A stretch of 64,000 bases of DNA from IMG/VR virus record IMGVR_UViG_2860903427_000006, positions 1 through 64,000 of that record; one strand, written 5' to 3'. Below are positions 1 through 64,000 of the stretch, in pieces. The notes under the pieces were generated by a model. That model made no database searches. It saw only the letters and a list, made by a program, of their open reading frames with translations, and had not been told where the DNA came from. The DNA is from an uncultured virus (IMG/VR IMGVR_UViG_2860903427_000006). Lineage: Duplodnaviria > Heunggongvirae > Uroviricota > Caudoviricetes. Every line of letters starts with the position of its first letter. Position 1 is the first letter of the stretch. A program made the position numbers and the translations under genes.

Positions 1-149
1 ATGTTCACCGCCTTCGCCTTCCGCGGCCGCCAACCTTATACCGTTCGCCGGAACACAGCCCAGGGCGCGACCTTGCGCCCGAAACTGGCGAACCGGCCGG
101 ATGCGCCGGCTTCCGCCGGGAAGTCCTGAACTGCGGAGCGTCTACGGCC

Positions 150-371
150 TCATTGGCAACGGATCACGCCGCTGGCGATTTCGTCGTCGATGGAGCGCAG
201 CGCATCGGCATCCTGGTGCATCTGCTCGATCACCTCGAGCAGGCGCTGCGCCAGCTTCGGATCGTTCGCCCGCTCGACGGCGCGCATGACCTCGACCGCA
301 GCCGATTCATGATTGTTCGCCATCTGCTTGAGAGCCTTGCGCAAGCGCTGCTCGGTCCATTTCATCGACAT
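150..371 (-). CDS. host hypothetical protein (73 aa, helical)
   Basis: Clean ORF with typical high-GC codon use, outside the att site. Confidence 0.55.
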   Translation of the reverse strand: MSMKWTEQRLRKALKQMANNHESAAVEVMRAVERANDPKLAQRLLEVIEQMHQDADALRSIDDEIASGVIRCQ

Positions 372-519
372 GTCGCTTCACCCAGACTGCATATACGGAC
401 CCGCCAGGAACGACGGGCTCGCTTAAGAGCGCCGGAGCTGGAACAAGTTCAACCTGCCGTCGCCCCATGAGGGCGGGTTGGGTGCCGGAAAGGCAAGCGG
501 AGAAGAGATCGAGAAGCGC

Positions 520-549
520 AAACGAAAACGCCAGGCACAAGGCCTGGCG
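520..549 (-). terminator. intrinsic terminator after tRNA-His
   Basis: Minus strand CGCCAGGC-CTTGT-GCCTGGCG followed by TTTTCGTTT. Confidence 0.75.
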
Positions 550-559
550 CTTCGAAATA

Positions 560-636
560 TGGGGTGGACGATGGGAATCGAACCCACGACACCAGGAGCC
601 ACAATCCTGTGCTCTACCAACTGAGCTACGCCCACC
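560..636 (-). tRNA. tRNA-His (GTG)
   Basis: Minus strand GGTGGGCGTAGCTCAGTTGGTAGAGC...TTGTGGC...GGTTCGATTCCC...CCA: full cloverleaf, GTG anticodon, encoded CCA. Confidence 0.97.
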
Positions 637-701
637 ATATCGTGAATCGTGCCGGACGTTCCGGCTTCAACCGCAGCGGCCGGACAAGCCGAGCCTGAAG
701 G

Positions 702-718
702 TGGTGCGGACGGAGAGA
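702..718 (-). other. prophage att core = duplicated 3' end of tRNA-Leu
   Basis: Minus strand TCTCTCCGTCCGCACCA, a CCA-ending tRNA 3' end recognised as tRNA-Leu(TAG); no rest of the tRNA is present and AT-rich phage DNA begins immediately. Confidence 0.85.
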
Positions 719-733
719 ACCAAACCGAGCGCC

Positions 734-746
734 TAACACCTTGATT
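734..746 (-). promoter_or_regulatory. IHF-binding site
   Basis: Minus strand AATCAAGGTGTTA matches WATCAANNNNTTR, between att core and arm repeats. Confidence 0.65.
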
Positions 747-777
747 TTTAAAGCGAAAAAGAATTTATCAAATGAAC

Positions 778-798
778 AATGTACTAGTCAATGTACTA
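778..798 (+). repeat. integrase arm-type sites (AATGTACTA x2, 12-bp period)
   Basis: Same motif recurs beside the integrase start (63861-63869 inverted; 63889-63897; 63901-63909). Confidence 0.75.
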
Positions 799-906
799 TT
801 TCATTTTGGCTGCGAAATTCTACCTTTAACACGCAGAAACTGCTATTGCACGGGACTGCTTTCATCGTGACCCCGGGCCGATCCATTCGTCGGCCAGTCA
901 CATACA

Positions 907-922
907 CTGTATATTCATACAG
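907..922. promoter_or_regulatory. LexA (SOS) box
   Basis: CTGTATATTCATACAG = CTG-N10-CAG with AT-rich core, 36 bp upstream of ORF 959. Confidence 0.85.
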
Positions 923-958
923 CATAATTTCCGGCCCACCCGACCGCCGGAGATTTCC

Positions 959-1474
959 ATGTCCTACTCCGATCCCCGTATCTGCCATCACCGGCGCGTC
1001 ACCCAATGGCTCGCTGCGATCCGACAGCACGCCGCATGGCTGTATGCCGCTGATGAGCAGTACCTGTATCTGGTGGCCGAGGCAAACGAACTCTATCAGT
1101 GCGGGGTGATAGGACTGCAAGACAGGCACGACATGGTCACAGACGCCCTCGGCATGTACTCCTGGGCGATCGAGCACGGCATCACGCGCGAGACGCACTA
1201 CTGCTCGGACTGCTGCTACGACGTGCTCGACGGCGGCGTCGTCGTCGGGAGCGTGGACGACGAGGGCATCTACCACGGGCCCGCACCCGCACGACAGCGG
1301 CTGGGCTACCTCGGCCGGGATCCCCTGGACGGGATAACATACTTGCGCCTGGGCCAGGCGCTTGAGCGCGCCGGCGTTGTGCGCGGTCTGGAGATCGAAC
1401 TCGACGCAGGCGGGACGCTGCTGCTTGTCGAGCAGATCCCCAGCGACTTCCGGCCGTGGCGTTGGCCGCCATAG
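959..1474 (+). CDS. hypothetical protein, probably SOS-induced
   Basis: 171-aa ORF with GGAGA RBS directly after the LexA box. Confidence 0.75.
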   Translation: MSYSDPRICHHRRVTQWLAAIRQHAAWLYAADEQYLYLVAEANELYQCGVIGLQDRHDMVTDALGMYSWAIEHGITRETHYCSDCCYDVLDGGVVVGSVDDEGIYHGPAPARQRLGYLGRDPLDGITYLRLGQALERAGVVRGLEIELDAGGTLLLVEQIPSDFRPWRWPP

Positions 1475-1667
1475 CCCCTCTCCGGCGATAGCCCATACCG
1501 CGCCGCTTCGCTTGCCTCAAAGCGAAACATGTCTAGCCTTATCTGGGTGACTTTCTCCTATGGTCACGGAGACTCCAGGAGCTGCCCAACCTCCCGGAGT
1601 CTCCACTTTCTGCTGCTTCCCCTCTTTGCAATCAGCAGCTCATCGCAGGTCACAACGAGGGTATTTC

Positions 1668-1760
1668 ATGAAGATCAGTTTCATTGCCATAGGCATGCTG
1701 CTCGCGGCAGGTATAGCGATGTGCGTCTATCTGGTCATGAAGGCTGCGTCTACTGTGTGA
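1668..1760 (+). CDS. 30-aa single-TM membrane peptide
   Basis: MKISFIAIGMLLAAGIAMCVYLVMKAASTV; GAGGG RBS; ends 9 nt before the SRAP start. Confidence 0.5.
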   Translation: MKISFIAIGMLLAAGIAMCVYLVMKAASTV

Positions 1761-1769
1761 GGCACCATA

Positions 1770-2459
1770 ATGTGCGGAAGGCTCAGCCAGTACACCGGGC
1801 TGCACGAGTTCGTCGACGCGCTGTCGATGCCGGCCATGCTGGCCGACCTGGTCGGCGAACAGCCACAGCGCTACAACGTCGCGCCGTCGACGGCAGTGAC
1901 GACGCTCAGATTGGAAGGGGACGCCCTGGTCGCCCAGGCGATCAGATGGGGATGGAGGCCGTTCTGGGCCCGTGATCGCGCGGCGCCGATCAACGCCCGG
2001 GCGGAGAAGGTCGCAACGAGCCGGTTCTACAGCTCAGCGTGGAAGCACAGAGCACTGACGCCGGTCAGCGGCTGGTTCGAGTGGGTCGATGAAGGCGGCG
2101 GCACGCGGAAACAGCCGTATCACATCCAGCACGCCGACGGCTCACCAATCCTCTGCGCCGCGATCGGCCAGTTCCCCGGGCTCGATGATGAGCAGGCCGA
2201 GCAGCATGGGTTCGTGATCATTACCGCGGACGCCGAGGGCGGCATGGTCGACATCCACGATCGGCGTCCTGTTGTGCTGTCACCCGAACTGGCACGCGAG
2301 TGGCTGGACCCTGCGACGCCGCCGGAGCGCGCAGAGCAGATCGTGCTCCACCAGGGCGAGCCGAGCGAGGCGTTCACCTGGTACGCGGTCGACCCAGCAG
2401 TTGGGAACGTCCGAAACCAGGGCGCCCATCTGATCGAGCCTCAGCGCTCCGCTTCGTAG
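1770..2459 (+). CDS. SOS response-associated peptidase (SRAP/YedK/HMCES family)
   Basis: N-terminal MCGR, YNVAP, WG...INARAE, FEW, IHDRRPV motifs. Confidence 0.95.
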   Translation: MCGRLSQYTGLHEFVDALSMPAMLADLVGEQPQRYNVAPSTAVTTLRLEGDALVAQAIRWGWRPFWARDRAAPINARAEKVATSRFYSSAWKHRALTPVSGWFEWVDEGGGTRKQPYHIQHADGSPILCAAIGQFPGLDDEQAEQHGFVIITADAEGGMVDIHDRRPVVLSPELAREWLDPATPPERAEQIVLHQGEPSEAFTWYAVDPAVGNVRNQGAHLIEPQRSAS

Positions 2460-2713
2460 GCTGCTACGCCTGCGCCGACGGCGATCCATCCATCTGGCGA
2501 GTGCGCGGTGTCGCAGATCGATACGTCCACCGTCTGGCCTTCCTTGGGCTCGGCTGGAAGGATCGCCGCAGTACGCCGCAGGTCGTTTGAGGACGGCGCG
2601 AACGTGCTTTCCGAGCAGTGGAATGCCCATATCCCGTGTTTTCCGGAACTGCCTATCTGCCTATCGAGCTTCAGCGTCCACTTCCCCGCCAATCGAATCA
2701 CCAGCATCACCAA
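2441..2713 (-). CDS. hypothetical protein (90 aa)
   Basis: ORF with GGAG RBS, downstream of the DUF4124-like gene. Confidence 0.55.
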   Translation of the reverse strand: MVMLVIRLAGKWTLKLDRQIGSSGKHGIWAFHCSESTFAPSSNDLRRTAAILPAEPKEGQTVDVSICDTAHSPDGWIAVGAGVAAYEAER

Positions 2714-2744
2714 GCTCCGTAGGAAAAGGCCGTAGTCTACAACT

Positions 2745-3239
2745 TCAGGGGCACACCATGTTCCCGCCTACGAACTCGCACGCCGGCCCACCATTCGCTG
2801 GGAAGTGAGTATTTCCAGCGCCTCGGTTGTACCGGACGCCGTTGCTATCCCAGCACCCGCCAGGATCGCAATTCGTAATCACGCCAGGTGCTTGCCGAGC
2901 CGCTGGCGCCGGCAGGACTTGCCGTGGCCTGCCATCAGTTTTCCCCGCCCGGGCTGGGGGTTCCTCACCGCCGACGACAGTAACCCGAACGCCAGGAGAG
3001 CCGCCCCTGCTTCGTTCCGGCCGCTGCTCGCGGTACTGGGTGCTGTCGAGGGTGTTCGCGGGGGCGACATCAATGGCCGAGGACGAGTGACCGTCCGCGC
3101 AACCTTGATCCGAAAATGTGACCTTTCCAGCGGCATCGACGCATCGGTATACCTGAGCTGCCGAAGCTGAAGGGAAAGACAGCAAAGCGAGCACGGCAAG
3201 TGAGGCCGTTGCTCGATAGAAACCCTTGAGGTGCTGCAT
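2745..3239 (-). CDS. exported DUF4124-like protein (moron)
   Basis: Signal peptide (ASA-AQ), VYRCVDAAGKVTFSDQGC motif, Cys-paired C-terminal domain; AAAGGAAG RBS. Confidence 0.8.
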   Translation of the reverse strand: MQHLKGFYRATASLAVLALLSFPSASAAQVYRCVDAAGKVTFSDQGCADGHSSSAIDVAPANTLDSTQYREQRPERSRGGSPGVRVTVVGGEEPPARAGKTDGRPRQVLPAPAARQAPGVITNCDPGGCWDSNGVRYNRGAGNTHFPANGGPACEFVGGNMVCP

Positions 3240-3315
3240 GACCAACTTCCTTTGGTTGAAGCTCCGTACGTATCAAGCGTACCAGCATCAGCCATGCAGC
3301 GCTGTGACGACAGCC

Positions 3316-3909
3316 TTATGGCGCTGCGGATTCCAGCGCCTTGATTCGGGTGGAAAGCGCGGTAAATGCAGTTTGCAGATCCGGTGCTGCCGCCAGGCCG
3401 CTACCAGCGTCTTCGGCGATTGCATGGTTGTGGTTGCCAGCCGCCGCGGTAGTAGCGGTTGTACCGATCGCAAGGCTGGATGTTCCCGCGCCAATAGCCC
3501 CCCTTGCTGTCGCGGCATCAGTACCAGCCGCAATAACCGCCGGTTTCCCTGTCACATCCCCCCAGGCAGGCGCATAGTCTCCCGCTTTGGCGGTGGTTGC
3601 GGTGGTGCCCAACTGCAGATTGGAAGTGCCGGCCCCGATTGCTGCACGCCCATCGCCATCGTTGACGGCAGTCAGCAGAGATTTGCCGATGGCGGAAGCA
3701 TCGGTGATGTCGTCCACCACGATGGTGACAGGGCCAGTGCCACTACCATCCGGCGTACCCTTGACCAGAGCCTGGTAGACGGCCTTGTCGTCGGGGTAGA
3801 GCAGGATAGGCGCACCGAGCGGCTGCCAGCCATCGGCGATGGCCTCGGTCATGAAGCGCTCGATCTGGTCGATAGGTGCCTTGAGCACCCGATATGCGGT
3901 GTAGGCCAT
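3316..3909 (-). CDS. DUF1737-like N-terminus plus fibre-like repeats
   Basis: AIADGWQPLGAP motif; two AIGAGTS.L..GTTATTA.AG repeats; GGAGG RBS. Confidence 0.7.
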   Translation of the reverse strand: MAYTAYRVLKAPIDQIERFMTEAIADGWQPLGAPILLYPDDKAVYQALVKGTPDGSGTGPVTIVVDDITDASAIGKSLLTAVNDGDGRAAIGAGTSNLQLGTTATTAKAGDYAPAWGDVTGKPAVIAAGTDAATARGAIGAGTSSLAIGTTATTAAAGNHNHAIAEDAGSGLAAAPDLQTAFTALSTRIKALESAAP

Positions 3910-3919
3910 GGTTTCCTCC

Positions 3920-4438
3920 CTACAGGGTCGGCTCTTGGGGGATCAACCGGGCGCGACACGAGTTGTAGGCCGCGCTCAGGGTTTCGACTTCGCTCAGGGA
4001 GTCGTTAAAGCGTCGAGAATTTTCTTCCGGTAGTAGCCCGTAGGCCGAGGCGGCGTCTCCTGCACCAGCTTCGGCGGTGCCGGCTGCGTCACCTGCGGCG
4101 CCACCACTACAGCCCCCACCTGCGGCGGGGACGATGCGCACGCGCACAGGGCGGTCGCGCAGCTCACCAGCAAGGCGAGCGATTTCAGCCTGAGCATCGT
4201 TGTCCTTCCTCTCTTGGTCGGCAGCGGCCTTATTGAGCGCTGCCTGTTTCATGTCGCGCTGCGCGGTCAGCTCGGCCAGCTTGGCGTCAGTCTCGGCGTT
4301 CTGCCGCTCCACCTGGTCGCTCAGCGACTTCAGGTTGGCGGTGGCGTCCTGGTACAGGTGCCGATAGGTCAGCGTGCTGGCCACCAGGCCAGCCAGCGCT
4401 ATCGCAGCCAGGACGGCGCCCAGCTCGCGGGCGGTCAT
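3920..4438 (-). CDS. Rz-like inner-membrane spanin
   Basis: N-terminal TM plus coiled coil; follows the endolysin; contains an embedded lipoprotein ORF. Confidence 0.85.
   Translation of the reverse strand: MTARELGAVLAAIALAGLVASTLTYRHLYQDATANLKSLSDQVERQNAETDAKLAELTAQRDMKQAALNKAAADQERKDNDAQAEIARLAGELRDRPVRVRIVPAAGGGCSGGAAGDAAGTAEAGAGDAASAYGLLPEENSRRFNDSLSEVETLSAAYNSCRARLIPQEPTL
3994..4197 (-). CDS. Rz1-like outer-membrane spanin (embedded in Rz)
   Basis: Signal peptide with lipobox LCAC, Pro-rich mature part, alternate frame inside Rz. Confidence 0.8.
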   Translation of the reverse strand: MLRLKSLALLVSCATALCACASSPPQVGAVVVAPQVTQPAPPKLVQETPPRPTGYYRKKILDALTTP

Positions 4439-4968
4439 TGCGGCACCTGCACGGCGATGCATTGCGCATGCCGCTCCTGCTGTCTGGTCCACACACCTTT
4501 GCAGCCCTTCGGCCCCCAGTTCTTCGGCAGCGAGCAGTCGCGGCCTGCCTGGTTGCGCCACTTCAGCAGGTCGTCGCACGCCTGCCGGTAGTTGCCGGCG
4601 AGCAAGTCGCGGCGCATCGAGCTACCGCGCCAGTTGGTGATGCCGAACTGGCCCGTGAAATCCAGGTACAGGTCATACTCTTCCTGGAACAGCTTCACGC
4701 CGGGCAGCGAGTCGCGGAACTGCTGTTCGTCCTTCGCCATCAGGCTGCGCGCCAGTTGTTCGCCGCGCTGGCGGGTGATCGGCGGATCGGTCAGCTTCAC
4801 CGATTGGCCATTCTCGTAGCGGGTGGAGCCGTAACCGATGGTCGGAACGTCACCCTTGGTCGGCACGTATGGTTTCGCGCTGAAATCCTCCGACTTCATC
4901 CAGGCGCCGAAGCCGGCCAGGCTGACGGTCAGCGCGGCAACCAGCACGCGGTTACGGCTGTTCGACAT
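4435..4968 (-). CDS. endolysin, GH24 phage lysozyme with SAR-like N-terminus
   Basis: VLVAALTVSLAGFGAW then E...D VPTIGYGST; C-terminal GVWTRQQERHAQC. Confidence 0.9.
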   Translation of the reverse strand: MSNSRNRVLVAALTVSLAGFGAWMKSEDFSAKPYVPTKGDVPTIGYGSTRYENGQSVKLTDPPITRQRGEQLARSLMAKDEQQFRDSLPGVKLFQEEYDLYLDFTGQFGITNWRGSSMRRDLLAGNYRQACDDLLKWRNQAGRDCSLPKNWGPKGCKGVWTRQQERHAQCIAVQVPQ

Positions 4969-5209
4969 CGCAACGCCCCCGGATGGCCTCGATGCGGGCA
5001 GCGCTCTCGGCTGATTCGCGGCGGTCGCGGCGAACCTGGAAATAGATATTGGCCAGCAGACCGATGACGGCGACCAGCACGCCGACCAGCCCCACCCAGT
5101 TGATCTGCGCCAGCCAGCCCAACGCGCCCGCAAGGGCGCCAGCCAGCGTGGTCTTGTTGGCCACCGAAACGCCCACCACCTCTACCGCCATTCCGGCCCT
5201 CTCCGACAT
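4952..5209 (-). CDS. holin
   Basis: Two TM segments, basic C-terminus, immediately upstream of the endolysin. Confidence 0.85.
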   Translation of the reverse strand: MSERAGMAVEVVGVSVANKTTLAGALAGALGWLAQINWVGLVGVLVAVIGLLANIYFQVRRDRRESAESAARIEAIRGRCDVEQP

Positions 5210-5288
5210 AACTCCATCCTCCAAAGGCCGGGGCATCACGCCCCGGCTTCTTGGGCAGGTAGTTTTCGGTACATCCAGAGAACGGCAA

Positions 5289-5302
5289 ATCCTTACAGGG
5301 GG
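5289..5302 (-). promoter_or_regulatory. late-promoter motif (lysis cassette)
   Basis: CCCCCTGTAAGGAT; -10-like AAAACT 24 nt after the GTAAGG core. Confidence 0.65.
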
Positions 5303-5303
5303 T

Positions 5304-8300
5304 TCAGTCCAGCGTTGCGCGGGTGCGCTCCAGATCCTCTCGCATCTGCTGCCGCATCGCTTTCGGTGCGGTCTTCGCTATCCGTTCGTCCTTCGATAGC
5401 GACATTTCGCGGACTCGTCGCATGATGTCTGGCACTCGGATGGCCATTGGCTGGTCAGGGTTGCGCCGATTCCAGTCGGCTATTGCTTGCCGCGCGCGCT
5501 CAACCTTGCCCTGGTCTTTCTCGAAGATGCCGGCCGCCCACATGCTGCGAATTTCCTGGGCTTTCAAGTTGTAGAAGGCCTTTGCTTTCTGGTTGAGCAT
5601 GTTGGCCCCTTGGATAGTGGCTACGCTGGCCGGCTGGAAGCCGATGGACTTCATAGCGGCCTCGAGCACGTTGGTGTCGAGCACCTTGTAGCCCTTGGCG
5701 TCCCTGTACATGCCAGTGGCCAGCATATCCACGCCTTTGGCCGCATTTCGCACCGCGCCCGGCGACATCTCCAGGATACCGCTGCCGATATCACCTCCCA
5801 GCACCTTGCGAGTACCACTCGCTATTCGGCTGGCAAAGTCTCCCATCGGGCCAGCTATTTCCAGGACGTCTCGCGTATGGCTGGTCTTTTCAGTTAGCAG
5901 ACCGGTTCCGGGTATCAGGTTCCCCATACCCAGCCGGCCCGATACATCGAGCGGAGCCCCAGGCAGCCCGGACACCCCGCGATCAATGAAGTCGGCAAGC
6001 ACCCGACCGAACAGACTTTCCAGAAACTCCTGTTTGGCCTTCGCGGTAGAAAAGTTGTAGCCCATGAGTTGCGCCGCACCGTCGATCAGGTCTTCGGCGT
6101 CTTCGGCGAACGGCAAGCCACCGGCGCCGCCGACGAGCAGCAGCATGCCGATCATCAGGGCAGCAGCCTTCCGACCGTCCTTGCGCTCCTGCGAACCAGG
6201 CTCACCCTGATTCCACAAGCGATGCATCAGCTCAAGATAGGCCACGCTGTACGTCTTGAAGGTCATCAAGGTGCCGCCGACGGCACCACGCCCCCAGCGC
6301 ATCTTGCTGGCCTTGGAGTATACGAACTGCGTCTCGCGCACGGCCCGGCGCGCGAACTCATCAGGATTGGCCATGTTCTGCGCTTTGGCGATGCGATACG
6401 ACGCGATGTAGGTCATGCGGCGGTTGATCTGCTCTGCGGCGCCGAACAACTTGCCCCAGGCCATCGACAGGCGCGCCACGCTGTTGGACGCAAGTGCTCG
6501 AGCATCACCCAAGCGCGTCCCGTCCCCCGCGCGCAGCGAGCCGCTGCCGCGGGCCTGCGCCATCAACTGGTGGACCTCCTGCGGGGACACCACCCCATCA
6601 TCCTCGGCGCGCTTTAATGCCCGGGCCAGGTCCGGCTCGAACTGATAGGACCGATGCGCCATCTGACGTGCTGCACGCCCCAGTTCCGTCGCAGCGCGCT
6701 TCACCCCGCAATACTGACTCAGCCAGGGAAAAGTCACTTGGACCGGTTGGGTCATGTTGACGAAGGCAGACGCGACGGAGCCGCCGAGGTACTGTGCAAA
6801 CAGCAGTCCGCGCACCGCCTGCCCCTCCTCTTGCGGGTTCTTGATGTAGTCGGCCAGCCGTACCGCGGCGTCCTTCAGTTCGCCCTGCGCCTGCGGGATG
6901 CCGTTCACAGCCTCGGAAAGGTCGCCCATGTGCAGGCCGGCGGCGGTTTGCCGCGCATTGGAGTATACGAACGAAGCCAGTACCCGCCCTACGTCCTCGC
7001 TATAACCAGCGATGCCCTTTCGGTGAATAAGCCGGCGCATTGCGCTGCGGTTGGTCTTTGTCAGGCGCAGGTAGTCTTGGAAAGCCTGATCACGTGCGCT
7101 ATCGCCCTGTGAGTCGAAACCGAGGGCGTTGCCGAACAGTTCCAGCGTTTCCGGTGTGATGCCAGCGAATAGCTTGTACGCTTCCTCGGACAGGGTGCCC
7201 TGGCTCACGGTGGCGCCAGGAAACGCGCCACGCATCTGCTCGGCCATCTGGTTGGCCTCGCGCTTCGTCTCGAACAGGCTGAAGTATTCACGCTGACCGT
7301 CCTGACCCACCACGTCCACTGTGTACTTGCCGAAGCGCGACAGCGGTGCATAGCCCTCGCCCTGCAACTGGGCGACCTTCTCGGCGCGATCCGTCATGCC
7401 GTGTGCCAGGTTCAGCAGGTTCGTGGCGCGTTCCGGCCATGCATCAGCCATCTGCGCCAGGTGGTCGCGCAGTATCGCGGCGCCCTCCTGCGCATCGGCC
7501 GCGTCCATCACCTGGTCGCGCAGTTCCTTCACATCCTCGCCGCCGAAGCGCAGCATGTCGGCGCGGGCCATGGTGTCCAGGCTACGGTCGGTGGCGGCGC
7601 GGAACTCGCGGTACAGCGCGACCTGAGCATCGTTGAGCTTCCATATGTCGCGCAGCTCAGCGTCGGTCCAGACGATGCCTGCCTTGAGCATCTGCGACTC
7701 GTAGCGGCTGTCGATCATCTTGGCGAACTGCTCGGGGCTCAGGCCGCGCCAGGCGCGCAGCAGTCCCTCGGGAATCTTGCCCTGCTTCCGCAGGATGTCC
7801 GCCTTCTCGTCGGCCGTCAGACGCATGGCGCGCTCAGCCAGCGAATCGACGCGCACCGGCTTGCCGTCCACGTCGCGCGCCCACATCAGCGTGCCCTCGA
7901 ATACCGGCTTGGCCACCGCCTTGTTGTCCTCAGCGCCCACCGGGGTCTTTGCGATGTCGCGCCAGGTTTCCAGCTTCGGCAGCAGTTTCGGCGCCAGATC
8001 AGCCGCATCGCTGGCGTAATAACTCACGTCATCGATAAATCCTTGCGCCGACTCGAAGACCGGTTTGAATGCCGGGGAACGCTCTGCGAGGTTGTACATG
8101 GTGCCGATGGTCTTGTGCCACCAGGACAGGCCTCCCGGAGCGCTGAAGGTCTTGTTCAGTTCGGCGGTAGCCTTGCTGGTGAGTTCGCGCAGACCGGAGC
8201 GACTGAACTGCGGACCTTCGGGTTCATTCAGGCTTGCGGTCAGCAGCCGCTGGAGTACACTGGCTACGTCTCCTGAACTGGACGAGCCGGAAGGCTGCAC

Positions 8301-11300
8301 TGCCATCGTGGCATCAGCACCGGATACTCGACGGTTCAGGAGATATTCTTTTGTGGCCACCGAATGCAGATACATGCGCTGCATGTTCGGATCGCGGCGC
8401 ACCAACACGGTCACGATGTCATCCTTATCGTCGATCACCACCGGCGCCGATACGTAGAAACTCTCCCCCTTCTCATAGTCCGCGCGGTGAACCACCACAC
8501 CACGCTCCAGCACGTCCTTGACGGCCGCGAACGCCGAGAACTTGTATGGGTTGGCCTTGCCATGCGCCATCGAGTCGCGCACAGCGCGCATATCCAGCAC
8601 CACATCGCCCAGGTCCGGGTTCACTGCCTTGCCACCTTGAGACTCGAATAGCTTCGCCGCCCACTCGCGAACCGCAGCGAAGCCCTGTGGTGCTTCATTC
8701 CCCTCCAGGATGGCCACCGGCGGACCTTGCAGCACGCGCGCCTTGCGCATGTCGTCCTGGCTCATGGCTAGGCCGTCGCCCCGTACCCGGCCTTCGGCGG
8801 CGCTTTCCACACCAGCCATCGCATATCGCACCAGATCGTCCACGCTGATACGGCCAACCGGCAGACCGTGGCGCAGCATCCACTGACGGATGTTGGCCAG
8901 GAACCTACGCAGGAAGTCACCCACCTGCTTGCCCAGCGCACTGTCTACCCAGGACAGGAACCGGCTATCAGCCTCGGCGAACCCCTGCTCTCGCCCTTCA
9001 ATAACAGCCTGCTCCACGATATACGGAGCGGCCTCCTTCATGTTGCGGCTCTCGCCGGCCTCGATCATGCGGCTGGCCACACGGTCCAGGAAGGTGCGCA
9101 GTTCGGCGCTCCGGACTTTGCCGCGATTCATCAGCATGGCGTGGGCAGCCTGGTCGAGATTCTGCCGCTGCTGGCCGTGAACCATTTCGTGAAGCACCAC
9201 GGCCGGTGCGGTTACCGGATTCAGGTTCGGGCCGACCAGAAAAGTTAGACCTGATCTGGCATCGTAGAAGCCATTGATGCGCCCGCCATCCTCAAACAGT
9301 TGAACGGCATCGCTCAGTGCGGTACCGGATTTCCGCGCGTAGGTGTGCGCGATGCGCAACGGGTCGGCGCTGTCGATCACCACCAAGCCGCCCCGTTGTC
9401 CTTCCTTGCCGCGCTTCAGCATCTTGCGCACAGCCTGGCCCAGTGCTGGGAACTGCAGGTCGAAAGCACGCACCAGGCTTTGCGAGGTCATCGGCGGACG
9501 CCCCGTCAGGTTCTGCGGCAACGGGCCATTCTCGATGTCGCGGCCATTGAACGACACCAGCACCTGACTTGCAGGGATGTCCGCCGACTCATCGGGTGCA
9601 ATGTCCCGGCGCAGGCGCGGCGTCATTTTCAGCCGAGCCTGCGTGTTGCGCGCCTCCACCTCTCCAGCCAAACGACGATAGGTCGCCGCACCAGTCTTGT
9701 CGAAGTTGCTGACGAAAGCCCTGGCCGAGCCGCCCATGGCGAAACCTTCCCGGATCTGTATCGCATGCTGGAGTTCGTGCAGGATCGCCGAGGCAACCTC
9801 GGTGCGGGGCATGTTCGCCTGAACCTCAACTTGGTTACCAGTGGCGAACCGGCGTAGGCGAGCCAGCGCAGTGACGCCCTCTGGCATCACTGCCACCGGG
9901 ATACGCTGCAGGTCAGGATATGCAGCGAACAGTTGAGGATGGTTGAGCACATCGCCGACGGTCGGTCGACTGCGCTCGTCGTTGATCGCATTGAGGTGGG
10001 CCATATTGATGATGGCGCCAGCAGTCTCACCGGCCACGGCGATGCTGGCCTGATGATCGCTGATTTCGAAGCGCCACTTGCCATCAGCGCTACGGTGCCA
10101 GCCGGTATCTCGGCGAACGACCTCGGCGTTTTCGCCAATGGCGATGCGCTGCTGTGCTGTGCTCAGGGCATGCAGGTTGGCGCCGACAGCATTGCGTCCG
10201 GCGAACGAATACTGCACGGGCGGTTGTTCGCCGGGCTGCGGCGCTGGAGACTCTTCGGCTGCCGGCTTATCGATCACCACCATGCGCGCGTTCACGCCGG
10301 TATTGACGGGTAGCGCCGGGTCCATAAACGAACCCTCCGGCAGCCGTTCACTGGTGGCGCCCAGGCCGTCCAGCCAGGCGCGGAAGTTCTCGGCGGCCTT
10401 GTTGCTCTGGAAGAAGGCGCCTTCGCTCATGATGGCAACCAGGCGGCCGCCGGGCTTCAGCAGGCTGTAGGCGTGCTGTACGTGCTGGATGTCGCGCCCC
10501 TTGGAGAACGGAGGATTCATGACGATCCGGTCATAGCCGCTGTCCGCACCACGATGCTCGACGCCCACCAGGTCGTCGCGGTCCATGTATTGGCTGCGGC
10601 GATCATCTGGCATGCCGCTCTCATCCAGAGGCTGGAAGCGCACCCGGTTGCTACCCAAGCCGCCCTGTCCACGCATCACGCCAAGGGAACCATCGGGCGC
10701 GCGAAACACGTCGCCGAAAGTGTAGGAACTGCGCGGTTGCACATCCATGAAGTCACTACCCACCACGCGGTAGCCCTTGGCTTCCAGAAGCTCGCGGCGC
10801 TCGCCGGACAGCTCAATCACGTCAGGGTCCACGCCCGCCTGGTCACGGATCGCATCGGCGATATGGCCCATCCCGGCGGATGGCTCCAGGACAGACATGC
10901 CCTCCCCAATCTCAGCGGCGTCCAGCATGGACTCCACCACGGCATCGCTGGTCGGGAAGAAGTCCAGGCCGTCATTGCGACGACCGATCATCGCCCGTTC
11001 CATCTGCTTGATCTTATCCGGCTCGGCGGGCGCCTCGCGCAGCGCTGCGAACTCGCGCAGTGCGGAGCGGTACTCGCTGCCGGTGAAGATGCCCATGCTC
11101 TCCAGGCGCTTGCGCTTTTCGTGCGCGCTCTCCAGCGCCCACGGAACGGTGATCTTGCTGCCACTGCGCCGGCCCAGGGCCTGCACCAGTTCGCCCCCGA
11201 ACTCGCCGGACAGCGTGATGCGCTTGTCGCCGTCGCCCTGCCAGAGGCCCAGCTTCATGGCTTCGCTGGGGGCCATGACGATGCGGTTCTGCCCGCGTTT

Positions 11301-14300
11301 CACCGGAAGCACGATGGCCTTGCCGGTGAGGCCGGAGCGGCGAATGGCACGCTCGGCATCCTCGCGACTCTTAAAGTCGGCGAACTGGTCACCGCGGGTG
11401 AAGCGGCTGACGGACAGAAGGTTCTGCTTGGCCCAGTCGGTGTAGGCCTCGGTCACGTCGTCGGCGACCTTCTCCAGGCGCGCGGCCAGTTTCTTCAGGC
11501 CGTCCACGTCCGCCATCTGGCGCGCCAGGCTCGCTAGGTCGGAGCGCATGGCGGTGTAACTGGGGAAGGTGGAGTAGTCCACCGTCTCGGCGTCCACCGG
11601 CTCGCCGCGGTGTTTCTCCTGCTCGCCGTAAGTCGGGTACTTCGCACGAATCTGCGCGTCCTTCGCATTGCGCAGTTCCCGCGCCAGGAACTCCACTTGC
11701 ACTTTCTGCCGCACGGTGTCCAGGAACTTGGCCTTGCCGCCCTCGATGGCATCGGCCAGGTTGTTCATGGTGGCGGCCAGTGCCTTGTCGGACCGCGCAG
11801 AGGCCTCGGCGCTGGCGGCCATCCGCGCACGGCGCTCGGTGTTCTGCTTGCGCTCGCGGTTCAGCGCTTCATCGGCCCGCTCGTTGAGGGCCTGAGCCAT
11901 GGTGCGCAGTCGCTCGGCGGCGCCCTGACTGCGGTCATCCTCGAAGGCGTCGCGGCGCGCTTCTGCAACGGCCTGCGCGTCGGCGGTGTCGCCTGTCACC
12001 AACTTACGGAATGCTTCGGCCGCCTCGCGGGTGCGGAACTGGAAGCCGGGGACGGCGCCATTTCCACGATAACTGCTGTAGCTGCCGCCCAGCCGCTTCG
12101 CCGAATTGTTCAGGGTGTCGTAGTCCTCGCGGCTGACGCGCTCGGCCAGTTGCACAACGAACAGGTCATGCCCGTGCTTGGTGTGCTTCGTCTCGATGAT
12201 GTCGCCGGCCGTAGTCTGCCCGGCGCTGGCTACGCGGGTCTTGGCCTGTGCCTTGGCCTGCTCACGCAAGGCCTTAGTGCTCTCGGCCTCCAGTTCGTCG
12301 TAGCGAATACGCTGTTCCGGCGTCAGGCGCATGAACGCCTCCCGCAGGGACTCCCCGTGCGCCTCCATGTTGTAGCTCACTGCCTGGCGGAACTCGGCGA
12401 GGGTCTGCGGGTTGGCGACAGCCTTCTGCTGCGCTTCCCGACGGGCCTGGACTTCCTGCTGCGCCTCGGCGACCTCGGCGGCGTGTGCCTTGATGTCGTC
12501 GTCGGTGGTGTTCGCCACCAGCTCGGCCAGCGCGCTGGCCTTGGCCTGGCGGTGCGCTTCTAGGCCGGCAGCCGACATCACGTAGCTGCTCGGGCCGTAG
12601 CTGCGGCCCAGCGCAAATTCCTCCAGCACGCGACCGGCCAGCGCATCGACAATCGCTGCCTTCTTCTCGTTGCGGTAGCGGTGGAAGAAGCTGTAGCCGC
12701 CTGACTTCAGCAGGTCATCCTTCTTCATAGTGCCCAGCTCGGCCACCAGGGCGTCGCGGGCGTTCTGCGTACGCTCGAATGCCTGGCGGAACTCGTCGGC
12801 GGTCGCCTCCCCACTGCGCGCGCGCTGCATGAGGGCTACATGCGCATCGAGCGTCGGGGTTTTCGAATCGCTGGACTGCGCGGGCTCGGGCTTGGGTGCC
12901 TCTGCCGGTTCGGACTCGGGCCGGGCTGCATCCTCGGCGCGCACGAAATCGACCAGTTCACGCACGCGGCGTTTCGACTCCGGCACGCTCATGCCGCGCT
13001 CACGGAACAGCGCCGCCAGGTCGAACTTGTCGCTGGTCAGCACGCTGCCATCGGTCGGCGTCAACTTAATGCTGGTCGGGTAGCCATCCTTGCCGAAGTT
13101 CACCCCGGCAAGGTGCGCGGCCTTGGTGATCGCCACCGGCTCGCTGCCCTTCTTCCAGGACAGAATCCTGCGCATCAGGCTGCGGTCCCCGTCTTCCTTG
13201 CGCTGCGCCTTGTCGGCGCGGGCCTGCTCGGCGGCCTGGCGATCTGCCGCCTTTTCCTCGTCGGTACGGGCGTCCAGGGCCGCCTGGCGCACGCGATCCT
13301 GATTGGCCTTCTGCCAGGCCACGAATGTGTCGATGGCGCGGTCGTAGGCGCTGTTGCGCCTGTCCGCCTGCTTGCTGTTCAGTCCAGAACGCCCGACAAC
13401 ATAACCGCTGTAGGTGCCGGCGCGCACGTTCATCAGGCGCCGGTACTGGGCCAGGTAATCGGCCCGCAATTCTCGTGTGGCTTGCTCCACGGCCGCCTGC
13501 TGAGCATCGGTGCGCGCCACGACAGCGCCCGCGTCGCGGGCCACGTCGATGTAGGTCTGGAACTCATCCGCATCGGACTTCGCTCGCTGGCTGCTGCTGT
13601 TCGAGATACCGGAGTAGCTGGCGGCGGCTTCCTTCAAGGGGAACTCATCGGCGGTTGGCGCTTCCTGTGTTGCGATACGACCGGCCGGGCCGCGCTTCAT
13701 GTCGCGCACATCCGGCGCCGTCATGTGAGTGCGCTCGCTCTCGCCCGGGACATCCACCCAGGTGTCGCCTTCCTTGCGTACACTGCGCACCGTGACGGTC
13801 CAGCTTCCCGATTCGGTCGGGTTGTAGCTGATAACCCTGTCGTAGTTGGCGCCGTAACCTCGCACCACGTTGCCGGGGGTGAAGTATTCGGCGCGGGCCT
13901 GGGCCTCGGCCTGTAACCTCTTTGCCAGCACGCCGCGCGGCTTCTTCTTAGGCACATCAGGAGTTGCTGGCCCAGGCTCGGGCCTCACCTGCTTCGCTTC
14001 AACCGTGGCACCCTGCCCGCTGCTGGCATCGGTGGTGGAACTGGGAAATTCGTGGGCCAGTTTCACCAGGTCGCGGATGGGGGCATCCAGGCGGATCACC
14101 TTCACCTCTTCGCCGTTGTCGCGGGCCGCCATCCACTGGTGATGGCCGTCCAGCACATGGCCGTCACGCGACACCAGAATGGAGCGGTTGCCACCTTCGA
14201 AGCCCTTGGCCTTGGCCACCTTGTCGCGGCTGAATTCGGCCTGCGTCGGCTTCAGGCTGTCGGCCGGCACGGTTTCTTCCTGGTGCTGCACGCCACGAGC

Positions 14301-16859
14301 GTGCAGGAAGTTGACCATGGCACCGCGATGCTCGGCCTTGATCTGCGGCATGTCGGCGCGAGGGATACCCACGGTGCCCGATTCCTTGCTGAACTCCGCC
14401 CAGCCTTCGCCGATGTCCTTGCCTTCGATGCTGGGCACCTTGGGCTTGTTCAGGCTCGCCAGGTGCTGCTGGATCGGAACCGCTTCGTATTTCTCGGTGT
14501 TGAGCGCGTCAACCTTCTTACGGTCGAACGTTTCCGCGATCACCTCACCGGTTTCCTTGTTTCGGATGACCCAGCTTGCGCTGTTGTCGGTGGCGGTAGA
14601 CTTCGGCACCAGTGGCTTCAGCACACGGGGCTGCACAGCAGGCTGTTGGCCGAACAGGTATTCCTCGGCAGCGTCCTTATCGGCCCGCTGCGGCTTCTCC
14701 AGATTCGCCTCGAACTGGCGCGCGTTGGACTCGTCGCCGCGCGAGCGCGCTTCATCCAGTGCATTCTGCATCAGCCACTGGTCCACGGCCTTGATGGTGC
14801 CGGTCGCCTTGCGGTTGGTGTCCACGCTGACCTTCGGGAAAGGCGTCGTCTGCCGCCCGCTGCTGGTGGTCACTACTTCGCCACTGCCCAGCTTTCCGCC
14901 CACCTCTCCGCGACGCACGGCCTGCAGCGCCGCAGGCTGCTCGGGCTTCTGTTTGGCCTGGCGTACCTTCGAAATGGCGTCCTTCAGGTTGGTCGCTTTC
15001 GCCCCGGTCGCAGGTGCTGCCGGTACGGATTCCGCTGCCGGCGCCAGCGATACAGCCGGTTGTGCGGCTTGCGCCTGCTGCGCGTCAGCCTTGCCTTGGT
15101 CCTGCTGGATGTCGTCCTGTACGCCGATTGGCGTCGGGGCTTGCTGCTGCGCCGCCTGGTCCAGGGCGAAGCCGCGAGCGCGGGCGGCTAGCTCCACCCG
15201 GCCAGCGGCGTTCTGGTGGCGCTGCTCATCCTGCTGATCCTCGGCGAGGATCGCGGCAATTTCATCGGGGCTCTGCGCGGCCTCGATACGCTTCACGCGC
15301 TCGCCGACGCGCTGCATGTAGCCGGCATCCGGCGCTGGCGCGAGCTTGTCCAGTTCCTCCTGCAAGCGATCGCGCTCGGCGATTTTCTTCGCGTCCCATC
15401 CGGTGGCACGGGCTTGCCGGCGTACAAATTCCAGGCGTCCCTGCAGATCGGTGACAGGATCGGATGCCAGCAGATCACCCTGCTCCGCTGTAATCTCACC
15501 GGTTTCCGGGTTGACCTGATCACCTTTCCGGCCGCTCTTCTGCGCCTCCTCGGCTGCCTGCTGGAGCACGGCTTGTTGCACCATCTGGTCAGTTGCGCCA
15601 CTGTCCACGGCCTGCGCAGCAGCACCAGACAGTGGCCCAGCAGCCGGGTCCAGACCCATCTGCTCGGAGCGCTTTGGGGCCGCTGGGACCGGAGTCACAT
15701 CGGTGACTTCACCTCGACGGATTCGGTCCAGACGTTCAGCCTCTTGCTGACGCTGTACCTGGGTAGCGGAGTTCTGGTCGACCGTGGTCCGGACCTGGCC
15801 GTCAGAACCAGCCTCATACACTGGAGCTGGGAGTGCCAGTGGCGCAGTCGTCTCGGTCTGCCCCTCAAGGCCCGGGGTACTCTCGAAGGTAGCGTCCGCA
15901 TCCGCCAGGCCACGGGACGCTGCCGGCTCACCGCCATGCAGAACCGCCGCCGGCCCACCCATGGCCATCCCGGCCAGCGTTCCCATTACCATCGCTTCAT
16001 CCAGGCCGCTGGCCCAGTCCCGTCCCAGCGCCAGGTTTTGCAGAACCTGCTCAGATGCCGACTGTGGCAGTTCCTCAAGGAAGCCCTCAGAGATTGCGCC
16101 CTCTATCACCTTCCGCGGAATGCTCTTCGCCGGCATGGACGCCAGTTCGCTGACTAGTTGTCCTGGGTTGGCACCACCAGCGAGGAGGGTATCCGCATCA
16201 CCGATACCCAGTTTCTTGGCCAAGCTACCGCCGGCAAGGGAAAACAGACTTCCCAACACACCAGTGGCCACCGCAGCTCCCGACTGCGCCGGAGTGAGCA
16301 AGCCGTCATCAGTTTCTTGGCGGATCTGCTCTGCTTGCTGACCAGCCATCACCGCCCCTTCGCCAGCCGCGCCGGCTGCCACAGGTGCCAACGCTGGAGC
16401 CAGCGCCCGAACGCCACGACCGACCGCGCCCCCCGCCAACATGGAAGGCAAAGACTCCGCTACGGTGTTCACGACCATCGACGGGTTCTGTACAGCATGC
16501 AGCGTCTTGTCTACGACGCCATCAGCATCCTGAAAGTCCTGCTGTTGCTGTTTGTACTGATCGGTGTGCAGATCACTCAGGAAATCCTTCGCCTCCCGGG
16601 GCCGGAAGCCGAGCATGCCGTCCTGGTTCTCGAGGAACTTACCTACGCGGCCCTCTGTTGGGATATCAGCGAGGCCAACAGCCGCTTCCGGAACCCCAAT
16701 CACCCCCTTGGCCACGGATAGGCCAAGGTCGCGCGCATGCCCGATCAGGCCTCTTCCCTCCTCCTTCGTCTCGCCACCGAACTCCTCCCACGGCTTCTCG
16801 CCACCAGTTACTGGCTGTTGAGACGCGAACTCTTCCCATGGCTTGCTGGTATCGGCCAT
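5304..16859 (-). CDS. giant polyvalent internal virion protein (ParB-like, N6-adenine MTase, LPD23/zincin, second zincin, LPD3-like, PLxRFG)
   Basis: 3851 aa; LKPTQ...ILVS.DG.VLDGHH; DFFPT...VLEPSAGMG...MNPPF; GWHRSADGKWRFEISD; HELQH; HEMVH; YAPLSRFG; start overlaps the upstream stop (TAATG). Confidence 0.9.
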   Translation of the reverse strand: MADTSKPWEEFASQQPVTGGEKPWEEFGGETKEEGRGLIGHARDLGLSVAKGVIGVPEAAVGLADIPTEGRVGKFLENQDGMLGFRPREAKDFLSDLHTDQYKQQQQDFQDADGVVDKTLHAVQNPSMVVNTVAESLPSMLAGGAVGRGVRALAPALAPVAAGAAGEGAVMAGQQAEQIRQETDDGLLTPAQSGAAVATGVLGSLFSLAGGSLAKKLGIGDADTLLAGGANPGQLVSELASMPAKSIPRKVIEGAISEGFLEELPQSASEQVLQNLALGRDWASGLDEAMVMGTLAGMAMGGPAAVLHGGEPAASRGLADADATFESTPGLEGQTETTAPLALPAPVYEAGSDGQVRTTVDQNSATQVQRQQEAERLDRIRRGEVTDVTPVPAAPKRSEQMGLDPAAGPLSGAAAQAVDSGATDQMVQQAVLQQAAEEAQKSGRKGDQVNPETGEITAEQGDLLASDPVTDLQGRLEFVRRQARATGWDAKKIAERDRLQEELDKLAPAPDAGYMQRVGERVKRIEAAQSPDEIAAILAEDQQDEQRHQNAAGRVELAARARGFALDQAAQQQAPTPIGVQDDIQQDQGKADAQQAQAAQPAVSLAPAAESVPAAPATGAKATNLKDAISKVRQAKQKPEQPAALQAVRRGEVGGKLGSGEVVTTSSGRQTTPFPKVSVDTNRKATGTIKAVDQWLMQNALDEARSRGDESNARQFEANLEKPQRADKDAAEEYLFGQQPAVQPRVLKPLVPKSTATDNSASWVIRNKETGEVIAETFDRKKVDALNTEKYEAVPIQQHLASLNKPKVPSIEGKDIGEGWAEFSKESGTVGIPRADMPQIKAEHRGAMVNFLHARGVQHQEETVPADSLKPTQAEFSRDKVAKAKGFEGGNRSILVSRDGHVLDGHHQWMAARDNGEEVKVIRLDAPIRDLVKLAHEFPSSTTDASSGQGATVEAKQVRPEPGPATPDVPKKKPRGVLAKRLQAEAQARAEYFTPGNVVRGYGANYDRVISYNPTESGSWTVTVRSVRKEGDTWVDVPGESERTHMTAPDVRDMKRGPAGRIATQEAPTADEFPLKEAAASYSGISNSSSQRAKSDADEFQTYIDVARDAGAVVARTDAQQAAVEQATRELRADYLAQYRRLMNVRAGTYSGYVVGRSGLNSKQADRRNSAYDRAIDTFVAWQKANQDRVRQAALDARTDEEKAADRQAAEQARADKAQRKEDGDRSLMRRILSWKKGSEPVAITKAAHLAGVNFGKDGYPTSIKLTPTDGSVLTSDKFDLAALFRERGMSVPESKRRVRELVDFVRAEDAARPESEPAEAPKPEPAQSSDSKTPTLDAHVALMQRARSGEATADEFRQAFERTQNARDALVAELGTMKKDDLLKSGGYSFFHRYRNEKKAAIVDALAGRVLEEFALGRSYGPSSYVMSAAGLEAHRQAKASALAELVANTTDDDIKAHAAEVAEAQQEVQARREAQQKAVANPQTLAEFRQAVSYNMEAHGESLREAFMRLTPEQRIRYDELEAESTKALREQAKAQAKTRVASAGQTTAGDIIETKHTKHGHDLFVVQLAERVSREDYDTLNNSAKRLGGSYSSYRGNGAVPGFQFRTREAAEAFRKLVTGDTADAQAVAEARRDAFEDDRSQGAAERLRTMAQALNERADEALNRERKQNTERRARMAASAEASARSDKALAATMNNLADAIEGGKAKFLDTVRQKVQVEFLARELRNAKDAQIRAKYPTYGEQEKHRGEPVDAETVDYSTFPSYTAMRSDLASLARQMADVDGLKKLAARLEKVADDVTEAYTDWAKQNLLSVSRFTRGDQFADFKSREDAERAIRRSGLTGKAIVLPVKRGQNRIVMAPSEAMKLGLWQGDGDKRITLSGEFGGELVQALGRRSGSKITVPWALESAHEKRKRLESMGIFTGSEYRSALREFAALREAPAEPDKIKQMERAMIGRRNDGLDFFPTSDAVVESMLDAAEIGEGMSVLEPSAGMGHIADAIRDQAGVDPDVIELSGERRELLEAKGYRVVGSDFMDVQPRSSYTFGDVFRAPDGSLGVMRGQGGLGSNRVRFQPLDESGMPDDRRSQYMDRDDLVGVEHRGADSGYDRIVMNPPFSKGRDIQHVQHAYSLLKPGGRLVAIMSEGAFFQSNKAAENFRAWLDGLGATSERLPEGSFMDPALPVNTGVNARMVVIDKPAAEESPAPQPGEQPPVQYSFAGRNAVGANLHALSTAQQRIAIGENAEVVRRDTGWHRSADGKWRFEISDHQASIAVAGETAGAIINMAHLNAINDERSRPTVGDVLNHPQLFAAYPDLQRIPVAVMPEGVTALARLRRFATGNQVEVQANMPRTEVASAILHELQHAIQIREGFAMGGSARAFVSNFDKTGAATYRRLAGEVEARNTQARLKMTPRLRRDIAPDESADIPASQVLVSFNGRDIENGPLPQNLTGRPPMTSQSLVRAFDLQFPALGQAVRKMLKRGKEGQRGGLVVIDSADPLRIAHTYARKSGTALSDAVQLFEDGGRINGFYDARSGLTFLVGPNLNPVTAPAVVLHEMVHGQQRQNLDQAAHAMLMNRGKVRSAELRTFLDRVASRMIEAGESRNMKEAAPYIVEQAVIEGREQGFAEADSRFLSWVDSALGKQVGDFLRRFLANIRQWMLRHGLPVGRISVDDLVRYAMAGVESAAEGRVRGDGLAMSQDDMRKARVLQGPPVAILEGNEAPQGFAAVREWAAKLFESQGGKAVNPDLGDVVLDMRAVRDSMAHGKANPYKFSAFAAVKDVLERGVVVHRADYEKGESFYVSAPVVIDDKDDIVTVLVRRDPNMQRMYLHSVATKEYLLNRRVSGADATMAVQPSGSSSSGDVASVLQRLLTASLNEPEGPQFSRSGLRELTSKATAELNKTFSAPGGLSWWHKTIGTMYNLAERSPAFKPVFESAQGFIDDVSYYASDAADLAPKLLPKLETWRDIAKTPVGAEDNKAVAKPVFEGTLMWARDVDGKPVRVDSLAERAMRLTADEKADILRKQGKIPEGLLRAWRGLSPEQFAKMIDSRYESQMLKAGIVWTDAELRDIWKLNDAQVALYREFRAATDRSLDTMARADMLRFGGEDVKELRDQVMDAADAQEGAAILRDHLAQMADAWPERATNLLNLAHGMTDRAEKVAQLQGEGYAPLSRFGKYTVDVVGQDGQREYFSLFETKREANQMAEQMRGAFPGATVSQGTLSEEAYKLFAGITPETLELFGNALGFDSQGDSARDQAFQDYLRLTKTNRSAMRRLIHRKGIAGYSEDVGRVLASFVYSNARQTAAGLHMGDLSEAVNGIPQAQGELKDAAVRLADYIKNPQEEGQAVRGLLFAQYLGGSVASAFVNMTQPVQVTFPWLSQYCGVKRAATELGRAARQMAHRSYQFEPDLARALKRAEDDGVVSPQEVHQLMAQARGSGSLRAGDGTRLGDARALASNSVARLSMAWGKLFGAAEQINRRMTYIASYRIAKAQNMANPDEFARRAVRETQFVYSKASKMRWGRGAVGGTLMTFKTYSVAYLELMHRLWNQGEPGSQERKDGRKAAALMIGMLLLVGGAGGLPFAEDAEDLIDGAAQLMGYNFSTAKAKQEFLESLFGRVLADFIDRGVSGLPGAPLDVSGRLGMGNLIPGTGLLTEKTSHTRDVLEIAGPMGDFASRIASGTRKVLGGDIGSGILEMSPGAVRNAAKGVDMLATGMYRDAKGYKVLDTNVLEAAMKSIGFQPASVATIQGANMLNQKAKAFYNLKAQEIRSMWAAGIFEKDQGKVERARQAIADWNRRNPDQPMAIRVPDIMRRVREMSLSKDERIAKTAPKAMRQQMREDLERTRATLD

Positions 16860-18946
16860 TACACCTTCTCCCAATTATTCTGGTCGGCAGGGTTCCCTCC
16901 CTTGAACCGGTATCCACTTCGCACCTCACCAGTTCGCGGAGCGACGGGTTGCGCCGACTGCGTTTGCTGGTCGATAAATTGTCCGGTCTGGTTGTTGAGT
17001 ACTCGTGCAGGGCGCGTCAGAAGTTGCATGGACTGCGGGTCGTACTCCTGGCCGCCAGGTACCACGGTGAAGCGATTCGGAGCGTCCTTACCAGCAAGCA
17101 CACGAATCTGTTCGGCGATCGCGGCGCGGTCTTCGGGAGCAGCCTTGTCGTACTGCTCGTACAGCTTCTCGATGCGCTGGGCGGCGCGGGTTTGGAAACC
17201 CCTGGCCTCTTGCTCACCAGCCAGGCGTTGGCGATCGAGTTCGTTGGAGGCGAGGAAGCGCGCGCCCTGCCCCATTTCCTGTAGAGCAGCGCGCTGATTG
17301 GCGCCCTGCTGCTGCACCTGCTCTCGCGCCAAGGCCGTGTCGTTATTCGCCCGAGTGCTCGCCAAGGACGTAGCATTGCGGTCATCGCTCTGCTGGAGCC
17401 CGAACAGGTTGTCGATCTGGCGGGCAGTTAACTGCCCGTTCGGCGAACCGCGATAAGGTGTTGAGGCTGCATTCAAGGCGGCCTGGCGAACGCTATCGGC
17501 CCGAGAGCTATCGGGAACCACGGTTACTCGAGGCGCGCTGGAGTTACCGGCGTTGTACTGAGCCAGCGCGTCCGGGGTCATCGGCGGTACCTGAGAAACA
17601 GTACTCGGACTGAACCCCATACCCACATCAGGCGTTCGGGCCAGCAGGTTCTCCACTGCGCGCTGGTTTTGAGCACTCCGCTGACCACCTGGGGTGAACC
17701 CGGCAGCTTGAGCTTCCCCGTTAACGGTGTAGCCCGGGCGGATTGTTGTGCCGGAGAAGCTGTTGCCCTCCCGCGTCACGTTGTTGGGCAGGTCCGAGCC
17801 ACCGGCGCCTGGCATAGCGGCTCCAGTATTCGCCGCCGACTCCAACGCTCCGGTAGGCGAACCAGCAGCCGGCAACACCTGGCCTCGCCCGGGCACAGCA
17901 CTGGAACTTGGACCTGCTGCACCCTGGGCCGCTTGCTGACCACGAAGCGCCGGCGGAGTGTCATCCCATCCGAATAGCCCTTTACCGAAGTTGACCACCG
18001 GTTCAGCCAATCGACCGACATCCTCTCCAGCATCAGCGAATGCTGCCGGAACCGCCGCAAGCGCCCCACGCACGCCAGTCCCAAAGCCTCGGGCATACTC
18101 ACCCGATGCCCACTGCTGCGCTACGTCGTCACCCGTCCCGCGGAGAACCGAGTCGGTTCGCCAGCCTGGCCCTTCAGTACGGTACTGCGGAGTGAAACCA
18201 GCAGCTTTAGATCGATCAGGGCCCGTTACCGGTTGATCAAACTGAGCCTGCATCCTTGCCGCTCTGGCTGGGTCATTACCTTGTCGCGATGGCGCGAAAC
18301 CTTGTGTCGACGGTATATCGGGCAGTGGTCCGGCCTGTGCAATGGCCTGTTGCTGCCGTGCCGCGTCCGAACGTGCCTGGGCGTTGGCGGTATAGAGATT
18401 GTCGCTGTATCCCGGCGCAACACCTGGCTGGAGCTTTGCAGCATCAGCAGTGCGCTGACGGTGCACAGCGAGAGCCTGCTGCTCGGCATCGATGTTGGCC
18501 TGGGCCTTCGCCATGGTAGGGTTTGAGCTGTAGCCGCTGATGACCTGCTGCGGCCGCTTCCGTCGCTCTTCCACTACGCCACCGTCGGCAAAAAACATCT
18601 CCGGCTTGCCGGGGGCGCTCTTTTCCGGTTTGAAGCCATCGGAACTCCGATCCGCTGGGGTGTGCGTGGCATCCTTCATTGCATCCAGAGCCTTCACGCC
18701 AACGGCATGAACTTGTTCCGGAGGCAGTTGAAACTCGCCGTCGCTCAAGTTAACCGCTACCGGCGCCCCGAGCCCCCCAAGTGCTTCCTCGCCGATCGCT
18801 TCCGTGGAATCAGCCGGCATGATGTAGGAGCCCGCCGGAACTTCTGCTTTGATGTCGTCGGAGGTTCCGGTCCCCGGGCCAGTCACGCGCCCACCTTCAG
18901 CCAACTGCTGAACTTTGGATTTCGCGCCTTTCTTGAATCCGAACAT
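16859..18946 (-). CDS. putative internal virion/ejection protein
   Basis: 695 aa, Ala/Gln/Gly-rich; GG.V.GPGTGTSD and LSDGEF motifs; C-terminal GYRFKGGNP..NWEKV. Confidence 0.7.
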   Translation of the reverse strand: MFGFKKGAKSKVQQLAEGGRVTGPGTGTSDDIKAEVPAGSYIMPADSTEAIGEEALGGLGAPVAVNLSDGEFQLPPEQVHAVGVKALDAMKDATHTPADRSSDGFKPEKSAPGKPEMFFADGGVVEERRKRPQQVISGYSSNPTMAKAQANIDAEQQALAVHRQRTADAAKLQPGVAPGYSDNLYTANAQARSDAARQQQAIAQAGPLPDIPSTQGFAPSRQGNDPARAARMQAQFDQPVTGPDRSKAAGFTPQYRTEGPGWRTDSVLRGTGDDVAQQWASGEYARGFGTGVRGALAAVPAAFADAGEDVGRLAEPVVNFGKGLFGWDDTPPALRGQQAAQGAAGPSSSAVPGRGQVLPAAGSPTGALESAANTGAAMPGAGGSDLPNNVTREGNSFSGTTIRPGYTVNGEAQAAGFTPGGQRSAQNQRAVENLLARTPDVGMGFSPSTVSQVPPMTPDALAQYNAGNSSAPRVTVVPDSSRADSVRQAALNAASTPYRGSPNGQLTARQIDNLFGLQQSDDRNATSLASTRANNDTALAREQVQQQGANQRAALQEMGQGARFLASNELDRQRLAGEQEARGFQTRAAQRIEKLYEQYDKAAPEDRAAIAEQIRVLAGKDAPNRFTVVPGGQEYDPQSMQLLTRPARVLNNQTGQFIDQQTQSAQPVAPRTGEVRSGYRFKGGNPADQNNWEKV

Positions 18947-19011
18947 GGGTAGCCCCTAATAGAAACGGCCTGATACCGGAGCATGATCCAGTGCCAGGCC
19001 GCATCGGGACG

Positions 19012-19025
19012 AACCCTACGGGGGG
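19012..19025 (-). promoter_or_regulatory. late-promoter motif (ejection proteins)
   Basis: CCCCCCGTAGGGTT; -10-like GATCAT 25 nt after the core. Confidence 0.65.
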
Positions 19026-19027
19026 CG

Positions 19028-20923
19028 TCAGTAGTTGTAGTTGTAGCTGGTGGAAGTGCTTTCGCTCTTGCTTTCCGAACTGCTCGCGCTGCCGGAGCCA
19101 CTGATACTAGCCGACACGTGCGCCGCTGACAGAGCGCCGGCCGCTAGCTGAGCGGTGTACTGCCCCAGGGCCTTCGCCGCCTCCAGAGCGATCTGCGCCT
19201 GCTGTACGGCGTTCTGCATCTTCGCGGTGTACTCGCTGATCTGCATTTCGGCGTAAGCGATGTTGGTCCGGCTGTTCATGTCGGCAAAGCGAGATTGCAT
19301 TTCGGCGTCGGCCACGTTGGCGCTGGCCGCTGCGCGCCAGGCTTCTACCTGGGCCTGGAACACCGACGTGTTGTACTGCACCTCGCTCAGGTTGGCCTGC
19401 AGGGTGGCCTTGTAGGCGTCCACGTCCGCCAAGAACTTCGACACCTTGGTGCGCGCCGCCTCCATCTTGATCTGCGCGCCCTTGACCTTGACATCGGCCT
19501 TGTTCGCCAACCCCTGAATGGTCGAAGCGTAGGCGCGGGCCTGCGCATCGAGCACGTCCGCCTTGGCCGACTCGCCCTTGACGCGGGCCTCGTAGGCGTC
19601 GAACTTGACCTTCTCGGCGCCGATCTGCTCGGCATACGCCTGCACGTCTGCGCGGTAGGCGTCGAACTGGTTCTTGATCGTCTCGGCGCGCACGGATGCC
19701 CCCTGCATCAGCGCCTTGTAGACCTCGACGCTCGACTGTACGGCGTCCAGCTTGGCCTTGAACACCTCGACGCGCTGCTGGTTGATCTGCCCCAGCGCCA
19801 CCTGGCCCTCCACGGCGGTCTTGTAGGCAGTCAGCTTGGAGATAGCCGCATCCAGCTTGGTGCGGTAGACCTGCGCCAGCGTCTCGAAGGCCGCGTTCTG
19901 CGCGTTGAACAGGCTGATCTGCGCGTTGAACACGTTGATCTGGCTTTCCGCGTGGAAGCGGGCGACCTCGAACAGGCGCTGCGCCATGTTCTGGTGCATG
20001 TTCTCGGTCAACTGCTCGAGGGCCAGGCCCTGCTGCACGGCGAAGCGCAGGTTCTCGATTTCCCAGGTGGCCGCTTGCACCAGGATGTCGCGGTTCAGTT
20101 CGGCCGCCTTCAGCCGGCCTTGCTCGCGCACCACATCTACCTGCCTGGCGAGCATCCCCGGCGGCATGGAGAAATTGCGGGCGGCCCAAGTATCGACCGC
20201 CTCCTGCACCGCGCGGGTGGTTTCGCCACTGTCGCGTTCGCGGGCACGGGCGAACAGCGCCTGCTCGATGGGCGCCGGCAGTCCTGTGCCGCCCGCCATC
20301 AGTTCCTTGATCTTCGCTTGCAACTCGTCCAGCACCTCGGACTGGTACTCCGGCTCCAGCCAGTTGATGAAGACGTTGGGCACCGTGATCCCGCTCGCGT
20401 CCGGCGGCGTGGCGTCGAACGTAGGCAACTCGGGGAACACGAATTCCGGCAGTCGGATCTGTTCCAGCGCTTCCATGTCCGGCATGGCGATCTGCGGCGC
20501 ATCGGGAATCTCCACCGTGGTGTCGATGTCCGGGCGTTCCGGCACCGGGATGGCCGTCATGCTCGGCGCGTCCGGGATGTTGATCGGAATCATTGTCGGC
20601 GCGTCGGGTAGGTCGTCCATGTCGCCCACATCCAGGTCGGCCAGCAGGTCGTCGATATTCAGGCCCCCAGGGGCTTCCGGCTTGACCAGCGGCGACGGGT
20701 TATAGGTCGGCTGCTCGCCCAGGTTGACGGGCGGCGGCGACGCGATAGGCGCATCCGGCCGCGTCGGTGCCGGCACATCCGCTACCGTAATGTTGCCGAT
20801 GGCCGCCAGAGCTTCGCTGAGTTGCGCGCTGTAGTTGCGCGCCAGCGTGTCCAGGTCGTTGATTTTGTCGGTGACGGTTTCCACCGCCACGCCAAGGATG
20901 CTGTCCGGTGCGATACCCATCAC
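19028..20923 (-). CDS. virion structural protein (Pro-rich N-terminus, long coiled coil)
   Basis: 631-aa ORF in the virion operon, stop/start coupled. Confidence 0.7.
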   Translation of the reverse strand: MMGIAPDSILGVAVETVTDKINDLDTLARNYSAQLSEALAAIGNITVADVPAPTRPDAPIASPPPVNLGEQPTYNPSPLVKPEAPGGLNIDDLLADLDVGDMDDLPDAPTMIPINIPDAPSMTAIPVPERPDIDTTVEIPDAPQIAMPDMEALEQIRLPEFVFPELPTFDATPPDASGITVPNVFINWLEPEYQSEVLDELQAKIKELMAGGTGLPAPIEQALFARARERDSGETTRAVQEAVDTWAARNFSMPPGMLARQVDVVREQGRLKAAELNRDILVQAATWEIENLRFAVQQGLALEQLTENMHQNMAQRLFEVARFHAESQINVFNAQISLFNAQNAAFETLAQVYRTKLDAAISKLTAYKTAVEGQVALGQINQQRVEVFKAKLDAVQSSVEVYKALMQGASVRAETIKNQFDAYRADVQAYAEQIGAEKVKFDAYEARVKGESAKADVLDAQARAYASTIQGLANKADVKVKGAQIKMEAARTKVSKFLADVDAYKATLQANLSEVQYNTSVFQAQVEAWRAAASANVADAEMQSRFADMNSRTNIAYAEMQISEYTAKMQNAVQQAQIALEAAKALGQYTAQLAAGALSAAHVSASISGSGSASSSESKSESTSTSYNYNY

Positions 20924-22083
20924 ACTCTCCTGTTGGTCGGCGCCGATTCGACGCTCAGGTCATTGATATAGCCGTGCCGGCCGGTCAGGCGAAGCGTGAA
21001 CGTGAAGTGCCTGCCGCGCAGGCCCCGGCCGAACTTGAAGCGCCCATTGGTCAACTCGTCTGCAGGCTCGCTCTCCAGCGGGTAGCTGTAGGTCGCTGCG
21101 CTGCCGCTTTGCGTGGTGGTCACGTCCATGGCCACCGTGCCATCAGCATCCAGTGCATACTCCAGATAGGCGCTATGCGGATGCACCAGCGCGCCCTGGC
21201 CGATGTCCAGTTTCCCGGTCGCGATTCTGCCGGCCACCGGCTGGCTGTCACCGTCCAGCGCATAAACGCCGTCTTCGGCGATGCCGTACAGCCGACCGTC
21301 GATCACAGCAAGCGACCGGAAGGTATACGGCGCGTAGCGGCTCATCGCCCAACTATCGACGTTTGCGGTCCAAGCCTGGCCGCCGTCCTGGTCGCCCCCC
21401 ACGGTGATGTCCTCGATCACCACGGCATCCGATACCAGGTCGCGCGCCGCCAGATGGTCCAGCACCAACGCGGCAATGCTCGCTCCGTCCACCAGCAGCG
21501 CCTGCACCGCCTGGTGCGCATCCATCACCTCATCGGTAAGGGAGGCCCCGTCCACCAGCAGAACACGACCATGCAGCGTTCCGCTTGCCTGGTCGCTCGC
21601 GGTGGCAACGTCCTCCACCAGCACGCTGGCGGACTGACCGGTGCTGTCGCTCATGCGCGCGGTATCCAGTACCAAAGTGAACGCATGGCGGGTACCTAGC
21701 ACCTCGTCCGCTACCGTCGCGCCATCCACCGCCAGGCTACGCACGTGCTCCAGCACCGCATCCGACGCTGTGGCGCCATCAGTGTGCAGGACGCGCAGGG
21801 TGCCGGTAACCCGATCTGCCGCCGTGACCGTCTCGACCACCAGCACCCTGCCATGGAGTTGGTCGCCGGCCGCATCGCTGATTACTGCCTGGTCGACCAG
21901 TAGGTGTGCCGGTCGATCCATGGTTTCGTCCGACACCGCGGCGCTGTCGGTGTGCAGCACTAGCAGGCCGTAGAGCACCGTCTCGCTGACGCGGGCAGTC
22001 CCTTCGCTGATGGCGGTCAGCCCCAGCCAGGTCTTGTCGCTGATCACCGCTGTGTCGTTGGAGTCGTCGCGGTAGTCACTCAT
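20920..22083 (-). CDS. virion protein with about 10 D.A..SD repeats
   Basis: 387 aa; 18-21-aa repeats followed by a globular C-terminal domain. Confidence 0.7.
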   Translation of the reverse strand: MSDYRDDSNDTAVISDKTWLGLTAISEGTARVSETVLYGLLVLHTDSAAVSDETMDRPAHLLVDQAVISDAAGDQLHGRVLVVETVTAADRVTGTLRVLHTDGATASDAVLEHVRSLAVDGATVADEVLGTRHAFTLVLDTARMSDSTGQSASVLVEDVATASDQASGTLHGRVLLVDGASLTDEVMDAHQAVQALLVDGASIAALVLDHLAARDLVSDAVVIEDITVGGDQDGGQAWTANVDSWAMSRYAPYTFRSLAVIDGRLYGIAEDGVYALDGDSQPVAGRIATGKLDIGQGALVHPHSAYLEYALDADGTVAMDVTTTQSGSAATYSYPLESEPADELTNGRFKFGRGLRGRHFTFTLRLTGRHGYINDLSVESAPTNRRV

Positions 22084-24673
22084 TGATTACCCCTATGAAA
22101 TGATGGGCCGTCTTATGGTCCGCCAGTCTGGTAGTTCCCCAGCGGCGACGAAGGCCGTCCTGCCCGGGTTCGTATATGCTGGCGTAGCGGGACTCGCCGA
22201 ACGTGATATGAACCGCGTCCTGGTAGAAGTAGAAGTCATCTTCCGGCGAGAACCCCCAGTACCAGGAGTGCGGAATTTCTCGGTTGACGACTGTCGCGCC
22301 GGCCACGGACAGGCAAACACTCAGGCGCCCGCTACTCTCGTTGGGGTACTGGGTGTCCTTACGGTACGGATCGAAACCTGGCGCCTCGCCGCCGATGATG
22401 ACGCCGTTGGCGTTATGCACGGAATTGCGGTAGGTGTACGGTCCGCATATGCCGGTGACGTCCAGGAAGCCACCAGGTGGTAAGTTCAGCCAGTTGCCGC
22501 TTTCGGCGAAGTCGCTGATTTCGGTGGGGCTGTAGACCAGCGTGTCGACATAGACCGGCACCCCATCCTTGGATGGCGGGTCGCCCCGGTTCCCGTTCCG
22601 CGTTTGCCCCATCCAGTGCCAAATGTCGTCGTAACACCAGAGTTGGTAGGACGTGGGGTCGGGCACGGCGCCCTGTGTGGTTTCCTCGTGGGAACTGCGC
22701 CCCCCGGTATGATCCTGGTAGGCATAGAGCATGCAATCGCGCTCGAACACCGGCACCAGCGCCGCCACGTCCAGGGTGAACGTCTCGGTAGTGTCTACCG
22801 TGGTACGGTGCATGTAGTACCTGGATCGGCTCACGCCGCCGACGCACCAGAGTGTTGGCGGCGTGGAGTAAGCCGGGTTGCCATAGCCCATGTCGGTGCC
22901 GACGATGTTGGTATGGACCGTTACCGCCGGCTGCTCCTGCCGATCGTCGAAGTCGGTCGTGTAGAAGAACCCCATCAGCCCGCTAAGACCAAAGGTTTCG
23001 GTCTTCTCCCACTGGCCGACGATCATGTACTGCTCGAACGTGCTTGTCGTTTCCTGCTGGAACTTGCGTTCGTCGTAGAAATACTTGATGACACGCAACT
23101 GGTCCTCGACATAGCAGCCGAAGACTATGGTGTCGCACTTCACTGCGCCGCCGGAATAGTCGGGCGAGATGTGCGGGAAGGACTCGCACCCCTGCCCCGT
23201 CAGTTCGGGGAACTTCAGGCGGGTGCAAGACTTCAAGACCTTGGACGGCCAGTAGAACGGTCCACTGGCCACGCGACTAATGTGCCCCTGATGCTGTGCG
23301 ATGGGGGGAAGTTCTAAATTCTCCCAATACTCGAGGTCACTGCCAGATTCCGTCGCGGCACGCGCCAAGATTTGCCCAACCGGAACGCGCCTGACTTTGT
23401 ACATGATGGCCAACTCACGCGCGCCGCCAGCGGATAGCGCGCTGTAAACCTTCGAAAGGTAGGCATTGAGCTTGGCGCGCTGCTCCTCGTCATCGAACTG
23501 CCATTCGTTCTCGATGCGCCCCTGGTTCTTCGCTGGTGCCAGCGACAAGCGCATCTTGTACGCGTGGACCCGCATTAGGCCGGTGTCGTCATAACCCCAA
23601 CAGGTGTTGAAACCTTCCGTACCTCGGCTGTTCATCGCCCAGCCGCAGGCCGTATACATCGGATTAAAGCTGTAGAAGTCAGCAGCATCGCAGACTTTGA
23701 TGATGACGCCCGCGCGACGCCATGCCTCGAACTCGCTGCCAGTGGGTGGGAAACCTTCCCCCGACGGCATCCCGCCGAAGCGATCCAACAGTCGCAGGAT
23801 CTCATCGTCGCCGACCTCCTCCACATATCGACGGAACGCATCGGTTGTGGTCGCCGGTACTACCGGCAGCGGCATAGCGTAGACGCCCTGGCCATCGATC
23901 TGTAGCAGCCATGGGCTGTTACTTGAGTCGAAGGCCACACCATGGCAACGAAACGCCACATACTCGCATTTGAACTGACCCGCTTCGTCAGGGAAGCCGC
24001 TGTAGCCGGGCAAACGCACATTTCCAAGCTGCTCGCGCACCAGTGCCATGTAGCGCTCTGGCACCAGCATGCGGACACGCTCCACATCGTTCTCCGGAAG
24101 ATCCTCCAGGCGCTGCCGCCCATAGCCGCCAGCCACCTGCATGACTTCAGCCATGGCCCCGCTGTACCAAGTCGGGCGTTGCTTGACGTACTGCGTGAAG
24201 GTGTAGATGCCCTGCTGGGGCGGCTCAAAGTATTGGAAGCGCGGTTCGTACTTGATGACGAAGCGTTGCAACGCCACATCCTTCGGCGGAAGCGCCGCTT
24301 TCGGGTCGTAGGCCACCAGCCGGCGCCGGGTCTGCTCGGTCAACCTGATGCCAACGCCCTGCCCGTCGGTCAGCACCTGGGCGCGGGTGATGACGCCGGA
24401 GAACAGCATGGGGATGTTGGTCTGTGCCACGCCGTCGAAACGGAATTGCGGAAGCTCATGCTGTTCGAGCACCAGGATGCGAAAAACCCCGCCCATGTCG
24501 ATGGCCACCGCCTGCCGGCCGCTGGGCAGGTCCGCAACGCGCTTCAGGTTGGCGAGGTCAGACGCCTGCTTGAAGTTCGTCAGGTTCCTGGCCAGCCGCT
24601 CGACAGCGGCGGCATCGGCGGCGGAGAGTTCCGCGTCTTCCGCGAAACGTCCGTAGGGGCGCGGCGAATACAT
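22076..24673 (-). CDS. putative tail/virion protein
   Basis: 865-aa aromatic-rich ORF in the virion operon. Confidence 0.65.
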   Translation of the reverse strand: MYSPRPYGRFAEDAELSAADAAAVERLARNLTNFKQASDLANLKRVADLPSGRQAVAIDMGGVFRILVLEQHELPQFRFDGVAQTNIPMLFSGVITRAQVLTDGQGVGIRLTEQTRRRLVAYDPKAALPPKDVALQRFVIKYEPRFQYFEPPQQGIYTFTQYVKQRPTWYSGAMAEVMQVAGGYGRQRLEDLPENDVERVRMLVPERYMALVREQLGNVRLPGYSGFPDEAGQFKCEYVAFRCHGVAFDSSNSPWLLQIDGQGVYAMPLPVVPATTTDAFRRYVEEVGDDEILRLLDRFGGMPSGEGFPPTGSEFEAWRRAGVIIKVCDAADFYSFNPMYTACGWAMNSRGTEGFNTCWGYDDTGLMRVHAYKMRLSLAPAKNQGRIENEWQFDDEEQRAKLNAYLSKVYSALSAGGARELAIMYKVRRVPVGQILARAATESGSDLEYWENLELPPIAQHQGHISRVASGPFYWPSKVLKSCTRLKFPELTGQGCESFPHISPDYSGGAVKCDTIVFGCYVEDQLRVIKYFYDERKFQQETTSTFEQYMIVGQWEKTETFGLSGLMGFFYTTDFDDRQEQPAVTVHTNIVGTDMGYGNPAYSTPPTLWCVGGVSRSRYYMHRTTVDTTETFTLDVAALVPVFERDCMLYAYQDHTGGRSSHEETTQGAVPDPTSYQLWCYDDIWHWMGQTRNGNRGDPPSKDGVPVYVDTLVYSPTEISDFAESGNWLNLPPGGFLDVTGICGPYTYRNSVHNANGVIIGGEAPGFDPYRKDTQYPNESSGRLSVCLSVAGATVVNREIPHSWYWGFSPEDDFYFYQDAVHITFGESRYASIYEPGQDGLRRRWGTTRLADHKTAHHFIGVINE

Positions 24674-24677
24674 CGGC

Positions 24678-25268
24678 TTAGACAGTCAGGTTCAGCCGGT
24701 AGCCGATATCGTAGGTGTCGCCGTTCTGGAACACACGAGTCGCCGCGTACTTCGAGGCCGATACCAGCGCACCCGTGGTGCCACCCTTGGTGCTGTTGGT
24801 CAGCAACGCGGCGCCGTTGACGTTGAGTTGCGACGCCGTGGCGATGGTTACGGTCGCGACCGCGTTCATGTTGTCGATGGAACCGGTAGCGGTATCGGTC
24901 GGCGTCCAGGCTGGGCGGGTAGCGCTGGTGTAACCCTCGGTCATGCTGGTGATCTCCGAGGCCACCGCGGCGAAGTTGGCGGCGGTCCAGTTGGCAGCAG
25001 GTGCTGCCGTCCCAGCGAACAGGGCCAGGAAATACGACACCTTGGGCTTGCTGCCCAGCGCGATGTTGAGGATGTGCGCCAGGCCCTCGGTGGGGATCAG
25101 GTTGTCGCCCTCCTTCTCCCACTCGCCGCTGTTGATGCGGCCGAAGTATTCGCCACCGGCCAGTACGCTGAGCCGCGGGAAGGCAATGCCGTTTTCGGTG
25201 ATGTCGAAGCTACCAGTGGCCAGGTCGGCGGCCAGTTCTTTGCGCAGAGCGCTGCTAATGCGTTGCAT
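24678..25268 (-). CDS. virion structural protein (beta-rich, Ala/Thr-rich)
   Basis: 196 aa, strongly biased codons, GGAGA RBS. Confidence 0.7.
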   Translation of the reverse strand: MQRISSALRKELAADLATGSFDITENGIAFPRLSVLAGGEYFGRINSGEWEKEGDNLIPTEGLAHILNIALGSKPKVSYFLALFAGTAAPAANWTAANFAAVASEITSMTEGYTSATRPAWTPTDTATGSIDNMNAVATVTIATASQLNVNGAALLTNSTKGGTTGALVSASKYAATRVFQNGDTYDIGYRLNLTV

Positions 25269-25290
25269 AGGGTTCTCTCCGAAGTCCCAT

Positions 25291-25308
25291 GCCGCACTCC
25301 TGCGCAGC
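25291..25308 (-). promoter_or_regulatory. AGGA-loop RNA hairpin (Csr/Rsm-like site)
   Basis: GCTGCGC-AGGA-GTGCGGC, 22 nt before ATG 25268. Confidence 0.6.
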
Positions 25309-25335
25309 GATTGAAGGCCCGATATTCGGGGTGAT

Positions 25336-26526
25336 TCAGCTTACAGCCGTCAGCAGACGGCGGTCGAACACTACAGAGGTACCGGCACGGCCGGTGATAC
25401 CGGTGAGCACGCCTGCATGAACTTCGGCGATGGCGCCACTGCTGGTGCCCATGACGTAGCCGTTCTCCGCCAGCCACACGGCAACCGGCGAGCCATCCGG
25501 TGATGCGTTGGTGCCTACCGCCTCGGCGGGGACCAGGATCGCACTACCAGGCACCGGAGCCCGCGATGCACGGCGCGACACGCTCAGGCTTGCCGGGTCG
25601 ATACCATCGAGAAAGGCGACGTGATCAACCTGCCCCACCCAGATCCCGCCGTCCACCGGCTGCAGGAAGGTAATGCGCTGGGGCATCTGCACGAACCCGT
25701 AACGCTCATCATGCAGGTGGTACGTCAGCGCTTCGGAGAATCGCAGCACGTTAGCGCGCGCGGTCAGCAGGCGCCCGCGCCAGTACGCCAGGTACTTGCC
25801 GGTGGGCATGGGCGACAGGTGGCGGAACTGCGCCGGTCGACCCAGCTCCGGTAGCGTCGGCAGGATGAGCGTGGCCGCGCCCAGCGGGTAGTCGCCGGCC
25901 AACAGCAGCTCGCCGCCATTCGCTCGCGTCAGGTAGAGGCGCGCGCCGGTAACGCTGGCATCCAGGCACAGCGGAAAGGTGACTTCCAGCGCGCCGGCAT
26001 CGGTCACGTCCGCGAAGGCGATCAGCGACGGCGCCGACTCCTGGGGGCCGCGCAGCCACGCCACAGCCGCGCCGTAGGTGCCTTGACTCAACGATCCGGC
26101 GCCTGCCACCAGCAGCGGCGGCGCCGGGGTGTCCAGCGTCAGGCGCTCGGCCTTCGCGCCATCGTAGGTGAAGATGCCCGCCGTTCCGGCGACGCACACC
26201 CGATTGTTCAGCACCTCGTGGGACAGGTCCCCTTCGCCGATCTGTGCGAGCGGCTCGAACGTCCATGAATGCGGATCGACCTTTCCCCACTGGTCGCCCA
26301 GGGCGCCGAAGGCGTCGCCGTGCAGTGGGCTTTGCCAGAGTTGGCGGAACGGCTGGTCCGTGACCTGGCGCGCAGAGGCCCGCAGTTGCGCCTTGCCGGC
26401 CGGCGACAGGTCTATGTTCACCGCCTCACGCACGTAGAGCCTCGGGCTCTCGCCGCCGCGTTGCAGCGCGGCATCTTCGGCGACGTTATTGATGCCGGCC
26501 AGCGGCATCAGGGAAGTCGTGGCCAT
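25336..26526 (-). CDS. putative tail tube/nozzle-like protein
   Basis: 396 aa; PLAGINN start, GRLLTA...LRFSE beta-propeller-like motifs. Confidence 0.6.
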   Translation of the reverse strand: MATTSLMPLAGINNVAEDAALQRGGESPRLYVREAVNIDLSPAGKAQLRASARQVTDQPFRQLWQSPLHGDAFGALGDQWGKVDPHSWTFEPLAQIGEGDLSHEVLNNRVCVAGTAGIFTYDGAKAERLTLDTPAPPLLVAGAGSLSQGTYGAAVAWLRGPQESAPSLIAFADVTDAGALEVTFPLCLDASVTGARLYLTRANGGELLLAGDYPLGAATLILPTLPELGRPAQFRHLSPMPTGKYLAYWRGRLLTARANVLRFSEALTYHLHDERYGFVQMPQRITFLQPVDGGIWVGQVDHVAFLDGIDPASLSVSRRASRAPVPGSAILVPAEAVGTNASPDGSPVAVWLAENGYVMGTSSGAIAEVHAGVLTGITGRAGTSVVFDRRLLTAVS

Positions 26527-29500
26527 CAGAAGGCTCCTTTGCGGTACTGATCCGCGTTGCCGTCAGGGCGGATGTAGTGGACACCTGGCTGCACATTGGG
26601 CACGCCCACATCCACTGAGTCCAACCCTACAGGTGCCACAGACTGGGCATTTGGACCCGGTGGAATGAAGACGTTGCGCACTCGCATGCGATCCGCGAAA
26701 TGCGACGGGTCGTATTCGCAGATGAACGACTCCCAGCCGTCCGGCTCAACCCCTCGTACCCGCAGCGAAACCCAGGCTGTGCCGAATGCTGATGTGTCGG
26801 TACCGCTTGGAATGGTCGGCATCGGCGGCCCAACATGCAGCGACTGCCACTGGTACGGACCCTCTCCACGCGAATACCCCATAGCCAGCGACGAGAGTCC
26901 GGTCATCTGGAGTCGACGATCCAGCAGCGATACCCATGTCGCCCCACCTGGGCCAGGGGCCAGCAGACCAGCAGGCCGAACCGTTTGCGGGCCGTAGTAG
27001 GGGCCACGGGCTACAGCAGGCGCCCCCAGTGACATCGAATCAGCACCGGCGAACTGCGTCACGAACTGGGTGCCATCACCCACGATCGCCCACCCCATGC
27101 GATACGCCTGCAGCCCCCGCGGCTCTAGGTAGCGACGTTTCAGGTAGATCGCGTGCTCACCCACCTTCGACACGTCGCCCAGCGGGAATGGCTTGAGGAT
27201 GCCCAAGTAGGTGCTGATGCGCGCCGAGCCGAACCGCTCGCCCGGAGGATAAACCAGCGTTTCCCCTACATAGTGCAGGTTACCGGCTGGATGGTTCTGC
27301 TTAGCCTGCTCGGGTGCCTCCTTCACCGCCCAGATGGTGTGCGGCGTGATGCGCGGCTTGGATGGCTGGAACACTTCAGCATCGGGCCACTCGTCCACCG
27401 TCAGCTTGCGCAGCTTCAAGCTCACGGCTGGCATGCCGTAGCCGTCCACCTTGATGCCAGCGTCGATGTTCACGCCCATGATGCGCACCGTTGGCTCCCC
27501 AACTTCCGCCGCCCGGATACCTACCGCGTACAGCACGTATTGATTCAGCCCGGGCTTTCCGAGCACCGCGCCGGTGTTGACCGCCCGATCCACCACGATG
27601 TTCTGCGGCGAGTACGGCGGTGCGCCGGTCTTGGTCACCACTAGCTTGTCGCCCATCCTGAGCAGGTTGGTGCCTGGAGCCGCGATGGTCTGCTTGCGGT
27701 CCGCGATCTTTGCCTGGCCGAACAACTGCATGTTGTTGCCGTCCGGCGCCACCGGACGCCATTGCAGGCGCACGAAGGCCGAACCGAACTCCTCGGCGTT
27801 CGCCCCGAAGGTCGCGACCTCCGGCGTCACGTTGTGGATGCGCGGATCGCCGAACAGGTCTTTGTGCGCCCACTTCGGCCCTATGGCGTTGAAGTGGATC
27901 GACAGGGCCACCAGGCCCATGTTCAGCATGTCGTTGCTCGCCGGATCGACGTAGCGCGTGTACAGCTTGACCTCGGGCAACTTGATATCCGGCGGCTCAA
28001 TGCTGTAGCGCGGCTCGATGCTGATGCCGCGAATGGCAAAATCGATGAACGCGATGCCGATATCCGCCGAGTCGAAGCCGCCGATGCGGTCGAAGTAGCG
28101 CCGCGTGTTCTCCACTCTCGCAACACCGAAAGCGCTTTGCGTATTCCCAGTCGGCACCAACACCCGCGCGCCGTTGTAGATGGCATGCCAATTCAGGATC
28201 GGCGGTGGTTCGATGCCTTCCAGAGGCAGGTAACGGCGGCCGTAGGCAATCATGGCTGCGTTGGTGATCTGCGGCGCCGCCACGCCACCCGGCAGGATCG
28301 GCCTGGCGTTGTTGTCGATCTGCGGGAAGCCGGCCGGCGGCGAAGGCATGCCGATGGTGCCCACTTGACGGTTTCGGTTCTCCACCAGCGTCCACTGCGA
28401 CCAGGGTGGCGGGTTCAACTCGCTGTCGGGGTCGTACTCCTGGACCACGTACTGGCGCAGGTTCCACACGTCCGCGCGGCCCCAGCGGTATTCCTCCTGC
28501 ACGGTACTCTGGAATCCGGCCGGCTCGGCAAAGGTGAGCCAGTTGTTGATAGCCTGCTGCCCCCACAACTCGGCGAAGCCTTGAGGCGCGACCGTCTGCG
28601 ACTCGGGAATGATCCGCGTGCCGAACGCCGAGGAATCCCAGCCTGGCGGCTCCAAGAAGCGCGTGCCGCCGACCATAGGCCTGGCCACGGCATCCAGGAA
28701 CGCGCCAATAGGCTCCAGAACGCGCGTTCCCTGACTGACCCATGCCGTCCCCATGCCTGGCGCTGGAACGCCAGCGTTGAGTTGCACGAACTGGCGTTCA
28801 TGGCTGATGCGGTGGGCATCCGATATCGCGGTCGCCAGCAGGCCGCCAGGCTTCAGGTAGCGGGTGTACAGCCAAATCGTGGGACTTGCGCCCCATGCCG
28901 GCGGCGCAATGTTGCCGGCCGCCACATAGCGGTTTCGGTTGATGATGTTCGCCTGCCCGCTTTGGTAGGCGACAAATCCGGTCGACTGAACTGTCCGGTG
29001 CTTATTCTGGATGGCATGCCCACCCACCGCGCCAGGCGACACGCCCTTTGGTGACAAGCGGGAAGTGAAGTTCCATACCGTTGACTGGCCGAACGCCTGA
29101 TGCACCGCTCCCTGCGCCTGCACATGGCGGAACTGGAGGCGGACCTCCGGGAGCGTCACCTCTCCATCGCTGATGCCGCCAGGGAACAACCATTGCGACT
29201 CGATCGGATGGTCTTCGCCATGCTCGAACTCCAGCCCGACCTGGTTGCCGGCAGGAGGCGTATATGGCGTGCCGAACTCCAGCCCGACCTGGTTCCCAAC
29301 GGGCGGGTGGTATGGCTTGAAGAACAGCAGCGGGACGTTGCTGGATGGCGGGACGGTGTAGCCGCGATCTACCGTCGAGAAATCCAAGTCCAGCACTACC
29401 TGCGGATCAGGTAGCAGCATCCGCTTCAGCGTCAAGTCACGCGGAAGAAGTGGCGGGCGGACGCCCCATACGCCAATCGTGCCGACGGGCAAGCCGCCTG

Positions 29501-29591
29501 GCGGGCCTCCACCAAGGTCTACCTGTCGGCTGCTGTCCGGCGTATAGCCGCTGGGGACCGTATCAAACCGCAGGTCAACGACCTGGCTCAT
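26526..29591 (-). CDS. repetitive tail/fibre protein
   Basis: 1021 aa; N-terminal YTPP..NQV.L.F repeats, then many P.G.....FG...V repeats. Confidence 0.7.
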   Translation of the reverse strand: MSQVVDLRFDTVPSGYTPDSSRQVDLGGGPPGGLPVGTIGVWGVRPPLLPRDLTLKRMLLPDPQVVLDLDFSTVDRGYTVPPSSNVPLLFFKPYHPPVGNQVGLEFGTPYTPPAGNQVGLEFEHGEDHPIESQWLFPGGISDGEVTLPEVRLQFRHVQAQGAVHQAFGQSTVWNFTSRLSPKGVSPGAVGGHAIQNKHRTVQSTGFVAYQSGQANIINRNRYVAAGNIAPPAWGASPTIWLYTRYLKPGGLLATAISDAHRISHERQFVQLNAGVPAPGMGTAWVSQGTRVLEPIGAFLDAVARPMVGGTRFLEPPGWDSSAFGTRIIPESQTVAPQGFAELWGQQAINNWLTFAEPAGFQSTVQEEYRWGRADVWNLRQYVVQEYDPDSELNPPPWSQWTLVENRNRQVGTIGMPSPPAGFPQIDNNARPILPGGVAAPQITNAAMIAYGRRYLPLEGIEPPPILNWHAIYNGARVLVPTGNTQSAFGVARVENTRRYFDRIGGFDSADIGIAFIDFAIRGISIEPRYSIEPPDIKLPEVKLYTRYVDPASNDMLNMGLVALSIHFNAIGPKWAHKDLFGDPRIHNVTPEVATFGANAEEFGSAFVRLQWRPVAPDGNNMQLFGQAKIADRKQTIAAPGTNLLRMGDKLVVTKTGAPPYSPQNIVVDRAVNTGAVLGKPGLNQYVLYAVGIRAAEVGEPTVRIMGVNIDAGIKVDGYGMPAVSLKLRKLTVDEWPDAEVFQPSKPRITPHTIWAVKEAPEQAKQNHPAGNLHYVGETLVYPPGERFGSARISTYLGILKPFPLGDVSKVGEHAIYLKRRYLEPRGLQAYRMGWAIVGDGTQFVTQFAGADSMSLGAPAVARGPYYGPQTVRPAGLLAPGPGGATWVSLLDRRLQMTGLSSLAMGYSRGEGPYQWQSLHVGPPMPTIPSGTDTSAFGTAWVSLRVRGVEPDGWESFICEYDPSHFADRMRVRNVFIPPGPNAQSVAPVGLDSVDVGVPNVQPGVHYIRPDGNADQYRKGAF
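29225..29294 (+). repeat. 22-bp direct repeat (48-bp period)
   Basis: CGAACTCCAGCCCGACCTGGTT at 29225-29246 and 29273-29294, encoding NQVGLEF twice. Confidence 0.9.
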
Positions 29592-29595
29592 GCAC

Positions 29596-30447
29596 CTACT
29601 CCAGCACGATGCGATCTGCGACGACGGCGTTAATTAGAGGCGGTGTTTCGTCGTCCAGGGCAATCAAGTACATCGTCGTTCCAACCTTGGCGATCACGGG
29701 AAGCTCATACTGACCGGACGCATTGCTACGCGTCTCGCCCAGTACGGCGCCGGAACTGCGTTCATGCGCCCGGACTATGCGCGTCGCCGGCTCGCCGGCC
29801 TGGTCCACCACGGTTCCTGATACCGTGCCACCATAGATCGAGCACGTCACCAACCCCACCGCGCCCAGCGCAATACTCGCTATGTCCACGACCGAAGCCA
29901 CCGTGGTTCCATTCAGGACGGCGACCTTGATTGGCAAGCCCGCTGCCTGCACGCTGTTTTTAATGGCTATTTCGAGTTGCCTACCACGCACAAGGCGCGC
30001 CACGACCTCGACGTTCTCGCCGGTTCGGTTGTGTTTCGCGCGGAACACCGACAAACCAGCGTCATAGCTACCAACGAACGATGTCAGACCAGAGTCAACC
30101 CCGGTCGGGTGGTAGATGATCGCCACGCGCAGGCCGACGTTCATGGAGTAGTAGCGGCTGACTCCAGGAATCCCGGCCGAATAGAAAGCGGGGGTTCCGC
30201 CGAACGGGTACGGCACCAGTTCGACGCCGCATTCCCAGGAGTAGACGGCTTGCGTCGCACCATTGGGCCAGATGGGCGGTACGTTGATAAGCGTGGCGCC
30301 ATCGTCTCCGGACGCGGCAGGATATCCCGTCGTAGTCCCCTCAAAACCGGACACCCATTCGGCCTGTAGTTCGTCAAGGGTCCTGGCGGTCGCCTCCATG
30401 CTGACCGCGATGAACTTGCTTGCATCCAGGTCAACTACCGTCGTCAT
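29596..30447 (-). CDS. putative receptor-binding/tail accessory protein
   Basis: 283 aa; C-terminal transthyretin/CarboxypepD-reg-like beta sandwich (SGTVVDQAGEP...SNASGQY). Confidence 0.6.
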   Translation of the reverse strand: MTTVVDLDASKFIAVSMEATARTLDELQAEWVSGFEGTTTGYPAASGDDGATLINVPPIWPNGATQAVYSWECGVELVPYPFGGTPAFYSAGIPGVSRYYSMNVGLRVAIIYHPTGVDSGLTSFVGSYDAGLSVFRAKHNRTGENVEVVARLVRGRQLEIAIKNSVQAAGLPIKVAVLNGTTVASVVDIASIALGAVGLVTCSIYGGTVSGTVVDQAGEPATRIVRAHERSSGAVLGETRSNASGQYELPVIAKVGTTMYLIALDDETPPLINAVVADRIVLE

Positions 30448-30454
30448 GCACTAC

Positions 30455-30811
30455 CTACTCCACTGCCGGGGCGACGTTCGCCATGATGGTGTCGTTGAAG
30501 CCGCTCTTTCGTCCCACCACGTCATAGCGCAGCGAAGGGTTCAGCCCGTCCACCCGCCAGGTACCATCGGCCACCGACTGCACTTCGGCAACCAGTACGC
30601 CATCACCGAGCGCACCGCCCGCGGAGCGATACAAGACTCGAACCGTTGCAGCCACTGGAGCGCCGCCGACAGTGGTGATACCGCTCGGAAACTCACCGGC
30701 CAGGTAGCCATTGCCGCCCGGTGGCAGGTCGCGCCCTCTGGTCAGCGTGACAGGATTTCCCGGCGGCTGAACGAACATGCTGTGCGGCGCGACCACCTCA
30801 TAAAGTGCCAT
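30455..30811 (-). CDS. small tail accessory protein
   Basis: 118 aa; same type of beta-sandwich motif (GITTVGGAP...SVADGTW). Confidence 0.6.
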   Translation of the reverse strand: MALYEVVAPHSMFVQPPGNPVTLTRGRDLPPGGNGYLAGEFPSGITTVGGAPVAATVRVLYRSAGGALGDGVLVAEVQSVADGTWRVDGLNPSLRYDVVGRKSGFNDTIMANVAPAVE

Positions 30812-30817
30812 TCGTTA

Positions 30818-31780
30818 TCACTCCCACAGCATGGCAATACATGCTCGGCTACTGTTTCCCGTGTACACGTCAGCCGGCCATACAGGGTTCATCACCAGGA
30901 AGTTGCGTTCTACGGTGCCAACTGCTGCCGCCATCGTGTCGTCGTTGCCGGATGCACCAATGGCTCGCGCAGCGCACAGAATTTGCGAAAGCCGTTTCGG
31001 CCTGGGCGTCATAGTGTAGATGTTGTAGAGAGGCACCTTGCCATCAACGGTGCTGATCTGCGCCGCGCCGAGCGCCAAGGCAGATCGGTCGTTTACGACT
31101 ATGACGCCGGCGGCATTGATGTGAACGCAGTAAGGGGCCTCCCCAAAGCTAGATCCAGTCCGACCACCTCTGGCGATAACCACCAGAGTGACGCCATCGG
31201 CGGTCGGCTCGCCGGCATCGTTGCAGTCGCGGCAGACAAAGAACTCCATCAACCCTGGCGCATCTGCAATGGCGGTAGATGGGCCGTAGTTGGCGGAAGG
31301 CTCAACGCAGAGTTGCTTGAACGACACGCCGAGAAAGCCCGGCAGCACACAAATGAAGGACTGCAGGTTCTGCCCGATCGCAGTTCCCCGATGTGACAAG
31401 TAGGAAGCGGTCGAGCATCCGACGAGGTATTCCGGCGAACCATTCACCAGGTTGCCGGCGCCATCCGTGCCGATGCCCAGGGAGAGATAGAACGACCAAG
31501 GGATCCGATTGGAAGAGGCAAAAGAACTGCTCGACGTGAACCTGATTTTCAAGAAGACGGGCAACGAGATTCCGTCATCAAGCTGGTAGATGCGAAAGCC
31601 ATAGGATGTGCTCGTCGTCAGAGTGGTCATGCTGTCGAAGTCCAGTTGCCCGGAATCCGATGCCGCGACCATTCCAGCAGTCAGGAGCTGGTCATGCAGT
31701 TCTTGGCACACGCGCTTGAAGTCAGGCAGCGCTACGGTGCTACTGGTCAAGGCTGGAGTGTTGAATGCCACCTTGGTCAT
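30818..31780 (-). CDS. putative tail fibre/receptor-binding protein
   Basis: 320 aa, Ser/Thr-rich, atypical codons, lies within the tail block. Confidence 0.55.
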   Translation of the reverse strand: MTKVAFNTPALTSSTVALPDFKRVCQELHDQLLTAGMVAASDSGQLDFDSMTTLTTSTSYGFRIYQLDDGISLPVFLKIRFTSSSSFASSNRIPWSFYLSLGIGTDGAGNLVNGSPEYLVGCSTASYLSHRGTAIGQNLQSFICVLPGFLGVSFKQLCVEPSANYGPSTAIADAPGLMEFFVCRDCNDAGEPTADGVTLVVIARGGRTGSSFGEAPYCVHINAAGVIVVNDRSALALGAAQISTVDGKVPLYNIYTMTPRPKRLSQILCAARAIGASGNDDTMAAAVGTVERNFLVMNPVWPADVYTGNSSRACIAMLWE

Positions 31781-32121
31781 GCCGGCTGTCCTTGCTTGGG
31801 CAGCAACTCGCCGAAGATGGTTTCACCGGGCCAGTAGCCTTTAGCCTGGTGCCACTGGGCATAGCACTCCAGCAGTATCTTGTCTCCGAGTTGGGCGCCG
31901 TAGCGTACGCCGTAGTCGATAGCCCACTGCTGCTGGGAGCGGTCGGGAGGGCACGGCGCCTGCTCCTGAACGAACATCTGGAAGGGCGGGAGCGCGCCGA
32001 TGGCCTGCCAGTTGACATGTAGGTCTTGAGCCGGCGTCAGTTCGATCGGCTTGGGCTCGATACCTTGCGCGCCGATGCCCTGAGTCGGTGGCTTCACGGC
32101 CTGCTCAGTTGTGCCAGTCAT
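31777..32121 (-). CDS. hypothetical protein
   Basis: 114-aa ORF, AAGGAGG RBS, overlaps neighbours. Confidence 0.7.
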   Translation of the reverse strand: MTGTTEQAVKPPTQGIGAQGIEPKPIELTPAQDLHVNWQAIGALPPFQMFVQEQAPCPPDRSQQQWAIDYGVRYGAQLGDKILLECYAQWHQAKGYWPGETIFGELLPKQGQPA

Positions 32122-32500
32122 CGCTGTCCTCCTTAGCTACCCGGCGCGGCTTATTGCCGCGCCCGACCCTGGTGTACCGGCCTTGCGTCCCCTCCTGGCA
32201 CATGGCGAAGGCGGCGCGAACGGCTTCCACGGCGGTGATAGGCTGACGCATGGCCTCGGCGGCGAGCGCCAGGTTGTCCTGGATGTCCTTGTCCGTCACC
32301 ACGCCGCGGCCGAGCTGGTCGAACAGGCTGGCGTACATACGCTGCCAGGTCTGGACCTGGTTCTGGAGCTGGCGCCCCTGCTCCACCCACATCTCCCGTT
32401 CGATCAGCAGACCCTGCTCACGAGCCTTAGAGCGAGCAAGTTCGATGCGGAGCTGTTCAATCTCAAGCGTGGTGGTGTCGGTATTCTTGCGTTTGAGCAT
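32105..32500 (-). CDS. hypothetical coiled-coil protein (possible tail assembly chaperone)
   Basis: 131-aa ORF from ATG 32500 with AGGAG RBS. Confidence 0.65.
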   Translation of the reverse strand: MLKRKNTDTTTLEIEQLRIELARSKAREQGLLIEREMWVEQGRQLQNQVQTWQRMYASLFDQLGRGVVTDKDIQDNLALAAEAMRQPITAVEAVRAAFAMCQEGTQGRYTRVGRGNKPRRVAKEDSDDWHN

Positions 32501-32505
32501 CTTCT

Positions 32506-32517
32506 GCACTCCTGCGC
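32506..32517 (-). promoter_or_regulatory. AGGA-loop RNA hairpin overlapping the RBS
   Basis: GCGC-AGGA-GTGC, 5 nt before ATG 32500. Confidence 0.55.
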
Positions 32518-32525
32518 GTGGTTGA

Positions 32526-32933
32526 TCAGACTTTGAAAATCTTGTTCGTGCCGTTGTCCCACGTGACGATGATGTCGCCGCCGTTGGGGGTGATCGGCAA
32601 GCCGGTAGCCGTGTCGATGAATGCAATCAGCGGGCTGGTGGACTCGGTACCGGTGTCCTTGTAGATGATGATTGCCTCGATGCTCGCGCCGGACACACTG
32701 GTGAACGTCACATCCGCACCGTCAGCAGCGCCGCCGGTGGTGGTCTTCGCGGTGAGAGTGACCGGGCCAGCGATCCGGGACGACGACGGGATATCCGACA
32801 GGTACTGGTGGATCGCAGTCTGCGGCGTGTAGGCGCCGGTATCGACCAGGATCACCTTGATCGTGTCGGTCATCCAGTTGAACTGACCTTCCAGGAAGCG
32901 CTGGCGGGCATAGTCATAGAGGGTATTTGCCAT
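32526..32933 (-). CDS. virion structural protein (small beta-sandwich fibre subunit)
   Basis: 135 aa; IKVILVD...ADVTF...LIAFID...LPITPNGGDI.VTW, a motif set common in phage minor tail proteins. Confidence 0.75.
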   Translation of the reverse strand: MANTLYDYARQRFLEGQFNWMTDTIKVILVDTGAYTPQTAIHQYLSDIPSSSRIAGPVTLTAKTTTGGAADGADVTFTSVSGASIEAIIIYKDTGTESTSPLIAFIDTATGLPITPNGGDIIVTWDNGTNKIFKV

Positions 32934-33120
32934 CAGGGGTGTGCTCCAGGTCTTGGAGCGCACTCCTGCGCGCTGCTGCGGGGTTTTGAATAACGGTGCC
33001 TTCGTCGGCCGAGATCTGCAGGCGCGCCACCTGCCCGGACTTCTTCTCCAGGCGGATGGCAGTACCATCGATCAGCAGTACCTCTCCGACCTTCAGGTCC
33101 ACGCTCATCTTCTTGCTCAT
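32914..33120 (-). CDS. small protein with CsrA-like fold signature
   Basis: MSVDLKVGEVLLIDGTAIRLEKKSGQVARLQISAD aligns by eye with Csr[19 protein letters not shown]....G.QVRIGV.AP. Confidence 0.6.
   Translation of the reverse strand: MSKKMSVDLKVGEVLLIDGTAIRLEKKSGQVARLQISADEGTVIQNPAAARRSALQDLEHTPDGKYPL
32958..32973 (-). promoter_or_regulatory. AGGA-loop RNA hairpin (Csr/Rsm-like site)
   Basis: GCGCGC-AGGA-GTGCGC, 24 nt before ATG 32933. Confidence 0.6.
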
Positions 33121-33794
33121 GGCCAGAATGCCTCTACATGGTGAGGAACGTCCTCACGGGTGATGCGCCGCAGGTCGGAGTCGGGCCGCTGGCCGAAGTA
33201 GGCCGTGAAGGCATCCTCGGCCAGTGCGGCGCGGCTCGGGTCAAACGATTCCATGTCGGGGATGCTGAATCCGCGATGCAGCGCCCACTGGACCAGGTGC
33301 CGGTGGTGTTCGGGGTGTATCTCCGGCTGCACGGTGTCCTTGTCGGTCAGCGTCATGTCCGCCAGGGGCGTGCGGTAGCCTTCAAGACGCAAGATACCGG
33401 CGCGGTCAGGGGTCGGAGCCAGGCGCAGCGTGGTGTCGTGCTGGATTGCGTACAGCGGCTTGCCGGTGCAGGCGCGCCAGCCGGGCCTCTCCGCATCAAG
33501 CACCTCGGCCGACTTCAGCACCGGCATGGTCGGGCGCGACATATCGGCCGGGTAGAAGCCAAGGTGCGACAGTTCGTATAGCGACGCATGCAACTGGTAG
33601 ATGGCAGTTCCGGCGACCACCTCGATGCGGCACACGGCGTCGGCCTGGCTCTCATGGATCAGCCTGCCGCGCACGGCGGCTTCGCGCACTGCGTCGTTGA
33701 GCCAGTCGGCCACGTCCTGGTCCGACCAGAAATACGGCTCCACCATGTCATTCGCGTCCGTGCGAACTCGGCGGATCAGGTCGGCCAGCGTCAT
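33117..33794 (-). CDS. head-tail adaptor/connector
   Basis: MTLADLIRRVR...D...YFWSD..V..WLNDA..E; LRLAPTP; H..LV.WAL motifs. Confidence 0.75.
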   Translation of the reverse strand: MTLADLIRRVRTDANDMVEPYFWSDQDVADWLNDAVREAAVRGRLIHESQADAVCRIEVVAGTAIYQLHASLYELSHLGFYPADMSRPTMPVLKSAEVLDAERPGWRACTGKPLYAIQHDTTLRLAPTPDRAGILRLEGYRTPLADMTLTDKDTVQPEIHPEHHRHLVQWALHRGFSIPDMESFDPSRAALAEDAFTAYFGQRPDSDLRRITREDVPHHVEAFWP

Positions 33795-34663
33795 ACCGCG
33801 CCACCGAACTGGTCGATGCGTGCGTGGACGGCATCACGGGAGCGCGCTAAGCCGTGCTGCTTGACCAGGTTCAGTCCGTAGCGGTCCTTGGCGAATGCCG
33901 CCAGGCTGGTGAAGTCGGCGAAGTTGTCCACCTCCCGGTGCAGGGCCGATAGGTCTTCCTCCTTGCGAGCGCGCTCCTTCTGCTCCTGCTGGGCCTGCGC
34001 GATCACCTGCTTGGTGTCGTCGCCGGCCGGTGCGGGGCCGGTGGAGCGCTCGAACAGGTCGCGATGGTTGAGGAATCGACGCGCCAGGTCGCCGGGCACG
34101 CTACGCACCTGCCCTTGGGTGAACATCAGCCCCGAGCCATACAGACGGTCGGTGAAGCTTTCCCGCGGGCCGATGTACTTGATGGGCACGCCGTTATCCA
34201 GCATGGGCACGCCGTCGCTCGCAATCTGCGCCACCAGGGCCGCATTCTTGCCTAGCACCTCGTTGAGTTGGTCTTGCAACTCAGCCACGCGCGCGTCGGC
34301 GTCCTGGCTCCCAGCGTCCGGGATGTCCTTGAGTGCATGAACCACGGCGCGGAACAGGTAGTCCTTGACCTTCTGCGACTCGGGCAACTCGGCGTAGGGA
34401 ACGCAGCACGGGTGCGTCTTCGCCTCGAAGTCCTTGACCTCGCCATGGACCCAGCCGTTGGCCAGCTTGTCCGCCAGCCAGGACTCATGGGACTGCTCGG
34501 GGGTGGTGTCTGGGTTGTCCAGGTGGAGTTGCACGCCGGCCAGGATGCCGCGCTGCATGTCTTCCGGGCACTCGGCGAACGGTGGCGCCACCTTGTCGCC
34601 GATGGCGAGGCAGTAGGAGGAATTGATCGCGTGGGCGATGGTGGCGATGAGGATGGGTTTCAT
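33791..34663 (-). CDS. RyR-domain protein
   Basis: HESW..DKLANGW.HGE.KD...KTHPCCVPYAELPESQKVKD is the RyR domain signature; coiled coil and a separate C-terminal domain follow. Confidence 0.85.
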   Translation of the reverse strand: MKPILIATIAHAINSSYCLAIGDKVAPPFAECPEDMQRGILAGVQLHLDNPDTTPEQSHESWLADKLANGWVHGEVKDFEAKTHPCCVPYAELPESQKVKDYLFRAVVHALKDIPDAGSQDADARVAELQDQLNEVLGKNAALVAQIASDGVPMLDNGVPIKYIGPRESFTDRLYGSGLMFTQGQVRSVPGDLARRFLNHRDLFERSTGPAPAGDDTKQVIAQAQQEQKERARKEEDLSALHREVDNFADFTSLAAFAKDRYGLNLVKQHGLARSRDAVHARIDQFGGAV

Positions 34664-34687
34664 GAATGTCCTACTCCTGCGTGACAG

Positions 34688-34712
34688 AAGGGCCAGCACA
34701 GGCCGGCCCTTC
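34688..34712 (-). terminator. hairpin/possible terminator after the decoration gene
   Basis: GAAGGGCC...GGCCCTTC inverted repeat, weak U tract. Confidence 0.45.
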
Positions 34713-34727
34713 GTGGGGCGGCGGCGC

Positions 34728-35207
34728 TTAGACTGCGCCGAGGCGCTCGCCGTGGACGATCACCTGGAGCTTGCCCGCCTCCGCGACGGCAGCGCCTTTG
34801 ATGGTGATAACCAGGTTGGCGTCCTTGGGCAGCGCGAACAGCGCCTTGCTGGAACTGGTGCGCAGGCGCGCAGCGGCCGACAGCAGCAGGCCAGCGCCGA
34901 AATATGCGGCGTCCTGCGGATAGGTCGCGTCGTCCACGCCGTCGGCGTAGGCAAAGCCCACGTCAGCGGTCACGCCGGCACCGAAGTGGTCGGAAATCAC
35001 CAGTTGCAGGTCTTCGGCGACGAAGCCGGCGGGCAACGGGAACTCGAACGCCACGACGTCGCCCACCGCCAGCGCGGCGGCGGCACTGCTGTTGAGCAGA
35101 ACGCCGGCCGCGTTGGTCGCGAGCTGGTAACGCAGGGTGGTCAGGTTGCCATACGGCGTGAAACCGCCGAACTGGCCGCCGAGCGGGATGGTCTTGTACT
35201 GGGCCAT
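34728..35207 (-). CDS. capsid decoration/cement protein
   Basis: 159 aa, Ala-rich beta protein right after the MCP, AAAGGAGG RBS. Confidence 0.7.
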   Translation of the reverse strand: MAQYKTIPLGGQFGGFTPYGNLTTLRYQLATNAAGVLLNSSAAAALAVGDVVAFEFPLPAGFVAEDLQLVISDHFGAGVTADVGFAYADGVDDATYPQDAAYFGAGLLLSAAARLRTSSSKALFALPKDANLVITIKGAAVAEAGKLQVIVHGERLGAV

Positions 35208-35265
35208 AACGGGCCTCCTTTCAATCTGGACGAAGGATAGGGCCGGGATCACCGACCCTTGTCGC

Positions 35266-36558
35266 TTACTTGCGGGGGCCGATGATCTTGACGGCGGTGT
35301 CGATCGCCATCACGCCGTGGTCGGTGTACTCCAAGCCGTTGGTCGCCTCGACGGCGAAACGAATCTTGGAGCAGCCGAGGATCGCGCCGATCAGCAGTTC
35401 CAGCTTGTCGCCGTGGTCCATGTCCTTCTCGGACCAGAAGAACGGCATGCCGGAGTGCTCGGAAGCCGCCCAGGCTTGCGCCAGAGCCTGGCCGCCCAGC
35501 AGCAGGGCGCGGTCCACCGCGTACTGATTTCCGAAGCTATCCGGCACCACGGCGCTCGACTCAGCTTCCGAGTTGTATGCGGCGCAATACTTGATGGTGT
35601 CGCCCGCGTAGAAGCGGATCGGCTTCGGCATCTTGATGATGAGGGTGTTGGACCACAGGCCCGCATCGACGCGGAAGATCGGGTGCTGCTTGGCGTTCGA
35701 CGCGCGCGCCAGTGCAGCAGCCTGCCAACTACGGAACTTCTCCTGCTTGGCGAAGCTGTTGTACTGGGCCGGCGAGCACAGCAGGACGCGGATCGGCGAA
35801 TCCTCGGCGGCCTCGTCGCCCTCGAACTTCACGGGCGGCGGCGGCAGCTCGATCTGGTCCATGTAGGTGGCGATGGAGTCGACCACATCCACGTCCAGCA
35901 CGTCGGCGGTGGTGATGTTGTACTCCCCCGCATTCGGCGCAACGCCAGTGATGGCATCGGCGCTGGCCACGAAGTGACGGTTCTTGGTCGGCGCCTTGAC
36001 GCGGTTGACCAGCATGTCAGCCAGCTTCGGGTGCGTCTCCAGCGGGAGGCACCACTCCTTGTTGTAGTGGTTACCACGGGCGCCGGCCAGGTGAACCAGC
36101 ATGGACTGGTCCAGGTAGGCGTCCATGAACCACTTCGCCTTCGGACGGCCGAGGCGCCGCAGGTCGTAGGGGTTGCGAATCTGCGACATTACATCGCCCA
36201 GGTCCACCGGGAAGCGGGCTTGGTTGACGCGCAGTTGGTCGCTGCCGATCTTCAGGCCAGTGCCCTTGCCCTCGGCGTACTCGCTACCCATGATCGGGAA
36301 GGCGTTCGCCGGCTGCACGAAATGGAAACGCACCTCGTCGCCCTTGTTGCGGCCCAGGTCCTGGGCCTGGACGATGGGAAGCTCCAGGCTCGACTGGCCC
36401 TTGGTCTTCTTCTCGGCGTCGCTGGTGCCGCTCGGCATCTTGCCGGTCAGGCGGTTCAGGGTCGAGTTGCGGCCCTGGCAGAGCGCGAACAAGCCGGCGG
36501 CCTGTTGGATCATCGCGTTCGGATCACCGTAACGCATGGTGGTTTTGCTTGCGGTCAT
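35266..36558 (-). CDS. major capsid protein (N4 gp56/DUF4043-like)
   Basis: 430 aa; DL...KGDEVRF, G.E.AEG, ALLLGGQALA.AW, DHGVMAIDTA motifs; follows the scaffold gene. Confidence 0.9.
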   Translation of the reverse strand: MTASKTTMRYGDPNAMIQQAAGLFALCQGRNSTLNRLTGKMPSGTSDAEKKTKGQSSLELPIVQAQDLGRNKGDEVRFHFVQPANAFPIMGSEYAEGKGTGLKIGSDQLRVNQARFPVDLGDVMSQIRNPYDLRRLGRPKAKWFMDAYLDQSMLVHLAGARGNHYNKEWCLPLETHPKLADMLVNRVKAPTKNRHFVASADAITGVAPNAGEYNITTADVLDVDVVDSIATYMDQIELPPPPVKFEGDEAAEDSPIRVLLCSPAQYNSFAKQEKFRSWQAAALARASNAKQHPIFRVDAGLWSNTLIIKMPKPIRFYAGDTIKYCAAYNSEAESSAVVPDSFGNQYAVDRALLLGGQALAQAWAASEHSGMPFFWSEKDMDHGDKLELLIGAILGCSKIRFAVEATNGLEYTDHGVMAIDTAVKIIGPRK

Positions 36559-36570
36559 GGGGTAGCTCCC

Positions 36571-37662
36571 TTACATGTTCCGGTTCAGGAATGCCTCGAC
36601 CTGATCGGGGCTCATGCCGCGCAGGGCGTCCGACATGGATGCCGGATCCATTGCGGCGATGGCCTCGAATCGGTTGCCAGCCGGAGGCTTGCCGCCCGGG
36701 ATATCCGAGAGACTGGCCGGCGGTTCGGTCTTGGCTTTGTTGATGGCAGCCTGGGCCGCAGCCTTCGCGTCTTGCGCGTTCGGCTGCTGCTGCGACTGCT
36801 GAGCGTTTCCGGTGGCGGACTTGAACGAACCGAACAGTTCGATGACATCGGCCGCGGTGCCGTCTTCCAGCACCTTGGCGATGCTCGCGCGCTCATATGC
36901 CGGACGGGACGCCACCCAGTCCCCGAACTCCTTGCTCTCCGCAATGGAGTCGGCGTCCGGGTGGGCCTCGTAGATCGCATTCAGGTGGGCGCTCGCGGCG
37001 CTCTCGGCTTCCTTCTTCTGGATCGGTGCCAGCTTCTGGTCCACGAGTGCGCTCACGCGCGCTTCCACCTTCGCGTCGATCAGCTTCTGGATGCCCGCGG
37101 CCAGCGCTTCCTCGCTGAAGTCACCGAAGATCGCCGGGTCAACCCCCTGATCCATGGCAGCCTGAGCCGCCGCCAGTTGGTTGTCCTGCGACGTCGGGGC
37201 CTCGCCTGCCGTGGCGCGCGCTGCTGCCTCATCCCGCAGGCGTTGTAGCTCTGCCTGCGCGGCCTGGGCTTGGGCCTTCCAGTGCTGTTCTCCCTGTCTC
37301 GCTTCCACCAGCTTCTCGTAGCCGATGGTGTGCTTGCCGTCCTTGGCCAGGATCACGGCGTTCTCGGCGTTTAGCTCTTTGGCGTCGGGCGTCTTGCCCT
37401 GTTGGTCGCCACCAGCAGAAGCGCCGGCGTCACCCGCGCCCTGCTGCGCATCGGTGTTCTGTTCGGTGTTGTCTGCCTGATCGGCGGCATCGGCACTGGC
37501 CTCGCCAGCATCGCCGTCACCCGCGTCGGCTGCGACGTTGGGCTCGTCGCTGTCCAGCATGAAATTGCTGGTATCGCCCATTGCCAGTTCAATCATCCTG
37601 GCAGCCTGTTCAGGTGTCGGCCGTCCGCCGTCTATCTCTTGGAAAAGCTCGTCTTTTTTCAT
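36571..37662 (-). CDS. capsid scaffolding protein
   Basis: Acidic, Ala/Gln-rich helical protein between portal and MCP. Confidence 0.75.
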   Translation of the reverse strand: MKKDELFQEIDGGRPTPEQAARMIELAMGDTSNFMLDSDEPNVAADAGDGDAGEASADAADQADNTEQNTDAQQGAGDAGASAGGDQQGKTPDAKELNAENAVILAKDGKHTIGYEKLVEARQGEQHWKAQAQAAQAELQRLRDEAAARATAGEAPTSQDNQLAAAQAAMDQGVDPAIFGDFSEEALAAGIQKLIDAKVEARVSALVDQKLAPIQKKEAESAASAHLNAIYEAHPDADSIAESKEFGDWVASRPAYERASIAKVLEDGTAADVIELFGSFKSATGNAQQSQQQPNAQDAKAAAQAAINKAKTEPPASLSDIPGGKPPAGNRFEAIAAMDPASMSDALRGMSPDQVEAFLNRNM

Positions 37663-37789
37663 GCCTATCCCGCCACATATCGCCGTGGCCGCAAGGGTCA
37701 TCAGCAATGCGGATTACTCCGCGTCTCGCCGGCGTTCGGAAACGCCTTGGCTTGGGCGGCAGTGTCGGAGACAGGTGCAGGAAGAACGA

Positions 37790-37803
37790 AACCCTACAGG
37801 GGG
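37790..37803 (-). promoter_or_regulatory. late-promoter motif (scaffold/capsid)
   Basis: CCCCCTGTAGGGTT; -10-like GACACT 25 nt after the core. Confidence 0.65.
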
Positions 37804-37847
37804 TGGCCCGGTAGGGTTTCAGGTTGGCGAGTTGTAGCGGAGGTGTG

Positions 37848-40166
37848 TCAGGGCTGCGGCAGGTTGTCAGCCGTACTCGGCGTCTCTATTCCGCGCTGGC
37901 CGGTCGGGGCTTCGGCCGGCACCGGCGGATATGTCGGGCTGGTGTTCCTGCGTACTGGAGCCTCCTCGGCATCAGCTTCTGCCGCTGCCGGCCCCTGCCC
38001 TTGGATGTAGGGCGACTTGATGTTCATTGCCGCCGTCTGGTCGGCTACGGGGTAATTCGGGTCGTCACCAGCAGGGTTCGGGCGCTGGTATCCGGCGCTC
38101 TGCATCACGGCGTCGGCGATCGGCGCGATCATCGGCATCTGCGCAATCTGGGCGCCGGCCTGCATGGCACTGAATGCGGCCTGCACCCCGATCTGCACTG
38201 CCTTGGCGTTCAGCCCACTGATTTCGCTATCCGCCTTGCGCTCCTTGATCTCCAGTTCGCGCAGCTTGATGTCGTTTCCGGCCTTGGCCAGGGCGTCCTG
38301 CACGGCCTGGTCGATCTGCTGCTGGATCTGCTCCGGGGTCTGCTGTTGATCAACGGCCCGGATGGCCTCCACCACGTCGCGCTTGAATGGCACGTCCATG
38401 AGGCTGACCAAGAACGGCAGGACAGCGGCCTGGTACTGCGGCGGCATGCTCTTGACGGCCTCGGACATCGCGTTGAGCTGCTGGCCGCGGTAGCTGTTGG
38501 TGCTGGGAACGTCCTCGAGGGCGACCTTGATCCGAGTGCGCAGCAGATCATTGGACAGGTAGGCGGCGCCGGTCTGCGGATCGCGCTGCGGCTCGTTGAG
38601 CACCACGACACGATCAGCAGTCACTGCATCGCCTTCGATAACCACCTCGGTGCGCTCCTGGCCGATGTCCTCGACGATCATTGCCAGCAGCAGCTCGCCC
38701 ACCAGGGTCCGGCCGGCGCGGAAGTTGTCCATGATCCGGCCAATGGACTGGTTACTCTGCTCGATCTGCTGCTGTTCCTGGATGCCGCTGGTGGCCGTGC
38801 CTTTGCGCCCCTGGAAACCGGCCGTGATGTTGCTTACGCGCTCGATGGTGGCGCGGTTGTCCTGAAGCATCTGGAAATGCTGGTCGGTCAGGGTGTAGTC
38901 GCGCTTTACCTCGAAGCGAGCGCCCCTGTTGCTTGCGAAGTGCTCAGCGTTCAGCACGATGTCGGCATCCGGACGTGCGATCTGCCGGCGTAGTTGTGCG
39001 TCGGTCATGTCCACCGCGCCCTTGGTACGCTCCACTCGAGTGACGCTCATGCCCCAGCGGAGCTTGGACATACCGCTATTCAGGCTGTCCTGGGCGTATT
39101 TCATGCCGCGCACGTACCCGTATGGAATTCCGGTGGCATCCTCGCGGAAGCCGAAGAACGGCACGTAGGGGAAGTGGCGATGCGTGTATGGGCTTGGCCC
39201 ATCGTGCAGGCAGTGCGGCCCGAGCCAGTAGGAGCGGCGCACGCGGGATACCGTCACCTTCTTCGGTGAAATGCGGCCGGACGCCAGCGCGATGTTGTGC
39301 GCCAGGTTGTTCGGGTCGTACTCGACGACTCGGCCATCGGGCGATTTCAGGACGTGGACCTGCACCCAGCGGCGATACCAGAGTTCCACCAGGCAGATTT
39401 CCTTGCTGCTTGGGTTGTACCAGCGGTCCTCCTGCACGGTCCAGGCCCGCGCCTCGTTCCATGCGTTGTGCAGACCGGTGGATGTGCCGCCTTCCATCAT
39501 TCCGAGATCGGGCTGGCCCCACCAGGTGCTGCCGTACTTACCTACCATGCCGATCAGCTCGGCATGCTCCGGGAACACCAGGGCAATGCGATCAGGTGAC
39601 AGCCAGCGCTGCCGGCGTAGGAAGCGGCAGGCCTCCCAGTCGTCACCGCACTTCATGTCCCAGTGGATTTCGTCGCGGCGGATAGGCCGACAACGGTACG
39701 GGAACTTGAACGGGTCCGACTCGCGGCTGACCTCTACCCAGCCGATACCGCACGCGATCTGCGGCCGGAACGCTTCGGAGCATGCGCGGTCGGCACCAGA
39801 CTGGCGCTCTGCCGTGTTCAGCCGGTAGTTCAGGGCGTCGGCCACGTCCTGGCCACCAACGTCGCCGTTCGGCGTCACGCGCCAGTCGGTGCGAGTGACG
39901 GCCTCGTAACCTTGCAGGGACAGCAGGGCCGGGCCAATCAGGTCTTCTACCGCGGGCGGGATGCCCAGTGCCTGCTGGCGACGCAGCAGTTCGGTGTCGA
40001 GCTGGTTCCCGTCCGCGTAATCCATTTCCTTGTCTGCGACTGCGCGCCACGCGGGCTGGTCCTCGATTTCGTAGTTGATGTCGGCGTACTCGTCCACGGT
40101 CAGCGGCGTATCGCCGGCCGGTGGCAGGCCATTCATGTACTGGCGGTCATTCTCAGTGATCTGCAT
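37848..40166 (-). CDS. portal protein (P22-like)
   Basis: 772 aa after TerL; YADGNQL, GIGWVEV, FPYVPF, G.VRGMK.AQD..N, ATSG motifs. Confidence 0.9.
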   Translation of the reverse strand: MQITENDRQYMNGLPPAGDTPLTVDEYADINYEIEDQPAWRAVADKEMDYADGNQLDTELLRRQQALGIPPAVEDLIGPALLSLQGYEAVTRTDWRVTPNGDVGGQDVADALNYRLNTAERQSGADRACSEAFRPQIACGIGWVEVSRESDPFKFPYRCRPIRRDEIHWDMKCGDDWEACRFLRRQRWLSPDRIALVFPEHAELIGMVGKYGSTWWGQPDLGMMEGGTSTGLHNAWNEARAWTVQEDRWYNPSSKEICLVELWYRRWVQVHVLKSPDGRVVEYDPNNLAHNIALASGRISPKKVTVSRVRRSYWLGPHCLHDGPSPYTHRHFPYVPFFGFREDATGIPYGYVRGMKYAQDSLNSGMSKLRWGMSVTRVERTKGAVDMTDAQLRRQIARPDADIVLNAEHFASNRGARFEVKRDYTLTDQHFQMLQDNRATIERVSNITAGFQGRKGTATSGIQEQQQIEQSNQSIGRIMDNFRAGRTLVGELLLAMIVEDIGQERTEVVIEGDAVTADRVVVLNEPQRDPQTGAAYLSNDLLRTRIKVALEDVPSTNSYRGQQLNAMSEAVKSMPPQYQAAVLPFLVSLMDVPFKRDVVEAIRAVDQQQTPEQIQQQIDQAVQDALAKAGNDIKLRELEIKERKADSEISGLNAKAVQIGVQAAFSAMQAGAQIAQMPMIAPIADAVMQSAGYQRPNPAGDDPNYPVADQTAAMNIKSPYIQGQGPAAAEADAEEAPVRRNTSPTYPPVPAEAPTGQRGIETPSTADNLPQP

Positions 40167-40175
40167 GTCGTGTCC

Positions 40176-41459
40176 TCACAGTCGCCAGTCAGGCGCTTCC
40201 GCTTCCTCGTAGGTGCGTTCCATTTCGTTGGGCATGGTTTCCACGGCCTGGCCGACGTAGCGGAACATGTCGGAGCCGTGGCTGTATTCGTCGTGCAGGG
40301 GAGCCATGGCCTCTCCGGTATGCTGGTGCAGGGCGCGGCGGTAGCGCTTCAGGCACTCCACCAGACGCCCGGTCTTGTCCTTGTCGAAGTAGCAGCGCGG
40401 GAACAGCATGCGCACGGCCTTGATGCCTTCCTCTATGCTGGTGGCGGCCAGGACGTGGACCTTGCGGCCCATCGCCTGTAGCTGTTCCTCGGTGCTCTTG
40501 CCGGTCTGGTAGTTGCGGGTACGACCGTCGTGCGGCAGGTAGTCGATGCCCCAGCGATACGGGCGTTTCTCGATCTGCGCCACGTACCAATCCAGCGTGC
40601 GATGGCTGTCCTCGATGTAGTCGATGATTCGCACGTCCATCGGCCCGCGCTGGACAAAGCCGATGGTCATGGCGTCGTTCCAGCCCAAGTCCCATACCGT
40701 GTGGACGGGTAGCAGAGGGTCGTATGGCACCGGGCGAACGCGCCCGCTTTCCATCAGGTCCAGGATTTCATGGCGGTAGATGGCACCCTCGGCCACGGTG
40801 CGCGGCTTGCCTTCCCATATGTGCTCGTAGTCCTCCTGCGACATGGAGCGCTTGGCGCGCAGGCGCTCCTGGTTGAGGACATCAGGGAACCACGGGTTGT
40901 CGCGCCAGTTGATTTCGCAGAGCCACACGTCGTCATCCGGCGCGGCGCAGAACCGCACGTAGGTGTCGTCGGTGTCCATCGCCGGGTTGAGCGTCAGCCA
41001 TATCTCCGATCCGTCCTTGCGGATGGTCGGGATCAGCACATCCCAGGACTTCTTGCACACGCCCTGGGCTTCTTCCACCCATACGATGTCCACGCCCTCA
41101 AAGGACTTGATGGAATCGACGGTGTGCCCTTGCAGTCCGGAGAACAGGAACAGCGTGCCGTTGCGTCCACGAATCTCGGTGTCCAGCACCTCGTAGAACT
41201 CGGTCAGGCCGAGCTTGACGATGTAGTCGCGCAGCAGCCGGTGAACCGAGTCGCGCATAGACTTCTGGATTTCCCGCGCGCAGAGGATGCGCAGGGGGTT
41301 GCGCGCGCCCATGTCGAGCAGCACCTGGGCCACGCCATGGGACTTACCGCCGCCGCGCCCACCACGCATGACCTTGTACCGGCGCGCCTCGTACAGTGGC
41401 GCCAGTTTGAAGGGGAGCGTGATGTTCAGGTTGAGAGGCGCAGCGACGAAGGTGGTCAC
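40176..41459 (-). CDS. terL: terminase large subunit (PBSX/Terminase_3 type)
   Basis: GGRGGGKS Walker A, WVEEAQ Walker B, TLNP, WDLG..D nuclease motifs. Confidence 0.95.
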   Translation of the reverse strand: MTTFVAAPLNLNITLPFKLAPLYEARRYKVMRGGRGGGKSHGVAQVLLDMGARNPLRILCAREIQKSMRDSVHRLLRDYIVKLGLTEFYEVLDTEIRGRNGTLFLFSGLQGHTVDSIKSFEGVDIVWVEEAQGVCKKSWDVLIPTIRKDGSEIWLTLNPAMDTDDTYVRFCAAPDDDVWLCEINWRDNPWFPDVLNQERLRAKRSMSQEDYEHIWEGKPRTVAEGAIYRHEILDLMESGRVRPVPYDPLLPVHTVWDLGWNDAMTIGFVQRGPMDVRIIDYIEDSHRTLDWYVAQIEKRPYRWGIDYLPHDGRTRNYQTGKSTEEQLQAMGRKVHVLAATSIEEGIKAVRMLFPRCYFDKDKTGRLVECLKRYRRALHQHTGEAMAPLHDEYSHGSDMFRYVGQAVETMPNEMERTYEEAEAPDWRL

Positions 41460-42022
41460 TCGTCGTCACCTCGTGGCTTGGGCTGCACGAAGGTGACTGT
41501 GCTCTTGACCTCTATGGCGCCACCATTCGCGCCAGTGTGCTCGTTGGTGATGCGGTCGCCATACTTCTTGGGCGCCATCTTCGACGCCAACCACTTTCGA
41601 GCATCTACGCGCAGCTTCGACCTGGAGATATGGTCGTAGTCGACATGCGTGCGGCCTTCATCGTCCGTGTATGTGTCGTTCGAGCCGTCGTCAGCGATCT
41701 GCAGGATCTCCTCGGCGAGCGTGTCGGCCTGTGCCTCGCGCGCACGCGCGTACTGCTCTCGCAAATCTGCATGCTGCTCGTCGGCCAGCCACCGGAGGAA
41801 CGTGGACATCGCCGGCATACCCGGTAACTGGCATACCTTCCGCAGGCTCATGCCCTCGGCAAGCGCGGTACAGACAGCCAGGCCGACAGTGGGCGTATAC
41901 CTGCTCGGGCGACCCGGTGGCCGTTTCGCTGCGGTCTTGGCTGGGGGACGTGCGGAAGCCCCAGTAGCGCGCTTCTTCGCTACCGGGGCCTTCTTCGGTT
42001 CGGTGTTGGGCTTCTGGGTCAT
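41456..42022 (-). CDS. terS: terminase small subunit
   Basis: GRPSRYT...GMSLRKVC...LRVDARKWLASKMAPKKYGD (Sf6 gp1-like). Confidence 0.92.
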   Translation of the reverse strand: MTQKPNTEPKKAPVAKKRATGASARPPAKTAAKRPPGRPSRYTPTVGLAVCTALAEGMSLRKVCQLPGMPAMSTFLRWLADEQHADLREQYARAREAQADTLAEEILQIADDGSNDTYTDDEGRTHVDYDHISRSKLRVDARKWLASKMAPKKYGDRITNEHTGANGGAIEVKSTVTFVQPKPRGDDE

Positions 42023-42057
42023 GACCCGGAATTGTCCGGGCCAGAGGGGATGGGTCG

Positions 42058-42071
42058 AACCTTACAGGGGG
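42058..42071 (-). promoter_or_regulatory. late-promoter motif (terminase operon)
   Basis: CCCCCTGTAAGGTT; -10-like GACAAT 23 nt after the core and 8 nt before the terS ATG. Confidence 0.65.
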
Positions 42072-42072
42072 A

Positions 42073-42567
42073 TCAGGCGATGTGGTCCATCGACAGGGAA
42101 AGCTGGGCTTCGTCGCCATCGGTCCTGTCTGCGCGTAATGCTGCCACTTCCCTTTCCAGCTTCCGTATCTTGATCGCCAGTTCCGCGGCCAGTATCTGGT
42201 TCGAATGCCCGATATCGATCGCTGCGAACTGCTGAGCAGCACCCGCCAACAGTTCGCCGAGCATCCGCTTCTCCGCTGGCGTAAGCGTAATGACGTGATC
42301 ATCGCTGATCTCGACCTTCGCCCAGCCACCGGGGATCTGCGTAATGGTGATAGGCCTGGGCGGATCGAACTGCGGTGCCGGTACGAACACTCCGCGCTCG
42401 ACGCGCAGCACCAGCAAGTCGTCCACCAGGACGGACAGGCGGTCATCGACAACGCCGGGCTTCAACCCCGTGAGTTCGACCAGGGTCTGGCGAGTAACGA
42501 TCTGCTGCTGGCTGTGCAGTTCCCGAACGGCGTCGAGCACAGCTTGAGTCGAAGACTTCTTCGCCAT
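42073..42567 (-). CDS. winged-HTH protein, candidate late-gene activator
   Basis: VTRQTLVELTGLKPGVVDDRLSVLVD...RVERGVF wHTH pattern; last gene before the late region. Confidence 0.6.
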   Translation of the reverse strand: MAKKSSTQAVLDAVRELHSQQQIVTRQTLVELTGLKPGVVDDRLSVLVDDLLVLRVERGVFVPAPQFDPPRPITITQIPGGWAKVEISDDHVITLTPAEKRMLGELLAGAAQQFAAIDIGHSNQILAAELAIKIRKLEREVAALRADRTDGDEAQLSLSMDHIA

Positions 42568-42914
42568 CAGAACTCCTCCACTGCCCAACCGCCACCAGCC
42601 TTTTTGGGCTTCGGCGACACCGCGATAATACGGAGCGGATACTGGTCGGCGGCGACCTTGGTCTTCACCCGGGCATCGTCGGTCCAGTACCCCTTCACCT
42701 CGTGCAGTTCCAACTCACCGCCGGTGAGCATCACAGCGAAGTCAGGGGTGTAGAAGGTGTTATCGGCCAGGCGCAGCTTAATGCCCTCGAACCGATACCA
42801 GGCGACCTCCCCTGCGAGCTTTCGGTAGGCCAGGTGCTGGTCGTAGGCCTGCTCGGTCTTGTTCATCTGGCCGGTTTTCAGCCGGCCAAGCGCTTGGAAT
42901 CGATGCTGGCTCAC
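42567..42914 (-). CDS. DUF1064-like PD-(D/E)xK nuclease
   Basis: YTPDF...HEVKG motif. Confidence 0.8.
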   Translation of the reverse strand: MSQHRFQALGRLKTGQMNKTEQAYDQHLAYRKLAGEVAWYRFEGIKLRLADNTFYTPDFAVMLTGGELELHEVKGYWTDDARVKTKVAADQYPLRIIAVSPKPKKAGGGWAVEEF

Positions 42915-43234
42915 GCTGCCGCCCCCTTGATCGTCATGACTCTCTTCTCAAAGAGGCGGCGCCAGGTCCGGACCAAAGCCCTACGCATGTACCACTCGAC
43001 CTCCTCGGCACTCAGGTCGTGCTTCCTCCGACCATCCAGGGCATCATGGCACGCACTGCATGCGAAGCAACCACTCAGGTCGTCCGCTTTCGTGCCCATG
43101 CCCTTGCTCTCGTCCGGCAGGTGCGCGAACACCGTCGTGTCGGTCCTGTAGTTGCAGATGCCGGCGATTCGTACCGTGCACTCCTCGTCTCGCGCGGCGT
43201 CCCGAACAGCTTTCGACGCGATCTTCGCCATCAC
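42911..43234 (-). CDS. DUF1364 (YbcO-like) protein
   Basis: CTVRIAGIC...AHL...GMGTK..D...ACSACHD. Confidence 0.85.
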   Translation of the reverse strand: MMAKIASKAVRDAARDEECTVRIAGICNYRTDTTVFAHLPDESKGMGTKADDLSGCFACSACHDALDGRRKHDLSAEEVEWYMRRALVRTWRRLFEKRVMTIKGAAA

Positions 43235-43782
43235 ACCACCTCCTCGGGCATCATGTTGATCATGTCGCCGATCTGCTCTTCGCTCATGCCTGTCCAGTAG
43301 TGCTCGATCAGGTGCTGGCAGATGCCCCTCCAGAACTCCAGGAACCTCTCCTCGGGCATTTCGTCGAACGCCAACGACTCCGGCACGAGGCGCGACACGC
43401 GCCCCAGCCCGCCCAGGTCGAAATACTCCGAGCTACAGCAAACCCCTGCGTCTCCCTGTAGCTTCTTGATCACCGAGTGCGCATCCATCCCCTGGAACCC
43501 ATCCACATTGCGCGCGACTAACTGGCCCATGCGGTGGACCAGGCGGTGCTTGCGAACGTCCCGCGGCTGCTTCAGCTCCGCGCGCACTTTTGCGCCAGCC
43601 TTATACCCGCGCTCCTTCAGCAGGAACTTGTCGATGCCGCTGTCGGCGACCAGGGCCAGGCGAACCTCGCCGGTGTCCGGGTCGACCATGCGCTTGAACT
43701 CCAGGTAGATCGGCCGCCCGGCGCGCTTCCTCTTCGCCGCCGCGCTCTTGGCCGGCGCCTGGGTTGATAGTGCTTCAGCCAT
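43231..43782 (-). CDS. nin-region hypothetical protein
   Basis: 183 aa; PESLAFDEM.E..F motif; translationally coupled. Confidence 0.65.
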   Translation of the reverse strand: MAEALSTQAPAKSAAAKRKRAGRPIYLEFKRMVDPDTGEVRLALVADSGIDKFLLKERGYKAGAKVRAELKQPRDVRKHRLVHRMGQLVARNVDGFQGMDAHSVIKKLQGDAGVCCSSEYFDLGGLGRVSRLVPESLAFDEMPEERFLEFWRGICQHLIEHYWTGMSEEQIGDMINMMPEEVV

Positions 43783-44632
43783 GTTGAACCTCCTGGCTCT
43801 GTAGCTGATCGATGGTTTGAAGAACCGCGGCGCGCCGACGGTCCATGTCTTCGCGCCCGTGGCGCAGGTGGCGATCACGCAGTCGGACCTTCGCCTTTTC
43901 CCTGCGGACCAAGCGCTTCTTGATGTCTTCAAGCCGCCGGCGAAAGTCGTCTGGCACATCCCCCCCACCAGCAGCCTCCCTCGCAAGGGCTTCGCGGGTC
44001 AGTGGGTCATTCGTCAGTGCCAGCAGCCGGTCGGAGGGTCCAGTCAGCAGCCCGGCGATTGCGCTGCCGGCCGGCGAAACCGGCTCGAGTACGTGCTGTT
44101 CGAGCAGCAACTGCGCTGCCGGCGCCGGCAGACGCCCCAGGCGTTCCGCTTCCTCAATCGCAGCAGCTCGGCGGCCCGCATCGCTGCCCAACGACAGCGA
44201 CCACCTGACGGGCAGCGCCTGCTGCCTGGCACGAGTGAGCAGGCGCTCGTAGGCGGCAATGAACGCCATGCGCGCGCCCACCCGGTCACCACGCCCCTTC
44301 ATGAGCGGTGCGGCTACCACAGCCGCCTGCTGGATTTCCGGCGTCATAAGCACCGTTTCAGCCTCGTCGAAGCTCTGTAGGGCGATCGCCCAGGCCTCGT
44401 TCGGCTCGGGCCGACCGTCGGCGGACTCGACATGCCGGAGTACAGCGGCAACCGTGAATCGTCCGCCCTCCCGGCGAACGGCCTGCAATGCGGCGGTCAG
44501 CACTGGCTCTTCGTAGGCAGCCAGGTCTTGAACCATGAGTTGGGCAGCGGCCGGCGTGAGTTGCTGACCCATTGCCTCGGCGGTGCCGAAAAGGGAAAGC
44601 AGCAGTTCGTCTTGTTGCTCAGGCGTCAGCAT
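43775..44632 (-). CDS. replication-associated protein (possible helicase loader)
   Basis: 285 aa directly after the initiator; DGRP..NEAW, ARMAF..AYERL. Confidence 0.55.
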   Translation of the reverse strand: MLTPEQQDELLLSLFGTAEAMGQQLTPAAAQLMVQDLAAYEEPVLTAALQAVRREGGRFTVAAVLRHVESADGRPEPNEAWAIALQSFDEAETVLMTPEIQQAAVVAAPLMKGRGDRVGARMAFIAAYERLLTRARQQALPVRWSLSLGSDAGRRAAAIEEAERLGRLPAPAAQLLLEQHVLEPVSPAGSAIAGLLTGPSDRLLALTNDPLTREALAREAAGGGDVPDDFRRRLEDIKKRLVRREKAKVRLRDRHLRHGREDMDRRRAAVLQTIDQLQSQEVQHG

Positions 44633-45635
44633 GGGCAGCCCTCCTCGCTCTCTGCTCGGCCAGGGCCTGCTCAGCGGCGGACAAGTTCGATGCGGTGTTC
44701 TCCTGCTGGCGTGCCTGCGTTCCGGTGGTCGGGCGATTGGTCAACCACATCGTGTGGTAGCCCTCAGCGTTCGCCAGCAACAGGCCGAGGGGATGGTGCT
44801 GAGCAATCAGTCGAGCATCGTGGATGCACTTGACGTAGAACGCGGCCACCTTTGGCGCGTCGGCCTGGCCCACACGATCGATCAGCTTCGAAAGCTTGCC
44901 GGCAACCGATGCGTTCCAAACCGGCCAAGCGGTGTATCGAGTGCGATAGGCCATGGCGTAGTTGGCCCATGTGCGGTACGCCTTGCAGTTCGGGTCTTTC
45001 GGGCCTGGCATGTCGGCCGGTATCTGGCAGCGCGGCCCGGGCTCTTGCTCGGCGCCGACGAATTCCCCGCCCGGGGCCGGCGCAGCCTCCCCGGCAATAT
45101 CCTGATTGGTACCCTGATTACTGGTTACCTGATTACTGGTTACCTGATTTGTCGGAGATTTTTCCGACCCTGAACGGATTTTTTTCCGACCTACCCCGGA
45201 TTTTTTTCCGATCTTGGTCGGAGATTTTTCCGACCTGCCTGCATCGGATTTTTCTCCGACCTCGGAAGAATTTCCGACCTCGGATTTTTCTCCGACCTGG
45301 GTCGGATATTTTTCCGACCCGTCCAGTTTCCGATTCCACTCCTGCCCCTTCGCAGTGAGCCGCACGAGTGTGATGGTTGCTGTGCTCGACAGATCGATCA
45401 CACCGGCCGCAGCGATCTGCTTCAGCAAGCGGTACGCCGTGTCCGGCTTGTCCGTCAGCAGCGGCAACTCCTCGAGGATCTTCGCTTTGCTCAGGGCGTA
45501 GAAATCACCTGCGGGCGTCTGAACCAGGCGCGCCCAACTCGGGCACTCGTAGACGAAGGCGAACAGCAGCGCCTGCTGCGAGTTCAGCCCCCACTCGAGC
45601 GCTTTCGCTTGATTGATCGTCACGGTGAACTGCAT
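44619..45635 (-). CDS. replication initiator (lambda O-like) with internal origin
   Basis: ATG 45635 just after cro; N-terminal wHTH; iteron array inside the gene. Confidence 0.85.
   Translation of the reverse strand: MQFTVTINQAKALEWGLNSQQALLFAFVYECPSWARLVQTPAGDFYALSKAKILEELPLLTDKPDTAYRLLKQIAAAGVIDLSSTATITLVRLTAKGQEWNRKLDGSEKYPTQVGEKSEVGNSSEVGEKSDAGRSEKSPTKIGKKSGVGRKKIRSGSEKSPTNQVTSNQVTSNQGTNQDIAGEAAPAPGGEFVGAEQEPGPRCQIPADMPGPKDPNCKAYRTWANYAMAYRTRYTAWPVWNASVAGKLSKLIDRVGQADAPKVAAFYVKCIHDARLIAQHHPLGLLLANAEGYHTMWLTNRPTTGTQARQQENTASNLSAAEQALAEQRARRAAHADA
45101..45318. repeat. replication origin: 8 iterons plus 15-bp repeats
   Basis: Eight CGGA-N6-TCCGA units at 45151-45318; CCTGATTACTGGTTA x2 plus partial copies at 45101-45149. 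Confidence 0.85.
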
Positions 45636-45636
45636 G

Positions 45637-45837
45637 TCACGAAGCCATGCGCACCTTTTGGGCCGGGAAGGCGCGCACCTCCTCAGCAGAGTACGAACCA
45701 TCTTCGCAGCGGTAGACATTGATCTTCCTCCCCGCTCGAAGCGCCTTACTGATGGCCCCCTGGGTCACGCCGAGCAGCTCCGCTGCCTTCGCCTGCCCCT
45801 GCTCGGCCACAAATTCGTTAATGGGAATGATCTGCAT
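45637..45837 (-). CDS. cro: Cro repressor
   Basis: GQAKAAELLGVTQGAISKALRAGRKI...AEEVRAFP, lambda Cro-like; divergent from cI. Confidence 0.93.
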   Translation of the reverse strand: MQIIPINEFVAEQGQAKAAELLGVTQGAISKALRAGRKINVYRCEDGSYSAEEVRAFPAQKVRMAS

Positions 45838-45862
45838 ATGCCCTCCTACGCGGTCATTCCGA

Positions 45863-45932
45863 ATTATTACTTGCGGTCTTTAATTTTACAAGACCGGCGA
45901 TCTTAGAGAAATATGAACACTGGTAATATCAT
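45863..45932. promoter_or_regulatory. OR operators with PR and PRM
   Basis: 15-bp operators at 45866, 45890, 45913; PR TTGTAA-17-AATAAT (minus); PRM TAGAGA-17-TATCAT (plus). Confidence 0.75.
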
Positions 45933-45938
45933 GAGTGG

Positions 45939-46742
45939 ATGAACATGAAATCGAAGAAGCGGCCGCTCACGGCCGAAGAAAAGCAGGAGTGCCAAGCTCT
46001 CAATGCCATTTACAAGGCGAAGAAAAGAGAACTCGGCATCACTCAAGAGAAGATCGCCCTCGAGGGGCTTGGCGCCACCACCCAGAGTGCGGCAAGTCAT
46101 TACCTCACTGGGAAGAACGCGCTGAACGCAGAGGCAGCAGCGGTTTTCGCTCGCTATCTTGAGATTCAGGTCAGGGACTTCAGCCCGCGCCTGGCCGAGG
46201 AGATAGAGCGCATGGCAACGACGGTACGCCCCAAGCCGGTTGCAAATACCAGGGGCGACCTCGAACCGATCCCCGTCTGGGATGACGGCGATCCACTGGA
46301 TGCCGATGAAGTCGAGATTCCCTATTTCAACGAAATTCAGATTGCAGCGGGGGATGGTCGCTTGCCTGATCTGGAGCAGGCGAAGCGCAAAATTCGGTTC
46401 CCTCGCACTGTCCTCCGGGAGTCGGGAGTAGACCCCAAGAACTCGGTCTGCGTGAACGTTACGGGGAACTCTATGGAACCGCTGATCGCAGACGGCGCGA
46501 TCATCGGAGTCGATCTATCAGTCAGCACAATCACTGACGGCGAGATCTATGCCCTGAAGCATGACGATATGCTGCGAGTGAAGTTCGTCTATCGCCTACC
46601 CGGCGGAGGCATCCGCCTGCGCAGCTTTAACCGTGACGAATACCCAGACGAGGAGTACACCAGGGACCAAATGCGTGAGAGTAACCTCAGCATCATCGGT
46701 TGGGTCTTCTGGTGGTCCGTCATGAGACGTAGAAAACACTGA
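45939..46742 (+). CDS. cI: CI repressor (HTH plus S24 autopeptidase)
   Basis: ITQEKIA...TQSAASHYL HTH; AAG cleavage site; GNSMEP and VK catalytic motifs. Confidence 0.95.
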   Translation: MNMKSKKRPLTAEEKQECQALNAIYKAKKRELGITQEKIALEGLGATTQSAASHYLTGKNALNAEAAAVFARYLEIQVRDFSPRLAEEIERMATTVRPKPVANTRGDLEPIPVWDDGDPLDADEVEIPYFNEIQIAAGDGRLPDLEQAKRKIRFPRTVLRESGVDPKNSVCVNVTGNSMEPLIADGAIIGVDLSVSTITDGEIYALKHDDMLRVKFVYRLPGGGIRLRSFNRDEYPDEEYTRDQMRESNLSIIGWVFWWSVMRRRKH

Positions 46743-46778
46743 GCCCGCTCCCACCCGCCTGGCCAGCCCCGTCCGGGG

Positions 46779-47045
46779 CTACCAGGCCTGCTCGCCCCTC
46801 TCCTGCTCCTCCCACCTCAACGTGACGCTGCCGTCATCGTTGAAAGTCAGATCAATCCCGTCCGTCTCGGCCAACACTTCCATAATCCCTTCCCAGGCCT
46901 CGTCTGCATCCGTGTCCAGACGGTGAATAGTTACTGTCCGAAGCTCTTGGGCCTTCGGCGAGTTGATCATCTGGGTCACCCGCAACCCTAGCTTCTCACC
47001 CGCGGTGAGAACCTGGGCTTCCTGCTTTTTCTTTTGCTTGGCCAT
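46779..47045 (-). CDS. DUF1654-like protein, LexA-controlled
   Basis: EKLGLRV..MINSPKAQ...W......AETDG...F.DDGSV...W; LexA box 15 bp upstream. Confidence 0.8.
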   Translation of the reverse strand: MAKQKKKQEAQVLTAGEKLGLRVTQMINSPKAQELRTVTIHRLDTDADEAWEGIMEVLAETDGIDLTFNDDGSVTLRWEEQERGEQAW

Positions 47046-47060
47046 AAGCACCTCCACAAG

Positions 47061-47076
47061 CTGTATATCCATACAG
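47061..47076. promoter_or_regulatory. LexA (SOS) box
   Basis: CTGTATATCCATACAG. Confidence 0.85.
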
Positions 47077-47122
47077 TATTACCAGAACCCCTACTTTTCA
47101 AGAGCGCTATTTTGATTTTTTT

Positions 47123-47164
47123 AATACCGCAGGTCTTGACCAATAATATGACCGCTGATAATTT
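47123..47164 (+). promoter_or_regulatory. OL operators with PL
   Basis: Operators AATACC-GCA-GGTCTT (47123) and ATGACC-GCT-GATAAT (47148); TTGACC-17-TAATTT with extended TG. Confidence 0.75.
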
Positions 47165-47456
47165 TCATGCCGTCGGCACAGAACATCGTGACGACAGAAC
47201 AGGCCACAGCGAGCCAAGGCCTTGCCGACAGGCAGAACGGGATTCAGGGGACGCCTCGCCCCGGGTGTGCAGCTTCGAGCACCGCAAGCGAGAGTCGGCA
47301 GCAAAGCGTGGCCGGCTGTCGGGATCTCAGGTCCCCCGAGAAAGCATTCGCCCAGCCGGAGGTGGCGCGTAACGCCGGCCAGCAATACCGATTTCCTAGA
47401 TGCCCCTCGCCAGTACGGGAGGGGCATACGGGAAACCACAACGAGAGGAAACACCG

Positions 47457-47630
47457 ATGTTCAAGAAAGGCCAGTCCGTGATCCTGACCAACCCGCGTGG
47501 CGTCGCGAAGGAAGGCAAGTTCCTGCGCACCATCAACAAGGGCACCGGCCGCGGTGGCGGTGAGTACCTGGTCGTCGAAGTGAACGGCAAAGAGCTGCAG
47601 GCCCGCGCCTGCAAGGTGAAAGCCGCATAA
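47457..47630 (+). CDS. small basic protein (57 aa), first gene of the PL operon
   Basis: GAGGA RBS, strong codon bias, SH3/KOW-like pattern FKKGQSV. Confidence 0.75.
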   Translation: MFKKGQSVILTNPRGVAKEGKFLRTINKGTGRGGGEYLVVEVNGKELQARACKVKAA

Positions 47631-47678
47631 AGAGCATGCCCCGGTTCGCCGGGGCATTACCGCCCTGGAGGGCAGACG

Positions 47679-47894
47679 ATGCAGATCGAAATCGAACTGG
47701 CGCCTAAGCCAGTCCCGCACCCAGCGATTGCTGGATGGCTACAGGCAGCGGATGAGGCTGAGCGCGCCGGCCTGACCTTCGCCGCGAACACTTACCGGAG
47801 CACCGCACGCAGCATCGAGTTGGAACAGGAAACTGGCGTTCCTGTATGCGCATGCTGCTTCAAGCCGTTCGGGCGCGGCGTCCTCCATCAGTAG
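47679..47894 (+). CDS. hypothetical protein with C-terminal CACC motif
   Basis: 71 aa, GGAGGG RBS. Confidence 0.7.
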   Translation: MQIEIELAPKPVPHPAIAGWLQAADEAERAGLTFAANTYRSTARSIELEQETGVPVCACCFKPFGRGVLHQ

Positions 47895-47956
47895 CCCGCC
47901 GCCCTGCCGGTAGCAGGGCATCACCAGCCCCACCGAACTCTATCCGGAGACACACG

Positions 47957-48169
47957 ATGAAGCGAAACGCCAACCCGGCGGCGACCGTTGCTGCCTGGAA
48001 TTCCGCATACCCCGCCGGCACCGAGGTCGATTACCGGTTCCATCGCGGCGCAACGCCGAAACGCACCCGGACGACAACCGAAGCCCAGGTGCTCGGCGGA
48101 CACACTGCTGTCGTCTGGCTCGCTGGCGTGTCCGGTTGCGTTGCCCTTTCCCACTGCGAGCCGGCCTGA
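47957..48169 (+). CDS. hypothetical protein, paralog of the CsrA-fusion C-terminal domain
   Basis: 70 aa from ATG 47957; WN..YP.GT.V.Y...RTRT...A.V...AVVWL.G. Confidence 0.75.
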   Translation: MKRNANPAATVAAWNSAYPAGTEVDYRFHRGATPKRTRTTTEAQVLGGHTAVVWLAGVSGCVALSHCEPA

Positions 48170-48203
48170 GCCCGCGCACCCAGCATCCTGAACGGAGGCA
48201 CAC

Positions 48204-48575
48204 ATGCTGATCCTCACTCGCCGAGTCGGCGAAACCCTGCACATTGGCGACGACATCACCGTGACCGTCGTCGAGAACAGAGGCGGCCAGATCCGCCTCG
48301 GAATCGTTGCTCCGGAAGCGATGGCCATTCATCGCGCCGAGATCTACGCCCGGGTTGGCGCCGTCCGGCCCGCCTCACCCAAAGACCTGGTTGAAGAGTG
48401 GAATCGCACGCACCCGGCCCAGGTGGCCGTTGAGTACCGTCCGCTCCGCGACTCCATCCCCATCCGCACCAGAACGCTCACTCAAGCCAAAGTTTCCGCC
48501 TCCGGCATGGCGGTGATCTGGCTAGAAGGTCAGGCCACGCCGGTGCTGCTACGCAACTGCACTGCTGTTTCCTGA
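48204..48575 (+). CDS. csrA: CsrA/RsmA homolog fused to a C-terminal domain
   Basis: [23 protein letters not shown]...QIRLGI.AP...IHRAEIY plus about 65 extra aa. Confidence 0.92.
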
Positions 48576-48595
48576 GCCCGTTTCATCCCCCCCTT

Positions 48596-48619
48596 GCCCG
48601 GCTACGGCCGGGCTTTTTT
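48596..48619 (+). terminator. intrinsic terminator
   Basis: GCCCGGC-TACG-GCCGGGC-TTTTTT. Confidence 0.85.
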
Positions 48620-48717
48620 CACCGCCCACATTCGCATGAACGTTCCCCGCCTCCCCGCCGGGCAAGCCCGGCGGCGCGAGCGTTCAGCCGAATGCAGGTG
48701 AATACGGAGCACACGCC

Positions 48718-49221
48718 ATGATCGACCCACGAGCGAACAGGCTGGAGAAACTGGTGCCGCCGGCACCGCTGCCCCACGTCAGCCGCGGCGCGCTCAAGCG
48801 CATCAAGCATCCTCAGCCAATCCCCTCCGGCTGCCCGCACTGCGGCGGCCTGGTCCGGCTGGTCAGCAACCGGGTGATCTACGGTCGCGAGTACGGCGAC
48901 TGGCCATACGCCTACGCCTGTACTGGCACGGGCTGCGGCGCTTACGTGGGCCTGCATCCCGACACCGACATCCCGCTGGGAACGCTGGCCGACAAGCCGC
49001 TGCGCGACGCTCGCAACCGCTGCAAGCGCCCATTCGAACGCATCTGGCGCGACAAGCTGATGACGCGCAGTCAGGCCTACGCCTGGCTCGCCGCTGAACT
49101 CCAAATCACGCCGCCCGAATGCCACTTCGGACTCTTCGACGTTGACCGGTGTGAGCGGGCCAAACGCATCTGCGACCAGTACCTGGAAGCGATCTACACC
49201 AGTTCAGCGAGGTGGGGATGA
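48718..49221 (+). CDS. DUF3268-like zinc-finger protein
   Basis: CPHCG...C...CGAYVGLHP...PLGTLA...AY.WLA...CHFG.FD. Confidence 0.85.
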   Translation: MIDPRANRLEKLVPPAPLPHVSRGALKRIKHPQPIPSGCPHCGGLVRLVSNRVIYGREYGDWPYAYACTGTGCGAYVGLHPDTDIPLGTLADKPLRDARNRCKRPFERIWRDKLMTRSQAYAWLAAELQITPPECHFGLFDVDRCERAKRICDQYLEAIYTSSARWG

Positions 49222-49367
49222 TGTGGACATACCGCGAGCGCCACAACCGCGCAGCGTTCAACTGCGCCCAGCAGGCCTGGGACCGCGAAGTCGATCCGCT
49301 CTGGGACCAGCCGGACCCGGAGCCCGAGGACGAAGAGCAGGAGGACGAAGATGGCCTTCAGCGATGA
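49221..49367 (+). CDS. small acidic-tailed protein (48 aa)
   Basis: MWTYRERHNRAAF...DPEPEDEEQEDEDGLQR; coupled to both neighbours. Confidence 0.6.
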   Translation: MWTYRERHNRAAFNCAQQAWDREVDPLWDQPDPEPEDEEQEDEDGLQR

Positions 49368-49572
49368 ACGCGCGGTGCTGATGATCGAGGAAGGCATTAC
49401 GGCGATGCGCCGATCACCGTTCCCACGCCCGGACCAGAAGTTCGTCCACGGCCAAATTGAACTGGCCTATGCGGTCGGCTTCATCGACACCCGTATTTAC
49501 GACGACATGCGCCACCGGCTCGACGCCGCGTCGGACGCCCGCTGGGCAGAACTCAGGAGCACTCGGGTATGA
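49351..49572 (+). CDS. hypothetical protein
   Basis: 73 aa, GGAGG RBS. Confidence 0.7.
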   Translation: MAFSDERAVLMIEEGITAMRRSPFPRPDQKFVHGQIELAYAVGFIDTRIYDDMRHRLDAASDARWAELRSTRV

Positions 49573-49940
49573 ATCCAATCACCCGCTTTCAAGTCCGGGC
49601 CGGCCGAGACGCAGCTAGCCGCTGTGAGTTCGTTCGGGAAACGAAGGCCTACTACGTTCGAGCCGACGGCACGCGCATCGCGAAGCGCGCTGACTGGTAC
49701 AGGTTCTACGCCACCGAACAGGAAGCGCAGTCTGCAATCGAGCGCGACAACCGCACGCGGGCGGAACGCGCAGCACGGCGGCGCGTTGAAAGCTACGGCC
49801 CCGAATTACTCATCGCCCTGGAGCAGGCGTACTGCGCGCTGGTCGGCTATCTGCCGCAGCATCGCAACGCGATCACAACTGCGGCGATCGAGGCGGCCCG
49901 AAGCGCAATCGACAAAGCCAAGGGAGGGGCCTCCGCATGA
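49569..49940 (+). CDS. hypothetical protein
   Basis: 123 aa, ATGA overlaps at both ends. Confidence 0.7.
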   Translation: MNPITRFQVRAGRDAASRCEFVRETKAYYVRADGTRIAKRADWYRFYATEQEAQSAIERDNRTRAERAARRRVESYGPELLIALEQAYCALVGYLPQHRNAITTAAIEAARSAIDKAKGGASA

Positions 49941-50056
49941 AGCCAAATGCGACTGGCGCCCGCCGGGCGCTCACCGAAGTTGCGTCGGCAATCGGCGTGC
50001 TGGCCCTGGTGGCTCCGTTTTACGGCTGGCTGATCTACAGGATGCTCCCGACATGA
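49937..50056 (+). CDS. small membrane peptide (39 aa)
   Basis: MKPNATGARRALTEVASAIGVLALVAPFYGWLIYRMLPT; ATGA-coupled. Confidence 0.6.
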   Translation: MKPNATGARRALTEVASAIGVLALVAPFYGWLIYRMLPT

Positions 50057-50205
50057 ACGCGAAACGCAAAGCCATCTGGGTGGGCGGCCTGATTGGCGGC
50101 CTCCTCTTCCTGCTCATTCTCGCCCTAGGCCCGATCTGGGGCGGACTGATTACCGCGGAACAACCAGCCACGGCGCCGGCAGCCGTCAAGCGAGCAACAC
50201 CATGA
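50053..50205 (+). CDS. small membrane peptide (50 aa)
   Basis: MNAKRKAIWVGGLIGGLLFLLILALGPIW...; ATGA-coupled. Confidence 0.6.
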   Translation: MNAKRKAIWVGGLIGGLLFLLILALGPIWGGLITAEQPATAPAAVKRATP

Positions 50206-50957
50206 CAAACATGAATAGCAACATGGCTATCTGGGACCAGGTGAAAGAGACGGACACCAGGTACACAAGGCAGGCGAAGCTCAACGGTCAGGACATGACG
50301 TCCATCAACGGCTTGTATATCGTCCGTCGTGCGACTGAGCTATTCGGCCCCGTCGGCAAGGGCTGGGGCTGGAAAGTCTTGGTAGAGCGCTTCGATGAAG
50401 GCGCACCGCACCTCGATAAGAACGGTGCGGTCATCTGCCACGACAAGACCCACACCCTGTACATCGAACTCTGGTATCGCCACGACGGGACGATCAATCA
50501 CGCCCGCCAATACGGGCACACCCCCTACGTCTACAAGACCGAGTGGGGCTTCAAGACTGACCACGACTACGGCAAGAAGTCACTCACCGACGCCATCAAG
50601 AAGTGTCTGTCACTCCTCGGGTTCAGCGCCGACATTCACATGGGCATGTTCGACGACACGACCTATGTCGAAGGCCTGAAGCTGAAAGAGCGCCTGGCCG
50701 ATGCCGGCGATCCCGAGACAGCCCTGGACGAAGCCAAGGACGAATTCAAGACCTGGCTTCGCGCACAACTCGACGCGATCGCCGCGGCACCGAACTCCCG
50801 CGCCCTGGAGTTAATGCGTAAGCAAGTCGCCGAGAAGGCCCGCGCCAAAGCGCCAGTCGTCAACTTCAACCCCTCAGAGATTGAGCTGCGCGTGAATGAA
50901 GCCGCCGATGAGCGCCTGCGCCAGCTTTCCCCCGCTCCTACCAGCCCCGAGGAATGA
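50202..50957 (+). CDS. single-strand annealing protein (Rad52/Sak-like)
   Basis: T.I...Y.V...TELFGP.G.GWG...KKS.TDAIKK.LS.LGFSADI..G.FDD. Confidence 0.75.
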   Translation: MTNMNSNMAIWDQVKETDTRYTRQAKLNGQDMTSINGLYIVRRATELFGPVGKGWGWKVLVERFDEGAPHLDKNGAVICHDKTHTLYIELWYRHDGTINHARQYGHTPYVYKTEWGFKTDHDYGKKSLTDAIKKCLSLLGFSADIHMGMFDDTTYVEGLKLKERLADAGDPETALDEAKDEFKTWLRAQLDAIAAAPNSRALELMRKQVAEKARAKAPVVNFNPSEIELRVNEAADERLRQLSPAPTSPEE

Positions 50958-50961
50958 CACC

Positions 50962-51978
50962 ATGACCATCCTGAAAAATGTTGACCTGGAAAACGGTACC
51001 GTCGAGGTCGCCGAGTACAACGCAACCAACGCCGCCCTGGCAAAACTTCGCGAGAAGTACGCGACGCTGCCGGACGCCAATACCGCCGATGGCTACGAGT
51101 TCATCAAGGCCGGTATCAAGGAATTGACCACACTGCGCACCAGCCTGGAAGCCGCTCGCAAGCGTGAAAAGGCGCCTTACATCGAGGCAGGCCAGATCAT
51201 CGACGCCGAGGCGAAGCGGATCACCGCCGCACTGGTGACGTTGGAAGATCCGATGAAGGCCGCCAAGAAGGAGGTCGACGATCGCGTCGAACGCGAGCGC
51301 CAGGAACGGATCGCACGCCTGCTGTCGAAGGTCGACGCCATCAAAGGGATGCCGGCCCAGGTACGCGGCAAGACCAGCGACGAGATTGCCGCGATGATCG
51401 ACCGCTGTGGCGAAATCGACACAGCACACGACTTCTACGACTTGACGAAGGAAGCCCAAGCCGCACAGCAGACGGCCATGGACGAACTGACCCAAATGCT
51501 GACCGACCGCCTGGCCTTCGAGCAAGCGGAGCGCCAGCGGCAGGAGTTGGAAGCCCAGCAAGCCGAAATGCGCCGCCGCATGGAGGAGCAAGACGCGGAA
51601 ATGCGCCGCCAACAGGAGGAAATGCAACGCCAACGCGAAGAACTGGCACGCCAGCAGCGAGAGCTTGCCGCGGCGCGCCAGCAACTCGCCGAGCAGGAGA
51701 CACCCGCCGCTGTCGATCCGGAGGCGCCGAGGGTCGAGGCTGCACCAGCACCCGCCCAGATCAAGCCAGCCAGCAAGGCAGCAGAGCCCAGCGCTACCCA
51801 GTGGCGCGCCCGCGTCGTTGATAAAACCGCGCTCATCGCCGCCATCGCCGAAGGCCTGGCCACCGAGGACTTGCTCGTCGTCGACCAGCCGGCCCTGGAC
51901 AACCTGGCCAACAGCAAGGGCCAAACGCTGAATCTGCCGGGCGTGATCGTCGAAAAGGCCCCCGCGAAAGCGGCCTGA
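50962..51978 (+). CDS. coiled-coil protein of the recombination module
   Basis: 338 aa, long heptad region, C-terminal LPGV. Confidence 0.7.
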   Translation: MTILKNVDLENGTVEVAEYNATNAALAKLREKYATLPDANTADGYEFIKAGIKELTTLRTSLEAARKREKAPYIEAGQIIDAEAKRITAALVTLEDPMKAAKKEVDDRVERERQERIARLLSKVDAIKGMPAQVRGKTSDEIAAMIDRCGEIDTAHDFYDLTKEAQAAQQTAMDELTQMLTDRLAFEQAERQRQELEAQQAEMRRRMEEQDAEMRRQQEEMQRQREELARQQRELAAARQQLAEQETPAAVDPEAPRVEAAPAPAQIKPASKAAEPSATQWRARVVDKTALIAAIAEGLATEDLLVVDQPALDNLANSKGQTLNLPGVIVEKAPAKAA

Positions 51979-52025
51979 CTAGCCACCTCGCGCCGGCCAC
52001 GCCGGCACAGTTCAAGGAAACGAGA

Positions 52026-52580
52026 ATGACCAGTATCGACTGGAGCATCGCGCCTCATTGGGCGCAGGCAGTGGTCACTACCGAGCACGGCAACGATATG
52101 TACTGGGTTGAGGGATGGGGCTGCCGGATCAGCAAACGCCAGCGCGTGGGCAACCTGCGGCCAGACTTCAACACCTGCGACATGACCAAACTGGACCACG
52201 CATGGCGACTGGTGGAACGTCGTCCTGTGGCTGATGAGGCAAAGGAGCCTGTCATACAGTGGAACGGCCAAGACGGCCTGCCGCCGGTCGGCGTGGAATG
52301 CGAATACAGGCACATGATCTGGCCGGAGTATCGGCGCTGTGAAATTCGGTACATCAGCGACGAGTCGTTAGTTGCGTACGACAACGGCCAAGAACAGTAC
52401 TACCGCACGCGCGACATGCTGTTCCGCCCGCTCCCCACCCCCGAGCAGATCGCCGCCCAGGCTGTCGATGCCATGCTCAGCGACTACCAGTACAAGGTTG
52501 GCTCCTGTACGTTCATGCTCACGCGCGAACAGGCTGAACGGTTGTACGCCATCGGCTACCGCAAGCACCCCTCCTCCTAA
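52026..52580 (+). CDS. hypothetical protein
   Basis: 184 aa; IDWS.AP.WA and WNG.DGLPPVG.ECE phage motifs. Confidence 0.75.
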   Translation: MTSIDWSIAPHWAQAVVTTEHGNDMYWVEGWGCRISKRQRVGNLRPDFNTCDMTKLDHAWRLVERRPVADEAKEPVIQWNGQDGLPPVGVECEYRHMIWPEYRRCEIRYISDESLVAYDNGQEQYYRTRDMLFRPLPTPEQIAAQAVDAMLSDYQYKVGSCTFMLTREQAERLYAIGYRKHPSS

Positions 52581-52688
52581 TCCCCCCGACCCCTCCGAAC
52601 CGCCTGCGCCGGCGCCCGCCGCCGGTGCGGCATCCGGGTGCGCGTTCATCGAGCGCGCAGCCTGATGCCCAACCACTGAGGACAGACC

Positions 52689-53294
52689 ATGCTCACCAAC
52701 ATTTTCGACTTCGAAACGACGGGTATTCCCGAGTGGAAGTTGCCCAGTGAAGACCCGTGCCAGCCCCACATCGTGGAAGTTGCCGCTCTGCTCTGCGATG
52801 CCGCCGGCAACACCATCGATCGCTTTGAGGCGATCGTGCGACCCAACGGCTGGGAAATCACCCCCGAAATGACAGCGATCCACGGCATCAGCCACGAACA
52901 GGCGATGGATGTTGGCATCAGCGAGGCCGAGGCTCTGGAGGGCTTTCTTGCGATCAACGGCCGCGCAGCCCGCCGCGCGGCGCACAACATCAGCTTCGAC
53001 GACCGTATCACTCGCATCGCGCTAATGCGCTACCAGGACGAGGATGCGGCCAACGCCTTCAAGGAATCGGGTGAGAAGTTCTGCACCTGCTATCGCTCCC
53101 GCGCACAGGTCGCGCTTCCCCGCAACAAGCTGCCGACCTTGGCCGAGGCATACAAGCACTTCACCGGGGAGGACCTGGTGGAGGCTCACCGCGCGATGCC
53201 GGACGCCCAAGCCTGCGCCCGCATCTACTTCGCTTTGCAGGGAGTCGATGTGGCGCCGGCCAGTTCGGTGCCGCCGGCTGAGGCGGAGGCCTGA
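52689..53294 (+). CDS. DEDDh 3'-5' exonuclease (DnaQ-like)
   Basis: FDFETTG, AHN.SFD, AHRA.PDA. Confidence 0.92.
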   Translation: MLTNIFDFETTGIPEWKLPSEDPCQPHIVEVAALLCDAAGNTIDRFEAIVRPNGWEITPEMTAIHGISHEQAMDVGISEAEALEGFLAINGRAARRAAHNISFDDRITRIALMRYQDEDAANAFKESGEKFCTCYRSRAQVALPRNKLPTLAEAYKHFTGEDLVEAHRAMPDAQACARIYFALQGVDVAPASSVPPAEAEA

Positions 53295-53297
53295 GCC

Positions 53298-53813
53298 ATG
53301 GCACGCGGAGTGAACAAGGTAATCCTGGTCGGCCATCTGGGCCAGGATCCAGACGCAAGATCTACCCCGGGCGGAAAGGCGGTCACCTCCCTCAGTCTGG
53401 CCACTAGCGAAAGCTGGAAAGACAAGCAGACCGGCCAGCAGCAGGAGCGCACCGAGTGGCACCGGGTCGTGCTCTTTGGCCGGCTGGCCGAAATCGCAGC
53501 GCAATACCTGCGAAAGGGCTCCCAGGTCTACATCGAAGGCAGCCTACGCACCCGCAAGTGGCAGGGCCAGGACGGCCAGGACCACTACAGCACCGAGGTA
53601 GTGGTCGACATCAACGGCAACATGCAACTGCTCGGCGGCAAGCCTGAGCAGGCAGGCCAGGCGCGTGGCCCTGGCCCTGGCCCTGGCCCTGGCCGCGAGC
53701 CGCCACCGCGGCCGACCACTCACCACCAGCCGCAACCGGCGACCGACTACGACAGCTACGACGACGACATCCCCTTCGACAACCCCTACCGCAGGCTCTG
53801 GCGCATCGTCTGA
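53298..53813 (+). CDS. ssb: single-stranded DNA-binding protein
   Basis: [18 protein letters not shown]...TEWHRV...DDDIPF followed by 11 extra aa. Confidence 0.95.
53666..53694 (+). repeat. TGGCCC hexamer tandem repeat (4.8 copies) in the SSB linker
   Basis: Encodes GPGPGPGPG. Confidence 0.9.
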
Positions 53814-53839
53814 GCGCCGGGCCGCCCGGAGACAGCACC

Positions 53840-55066
53840 ATGTGGTTCCGCAACCTACTGATCTACCGCCTCACCCAACCCATCGACACAACGGCCAGCG
53901 CTCTGGAAAGTGCCCTGGCGAGCAAACCAGCGCGCCCCTGCGCCTCCCAGGAGTTGACCACCTACGGCTTCGCGCCGCCGGTCGGCAAGGGTGACGCACC
54001 GCTGGTACGCGAGGCGAACGGATTCTGGCTGATCTGCTGCCGCAAGGAGGAGAAGATCCTGCCTGGCAGCGTGGTCAACGAAGCACTGAAGGAGAAGGTC
54101 GAAGAGATCGAGGAAACCCAGCAGCGCAAGGTCTACAAGAAAGAGCGCGACCAGTTGAAGGACGAGATCGTCCAGACCCTCCTACCGCGCGCGTTCACCC
54201 GCCGTAAGCGCACCTACGCCGCCATCATGCCTGCGGAAGGCCTGGTGATCGTGGACACCGCCACAGCGAAGGCCGCCGAGGATATGCTGTCGACCTTGCG
54301 CGAGGCCCTGGGCTCCCTCCCCATCCGACCGATCGCAACCAAGGTTTCGCCGACCGCAACCATGACCGAGTGGCTGCGCAGCCAGGAAACCAATGCGGGT
54401 GGCGACTTCTGGCTGTGCGACGGCGCCCTGCTCCGCGACACCGACGAGCAAGGCAGCATCACCGCCAAGCACCAGGACCTGACCAGCGACGTGATCCGCC
54501 AACATCTGGACTCAGGTAAGAGCGTCACCAAGCTCGCCCTCGCCTGGAAGAAAGACCTCTCCTTCGTACTTGACGAGGGCCTGGTGATCCGCAGCCTCCG
54601 TTTCGACGACCTGCTGCAGGAGCGGGCACTGGACGACGCTGGTAAGGATTCCGACGAGTTCGCACAGGCCGACGCCAGCTTCGTCCTGATGATGCTCACC
54701 TTCCGCGAGTTCATACCACAACTGCTGGAGGCCTTGGGCGGCGAAGAGTCCCCGCAGGGAATCGACGGTGTGCACAATGAGCCCGAACCAGCGCCTGGCG
54801 CCGGCATCGATGTAACCAAGGCGCTGGGGATGCACGACGGTATCACCGCGACCCTCCATATTCCCCGGGCCAACGGGCCCGGTGACGACCCGCTGCTGAA
54901 GGAGGCCATTCGCTTCGTCCGCGAGACGCGCCGCGCTTCGATCTCCGCCATCCAGCGCAAACTCAAGATCGGTTACAACCGCGCGGCCCGTTTGGTCGAG
55001 GAAATGGAATTGCTGAATATCGTCGGGCCGATGAAGGGAGACGGATCTCGCGAGGTTCTGTCGTGA
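53840..55066 (+). CDS. rdgC: RdgC fused to an FtsK-gamma domain
   Basis: [11 protein letters not shown]...EEKILP...LLPRAF; C-terminal DPLL.EA..FV....[25 protein letters not shown]. Confidence 0.92.
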
Positions 55067-55272
55067 AGTCGGCCCCCTCGACGATGCAGAACGAAACGCT
55101 CGGGCACATCCGAGCGTTCTGGGCGGAGAAAGGCTACGCGCCCACCGTCGCTGAGCTGGCAGCCAAGGCCGGAGTCCGCCAGTTCGCCATCCAGCAGCGC
55201 CTGACCGCCCTCGAGAACAAAGGCCACATCCAGCGCGACCCGAAAGTGGCGCGCAGTATCCGCCCGCTCTAA
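55063..55272 (+). CDS. stand-alone LexA-type DNA-binding domain
   Basis: [14 protein letters not shown]...L.ALE.KG.I.R....ARSI; no peptidase domain. Confidence 0.8.
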
Positions 55273-55283
55273 CGCCACCCGCC

Positions 55284-55312
55284 GAGCGCCCCACCCGGGG
55301 CGCTTTCTCTTT
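55284..55312 (+). terminator. intrinsic terminator
   Basis: AGCGCCCC-ACCC-GGGGCGCT-TTCTCTTT. Confidence 0.8.
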
Positions 55313-55384
55313 CAGCAAGCACGCACCGGACGCCGCCCAAGTCAGGCAGGGCGGCGTCCAGTGCCTGTTCACCGAGTACTGACG

Positions 55385-56665
55385 ATGCCTGATCACCTTC
55401 CCTACACCCTGCACCTGGGCGACTGCCTGCTGGTGCTCAAAACATTTCCCGACAACAGCTTCGACAGCGTTGTCACCGACCCTCCCTATGGACTGACGAC
55501 GAACAAGAAAGGCGGAACTGGGGTCGCCTCGGTCAATCTCGACAGCCCCTACGGCCGCTCGCGCATCGGAACCGGAAACGGCGCTGGCGGCTTCATGGGC
55601 ATGAAATGGGATAGCGACGTGCCTCCGGTCGAGGTCTGGACCGAATGCCTTCGCGTGCTGAAGCCAGGCGGTTATTTGCTGGCATTCGCCGGAACCCGCA
55701 CGCAACATCGGATGGCTTTGCGCATCGAGGACGCTGGCTTCGAGATCCGCGACATGATCGCGTGGGTATACGGGTCAGGCTTCCCGAAGTCGAAGAACCT
55801 CGACGGCGACCGGCAAGGCTGGGGAACCGCCCTCAAGCCCGCACTGGAGCCGATCACAGTGGCGCGCAAGCCGCTGGTGGGCACGATCGCGGCGAACGTC
55901 CTGGCGCACGGTACCGGGGCGCTCAACATCGACGGGTGCCGCATCCCGTCCGAACCCATGCCACCGAACACCGGCGCTGGCGGTTTGCCGCGGCGTCGCG
56001 AGGACGAGCAGCGCGGCCCTGGCGCGGTTTCCCAGCCGCACGCCGCCGGCCGCTGGCCCGCGAATCTGATCCACGACGGAAGCGAAGAAGTGGTCGTGCT
56101 GTTCCCGGCCGATGCCGGTGCGGCAGCCCCAGTGCATCGCCGCAACGGCGATAAGTTCCGCAACAGTTACGGCGCATTCCGTGGCGACATCGACGAGGGC
56201 GGCAGCACGTTCCAGGGCGACGCTGGCAGCGCGGCCCGCTTCTTCTACTGCGCCAAGGCCAGCCGGCGCGACCGCAATGAAGGCTGCGAGCACATGGAAC
56301 GTCAGCCGCCGCACTGGTCCAGCGGGAGCCAGAACCCTGGCAGTTTCCAGGCAGATGGCACCGACAAGACCAGCCAGAACAACCACCCCACGGTGAAGCC
56401 GACGGACCTGATGGCCTATCTCGTGCGCCTGGTCACCCCTCCAGGCGGCAAGGTGCTCGACCCATTCACGGGTAGCGGCAGCACCGGCAAGGCAGCGGTA
56501 CGCGAAGGGTTCGAGTTCGTCGGCATCGAGCGCGAGCCGCCCTACTTGGCCATAGCTGAGGCGCGCATCGCACACGAACTTGAGCGCGTCACCGCCGCTG
56601 CAGAGGACGCCGCGAAAGGCTCGGCGCAGCTCGACATCTTCCACGACACCAAGGAGCCCGCATGA
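55385..56665 (+). CDS. DNA N6-adenine/N4-cytosine methyltransferase (beta class)
   Basis: TDPPY precedes HPTVKP...VLDPFTGSGST. Confidence 0.93.
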   Translation: MPDHLPYTLHLGDCLLVLKTFPDNSFDSVVTDPPYGLTTNKKGGTGVASVNLDSPYGRSRIGTGNGAGGFMGMKWDSDVPPVEVWTECLRVLKPGGYLLAFAGTRTQHRMALRIEDAGFEIRDMIAWVYGSGFPKSKNLDGDRQGWGTALKPALEPITVARKPLVGTIAANVLAHGTGALNIDGCRIPSEPMPPNTGAGGLPRRREDEQRGPGAVSQPHAAGRWPANLIHDGSEEVVVLFPADAGAAAPVHRRNGDKFRNSYGAFRGDIDEGGSTFQGDAGSAARFFYCAKASRRDRNEGCEHMERQPPHWSSGSQNPGSFQADGTDKTSQNNHPTVKPTDLMAYLVRLVTPPGGKVLDPFTGSGSTGKAAVREGFEFVGIEREPPYLAIAEARIAHELERVTAAAEDAAKGSAQLDIFHDTKEPA

Positions 56666-58659
56666 CTTCCCTCAAGAAGCCCTCCCCGCTCGACTTCAAA
56701 ACCCAGTACGGCCTGGCCCTGGACGACACCGACGACGCGATCATCGTCGACCTGTTCGCCGGCGGCGGCGGTGCCAGCACCGGTCTGGAAATGGGCCTGG
56801 GCCGCAAGGTCGACCTGGCCATCAACCACAACCCGGCCGCAATCAGCATGCACGAGGCCAACCACCCGCACGCCGAGCATCTGCCGACCGATGTCTGGGG
56901 CATCGACCCCATCGAGGCCACCAAGGGCGCCACCGTGGGCTGGCTGCATGCATCGCCGGACTGCCGGCACCACAGCCAGGCCGCCGGCGGCCAGCCGCGC
57001 AAGAAAGAGATCCGCGACCTGTCCTGGGTTGTTGTGAAGTGGGCCGGCAAGCTCCAGAAGCTCGGCCGCGGCCCTTGGGTCATCAGCCTCGAGAACGTGA
57101 AGCAGATCCTGCAGTGGGGCCCGCTGATCGCCAAACGTGACAAGTCGACCGGCCGCGTCGTGCGCCTCGACGGCACTGTAGCCGGTCCCGGCGAACGGGT
57201 GCCGCGGCACGAGCAGTTCCTGGTGCCCGATCCGAAACGCAAGGGCCGCACCTGGCGTCAGTTCCTGCGCGCCCTGGAAGGCTTCGGCTACCACGTCGAC
57301 TATTGGGTCGAGCGCAACTGCGACTACGGCGACCCGACCACTCGCCAGCGCCTGTACCTGGTGGCCACCGACGGCGGTTTCGAGCCAGTGGCGGCGGAGA
57401 AGACCCATGCCGCGAAGCCCAGCAAGGGGCTGAAGCCGTACCGCACGGCAGCAGAGTGCATCGATTGGAGCGACCTCGGCCAGTCGATCCGCAACCGGAA
57501 GAAGCCGCTGGCGGAGGCCACCATGCGCCGCATCGCGAAGGGTATCGAGAAAGAAGTGCTCCAGCGCGCCAAGCCCTTCATCGTGCCGATCGCGAACTGG
57601 TCGCGCGAGGCCGTGCATCCGGTGGACCAGCCGCTGAACACCATCACTGCCTGGCCGAAGGGCGGCGCTTTCTCCGTTGCCACCCCGACGCTGATCCAAG
57701 TCGGCTACGGCGAGCGCGACGGACAGGCACCGCGCGTCCTTGAACTGGATGAACCGCTCGGCACCGTGGTCGCCGGCGGCATCAAGCACGCTGTCGCTGC
57801 GGCGCATCTGGTGAAGTTCCGCTTCGACGCCGCCGGCGTACCTGTCGACGAGCCGATGCCGACGATCACCAGCGGCGGCGAGTGCAAGCGCCCGGCCGGC
57901 GCAGCGCACGCGCTCGGCTTGGCCAGCGCTGTCCTGGTCGGCGCCGGCGGCCCGAGCTACAGCGGCAAGCCCGCGTCCGTCGACCAGCCCCTGGGCACGG
58001 TTGTCACCGAGAACCACCGCGCCATCGCCACCGCCTTCCTCGCCCAGATGAACGGCGGCTACAACACGACCTTCAGCCGGCCGGCCGACGCGCCGATGAG
58101 CACGGTCACGAACAGCGGCAGCCAGCAGCAGCTGGTCACCGCTCACTTGCTGCACCTGCGCGGCAACTGCGACGCGCGCGCCGCCGACGAGCCCCTGCAC
58201 ACGATCAGCGCGGGCGGCACGCACCACGGACTGATCACCGCTGAAATGGTCGCGGACAGCCTGACGCCGGAGCAATTGGACGGCGCGCTGTGGGTGTCGG
58301 CGTTCCTGATGCGCTACCACTCGACCGGCGGGCAGTGGGCGAAGCTGGACGATCCGCTGACCACGATCACCACCAAGGACCGCTTGGCGCTGGTCACGGT
58401 CTGGATCAGCGGTAGCCCCTACGTGATCGTCGACATCCGGCTGCGGATGCTGAAGCCGCGCGAGTTGTACCGCGCCCAGGGCTTCCCCGATAGCTACATC
58501 ATCGAGCGGGGCCATAACGGGCAGCGGTTCACTCTATCCCAGCAGGTCCACATGTGCGGCAACAGCGTGAGCCCGAACACGATGGCCGCATACGCCCGGG
58601 CGAACGACCCATGGAAGCGGCGGCTACGGCCGACGCCGCAACAGGCGGTGGCGGCGTGA
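56662..58659 (+). CDS. DNA cytosine-C5 methyltransferase
   Basis: DLFAGGGG, SPDC, LENV, T.RQR, RAQGFP, GNSV motifs. Confidence 0.93.
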   Translation: MTSLKKPSPLDFKTQYGLALDDTDDAIIVDLFAGGGGASTGLEMGLGRKVDLAINHNPAAISMHEANHPHAEHLPTDVWGIDPIEATKGATVGWLHASPDCRHHSQAAGGQPRKKEIRDLSWVVVKWAGKLQKLGRGPWVISLENVKQILQWGPLIAKRDKSTGRVVRLDGTVAGPGERVPRHEQFLVPDPKRKGRTWRQFLRALEGFGYHVDYWVERNCDYGDPTTRQRLYLVATDGGFEPVAAEKTHAAKPSKGLKPYRTAAECIDWSDLGQSIRNRKKPLAEATMRRIAKGIEKEVLQRAKPFIVPIANWSREAVHPVDQPLNTITAWPKGGAFSVATPTLIQVGYGERDGQAPRVLELDEPLGTVVAGGIKHAVAAAHLVKFRFDAAGVPVDEPMPTITSGGECKRPAGAAHALGLASAVLVGAGGPSYSGKPASVDQPLGTVVTENHRAIATAFLAQMNGGYNTTFSRPADAPMSTVTNSGSQQQLVTAHLLHLRGNCDARAADEPLHTISAGGTHHGLITAEMVADSLTPEQLDGALWVSAFLMRYHSTGGQWAKLDDPLTTITTKDRLALVTVWISGSPYVIVDIRLRMLKPRELYRAQGFPDSYIIERGHNGQRFTLSQQVHMCGNSVSPNTMAAYARANDPWKRRLRPTPQQAVAA

Positions 58660-58848
58660 GCAAGCTGGACATCTGCCCCCTCACCCTGGCCGAAGTCCTA
58701 CATCGACCAGCATGCCAGGCCTGTTGCGGTGGCGGCCTCCCTCAACCACAAGCAGGCCCTCCGGCTGTTCGGCCTGAAGCTACCCAAGCCGGAGCGCCAG
58801 GCCAGCGCCCAGCACCGGCTGGCACTGGCGAAGGAAGGTGAAGCATGA
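58656..58848 (+). pseudogene. deletion scar joining the 5' end of one gene to the out-of-frame 3' end of another
   Basis: GTG-started VSKLDICPLTLAE loses coding quality; a start-less well-coded frame (KSYIDQH...KEGEA) ends in an ATGA overlap with 58845. Confidence 0.6.
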
Positions 58849-59210
58849 AAGCGCGCATCGAGAAGAAATTGAGCAAGCGGCTGGTCGAGCTTTACCCAGC
58901 GCTCTACTGCAGCGCCTGGCGCGACGAAGAACCGTCTGAACTCGCATATGAGCAAGGCTCCCGAGTCCGGCATGTTCTTTCCGTCGGCGGCGGTGTCGAC
59001 TATTGGGGCGAAGGACAGGACGTCTACACCGTCTGGCAAGACTGGCTGATGAGTTGGGAATGGCACGGACCGTTCGAGACGTACCCGGAGGGCCATCGTC
59101 ACGAGTACCTCCCGGATACGGAAGGCTTCAAGCCGACTACTCGTAACCTGCTCCAACTGGCTAGCCGGTGCCAGTTGCTGGAAGCAGCATCAACGAGGGC
59201 GGTCCCATGA
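58845..59210 (+). CDS. hypothetical protein
   Basis: 121 aa, coupled ORF. Confidence 0.7.
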   Translation: MKARIEKKLSKRLVELYPALYCSAWRDEEPSELAYEQGSRVRHVLSVGGGVDYWGEGQDVYTVWQDWLMSWEWHGPFETYPEGHRHEYLPDTEGFKPTTRNLLQLASRCQLLEAASTRAVP

Positions 59211-59713
59211 ACCAGCCTCCCGCCGACTACCAAATCAGCGCCGCCGACGCGCACGAACTGGCCGGCGCCGTGCTTCTGCCGGCGGACCTGCGCCGCCAGG
59301 TGCTGGAGAAGATGGCCGCCCAGCGCGACCCGGCCACCATGCTCGATTTGTTCGCCCAGGTGCTGGGCATGGCCAACGCCGTCGCCGAGAACTGCCGAGC
59401 GATGGTCGAGTTGATCCTCATCGAGCACGGCGAACATCCGCACACCGCGGAGCAGGCGAACCTCTCGACGATGTTCGGAGCGCTGCAGGGCGTTGTCCTG
59501 GCCGCAACGGTGAACCCTCGCGGCACGTGCGCCGGCTGCGCCTATCGACTCGGCACCCCGGCGAACACCTCGCCGGTCACCACCTCCGATGCCATCTACT
59601 GCCGGCAGGAACTCAGCCGGTTCTACTGCCACGCCGACCTGGACGACCAGGGCAACCCAGTCCGCACCTGCGTTGGCCACGCCAAAGCCATGAAGCAAGA
59701 CGCCACGAAATGA
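59207..59713 (+). CDS. hypothetical protein with C..C and F.CH motifs
   Basis: 168 aa; CAGCAYR.GT.AN...FYCH...C.GH. Confidence 0.7.
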   Translation: MNQPPADYQISAADAHELAGAVLLPADLRRQVLEKMAAQRDPATMLDLFAQVLGMANAVAENCRAMVELILIEHGEHPHTAEQANLSTMFGALQGVVLAATVNPRGTCAGCAYRLGTPANTSPVTTSDAIYCRQELSRFYCHADLDDQGNPVRTCVGHAKAMKQDATK

Positions 59714-59835
59714 ACCGCCCCACCATCTGCCGCACCACGGGCCAACGGATAGGCCTGTGCAAATGCTTCCGCTGCCGGCCGCCGGCGCCGGAGCAACCGG
59801 AGACACCACAATGTCCTCTACCCAACACCAACTGA
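59710..59835 (+). CDS. small Cys-rich peptide (41 aa)
   Basis: MNRPTICRTTGQRIGLCKCFRCRPP; ATGA-coupled. Confidence 0.5.
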   Translation: MNRPTICRTTGQRIGLCKCFRCRPPAPEQPETPQCPLPNTN

Positions 59836-60950
59836 TCGAGCAGTGCGCCACCCGCCTACGCGGCATCGTCGAAGCCCTGGACAACATCCACGACAGCACC
59901 CAGCACCGCTCCCCGCACCGCTGGTCGACGGACCTCGACGAGGTTCATTCCTCAGCCGAGAGCCTGCTGGCCATGATCAAGGACCAGGCGCCGCCGTCCG
60001 AAGACCAGTTGATCGCCGCAGGCCTCAGCTACCCGCTCGCCAAGGAAGATGCCGTGCAGCTCTGGTACGCCGGCTTCAGGTCCGAAGTGGTCACTGTGCT
60101 CGAGGCCTGGGAGGCAATCGGCCACGATATCGGCATGAACCCGAGCAAGGGCGAACTGCTGGATTCCCTGCGCAACATGGCGGCGATTTGCAATGCGCAC
60201 GGCAATGACATGCCAGCCCAGTCGGCAATCGACCAGCGCCAGGTCATCGCAGACGCCATCACCGGCGCGCTAGCGTTCGGCGCCCAGGCCAGCCAGCCGC
60301 CGGCGGAGGATCACTGGCTTCGTCCGTTCTACGACATCGGCCGCGCCGAGGGACAGCGCACCCAGGAACTGGCAATGCTGGTTCGCATGCTGGCCAGTTC
60401 GCTGAAGCGGCATGCCCCGGAAAGCAACCTGGTGGCACGCGCCACCAACTACCTGGCAGCCAAGGGCTTGGCAGGCACACCGCTTCGTGACGCGCCTGCA
60501 TCGGTAGAGCAGGCAGGCGGGGATGAGCGGGCGGCACTTCAGGAGTTAATCCGAGTGCGTGACTGGGTAAAAAATCGCAGGGGACAGCCGGAGAAGCTGA
60601 AGAACACTGGGCAGACCTACATCATGATCGAAAAGTGCGAAACGCTCGACATGCTGGAGTGGGCGATTGAGCGTGCCCGCGCCGCCCTGGCGCACGCGCC
60701 GACCAGTTTGGCATCCCCGTCGTGCAAATGGACCGAAAGCAGCGGCATCTGGGAAACAAGTTGCGGCCAGACCTGGAGCTTCATCGAGGACGGACCAGCA
60801 GAGAACGGAGCGCTGTTCTGTCACCACTGCGGCGGACGCCTGGTCCTCATCAAGAGCGACGACCAGGAAGACGACGGTGAGCCGTGCCCGGAATGCATGG
60901 AACACGGCTGCAACGGCGAATGCGCTGGCCACGGCGCGATGGGAGACTGA
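59811..60950 (+). CDS. multi-module hypothetical protein with C-terminal Zn ribbons
   Basis: 379 aa; C.W.....WETSCG...FCHHCG; CPEC. Confidence 0.7.
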   Translation: MSSTQHQLIEQCATRLRGIVEALDNIHDSTQHRSPHRWSTDLDEVHSSAESLLAMIKDQAPPSEDQLIAAGLSYPLAKEDAVQLWYAGFRSEVVTVLEAWEAIGHDIGMNPSKGELLDSLRNMAAICNAHGNDMPAQSAIDQRQVIADAITGALAFGAQASQPPAEDHWLRPFYDIGRAEGQRTQELAMLVRMLASSLKRHAPESNLVARATNYLAAKGLAGTPLRDAPASVEQAGGDERAALQELIRVRDWVKNRRGQPEKLKNTGQTYIMIEKCETLDMLEWAIERARAALAHAPTSLASPSCKWTESSGIWETSCGQTWSFIEDGPAENGALFCHHCGGRLVLIKSDDQEDDGEPCPECMEHGCNGECAGHGAMGD

Positions 60951-60951
60951 A

Positions 60952-61335
60952 ATGAAGCAATCCCAATTCAGGGCCGAGCTGGTCAAGATCATGCCCGGCT
61001 ACAACTGGACAGTTCATGCGAGCCGCAGCAGCGAAAAGCTGTTGGTCGCCACCGGCATCCAGTCCAGCGGCTCCAACCGGCTCTCGACGCTACGCGTGCA
61101 GCGTCGGGACGACTACGCCGGTTCCGGCAAGCCCCACTACGAAGTGAGCAGCGCGGGATACGGAACCCGATCCCCCTGGCTGCACACCGCCCAGGACAGA
61201 ACCCTGGCACGAGCCCTTCGCTCGCTTCAGGAGCACTACGAGAGCAATGCGCGCAGGTACAGCAGCCACGCGAGTGACCTACAGCGTGGCCGGAAAGCTA
61301 CCCCGCCGACGCCCGGAGTTTCTACAGATGAATGA
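60952..61335 (+). CDS. hypothetical protein
   Basis: 127 aa from ATG 60952, GGGAG RBS. Confidence 0.7.
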   Translation: MKQSQFRAELVKIMPGYNWTVHASRSSEKLLVATGIQSSGSNRLSTLRVQRRDDYAGSGKPHYEVSSAGYGTRSPWLHTAQDRTLARALRSLQEHYESNARRYSSHASDLQRGRKATPPTPGVSTDE

Positions 61336-61906
61336 CTACAAATCAGCCTTCAACGCCGCGGCCGCCGACCTCGGTGCGATCATCGCGCTGCTGGGGTTCA
61401 CCAAGTACCCCGGCGTCGATCCGGTGCTGCGCGCAATTACTGACCTGATGCTCGAAAAAGCCGAGAACCAGGTGCTCAGGGAGGAGCGCAACGCCGCCCT
61501 GGCCAATGTCGATGCCCTCGCAGTGCAGGTGTTGAAGCTCGGCGGGACTATCAGCCTCGCCCACCACCGGACCGACCAGGCTGGGCAGGTGCCGCAGGCA
61601 TGGCTCGACGTGCAGGCAGAGCGCCGCCGCCAGATCACCGCCGAGGGATGGACGCCGGAGCACGACGACGAGCACAGTCACGGCCAGATGGCCCGCGCCT
61701 CCGCCTGCTACGCCCTGGCCGGCTCCAGCGCTCCGAATGATGGAACCGCAGCCCTGTTGGTGTCGCTTGCCTGGCCGTGGGACCAGCAGTGGTGGAAGCC
61801 GACCAGCGCGCGCCGCGATCTGGTAAAGGCCTGCGCCCTGGCGCTGGCCGAGATCGAGCGTCTCGACCGGGCAGCGGCGAATCAGGGAGGGCCGCGCGAT
61901 GCGTAG
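61328..61906 (+). CDS. conserved phage hypothetical protein
   Basis: DVQAERRRQI..EGWTPEHDD...WPW...WWKP...RDLVKA.AL..AEIERLDR. Confidence 0.75.
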   Translation: MNDYKSAFNAAAADLGAIIALLGFTKYPGVDPVLRAITDLMLEKAENQVLREERNAALANVDALAVQVLKLGGTISLAHHRTDQAGQVPQAWLDVQAERRRQITAEGWTPEHDDEHSHGQMARASACYALAGSSAPNDGTAALLVSLAWPWDQQWWKPTSARRDLVKACALALAEIERLDRAAANQGGPRDA

Positions 61907-62021
61907 AGCACTGACCGCCCTCGGCATCATCGCCGCCCTCGGCCTGGCCATGGTAGGGCTGGTAGAGATATTCCCGATCGTTCGCACGCTGGCGGCCTGG
62001 CAGGCGGGGTGCTTCGGATGA
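61899..62021 (+). CDS. small membrane peptide (40 aa)
   Basis: MRRALTALGIIAALGLAMVGLVEIFP...; GGAGGG RBS. Confidence 0.55.
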   Translation: MRRALTALGIIAALGLAMVGLVEIFPIVRTLAAWQAGCFG

Positions 62022-62338
62022 GGCAGAAACCAGGCATCGCACTTCCCCGCTGGCTCCTTCGCACAACCACGATGCAGATGCACAGCGTCGACGTGGTACT
62101 GGTCATGGCCCTGGTGCTCCAGCACCACGGTACGGCCGACGCTGTTCGCCGCGCCGCCGGTCAGCTTCGCGACAGAGTATGTGCCGAGCACCGGCCCAAG
62201 ATGACCGCGCTCATGCGCATGCAAGACGACGTGGCGGCGCTGCAGGTGGCGCTCAACATCGTCCAGCGCGCCACCGACGCCCTCGGCATCCTGCCGGGAA
62301 CGCCATTTCCGGCCGGCCCGGTACTAACTAACCGTTAA
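62018..62338 (+). CDS. hypothetical protein
   Basis: 106 aa, ATGA-coupled. Confidence 0.65.
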   Translation: MRQKPGIALPRWLLRTTTMQMHSVDVVLVMALVLQHHGTADAVRRAAGQLRDRVCAEHRPKMTALMRMQDDVAALQVALNIVQRATDALGILPGTPFPAGPVLTNR

Positions 62339-62391
62339 CTCAACACCCAACTTTCACCCGGTCCGTATCAACAGACCCGGGAGGTACTTCA

Positions 62392-62625
62392 ATGCGCAAC
62401 ACCCAGCAGCACCAAGACATCCCCCGCTTCATCGACTTGAATATGGTCAAGATGAGAACGGGAATGGGCACCACGTTCATCTACGACCATATGAAGAAAG
62501 GGGACTTCCCCAAGGGGCGCAAGTTTGGCCGCGCCACTCGCTGGGCAGAGGTTGAAATCGACCAGTACTGCAACGGAACCTGGACGCCACCGGCGCCGGC
62601 AAACGAAGCGGGAGCCCCGGAGTGA
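62392..62625 (+). CDS. AlpA-family excisionase (RDF)
   Basis: FIDL..V...TG...TFIY..MK.G.FPK..K.G.ATRW...EI; adjacent to int. Confidence 0.85.
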   Translation: MRNTQQHQDIPRFIDLNMVKMRTGMGTTFIYDHMKKGDFPKGRKFGRATRWAEVEIDQYCNGTWTPPAPANEAGAPE

Positions 62626-63861
62626 TCACTCCGGGGCAGCCTGCTCCAACCGATCCAGATAATCAGCCCAGTCTTGCATCATCGCCCTTCGACGCTCAAC
62701 GTGCGCGGCATGGTTGTATGCCGCCCGCGTCTTGTTGGGATCGGCATGGGAGAGCTGGCCCTCGATCAACGTCGTGTCGTAGCCCATTTCATGCAGCGCA
62801 GTCGAGAAAGTCCCTCGCAACCCATGACCAGTCAGTAGCCCGTCGAACCCAAGGCGCTTGATCGCCTGGTTGATGGTGTTCTCGCTCATCATCTTCGTTG
62901 GGTCATTTCTACCAGCGAACGCGAACGGGTATTTGCCCGTCTTCTGCAGCAATCCCCTGACCTCCTCAATCGCTTGCCGTGACAGCGGCACGATATACGG
63001 CGGCACCTCTTCCCCGTCCTTGCGCACCCTGCCGCGCAATTGCTTCACCCTTCCGGGCGGGACAGTCCATATCCCCTTTTCTAGATCGAAATCTGCCGGC
63101 GCAGCCTTTCGAAGCTCGATCGTACGTACCGCCGTCAGAAGCATCAGACGAACGGCGATCCTTGTGATTTCGGACCCTTGGTAAGACCGCAGTCTCACAA
63201 GAAGGGCTGGAAGCTCTTCGCCATCATGCGCAAGAATCGGATTGTGCTCAGTCGGTGGTTGTTCTTTCGCCAGAATGTCCAGGTCCGAGGCAGGGTTGTC
63301 CTCTCGTAACCCGGCCGCGATCCCAACGCGGAAGATCTGGCGTAACCAACTCCGCGCCTTCTCCGCGACGTGCAGCGCTCCCCGGCGCTCGATGGCTCCG
63401 ACAACCGCAGCCAGGTCACGACGGTGAATTTCGCGAAACTTCATATTCGCCAGGGCCGGGTACAGGTCATTGTCCAATACTCTGCGCGCCTGGTTTGCGC
63501 TGCCTTTCCGGCTATCGTCCGCCCAGCGCCCCTGTTTCAACGCCAGCCACTGTTCAGCCACGTGTCGAAACGTCTCCTCGACGCTGACCGTCTTCCGGTC
63601 CGCTCGATGCTGCCCCCGCGGATCGATGCCTTGGGCCACCAACGAACGCGCCTCGTCACGGCGTTGCCGGGCATCACGCAGGCTCAACTCGGGATACGTC
63701 CCAAGCGACACTCGCTTCTGCTGACCATTCAGCGAAAAGCGGAAGTGCCAGCTTTTGGTGCCCTTGTGTGAAACAAAGAGAGAGAGGCCGTCAATGTCGG
63801 CGAGGGTGTAGTCTTTAGCTTCTGCTTTTGCCTGGCGGACAGCAGTATCCGTGAGCGGCAT
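62626..63861 (-). CDS. int: tyrosine integrase (P4-like, arm-binding N-terminus)
   Basis: MPLTD..VR.AK...D..GL.L...G.K.W.FR...LG.YP..SL..AR; R, HGLR, QLSH, AYN catalytic residues. Confidence 0.96.
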   Translation of the reverse strand: MPLTDTAVRQAKAEAKDYTLADIDGLSLFVSHKGTKSWHFRFSLNGQQKRVSLGTYPELSLRDARQRRDEARSLVAQGIDPRGQHRADRKTVSVEETFRHVAEQWLALKQGRWADDSRKGSANQARRVLDNDLYPALANMKFREIHRRDLAAVVGAIERRGALHVAEKARSWLRQIFRVGIAAGLREDNPASDLDILAKEQPPTEHNPILAHDGEELPALLVRLRSYQGSEITRIAVRLMLLTAVRTIELRKAAPADFDLEKGIWTVPPGRVKQLRGRVRKDGEEVPPYIVPLSRQAIEEVRGLLQKTGKYPFAFAGRNDPTKMMSENTINQAIKRLGFDGLLTGHGLRGTFSTALHEMGYDTTLIEGQLSHADPNKTRAAYNHAAHVERRRAMMQDWADYLDRLEQAAPE

Positions 63862-63909
63862 AGTACATTCCTGGAAAAACCAAATTCAGATGTACTGAGA
63901 AATGTACTA
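63861..63909. repeat. integrase arm-type sites at the int start
   Basis: TAGTACATT (63861), GATGTACTG (63889), AATGTACTA (63901). Confidence 0.75.
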
Positions 63910-64000
63910 AAAAAACGCGGCTGGTGGCGAATTGTGGCGGAAGCCAACGGAAGAGCTTAATCGGCTGCAAGCCCCGAAATTACTGCGCTTGCGAAGGATC

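Follow-up and report, generated by a model that had tools for sequence, protein, structure and literature searches.

The 68-aa CsrA-like protein encoded in the late operon of an F116-like Pseudomonas prophage is probably a translational activator of capsid or fibre subunits, supplied by the phage itself and working in the manner of Com on mom in phage Mu. Its candidate binding site is a small hairpin, GCGC-ANGA(N)-GUGC in the relatives (phages of Pseudomonas, Acinetobacter, Comamonadaceae, Burkholderia and Erwinia). In computed folds of sites A and C of the prophage DNA analysed (the window, 64,000 nt; Table 1), and of sites preceding the major capsid gene of other phages, the hairpin competes with a stronger fold hiding both the SD and the AUG. 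Repeated hairpins near start codons had been noticed in a preliminary description of this DNA; the observation is confirmed and its interpretation partly supported.

Table 1. Position of hairpins, alternative fold, target genes and CsrA-type genes in the window
Feature	Position	Strand	Description
Site A	32957..32974	-	7-bp hairpin, AGGA loop 32967-32964; proposed protein-bound ON state
Site A OFF fold	32935..32967	-	loop, 3' arm and anti-SD 32959-32954 pair with SD 32948-32943 and spacer
Site A target	32526..32933	-	135-aa phrog_644 protein, homologous to Bxb1 tail wing arm gp31
Site B	32506..32517	-	4-bp hairpin; its AGGAG serves as SD for the ORF with start 32500
ORF directly behind site B	32105..32500	-	131 aa, no PHROG match
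phrog_11163 gene	31777..32121	-	usual gene behind site B in relatives
Site C	25291..25308	-	intergenic 7-bp hairpin, AGGA loop 25301-25298, loop 33 nt before ATG 25268
Site C target	24678..25268	-	196-aa phrog_8123 protein
CsrA-like 68-aa ORF	32914..33120	-	divergent CsrA fold, phrog_8397, annotated F116p47 'CsrA-like regulator'; proposed binder
Early canonical CsrA-domain protein	48204..48575	+	PF02599 domain

The exact 12-mer at the core of that observation was found by exact search of the window in three minus-strand copies, at 25305-25294, 32517-32506 and 32971-32960, whereas 100 shuffled sequences average 0.04 copies and none has more than 1. When up to two mismatches are allowed there is no excess in the window (26 vs. 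19.1 expected, 11 of 100 shuffles reaching 26), and the set is thus made up by three copies and is not a dispersed family. A covariance model run over the window retrieves at E<0.001 the copies at 32956-32975 and 25290-25309 only, and assigns E 0.42 to the 32506 copy; the candidates at 62214, 7478-7497 and 43794 were rejected as additional copies, none scoring better than E 0.4. The reported vicinity to starts holds true, motif end and start codon being 26, 6 and 27 nt apart for the starts at 25268, 32500 and 32933, respectively, as does the longer stem of two copies (7 bp at both 32967 and 25301, 4 bp at 32513). The partial copy said to precede 34663 does not qualify: its stem is of just 2 bp, it serves as the SD of that gene, and it is not listed by the covariance model. 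A role of the 12-mer as recombination boundary was dismissed, as site C and the pre-capsid sites reside in conserved regions and the loop is variable. Matches above the Rfam gathering score are limited to a tRNA in the window and are missing in six relative loci, Rfam rows at 32300-33200 being weak and at chance level. The hairpin is not described in the literature searched (main texts of CC-licensed PMC and bioRxiv papers).

The start of the 68-aa ORF overlaps the stop of the adaptor gene, and its 3' end runs through site A and into the beginning of the following gene. The ORF matches the phrog_8397 'CsrA-like regulator' at E 3e-34; it has no match to the Pfam CsrA domain (PF02599) above the gathering cut-off, and 9 of 24 homologues match PF02599 weakly (best E 1.4e-4). 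The CsrA fold postulated earlier is borne out by the family profile, which matches RsmE (E 1.8e-5) and aligns by hhalign to the canonical CsrA domain of the 48204 protein with a value of 96.7%. The AF2 monomer model (pLDDT 82.6) has as top Foldseek matches CsrA, RsmA or RsmE proteins exclusively, and VIA gives CsrA for all top matches, with Z 7.2 vs. 2.7 for the first unrelated chain. The phage protein shares with CsrA/RsmA/RsmE (PF02599; PDB 2jpp, 1vpz) the predicted fold and, at the RNA level, a small hairpin closed by a C-G pair and an A...GA loop near ribosome sites, but differs in falling below the Pfam cut-off, in keeping a KSGQxARL signature, and in not conserving His43-Arg44. Where CsrA has Arg44, within its RNA-binding surface, the window protein has Asn46 and 41 of 150 family members have Arg; the residue at the His43 position varies across the family, and the sequence of the canonical C-terminal helix is not conserved. 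At E<=0.001 the family profile is matched by 893 clusters (50% identity), some of which may be canonical CsrA. The 'CsrA-like regulator' label pre-exists for this ORF, and no described target was found. Bcep22 gp54, JC1 gp47 and F116p47, genes of Lessievirus and Hollowayvirus phages labelled as 'CsrA-like regulator' or moron, encode the same protein family; the portions of the literature available regard it as a moron of unknown benefit, without giving an RNA target.

Conservation of the hairpin in related phages, which supports the preliminary description, is found: GCGC-A-GA-GUG is invariant in 36/36 distinct sites. The search pattern was fixed as GCA-N-GAG-Y, and therefore only G5, C6, U14 and G15 are independently invariant; the C-G closing pair, also present in 36/36 aligned sites, is demanded by the pattern. 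The outer stem covaries, with 32 cells changed on both sides vs. 11.1 in shuffles, and a score of 0.374 vs. at most 0.118 for slid partners. AGGA, AUGA, AAGA and ACGA loops are all seen across relatives. Of the 81 distinct contexts of the two upstream sites, 45 have a base other than G (U, A or C) in loop position 2; the counts for site A are U 26, G 18, A 6 and C 2, those for site C G 18, U 7 and A 4. Since GGA is not conserved, the hairpin is not a canonical RsmA site. It differs from the A(N)GGAX site in having the first G free and the inner stem invariant, and in lying mostly upstream of the SD; because of this different code, the proposed circuit could run independently of host Csr/Rsm.

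Besides the 68-aa ORF, the preliminary description had considered as binder host RsmA/RsmN or the early CsrA-domain protein at 48204 (RsmM-type), a reading that would tie virion assembly to the Gac/Rsm state. The AGGA found in all three window loops speaks for such a binder, as do the AGGAU and AGGAG pentaloops of Bcep22-like phages, which fit the known Csr/Rsm code A(N)GGAX with N absent (PMC4005645), and RsmE, according to the part of that source available, takes even single-stranded GGA with low micromolar affinity. This reading is nevertheless very improbable, given that over half of the upstream contexts lack GGA, that neither a PF02599 match nor a CsrA or RsmM protein was found in four host genomes with hairpin-bearing prophages (completeness not given), that chromosomal csrA is reported to be missing from B. 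cepacia and B. cenocepacia (PMC7366521), and that the prophages of the six tested hosts with CsrA bear U or A loops. GGA recognition by these proteins is accordingly not supported, and a Gac/Rsm link could exist only as an addition peculiar to the P. aeruginosa phage lineage, in which AGGA occupies all three loops. The RsmM type known from phages of P. aeruginosa (PMC7366521), present in this same phage, has a canonical CsrA domain and is encoded in the early region; the F116 counterpart of the 48204..48575 protein is classed as RsmM in the same source. It was rejected as conserved binder, none being found in the four hairpin-carrying genomes.

The hairpin lies 30-50 nt before the start at sites A and C and at the pre-capsid site of Bcep22-like phages, and the upstream-type sites retained for folding lie 29-47 nt before it; the loop of site A sits 34 nt ahead of the ATG at 32933. 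The potential switch described for this start is backed by computed folds, in which the hairpin and the SD-burying fold are the two states; the GCTCCA/TGGAGC anti-SD stem is confirmed as part of the minimum-energy fold (z -3.2, 0/200 shuffles equally stable). In the OFF fold of site C, the 3' arm and the bases after it pair with the start codon region. Forcing the hairpin takes 2 kcal/mol or more off the opening energy of the RBS at 36 of 45 non-redundant sites (median 5.0), vs. 27 of 335 swapped-RBS controls (median 0.01), and the native value exceeds the control median at 42/45 sites. The drop is below 2 kcal/mol at 9/45 sites, and almost nil in JC1 with its own flanks. At 29 of 34 sites the loop N can form a Watson-Crick pair with the base opposite it in the OFF fold (permutation mean 14.2, 0/10000 reaching the observed value), a covariation which leans towards pairing because the registers come from predicted folds. 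Orthologous RBS of phages lacking both gene and motif have a median opening energy of 6.85 (n=20) and are thus more open than leaders that bear the motif and fold freely (10.2, n=27; p 0.008), their value being close to that of the state with forced hairpin (5.7; p 0.16); strongly closed leaders are 4/20 among the gene-negative (12.7-14.9). Hairpin formation costs 5-9 kcal/mol at the sites of the window, and therefore capture would probably need to be kinetic rather than at equilibrium.

The direction of control, left open in the preliminary description, is by computed folding more likely activation at sites A and C. The same protein might act on the same hairpins by repression everywhere, via the ribosome standby region or SD block, repression being the usual CsrA mode (PMC7652899, as far as the source was available) and the site B hairpin containing the SD or the AUG in most relatives. 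This is unlikely: the RBS at A, C and the pre-capsid site is closed already without protein, forcing the hairpin lowers the opening energy by at least 0.5 at 76 of 89 sites and raises it at none, and a covarying OFF fold is unneeded by a repressor. Site B is nonetheless predicted to be repressive if bound, on evidence weaker than that for sites A and C. Most relatives have the phrog_11163 gene at the position of the 131-aa ORF, and the Atlas gave no usable function lead for phrog_11163. Some site B matches that have an AUGA loop (L021-L023, L063, L159) lie at places where an upstream ORF seems to end over the start codon, and these matches may be due to chance.

The targets proposed earlier as tail and fibre genes are of fibre type at sites A and C, as supported by homologies. 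In addition to the Bxb1 gp31 relationship, the 135-aa protein behind site A gives a weak lead to the gp80 fibre family. The site C target has a homologue in a structural protein of 171 aa (26la_U, also entry 44nx), for which the match is gp41, the fibre dimer II subunit in podophage A1002. The two target proteins are not paralogs, profile similarity being nil (0.3%). In H66 both target genes are absent from the set marked as virion-found by mass spectrometry. A solved-structure match was looked for at 26526-29591 and 22076-24673, and none was found.

Presence of the hairpin follows that of the CsrA-like gene. Any site is found in 33/34 loci with the gene vs. 0/12 without, and sites outside the gene in 28/43 gene-positive vs. 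0/19 gene-negative loci (25/25 vs. 0/5 at GC>=52%). The gene is absent in 40/40 whole records behind gene-negative loci (positive control 5/5). After correction for kinship, the independent informative pairs for sites outside the gene are just 4-5, all concordant (p 0.06-0.125). Low-GC phages, mostly from Moraxellaceae, usually have site A within the gene alone (outside site in 3/18), and site A in these phages is not independent co-occurrence evidence, being inside the gene itself. No site was found in the sequence examined of nine gene-positive loci (L024, L121, L122, L124, L125, L127, L130, L227, L233); several of these are fragments, L127 however covers capsid through fibre genes. The overlapping ORF reads site A in two different frames (31 and 12 contexts), and site A falls outside the ORF in L063, L099, L117, L129, L131, L174 and L177; two frames and intergenic copies exclude protein-level constraint as the cause of site A conservation.

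Alternatively, the leader may need no protein and act as a kinetic folding timer or by way of ribosomes on the overlapping ORF, and the CsrA-like protein may act elsewhere, e.g. in the virion or on host mRNAs. Since site A is inside the ORF, passing ribosomes would melt its OFF fold; one peptide of the JC1 homologue was detected in virions (PMC9144972, source available in part), and the few informative pairs also leave room for this reading. It is rather improbable, as an invariant inner stem and loop within a covarying outer stem is the pattern of a recognised site, site C and the pre-capsid sites are intergenic, site A escapes the ORF in the seven loci listed, and gene-negative loci have no site at these positions.

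Bcep22, JC1, PEp14, Skulduggery and Gamede all have the same design ahead of their major capsid gene. Among 33 additional distinct loci, 16 share it, 15 of them with a drop of at least 2 kcal/mol, and another 10 have a bulged variant. Bcep22-like contexts have a sigma70-like promoter immediately before the hairpin (26/42 score at least 9/12, mostly 14-19 nt upstream), so that here the hairpin opens the mRNA. This location, along with the reported protection of the flhDC 5' end by CsrA (PMC7652899, in the part available), would suit a protein that binds the hairpin and acts on the transcript, by 5'-end protection, mRNA stability or boxB-like antitermination. Such action is quite unlikely: no such promoter was found at the three sites of the window, the alternative fold specifically targets SD and AUG, with covariation, and a search next to the hairpins on the coding strand gave no terminator-like site.

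In the favoured scheme of phage-encoded activation, the divergent CsrA-fold protein of the late operon would bind the hairpin in its own late mRNA. Without it, loop and 3' arm are predicted, from computed folds and covariation, to pair instead with the SD, the spacer and the AUG that follow, keeping the gene off. During transcription the small hairpin would arise first and be trapped by bound protein; anti-SD pairing would then be lost and ribosomes could load. In F116-like phages this would raise the output of proteins of fibre type (sites A and C), in Bcep22-like phages that of the major capsid protein. The same binding would repress at sites such as B, where the SD or AUG is part of the hairpin.

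Parallels are known. In ymdA, moaA and phz2, activated by CsrA/RsmA, binding prevents an SD-sequestering structure; these are, in the part of the source available, single GGA-site targets of a host global regulator (PMC7652899), whereas here the regulator is phage-encoded and apparently dedicated, and one leader design precedes several structural genes. In Mu, a small phage protein, Com, engages a hairpin loop beside a start-hiding structure and activates translation, as proposed here; Com, as described in the portion consulted (PMC6483171), has a zinc-finger fold and its target is a gene for DNA modification, whereas a predicted CsrA fold and virion genes are involved here. The default fold hiding SD/AUG and the freeing alternative typical of these two-state leaders are both predicted computationally in the phages analysed.

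The 'CsrA-like' gene of F116-, Bcep22-, Ralstonia- and Erwinia-type podophages thereby gains a concrete proposed function, and the short list of phage translational activators one more candidate. More tentatively, the family may be a widespread CsrA-fold branch particular to phages with its own code, ANGA(N) on a GCGC/GUGC stem, a dedicated activator unlocking the riboswitch-like leaders of those capsid and fibre subunits that are made in high copy number, which would stay silent under leaky transcription, and tending to avoid GGA where the host has CsrA. If true, this branch would form an orthogonal translational ON switch. The finding suggests how the CsrA fold may shift specificity, and synthetic translational control would gain a compact tool in the pair of a 68-aa protein and an 18-nt hairpin. 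For the phages, it offers a possible route from one late transcript to hundreds of capsid and dozens of fibre subunits vs. parts needed in 6-12 copies.

The exact 12-mer forming the core of the hairpins, said in the preliminary description to be present three times, was found in three copies in the window against 0.04 expected, near matches showing no excess over expectation. The partial copy placed before 34663 was rejected as a member of the set. Relative loci were gathered via the 68-aa ORF (32914..33120, minus strand), its profile and the downstream gene. In distant relatives the motif was found again at the same three positions, with AGGA, AUGA, AAGA or ACGA loops. Across the 36 distinct sites compared, neither the inner stem nor the A-GA of the loop varies, a feature partly imposed by the pattern used for searching, and three pairs of the outer stem covary, which bears out the proposed conservation of the hairpins. 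The overlapping ORF runs through site A in either of two frames, and peptides matching the site form the C-terminal end in 58 of 149 family representatives; selection therefore acts on nucleotides. That the element is genuine and under RNA-level conservation is almost certain. No Rfam family matches it, and no description of it was found in the openly licensed literature. The word phage is absent from the main text of PMC13443453. The available passages of PMC9144972, PMC10269572 and PMC7366521 mention the CsrA-like genes and give no target; the A(N)GGAX code of Csr/Rsm sites is described in available text of PMC4005645. Tandem hairpin pairs seen in two loci could each be bridged by one dimer; one of these loci, L099, carries the CsrA-like gene twice.

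Features of the window and of collected relative loci (L-numbers)
Feature	Position	Strand	Description
Site A	window, loop 32967	-	7-bp hairpin, 34 nt upstream of ATG
Site B	window, loop 32513	-	4 bp, SD inside hairpin
Site C	window, loop 25301	-	7-bp hairpin, 33 nt upstream of ATG
Second small hairpin	window 25312-25330		Immediately upstream of site C; kept in many relatives, sequence changing
Tandem hairpin pairs	L177:6963-6989, 9943-9970, 16222-16248; L099:16722-16752		26-30 nt apart
Decayed site A	L066:9900-10001		Phage with the CsrA-like gene; RBS open (4.5 kcal/mol); sites B and C retained
Conserved sigma70-like promoter	L190:14185-14235 (Bcep22); also L191-L194, L198-L232		Upstream of capsid gene
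Loci compared for loop base and host	L158-L163 versus L159, L165, L170, L177, L182, L186
Variable tail cassette	window 29009-31828		Shorter, different sequence there in related phages
RyR-domain gene	window 33791-34663		290 aa (PF02026, E 6e-11), between cement and adaptor genes
3856-aa ORF	window 5304-16874		F116 counterpart region annotated as two ORFs, one methyltransferase
tRNA gene	window 563-635	-	Near provirus left end

The 68-aa ORF matches phrog_8397, its F116 counterpart being annotated as a CsrA-like regulator. A 24-sequence profile of the family matches RsmE (E 1.8e-5); searched against 1.84 billion representatives, the same profile retrieves 893 clusters (E<=0.001). With the AF2 model (150 sequences; pLDDT 82.6, low past residue 50), CsrA/RsmA/RsmE proteins ranked first both in Foldseek, where the best E was 0.009 and no hit fell below 0.001, and in VIA, where they reached Z 7.2 and 6.8 against 2.7 for the next hit, so that the CsrA-like fold first aligned by eye is upheld by profile and structure prediction. 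G12, G18, K27, G29, A32, R33, L34 and A38 are conserved in the family, the His43-Arg44 positions are not. By these comparisons the protein is a predicted CsrA-fold relative, not a canonical CsrA member. The CsrA-like genes of Bcep22, JC1, DC1, many Ralstonia phages, PEp14 and Skulduggery belong to the same family.

Presence of hairpins follows presence of this gene. De-duplication reduced the 107 loci that span capsid to nozzle to 46, and sites reside in 33/34 carrying the gene and 0/12 lacking it; in the sole miss, L155, the motif remains in the tail of the gene, ahead of an inserted gene. As site A is within the gene in most cases, outside sites were counted separately in 62 of 128 loci, excluding the L078 fragment, an 8-kb record with sites and without the gene. 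They were detected in 28/43 gene-positive and 0/19 gene-negative loci (25/25 vs. 0/5 at high GC, 3/18 vs. 0/14 at low GC). In a tree test 4-5 of 9 independent pairs agree, none being opposite (p 0.06-0.125). The gene is absent from the whole records behind 40/40 negative loci, in a search whose positive control succeeded in 5/5 cases, only 9 being virus records at least 90% complete. Counter-examples, with the gene and no site in the available DNA, are L024, L121, L122, L124, L125, L127, L130, L227 and L233. Host RsmA/RsmN or the early RsmM-type protein (48204..48575, plus strand) had also been put forward as binders. PF02599 has no match in four genomes with site-bearing prophages (Variovorax, Acidovorax, Comamonadaceae and Aquabacterium); if these four assemblies are complete, neither host CsrA nor RsmM can therefore be the general binder. 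The phage CsrA-like protein is predicted, with good probability, to bind the hairpin. Loop position 2 is U or A in prophages of the six hosts with CsrA, P. aeruginosa phages being the exception, and mostly G where the host has no PF02599 match, a small and phylogenetically confounded trend.

In the free RNA the hairpin is rarely favoured, with a median probability of 0.0 in each of the three upstream classes; instead, the loop and 3' arm are predicted to pair with SD, spacer and AUG. Forcing the hairpin makes the RBS easier to open by at least 0.5 kcal/mol at 76/89 sites, and harder to open at none. The drop in opening energy reaches at least 2 kcal/mol at 36/45 non-redundant sites, those more than 50 nt from the start having been dropped, vs. 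27/335 controls given the start region of another gene. The free loop base, in the register of the predicted folds, is Watson-Crick paired to its partner in the alternative fold burying SD or AUG at 29/34 sites (permutation mean 14.2; G-C 15, U-A 13, A-U 1). The orthologous RBS is more open in phages without gene and motif (6.85 vs. 10.2 kcal/mol, p 0.008), four of these 20 phages being exceptions. The hairpin costs 5-9 kcal/mol in the window, which suggests that it would be captured during transcription. On these predictions, the preferred mechanism is activation at sites A and C and at the pre-capsid site, and it is somewhat probable. The same activation logic is seen, in available text of PMC7652899, in CsrA activation of ymdA, moaA and phz2, and the computed switch shares its logic with Mu Com/mom (available text of PMC6483171). 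At site B, where the evidence is weaker than at the other sites, binding would repress, since SD or start is inside the hairpin.

In Bcep22-like phages the CsrA-like gene precedes the capsid gene, with the hairpin, often featuring a fifth loop base, between both. A sigma70-like promoter, commonly TTGCAA-N17-(G/C)ATAAT, lies ~14-19 nt upstream of the hairpin and scores at least 9/12 in 26/42 contexts. In these phages the capsid gene may be driven by a promoter of its own and also be under a translational lock.

The provirus record is 65.5 kb long, of which the window covers 64.0 kb. The 24000-36000 region of the window has matches in 34 records of Pseudomonas phages, F116 (classed as Hollowayvirus), H66 and LKA5 among them, with 95-98% identity across 71-76% of the query among the 30 matches listed. 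The minus-strand late operon runs portal, capsid, adaptor, 68-aa ORF, then tail genes. For the site C gene (24678..25268), entries 26la/44nx contain a homologous chain of 171 aa (E 9e-26). According to available text of PMC13730344, the 171-residue gp41 in 44NX is a fibre dimer subunit, with four dimers per fibre and six fibres, hence 48 copies by arithmetic, and the capsid protein is present in 535 copies. The site A gene (32526..32933) has a homologue in the Bxb1 tail wing arm (E 2e-21; fold match E 8e-4), and gp80 fibres are a further, weak lead (score 0.84, family on 23% of members). As the H66 record marks neither target gene as virion-found, we only infer that the switch sets subunit stoichiometry.
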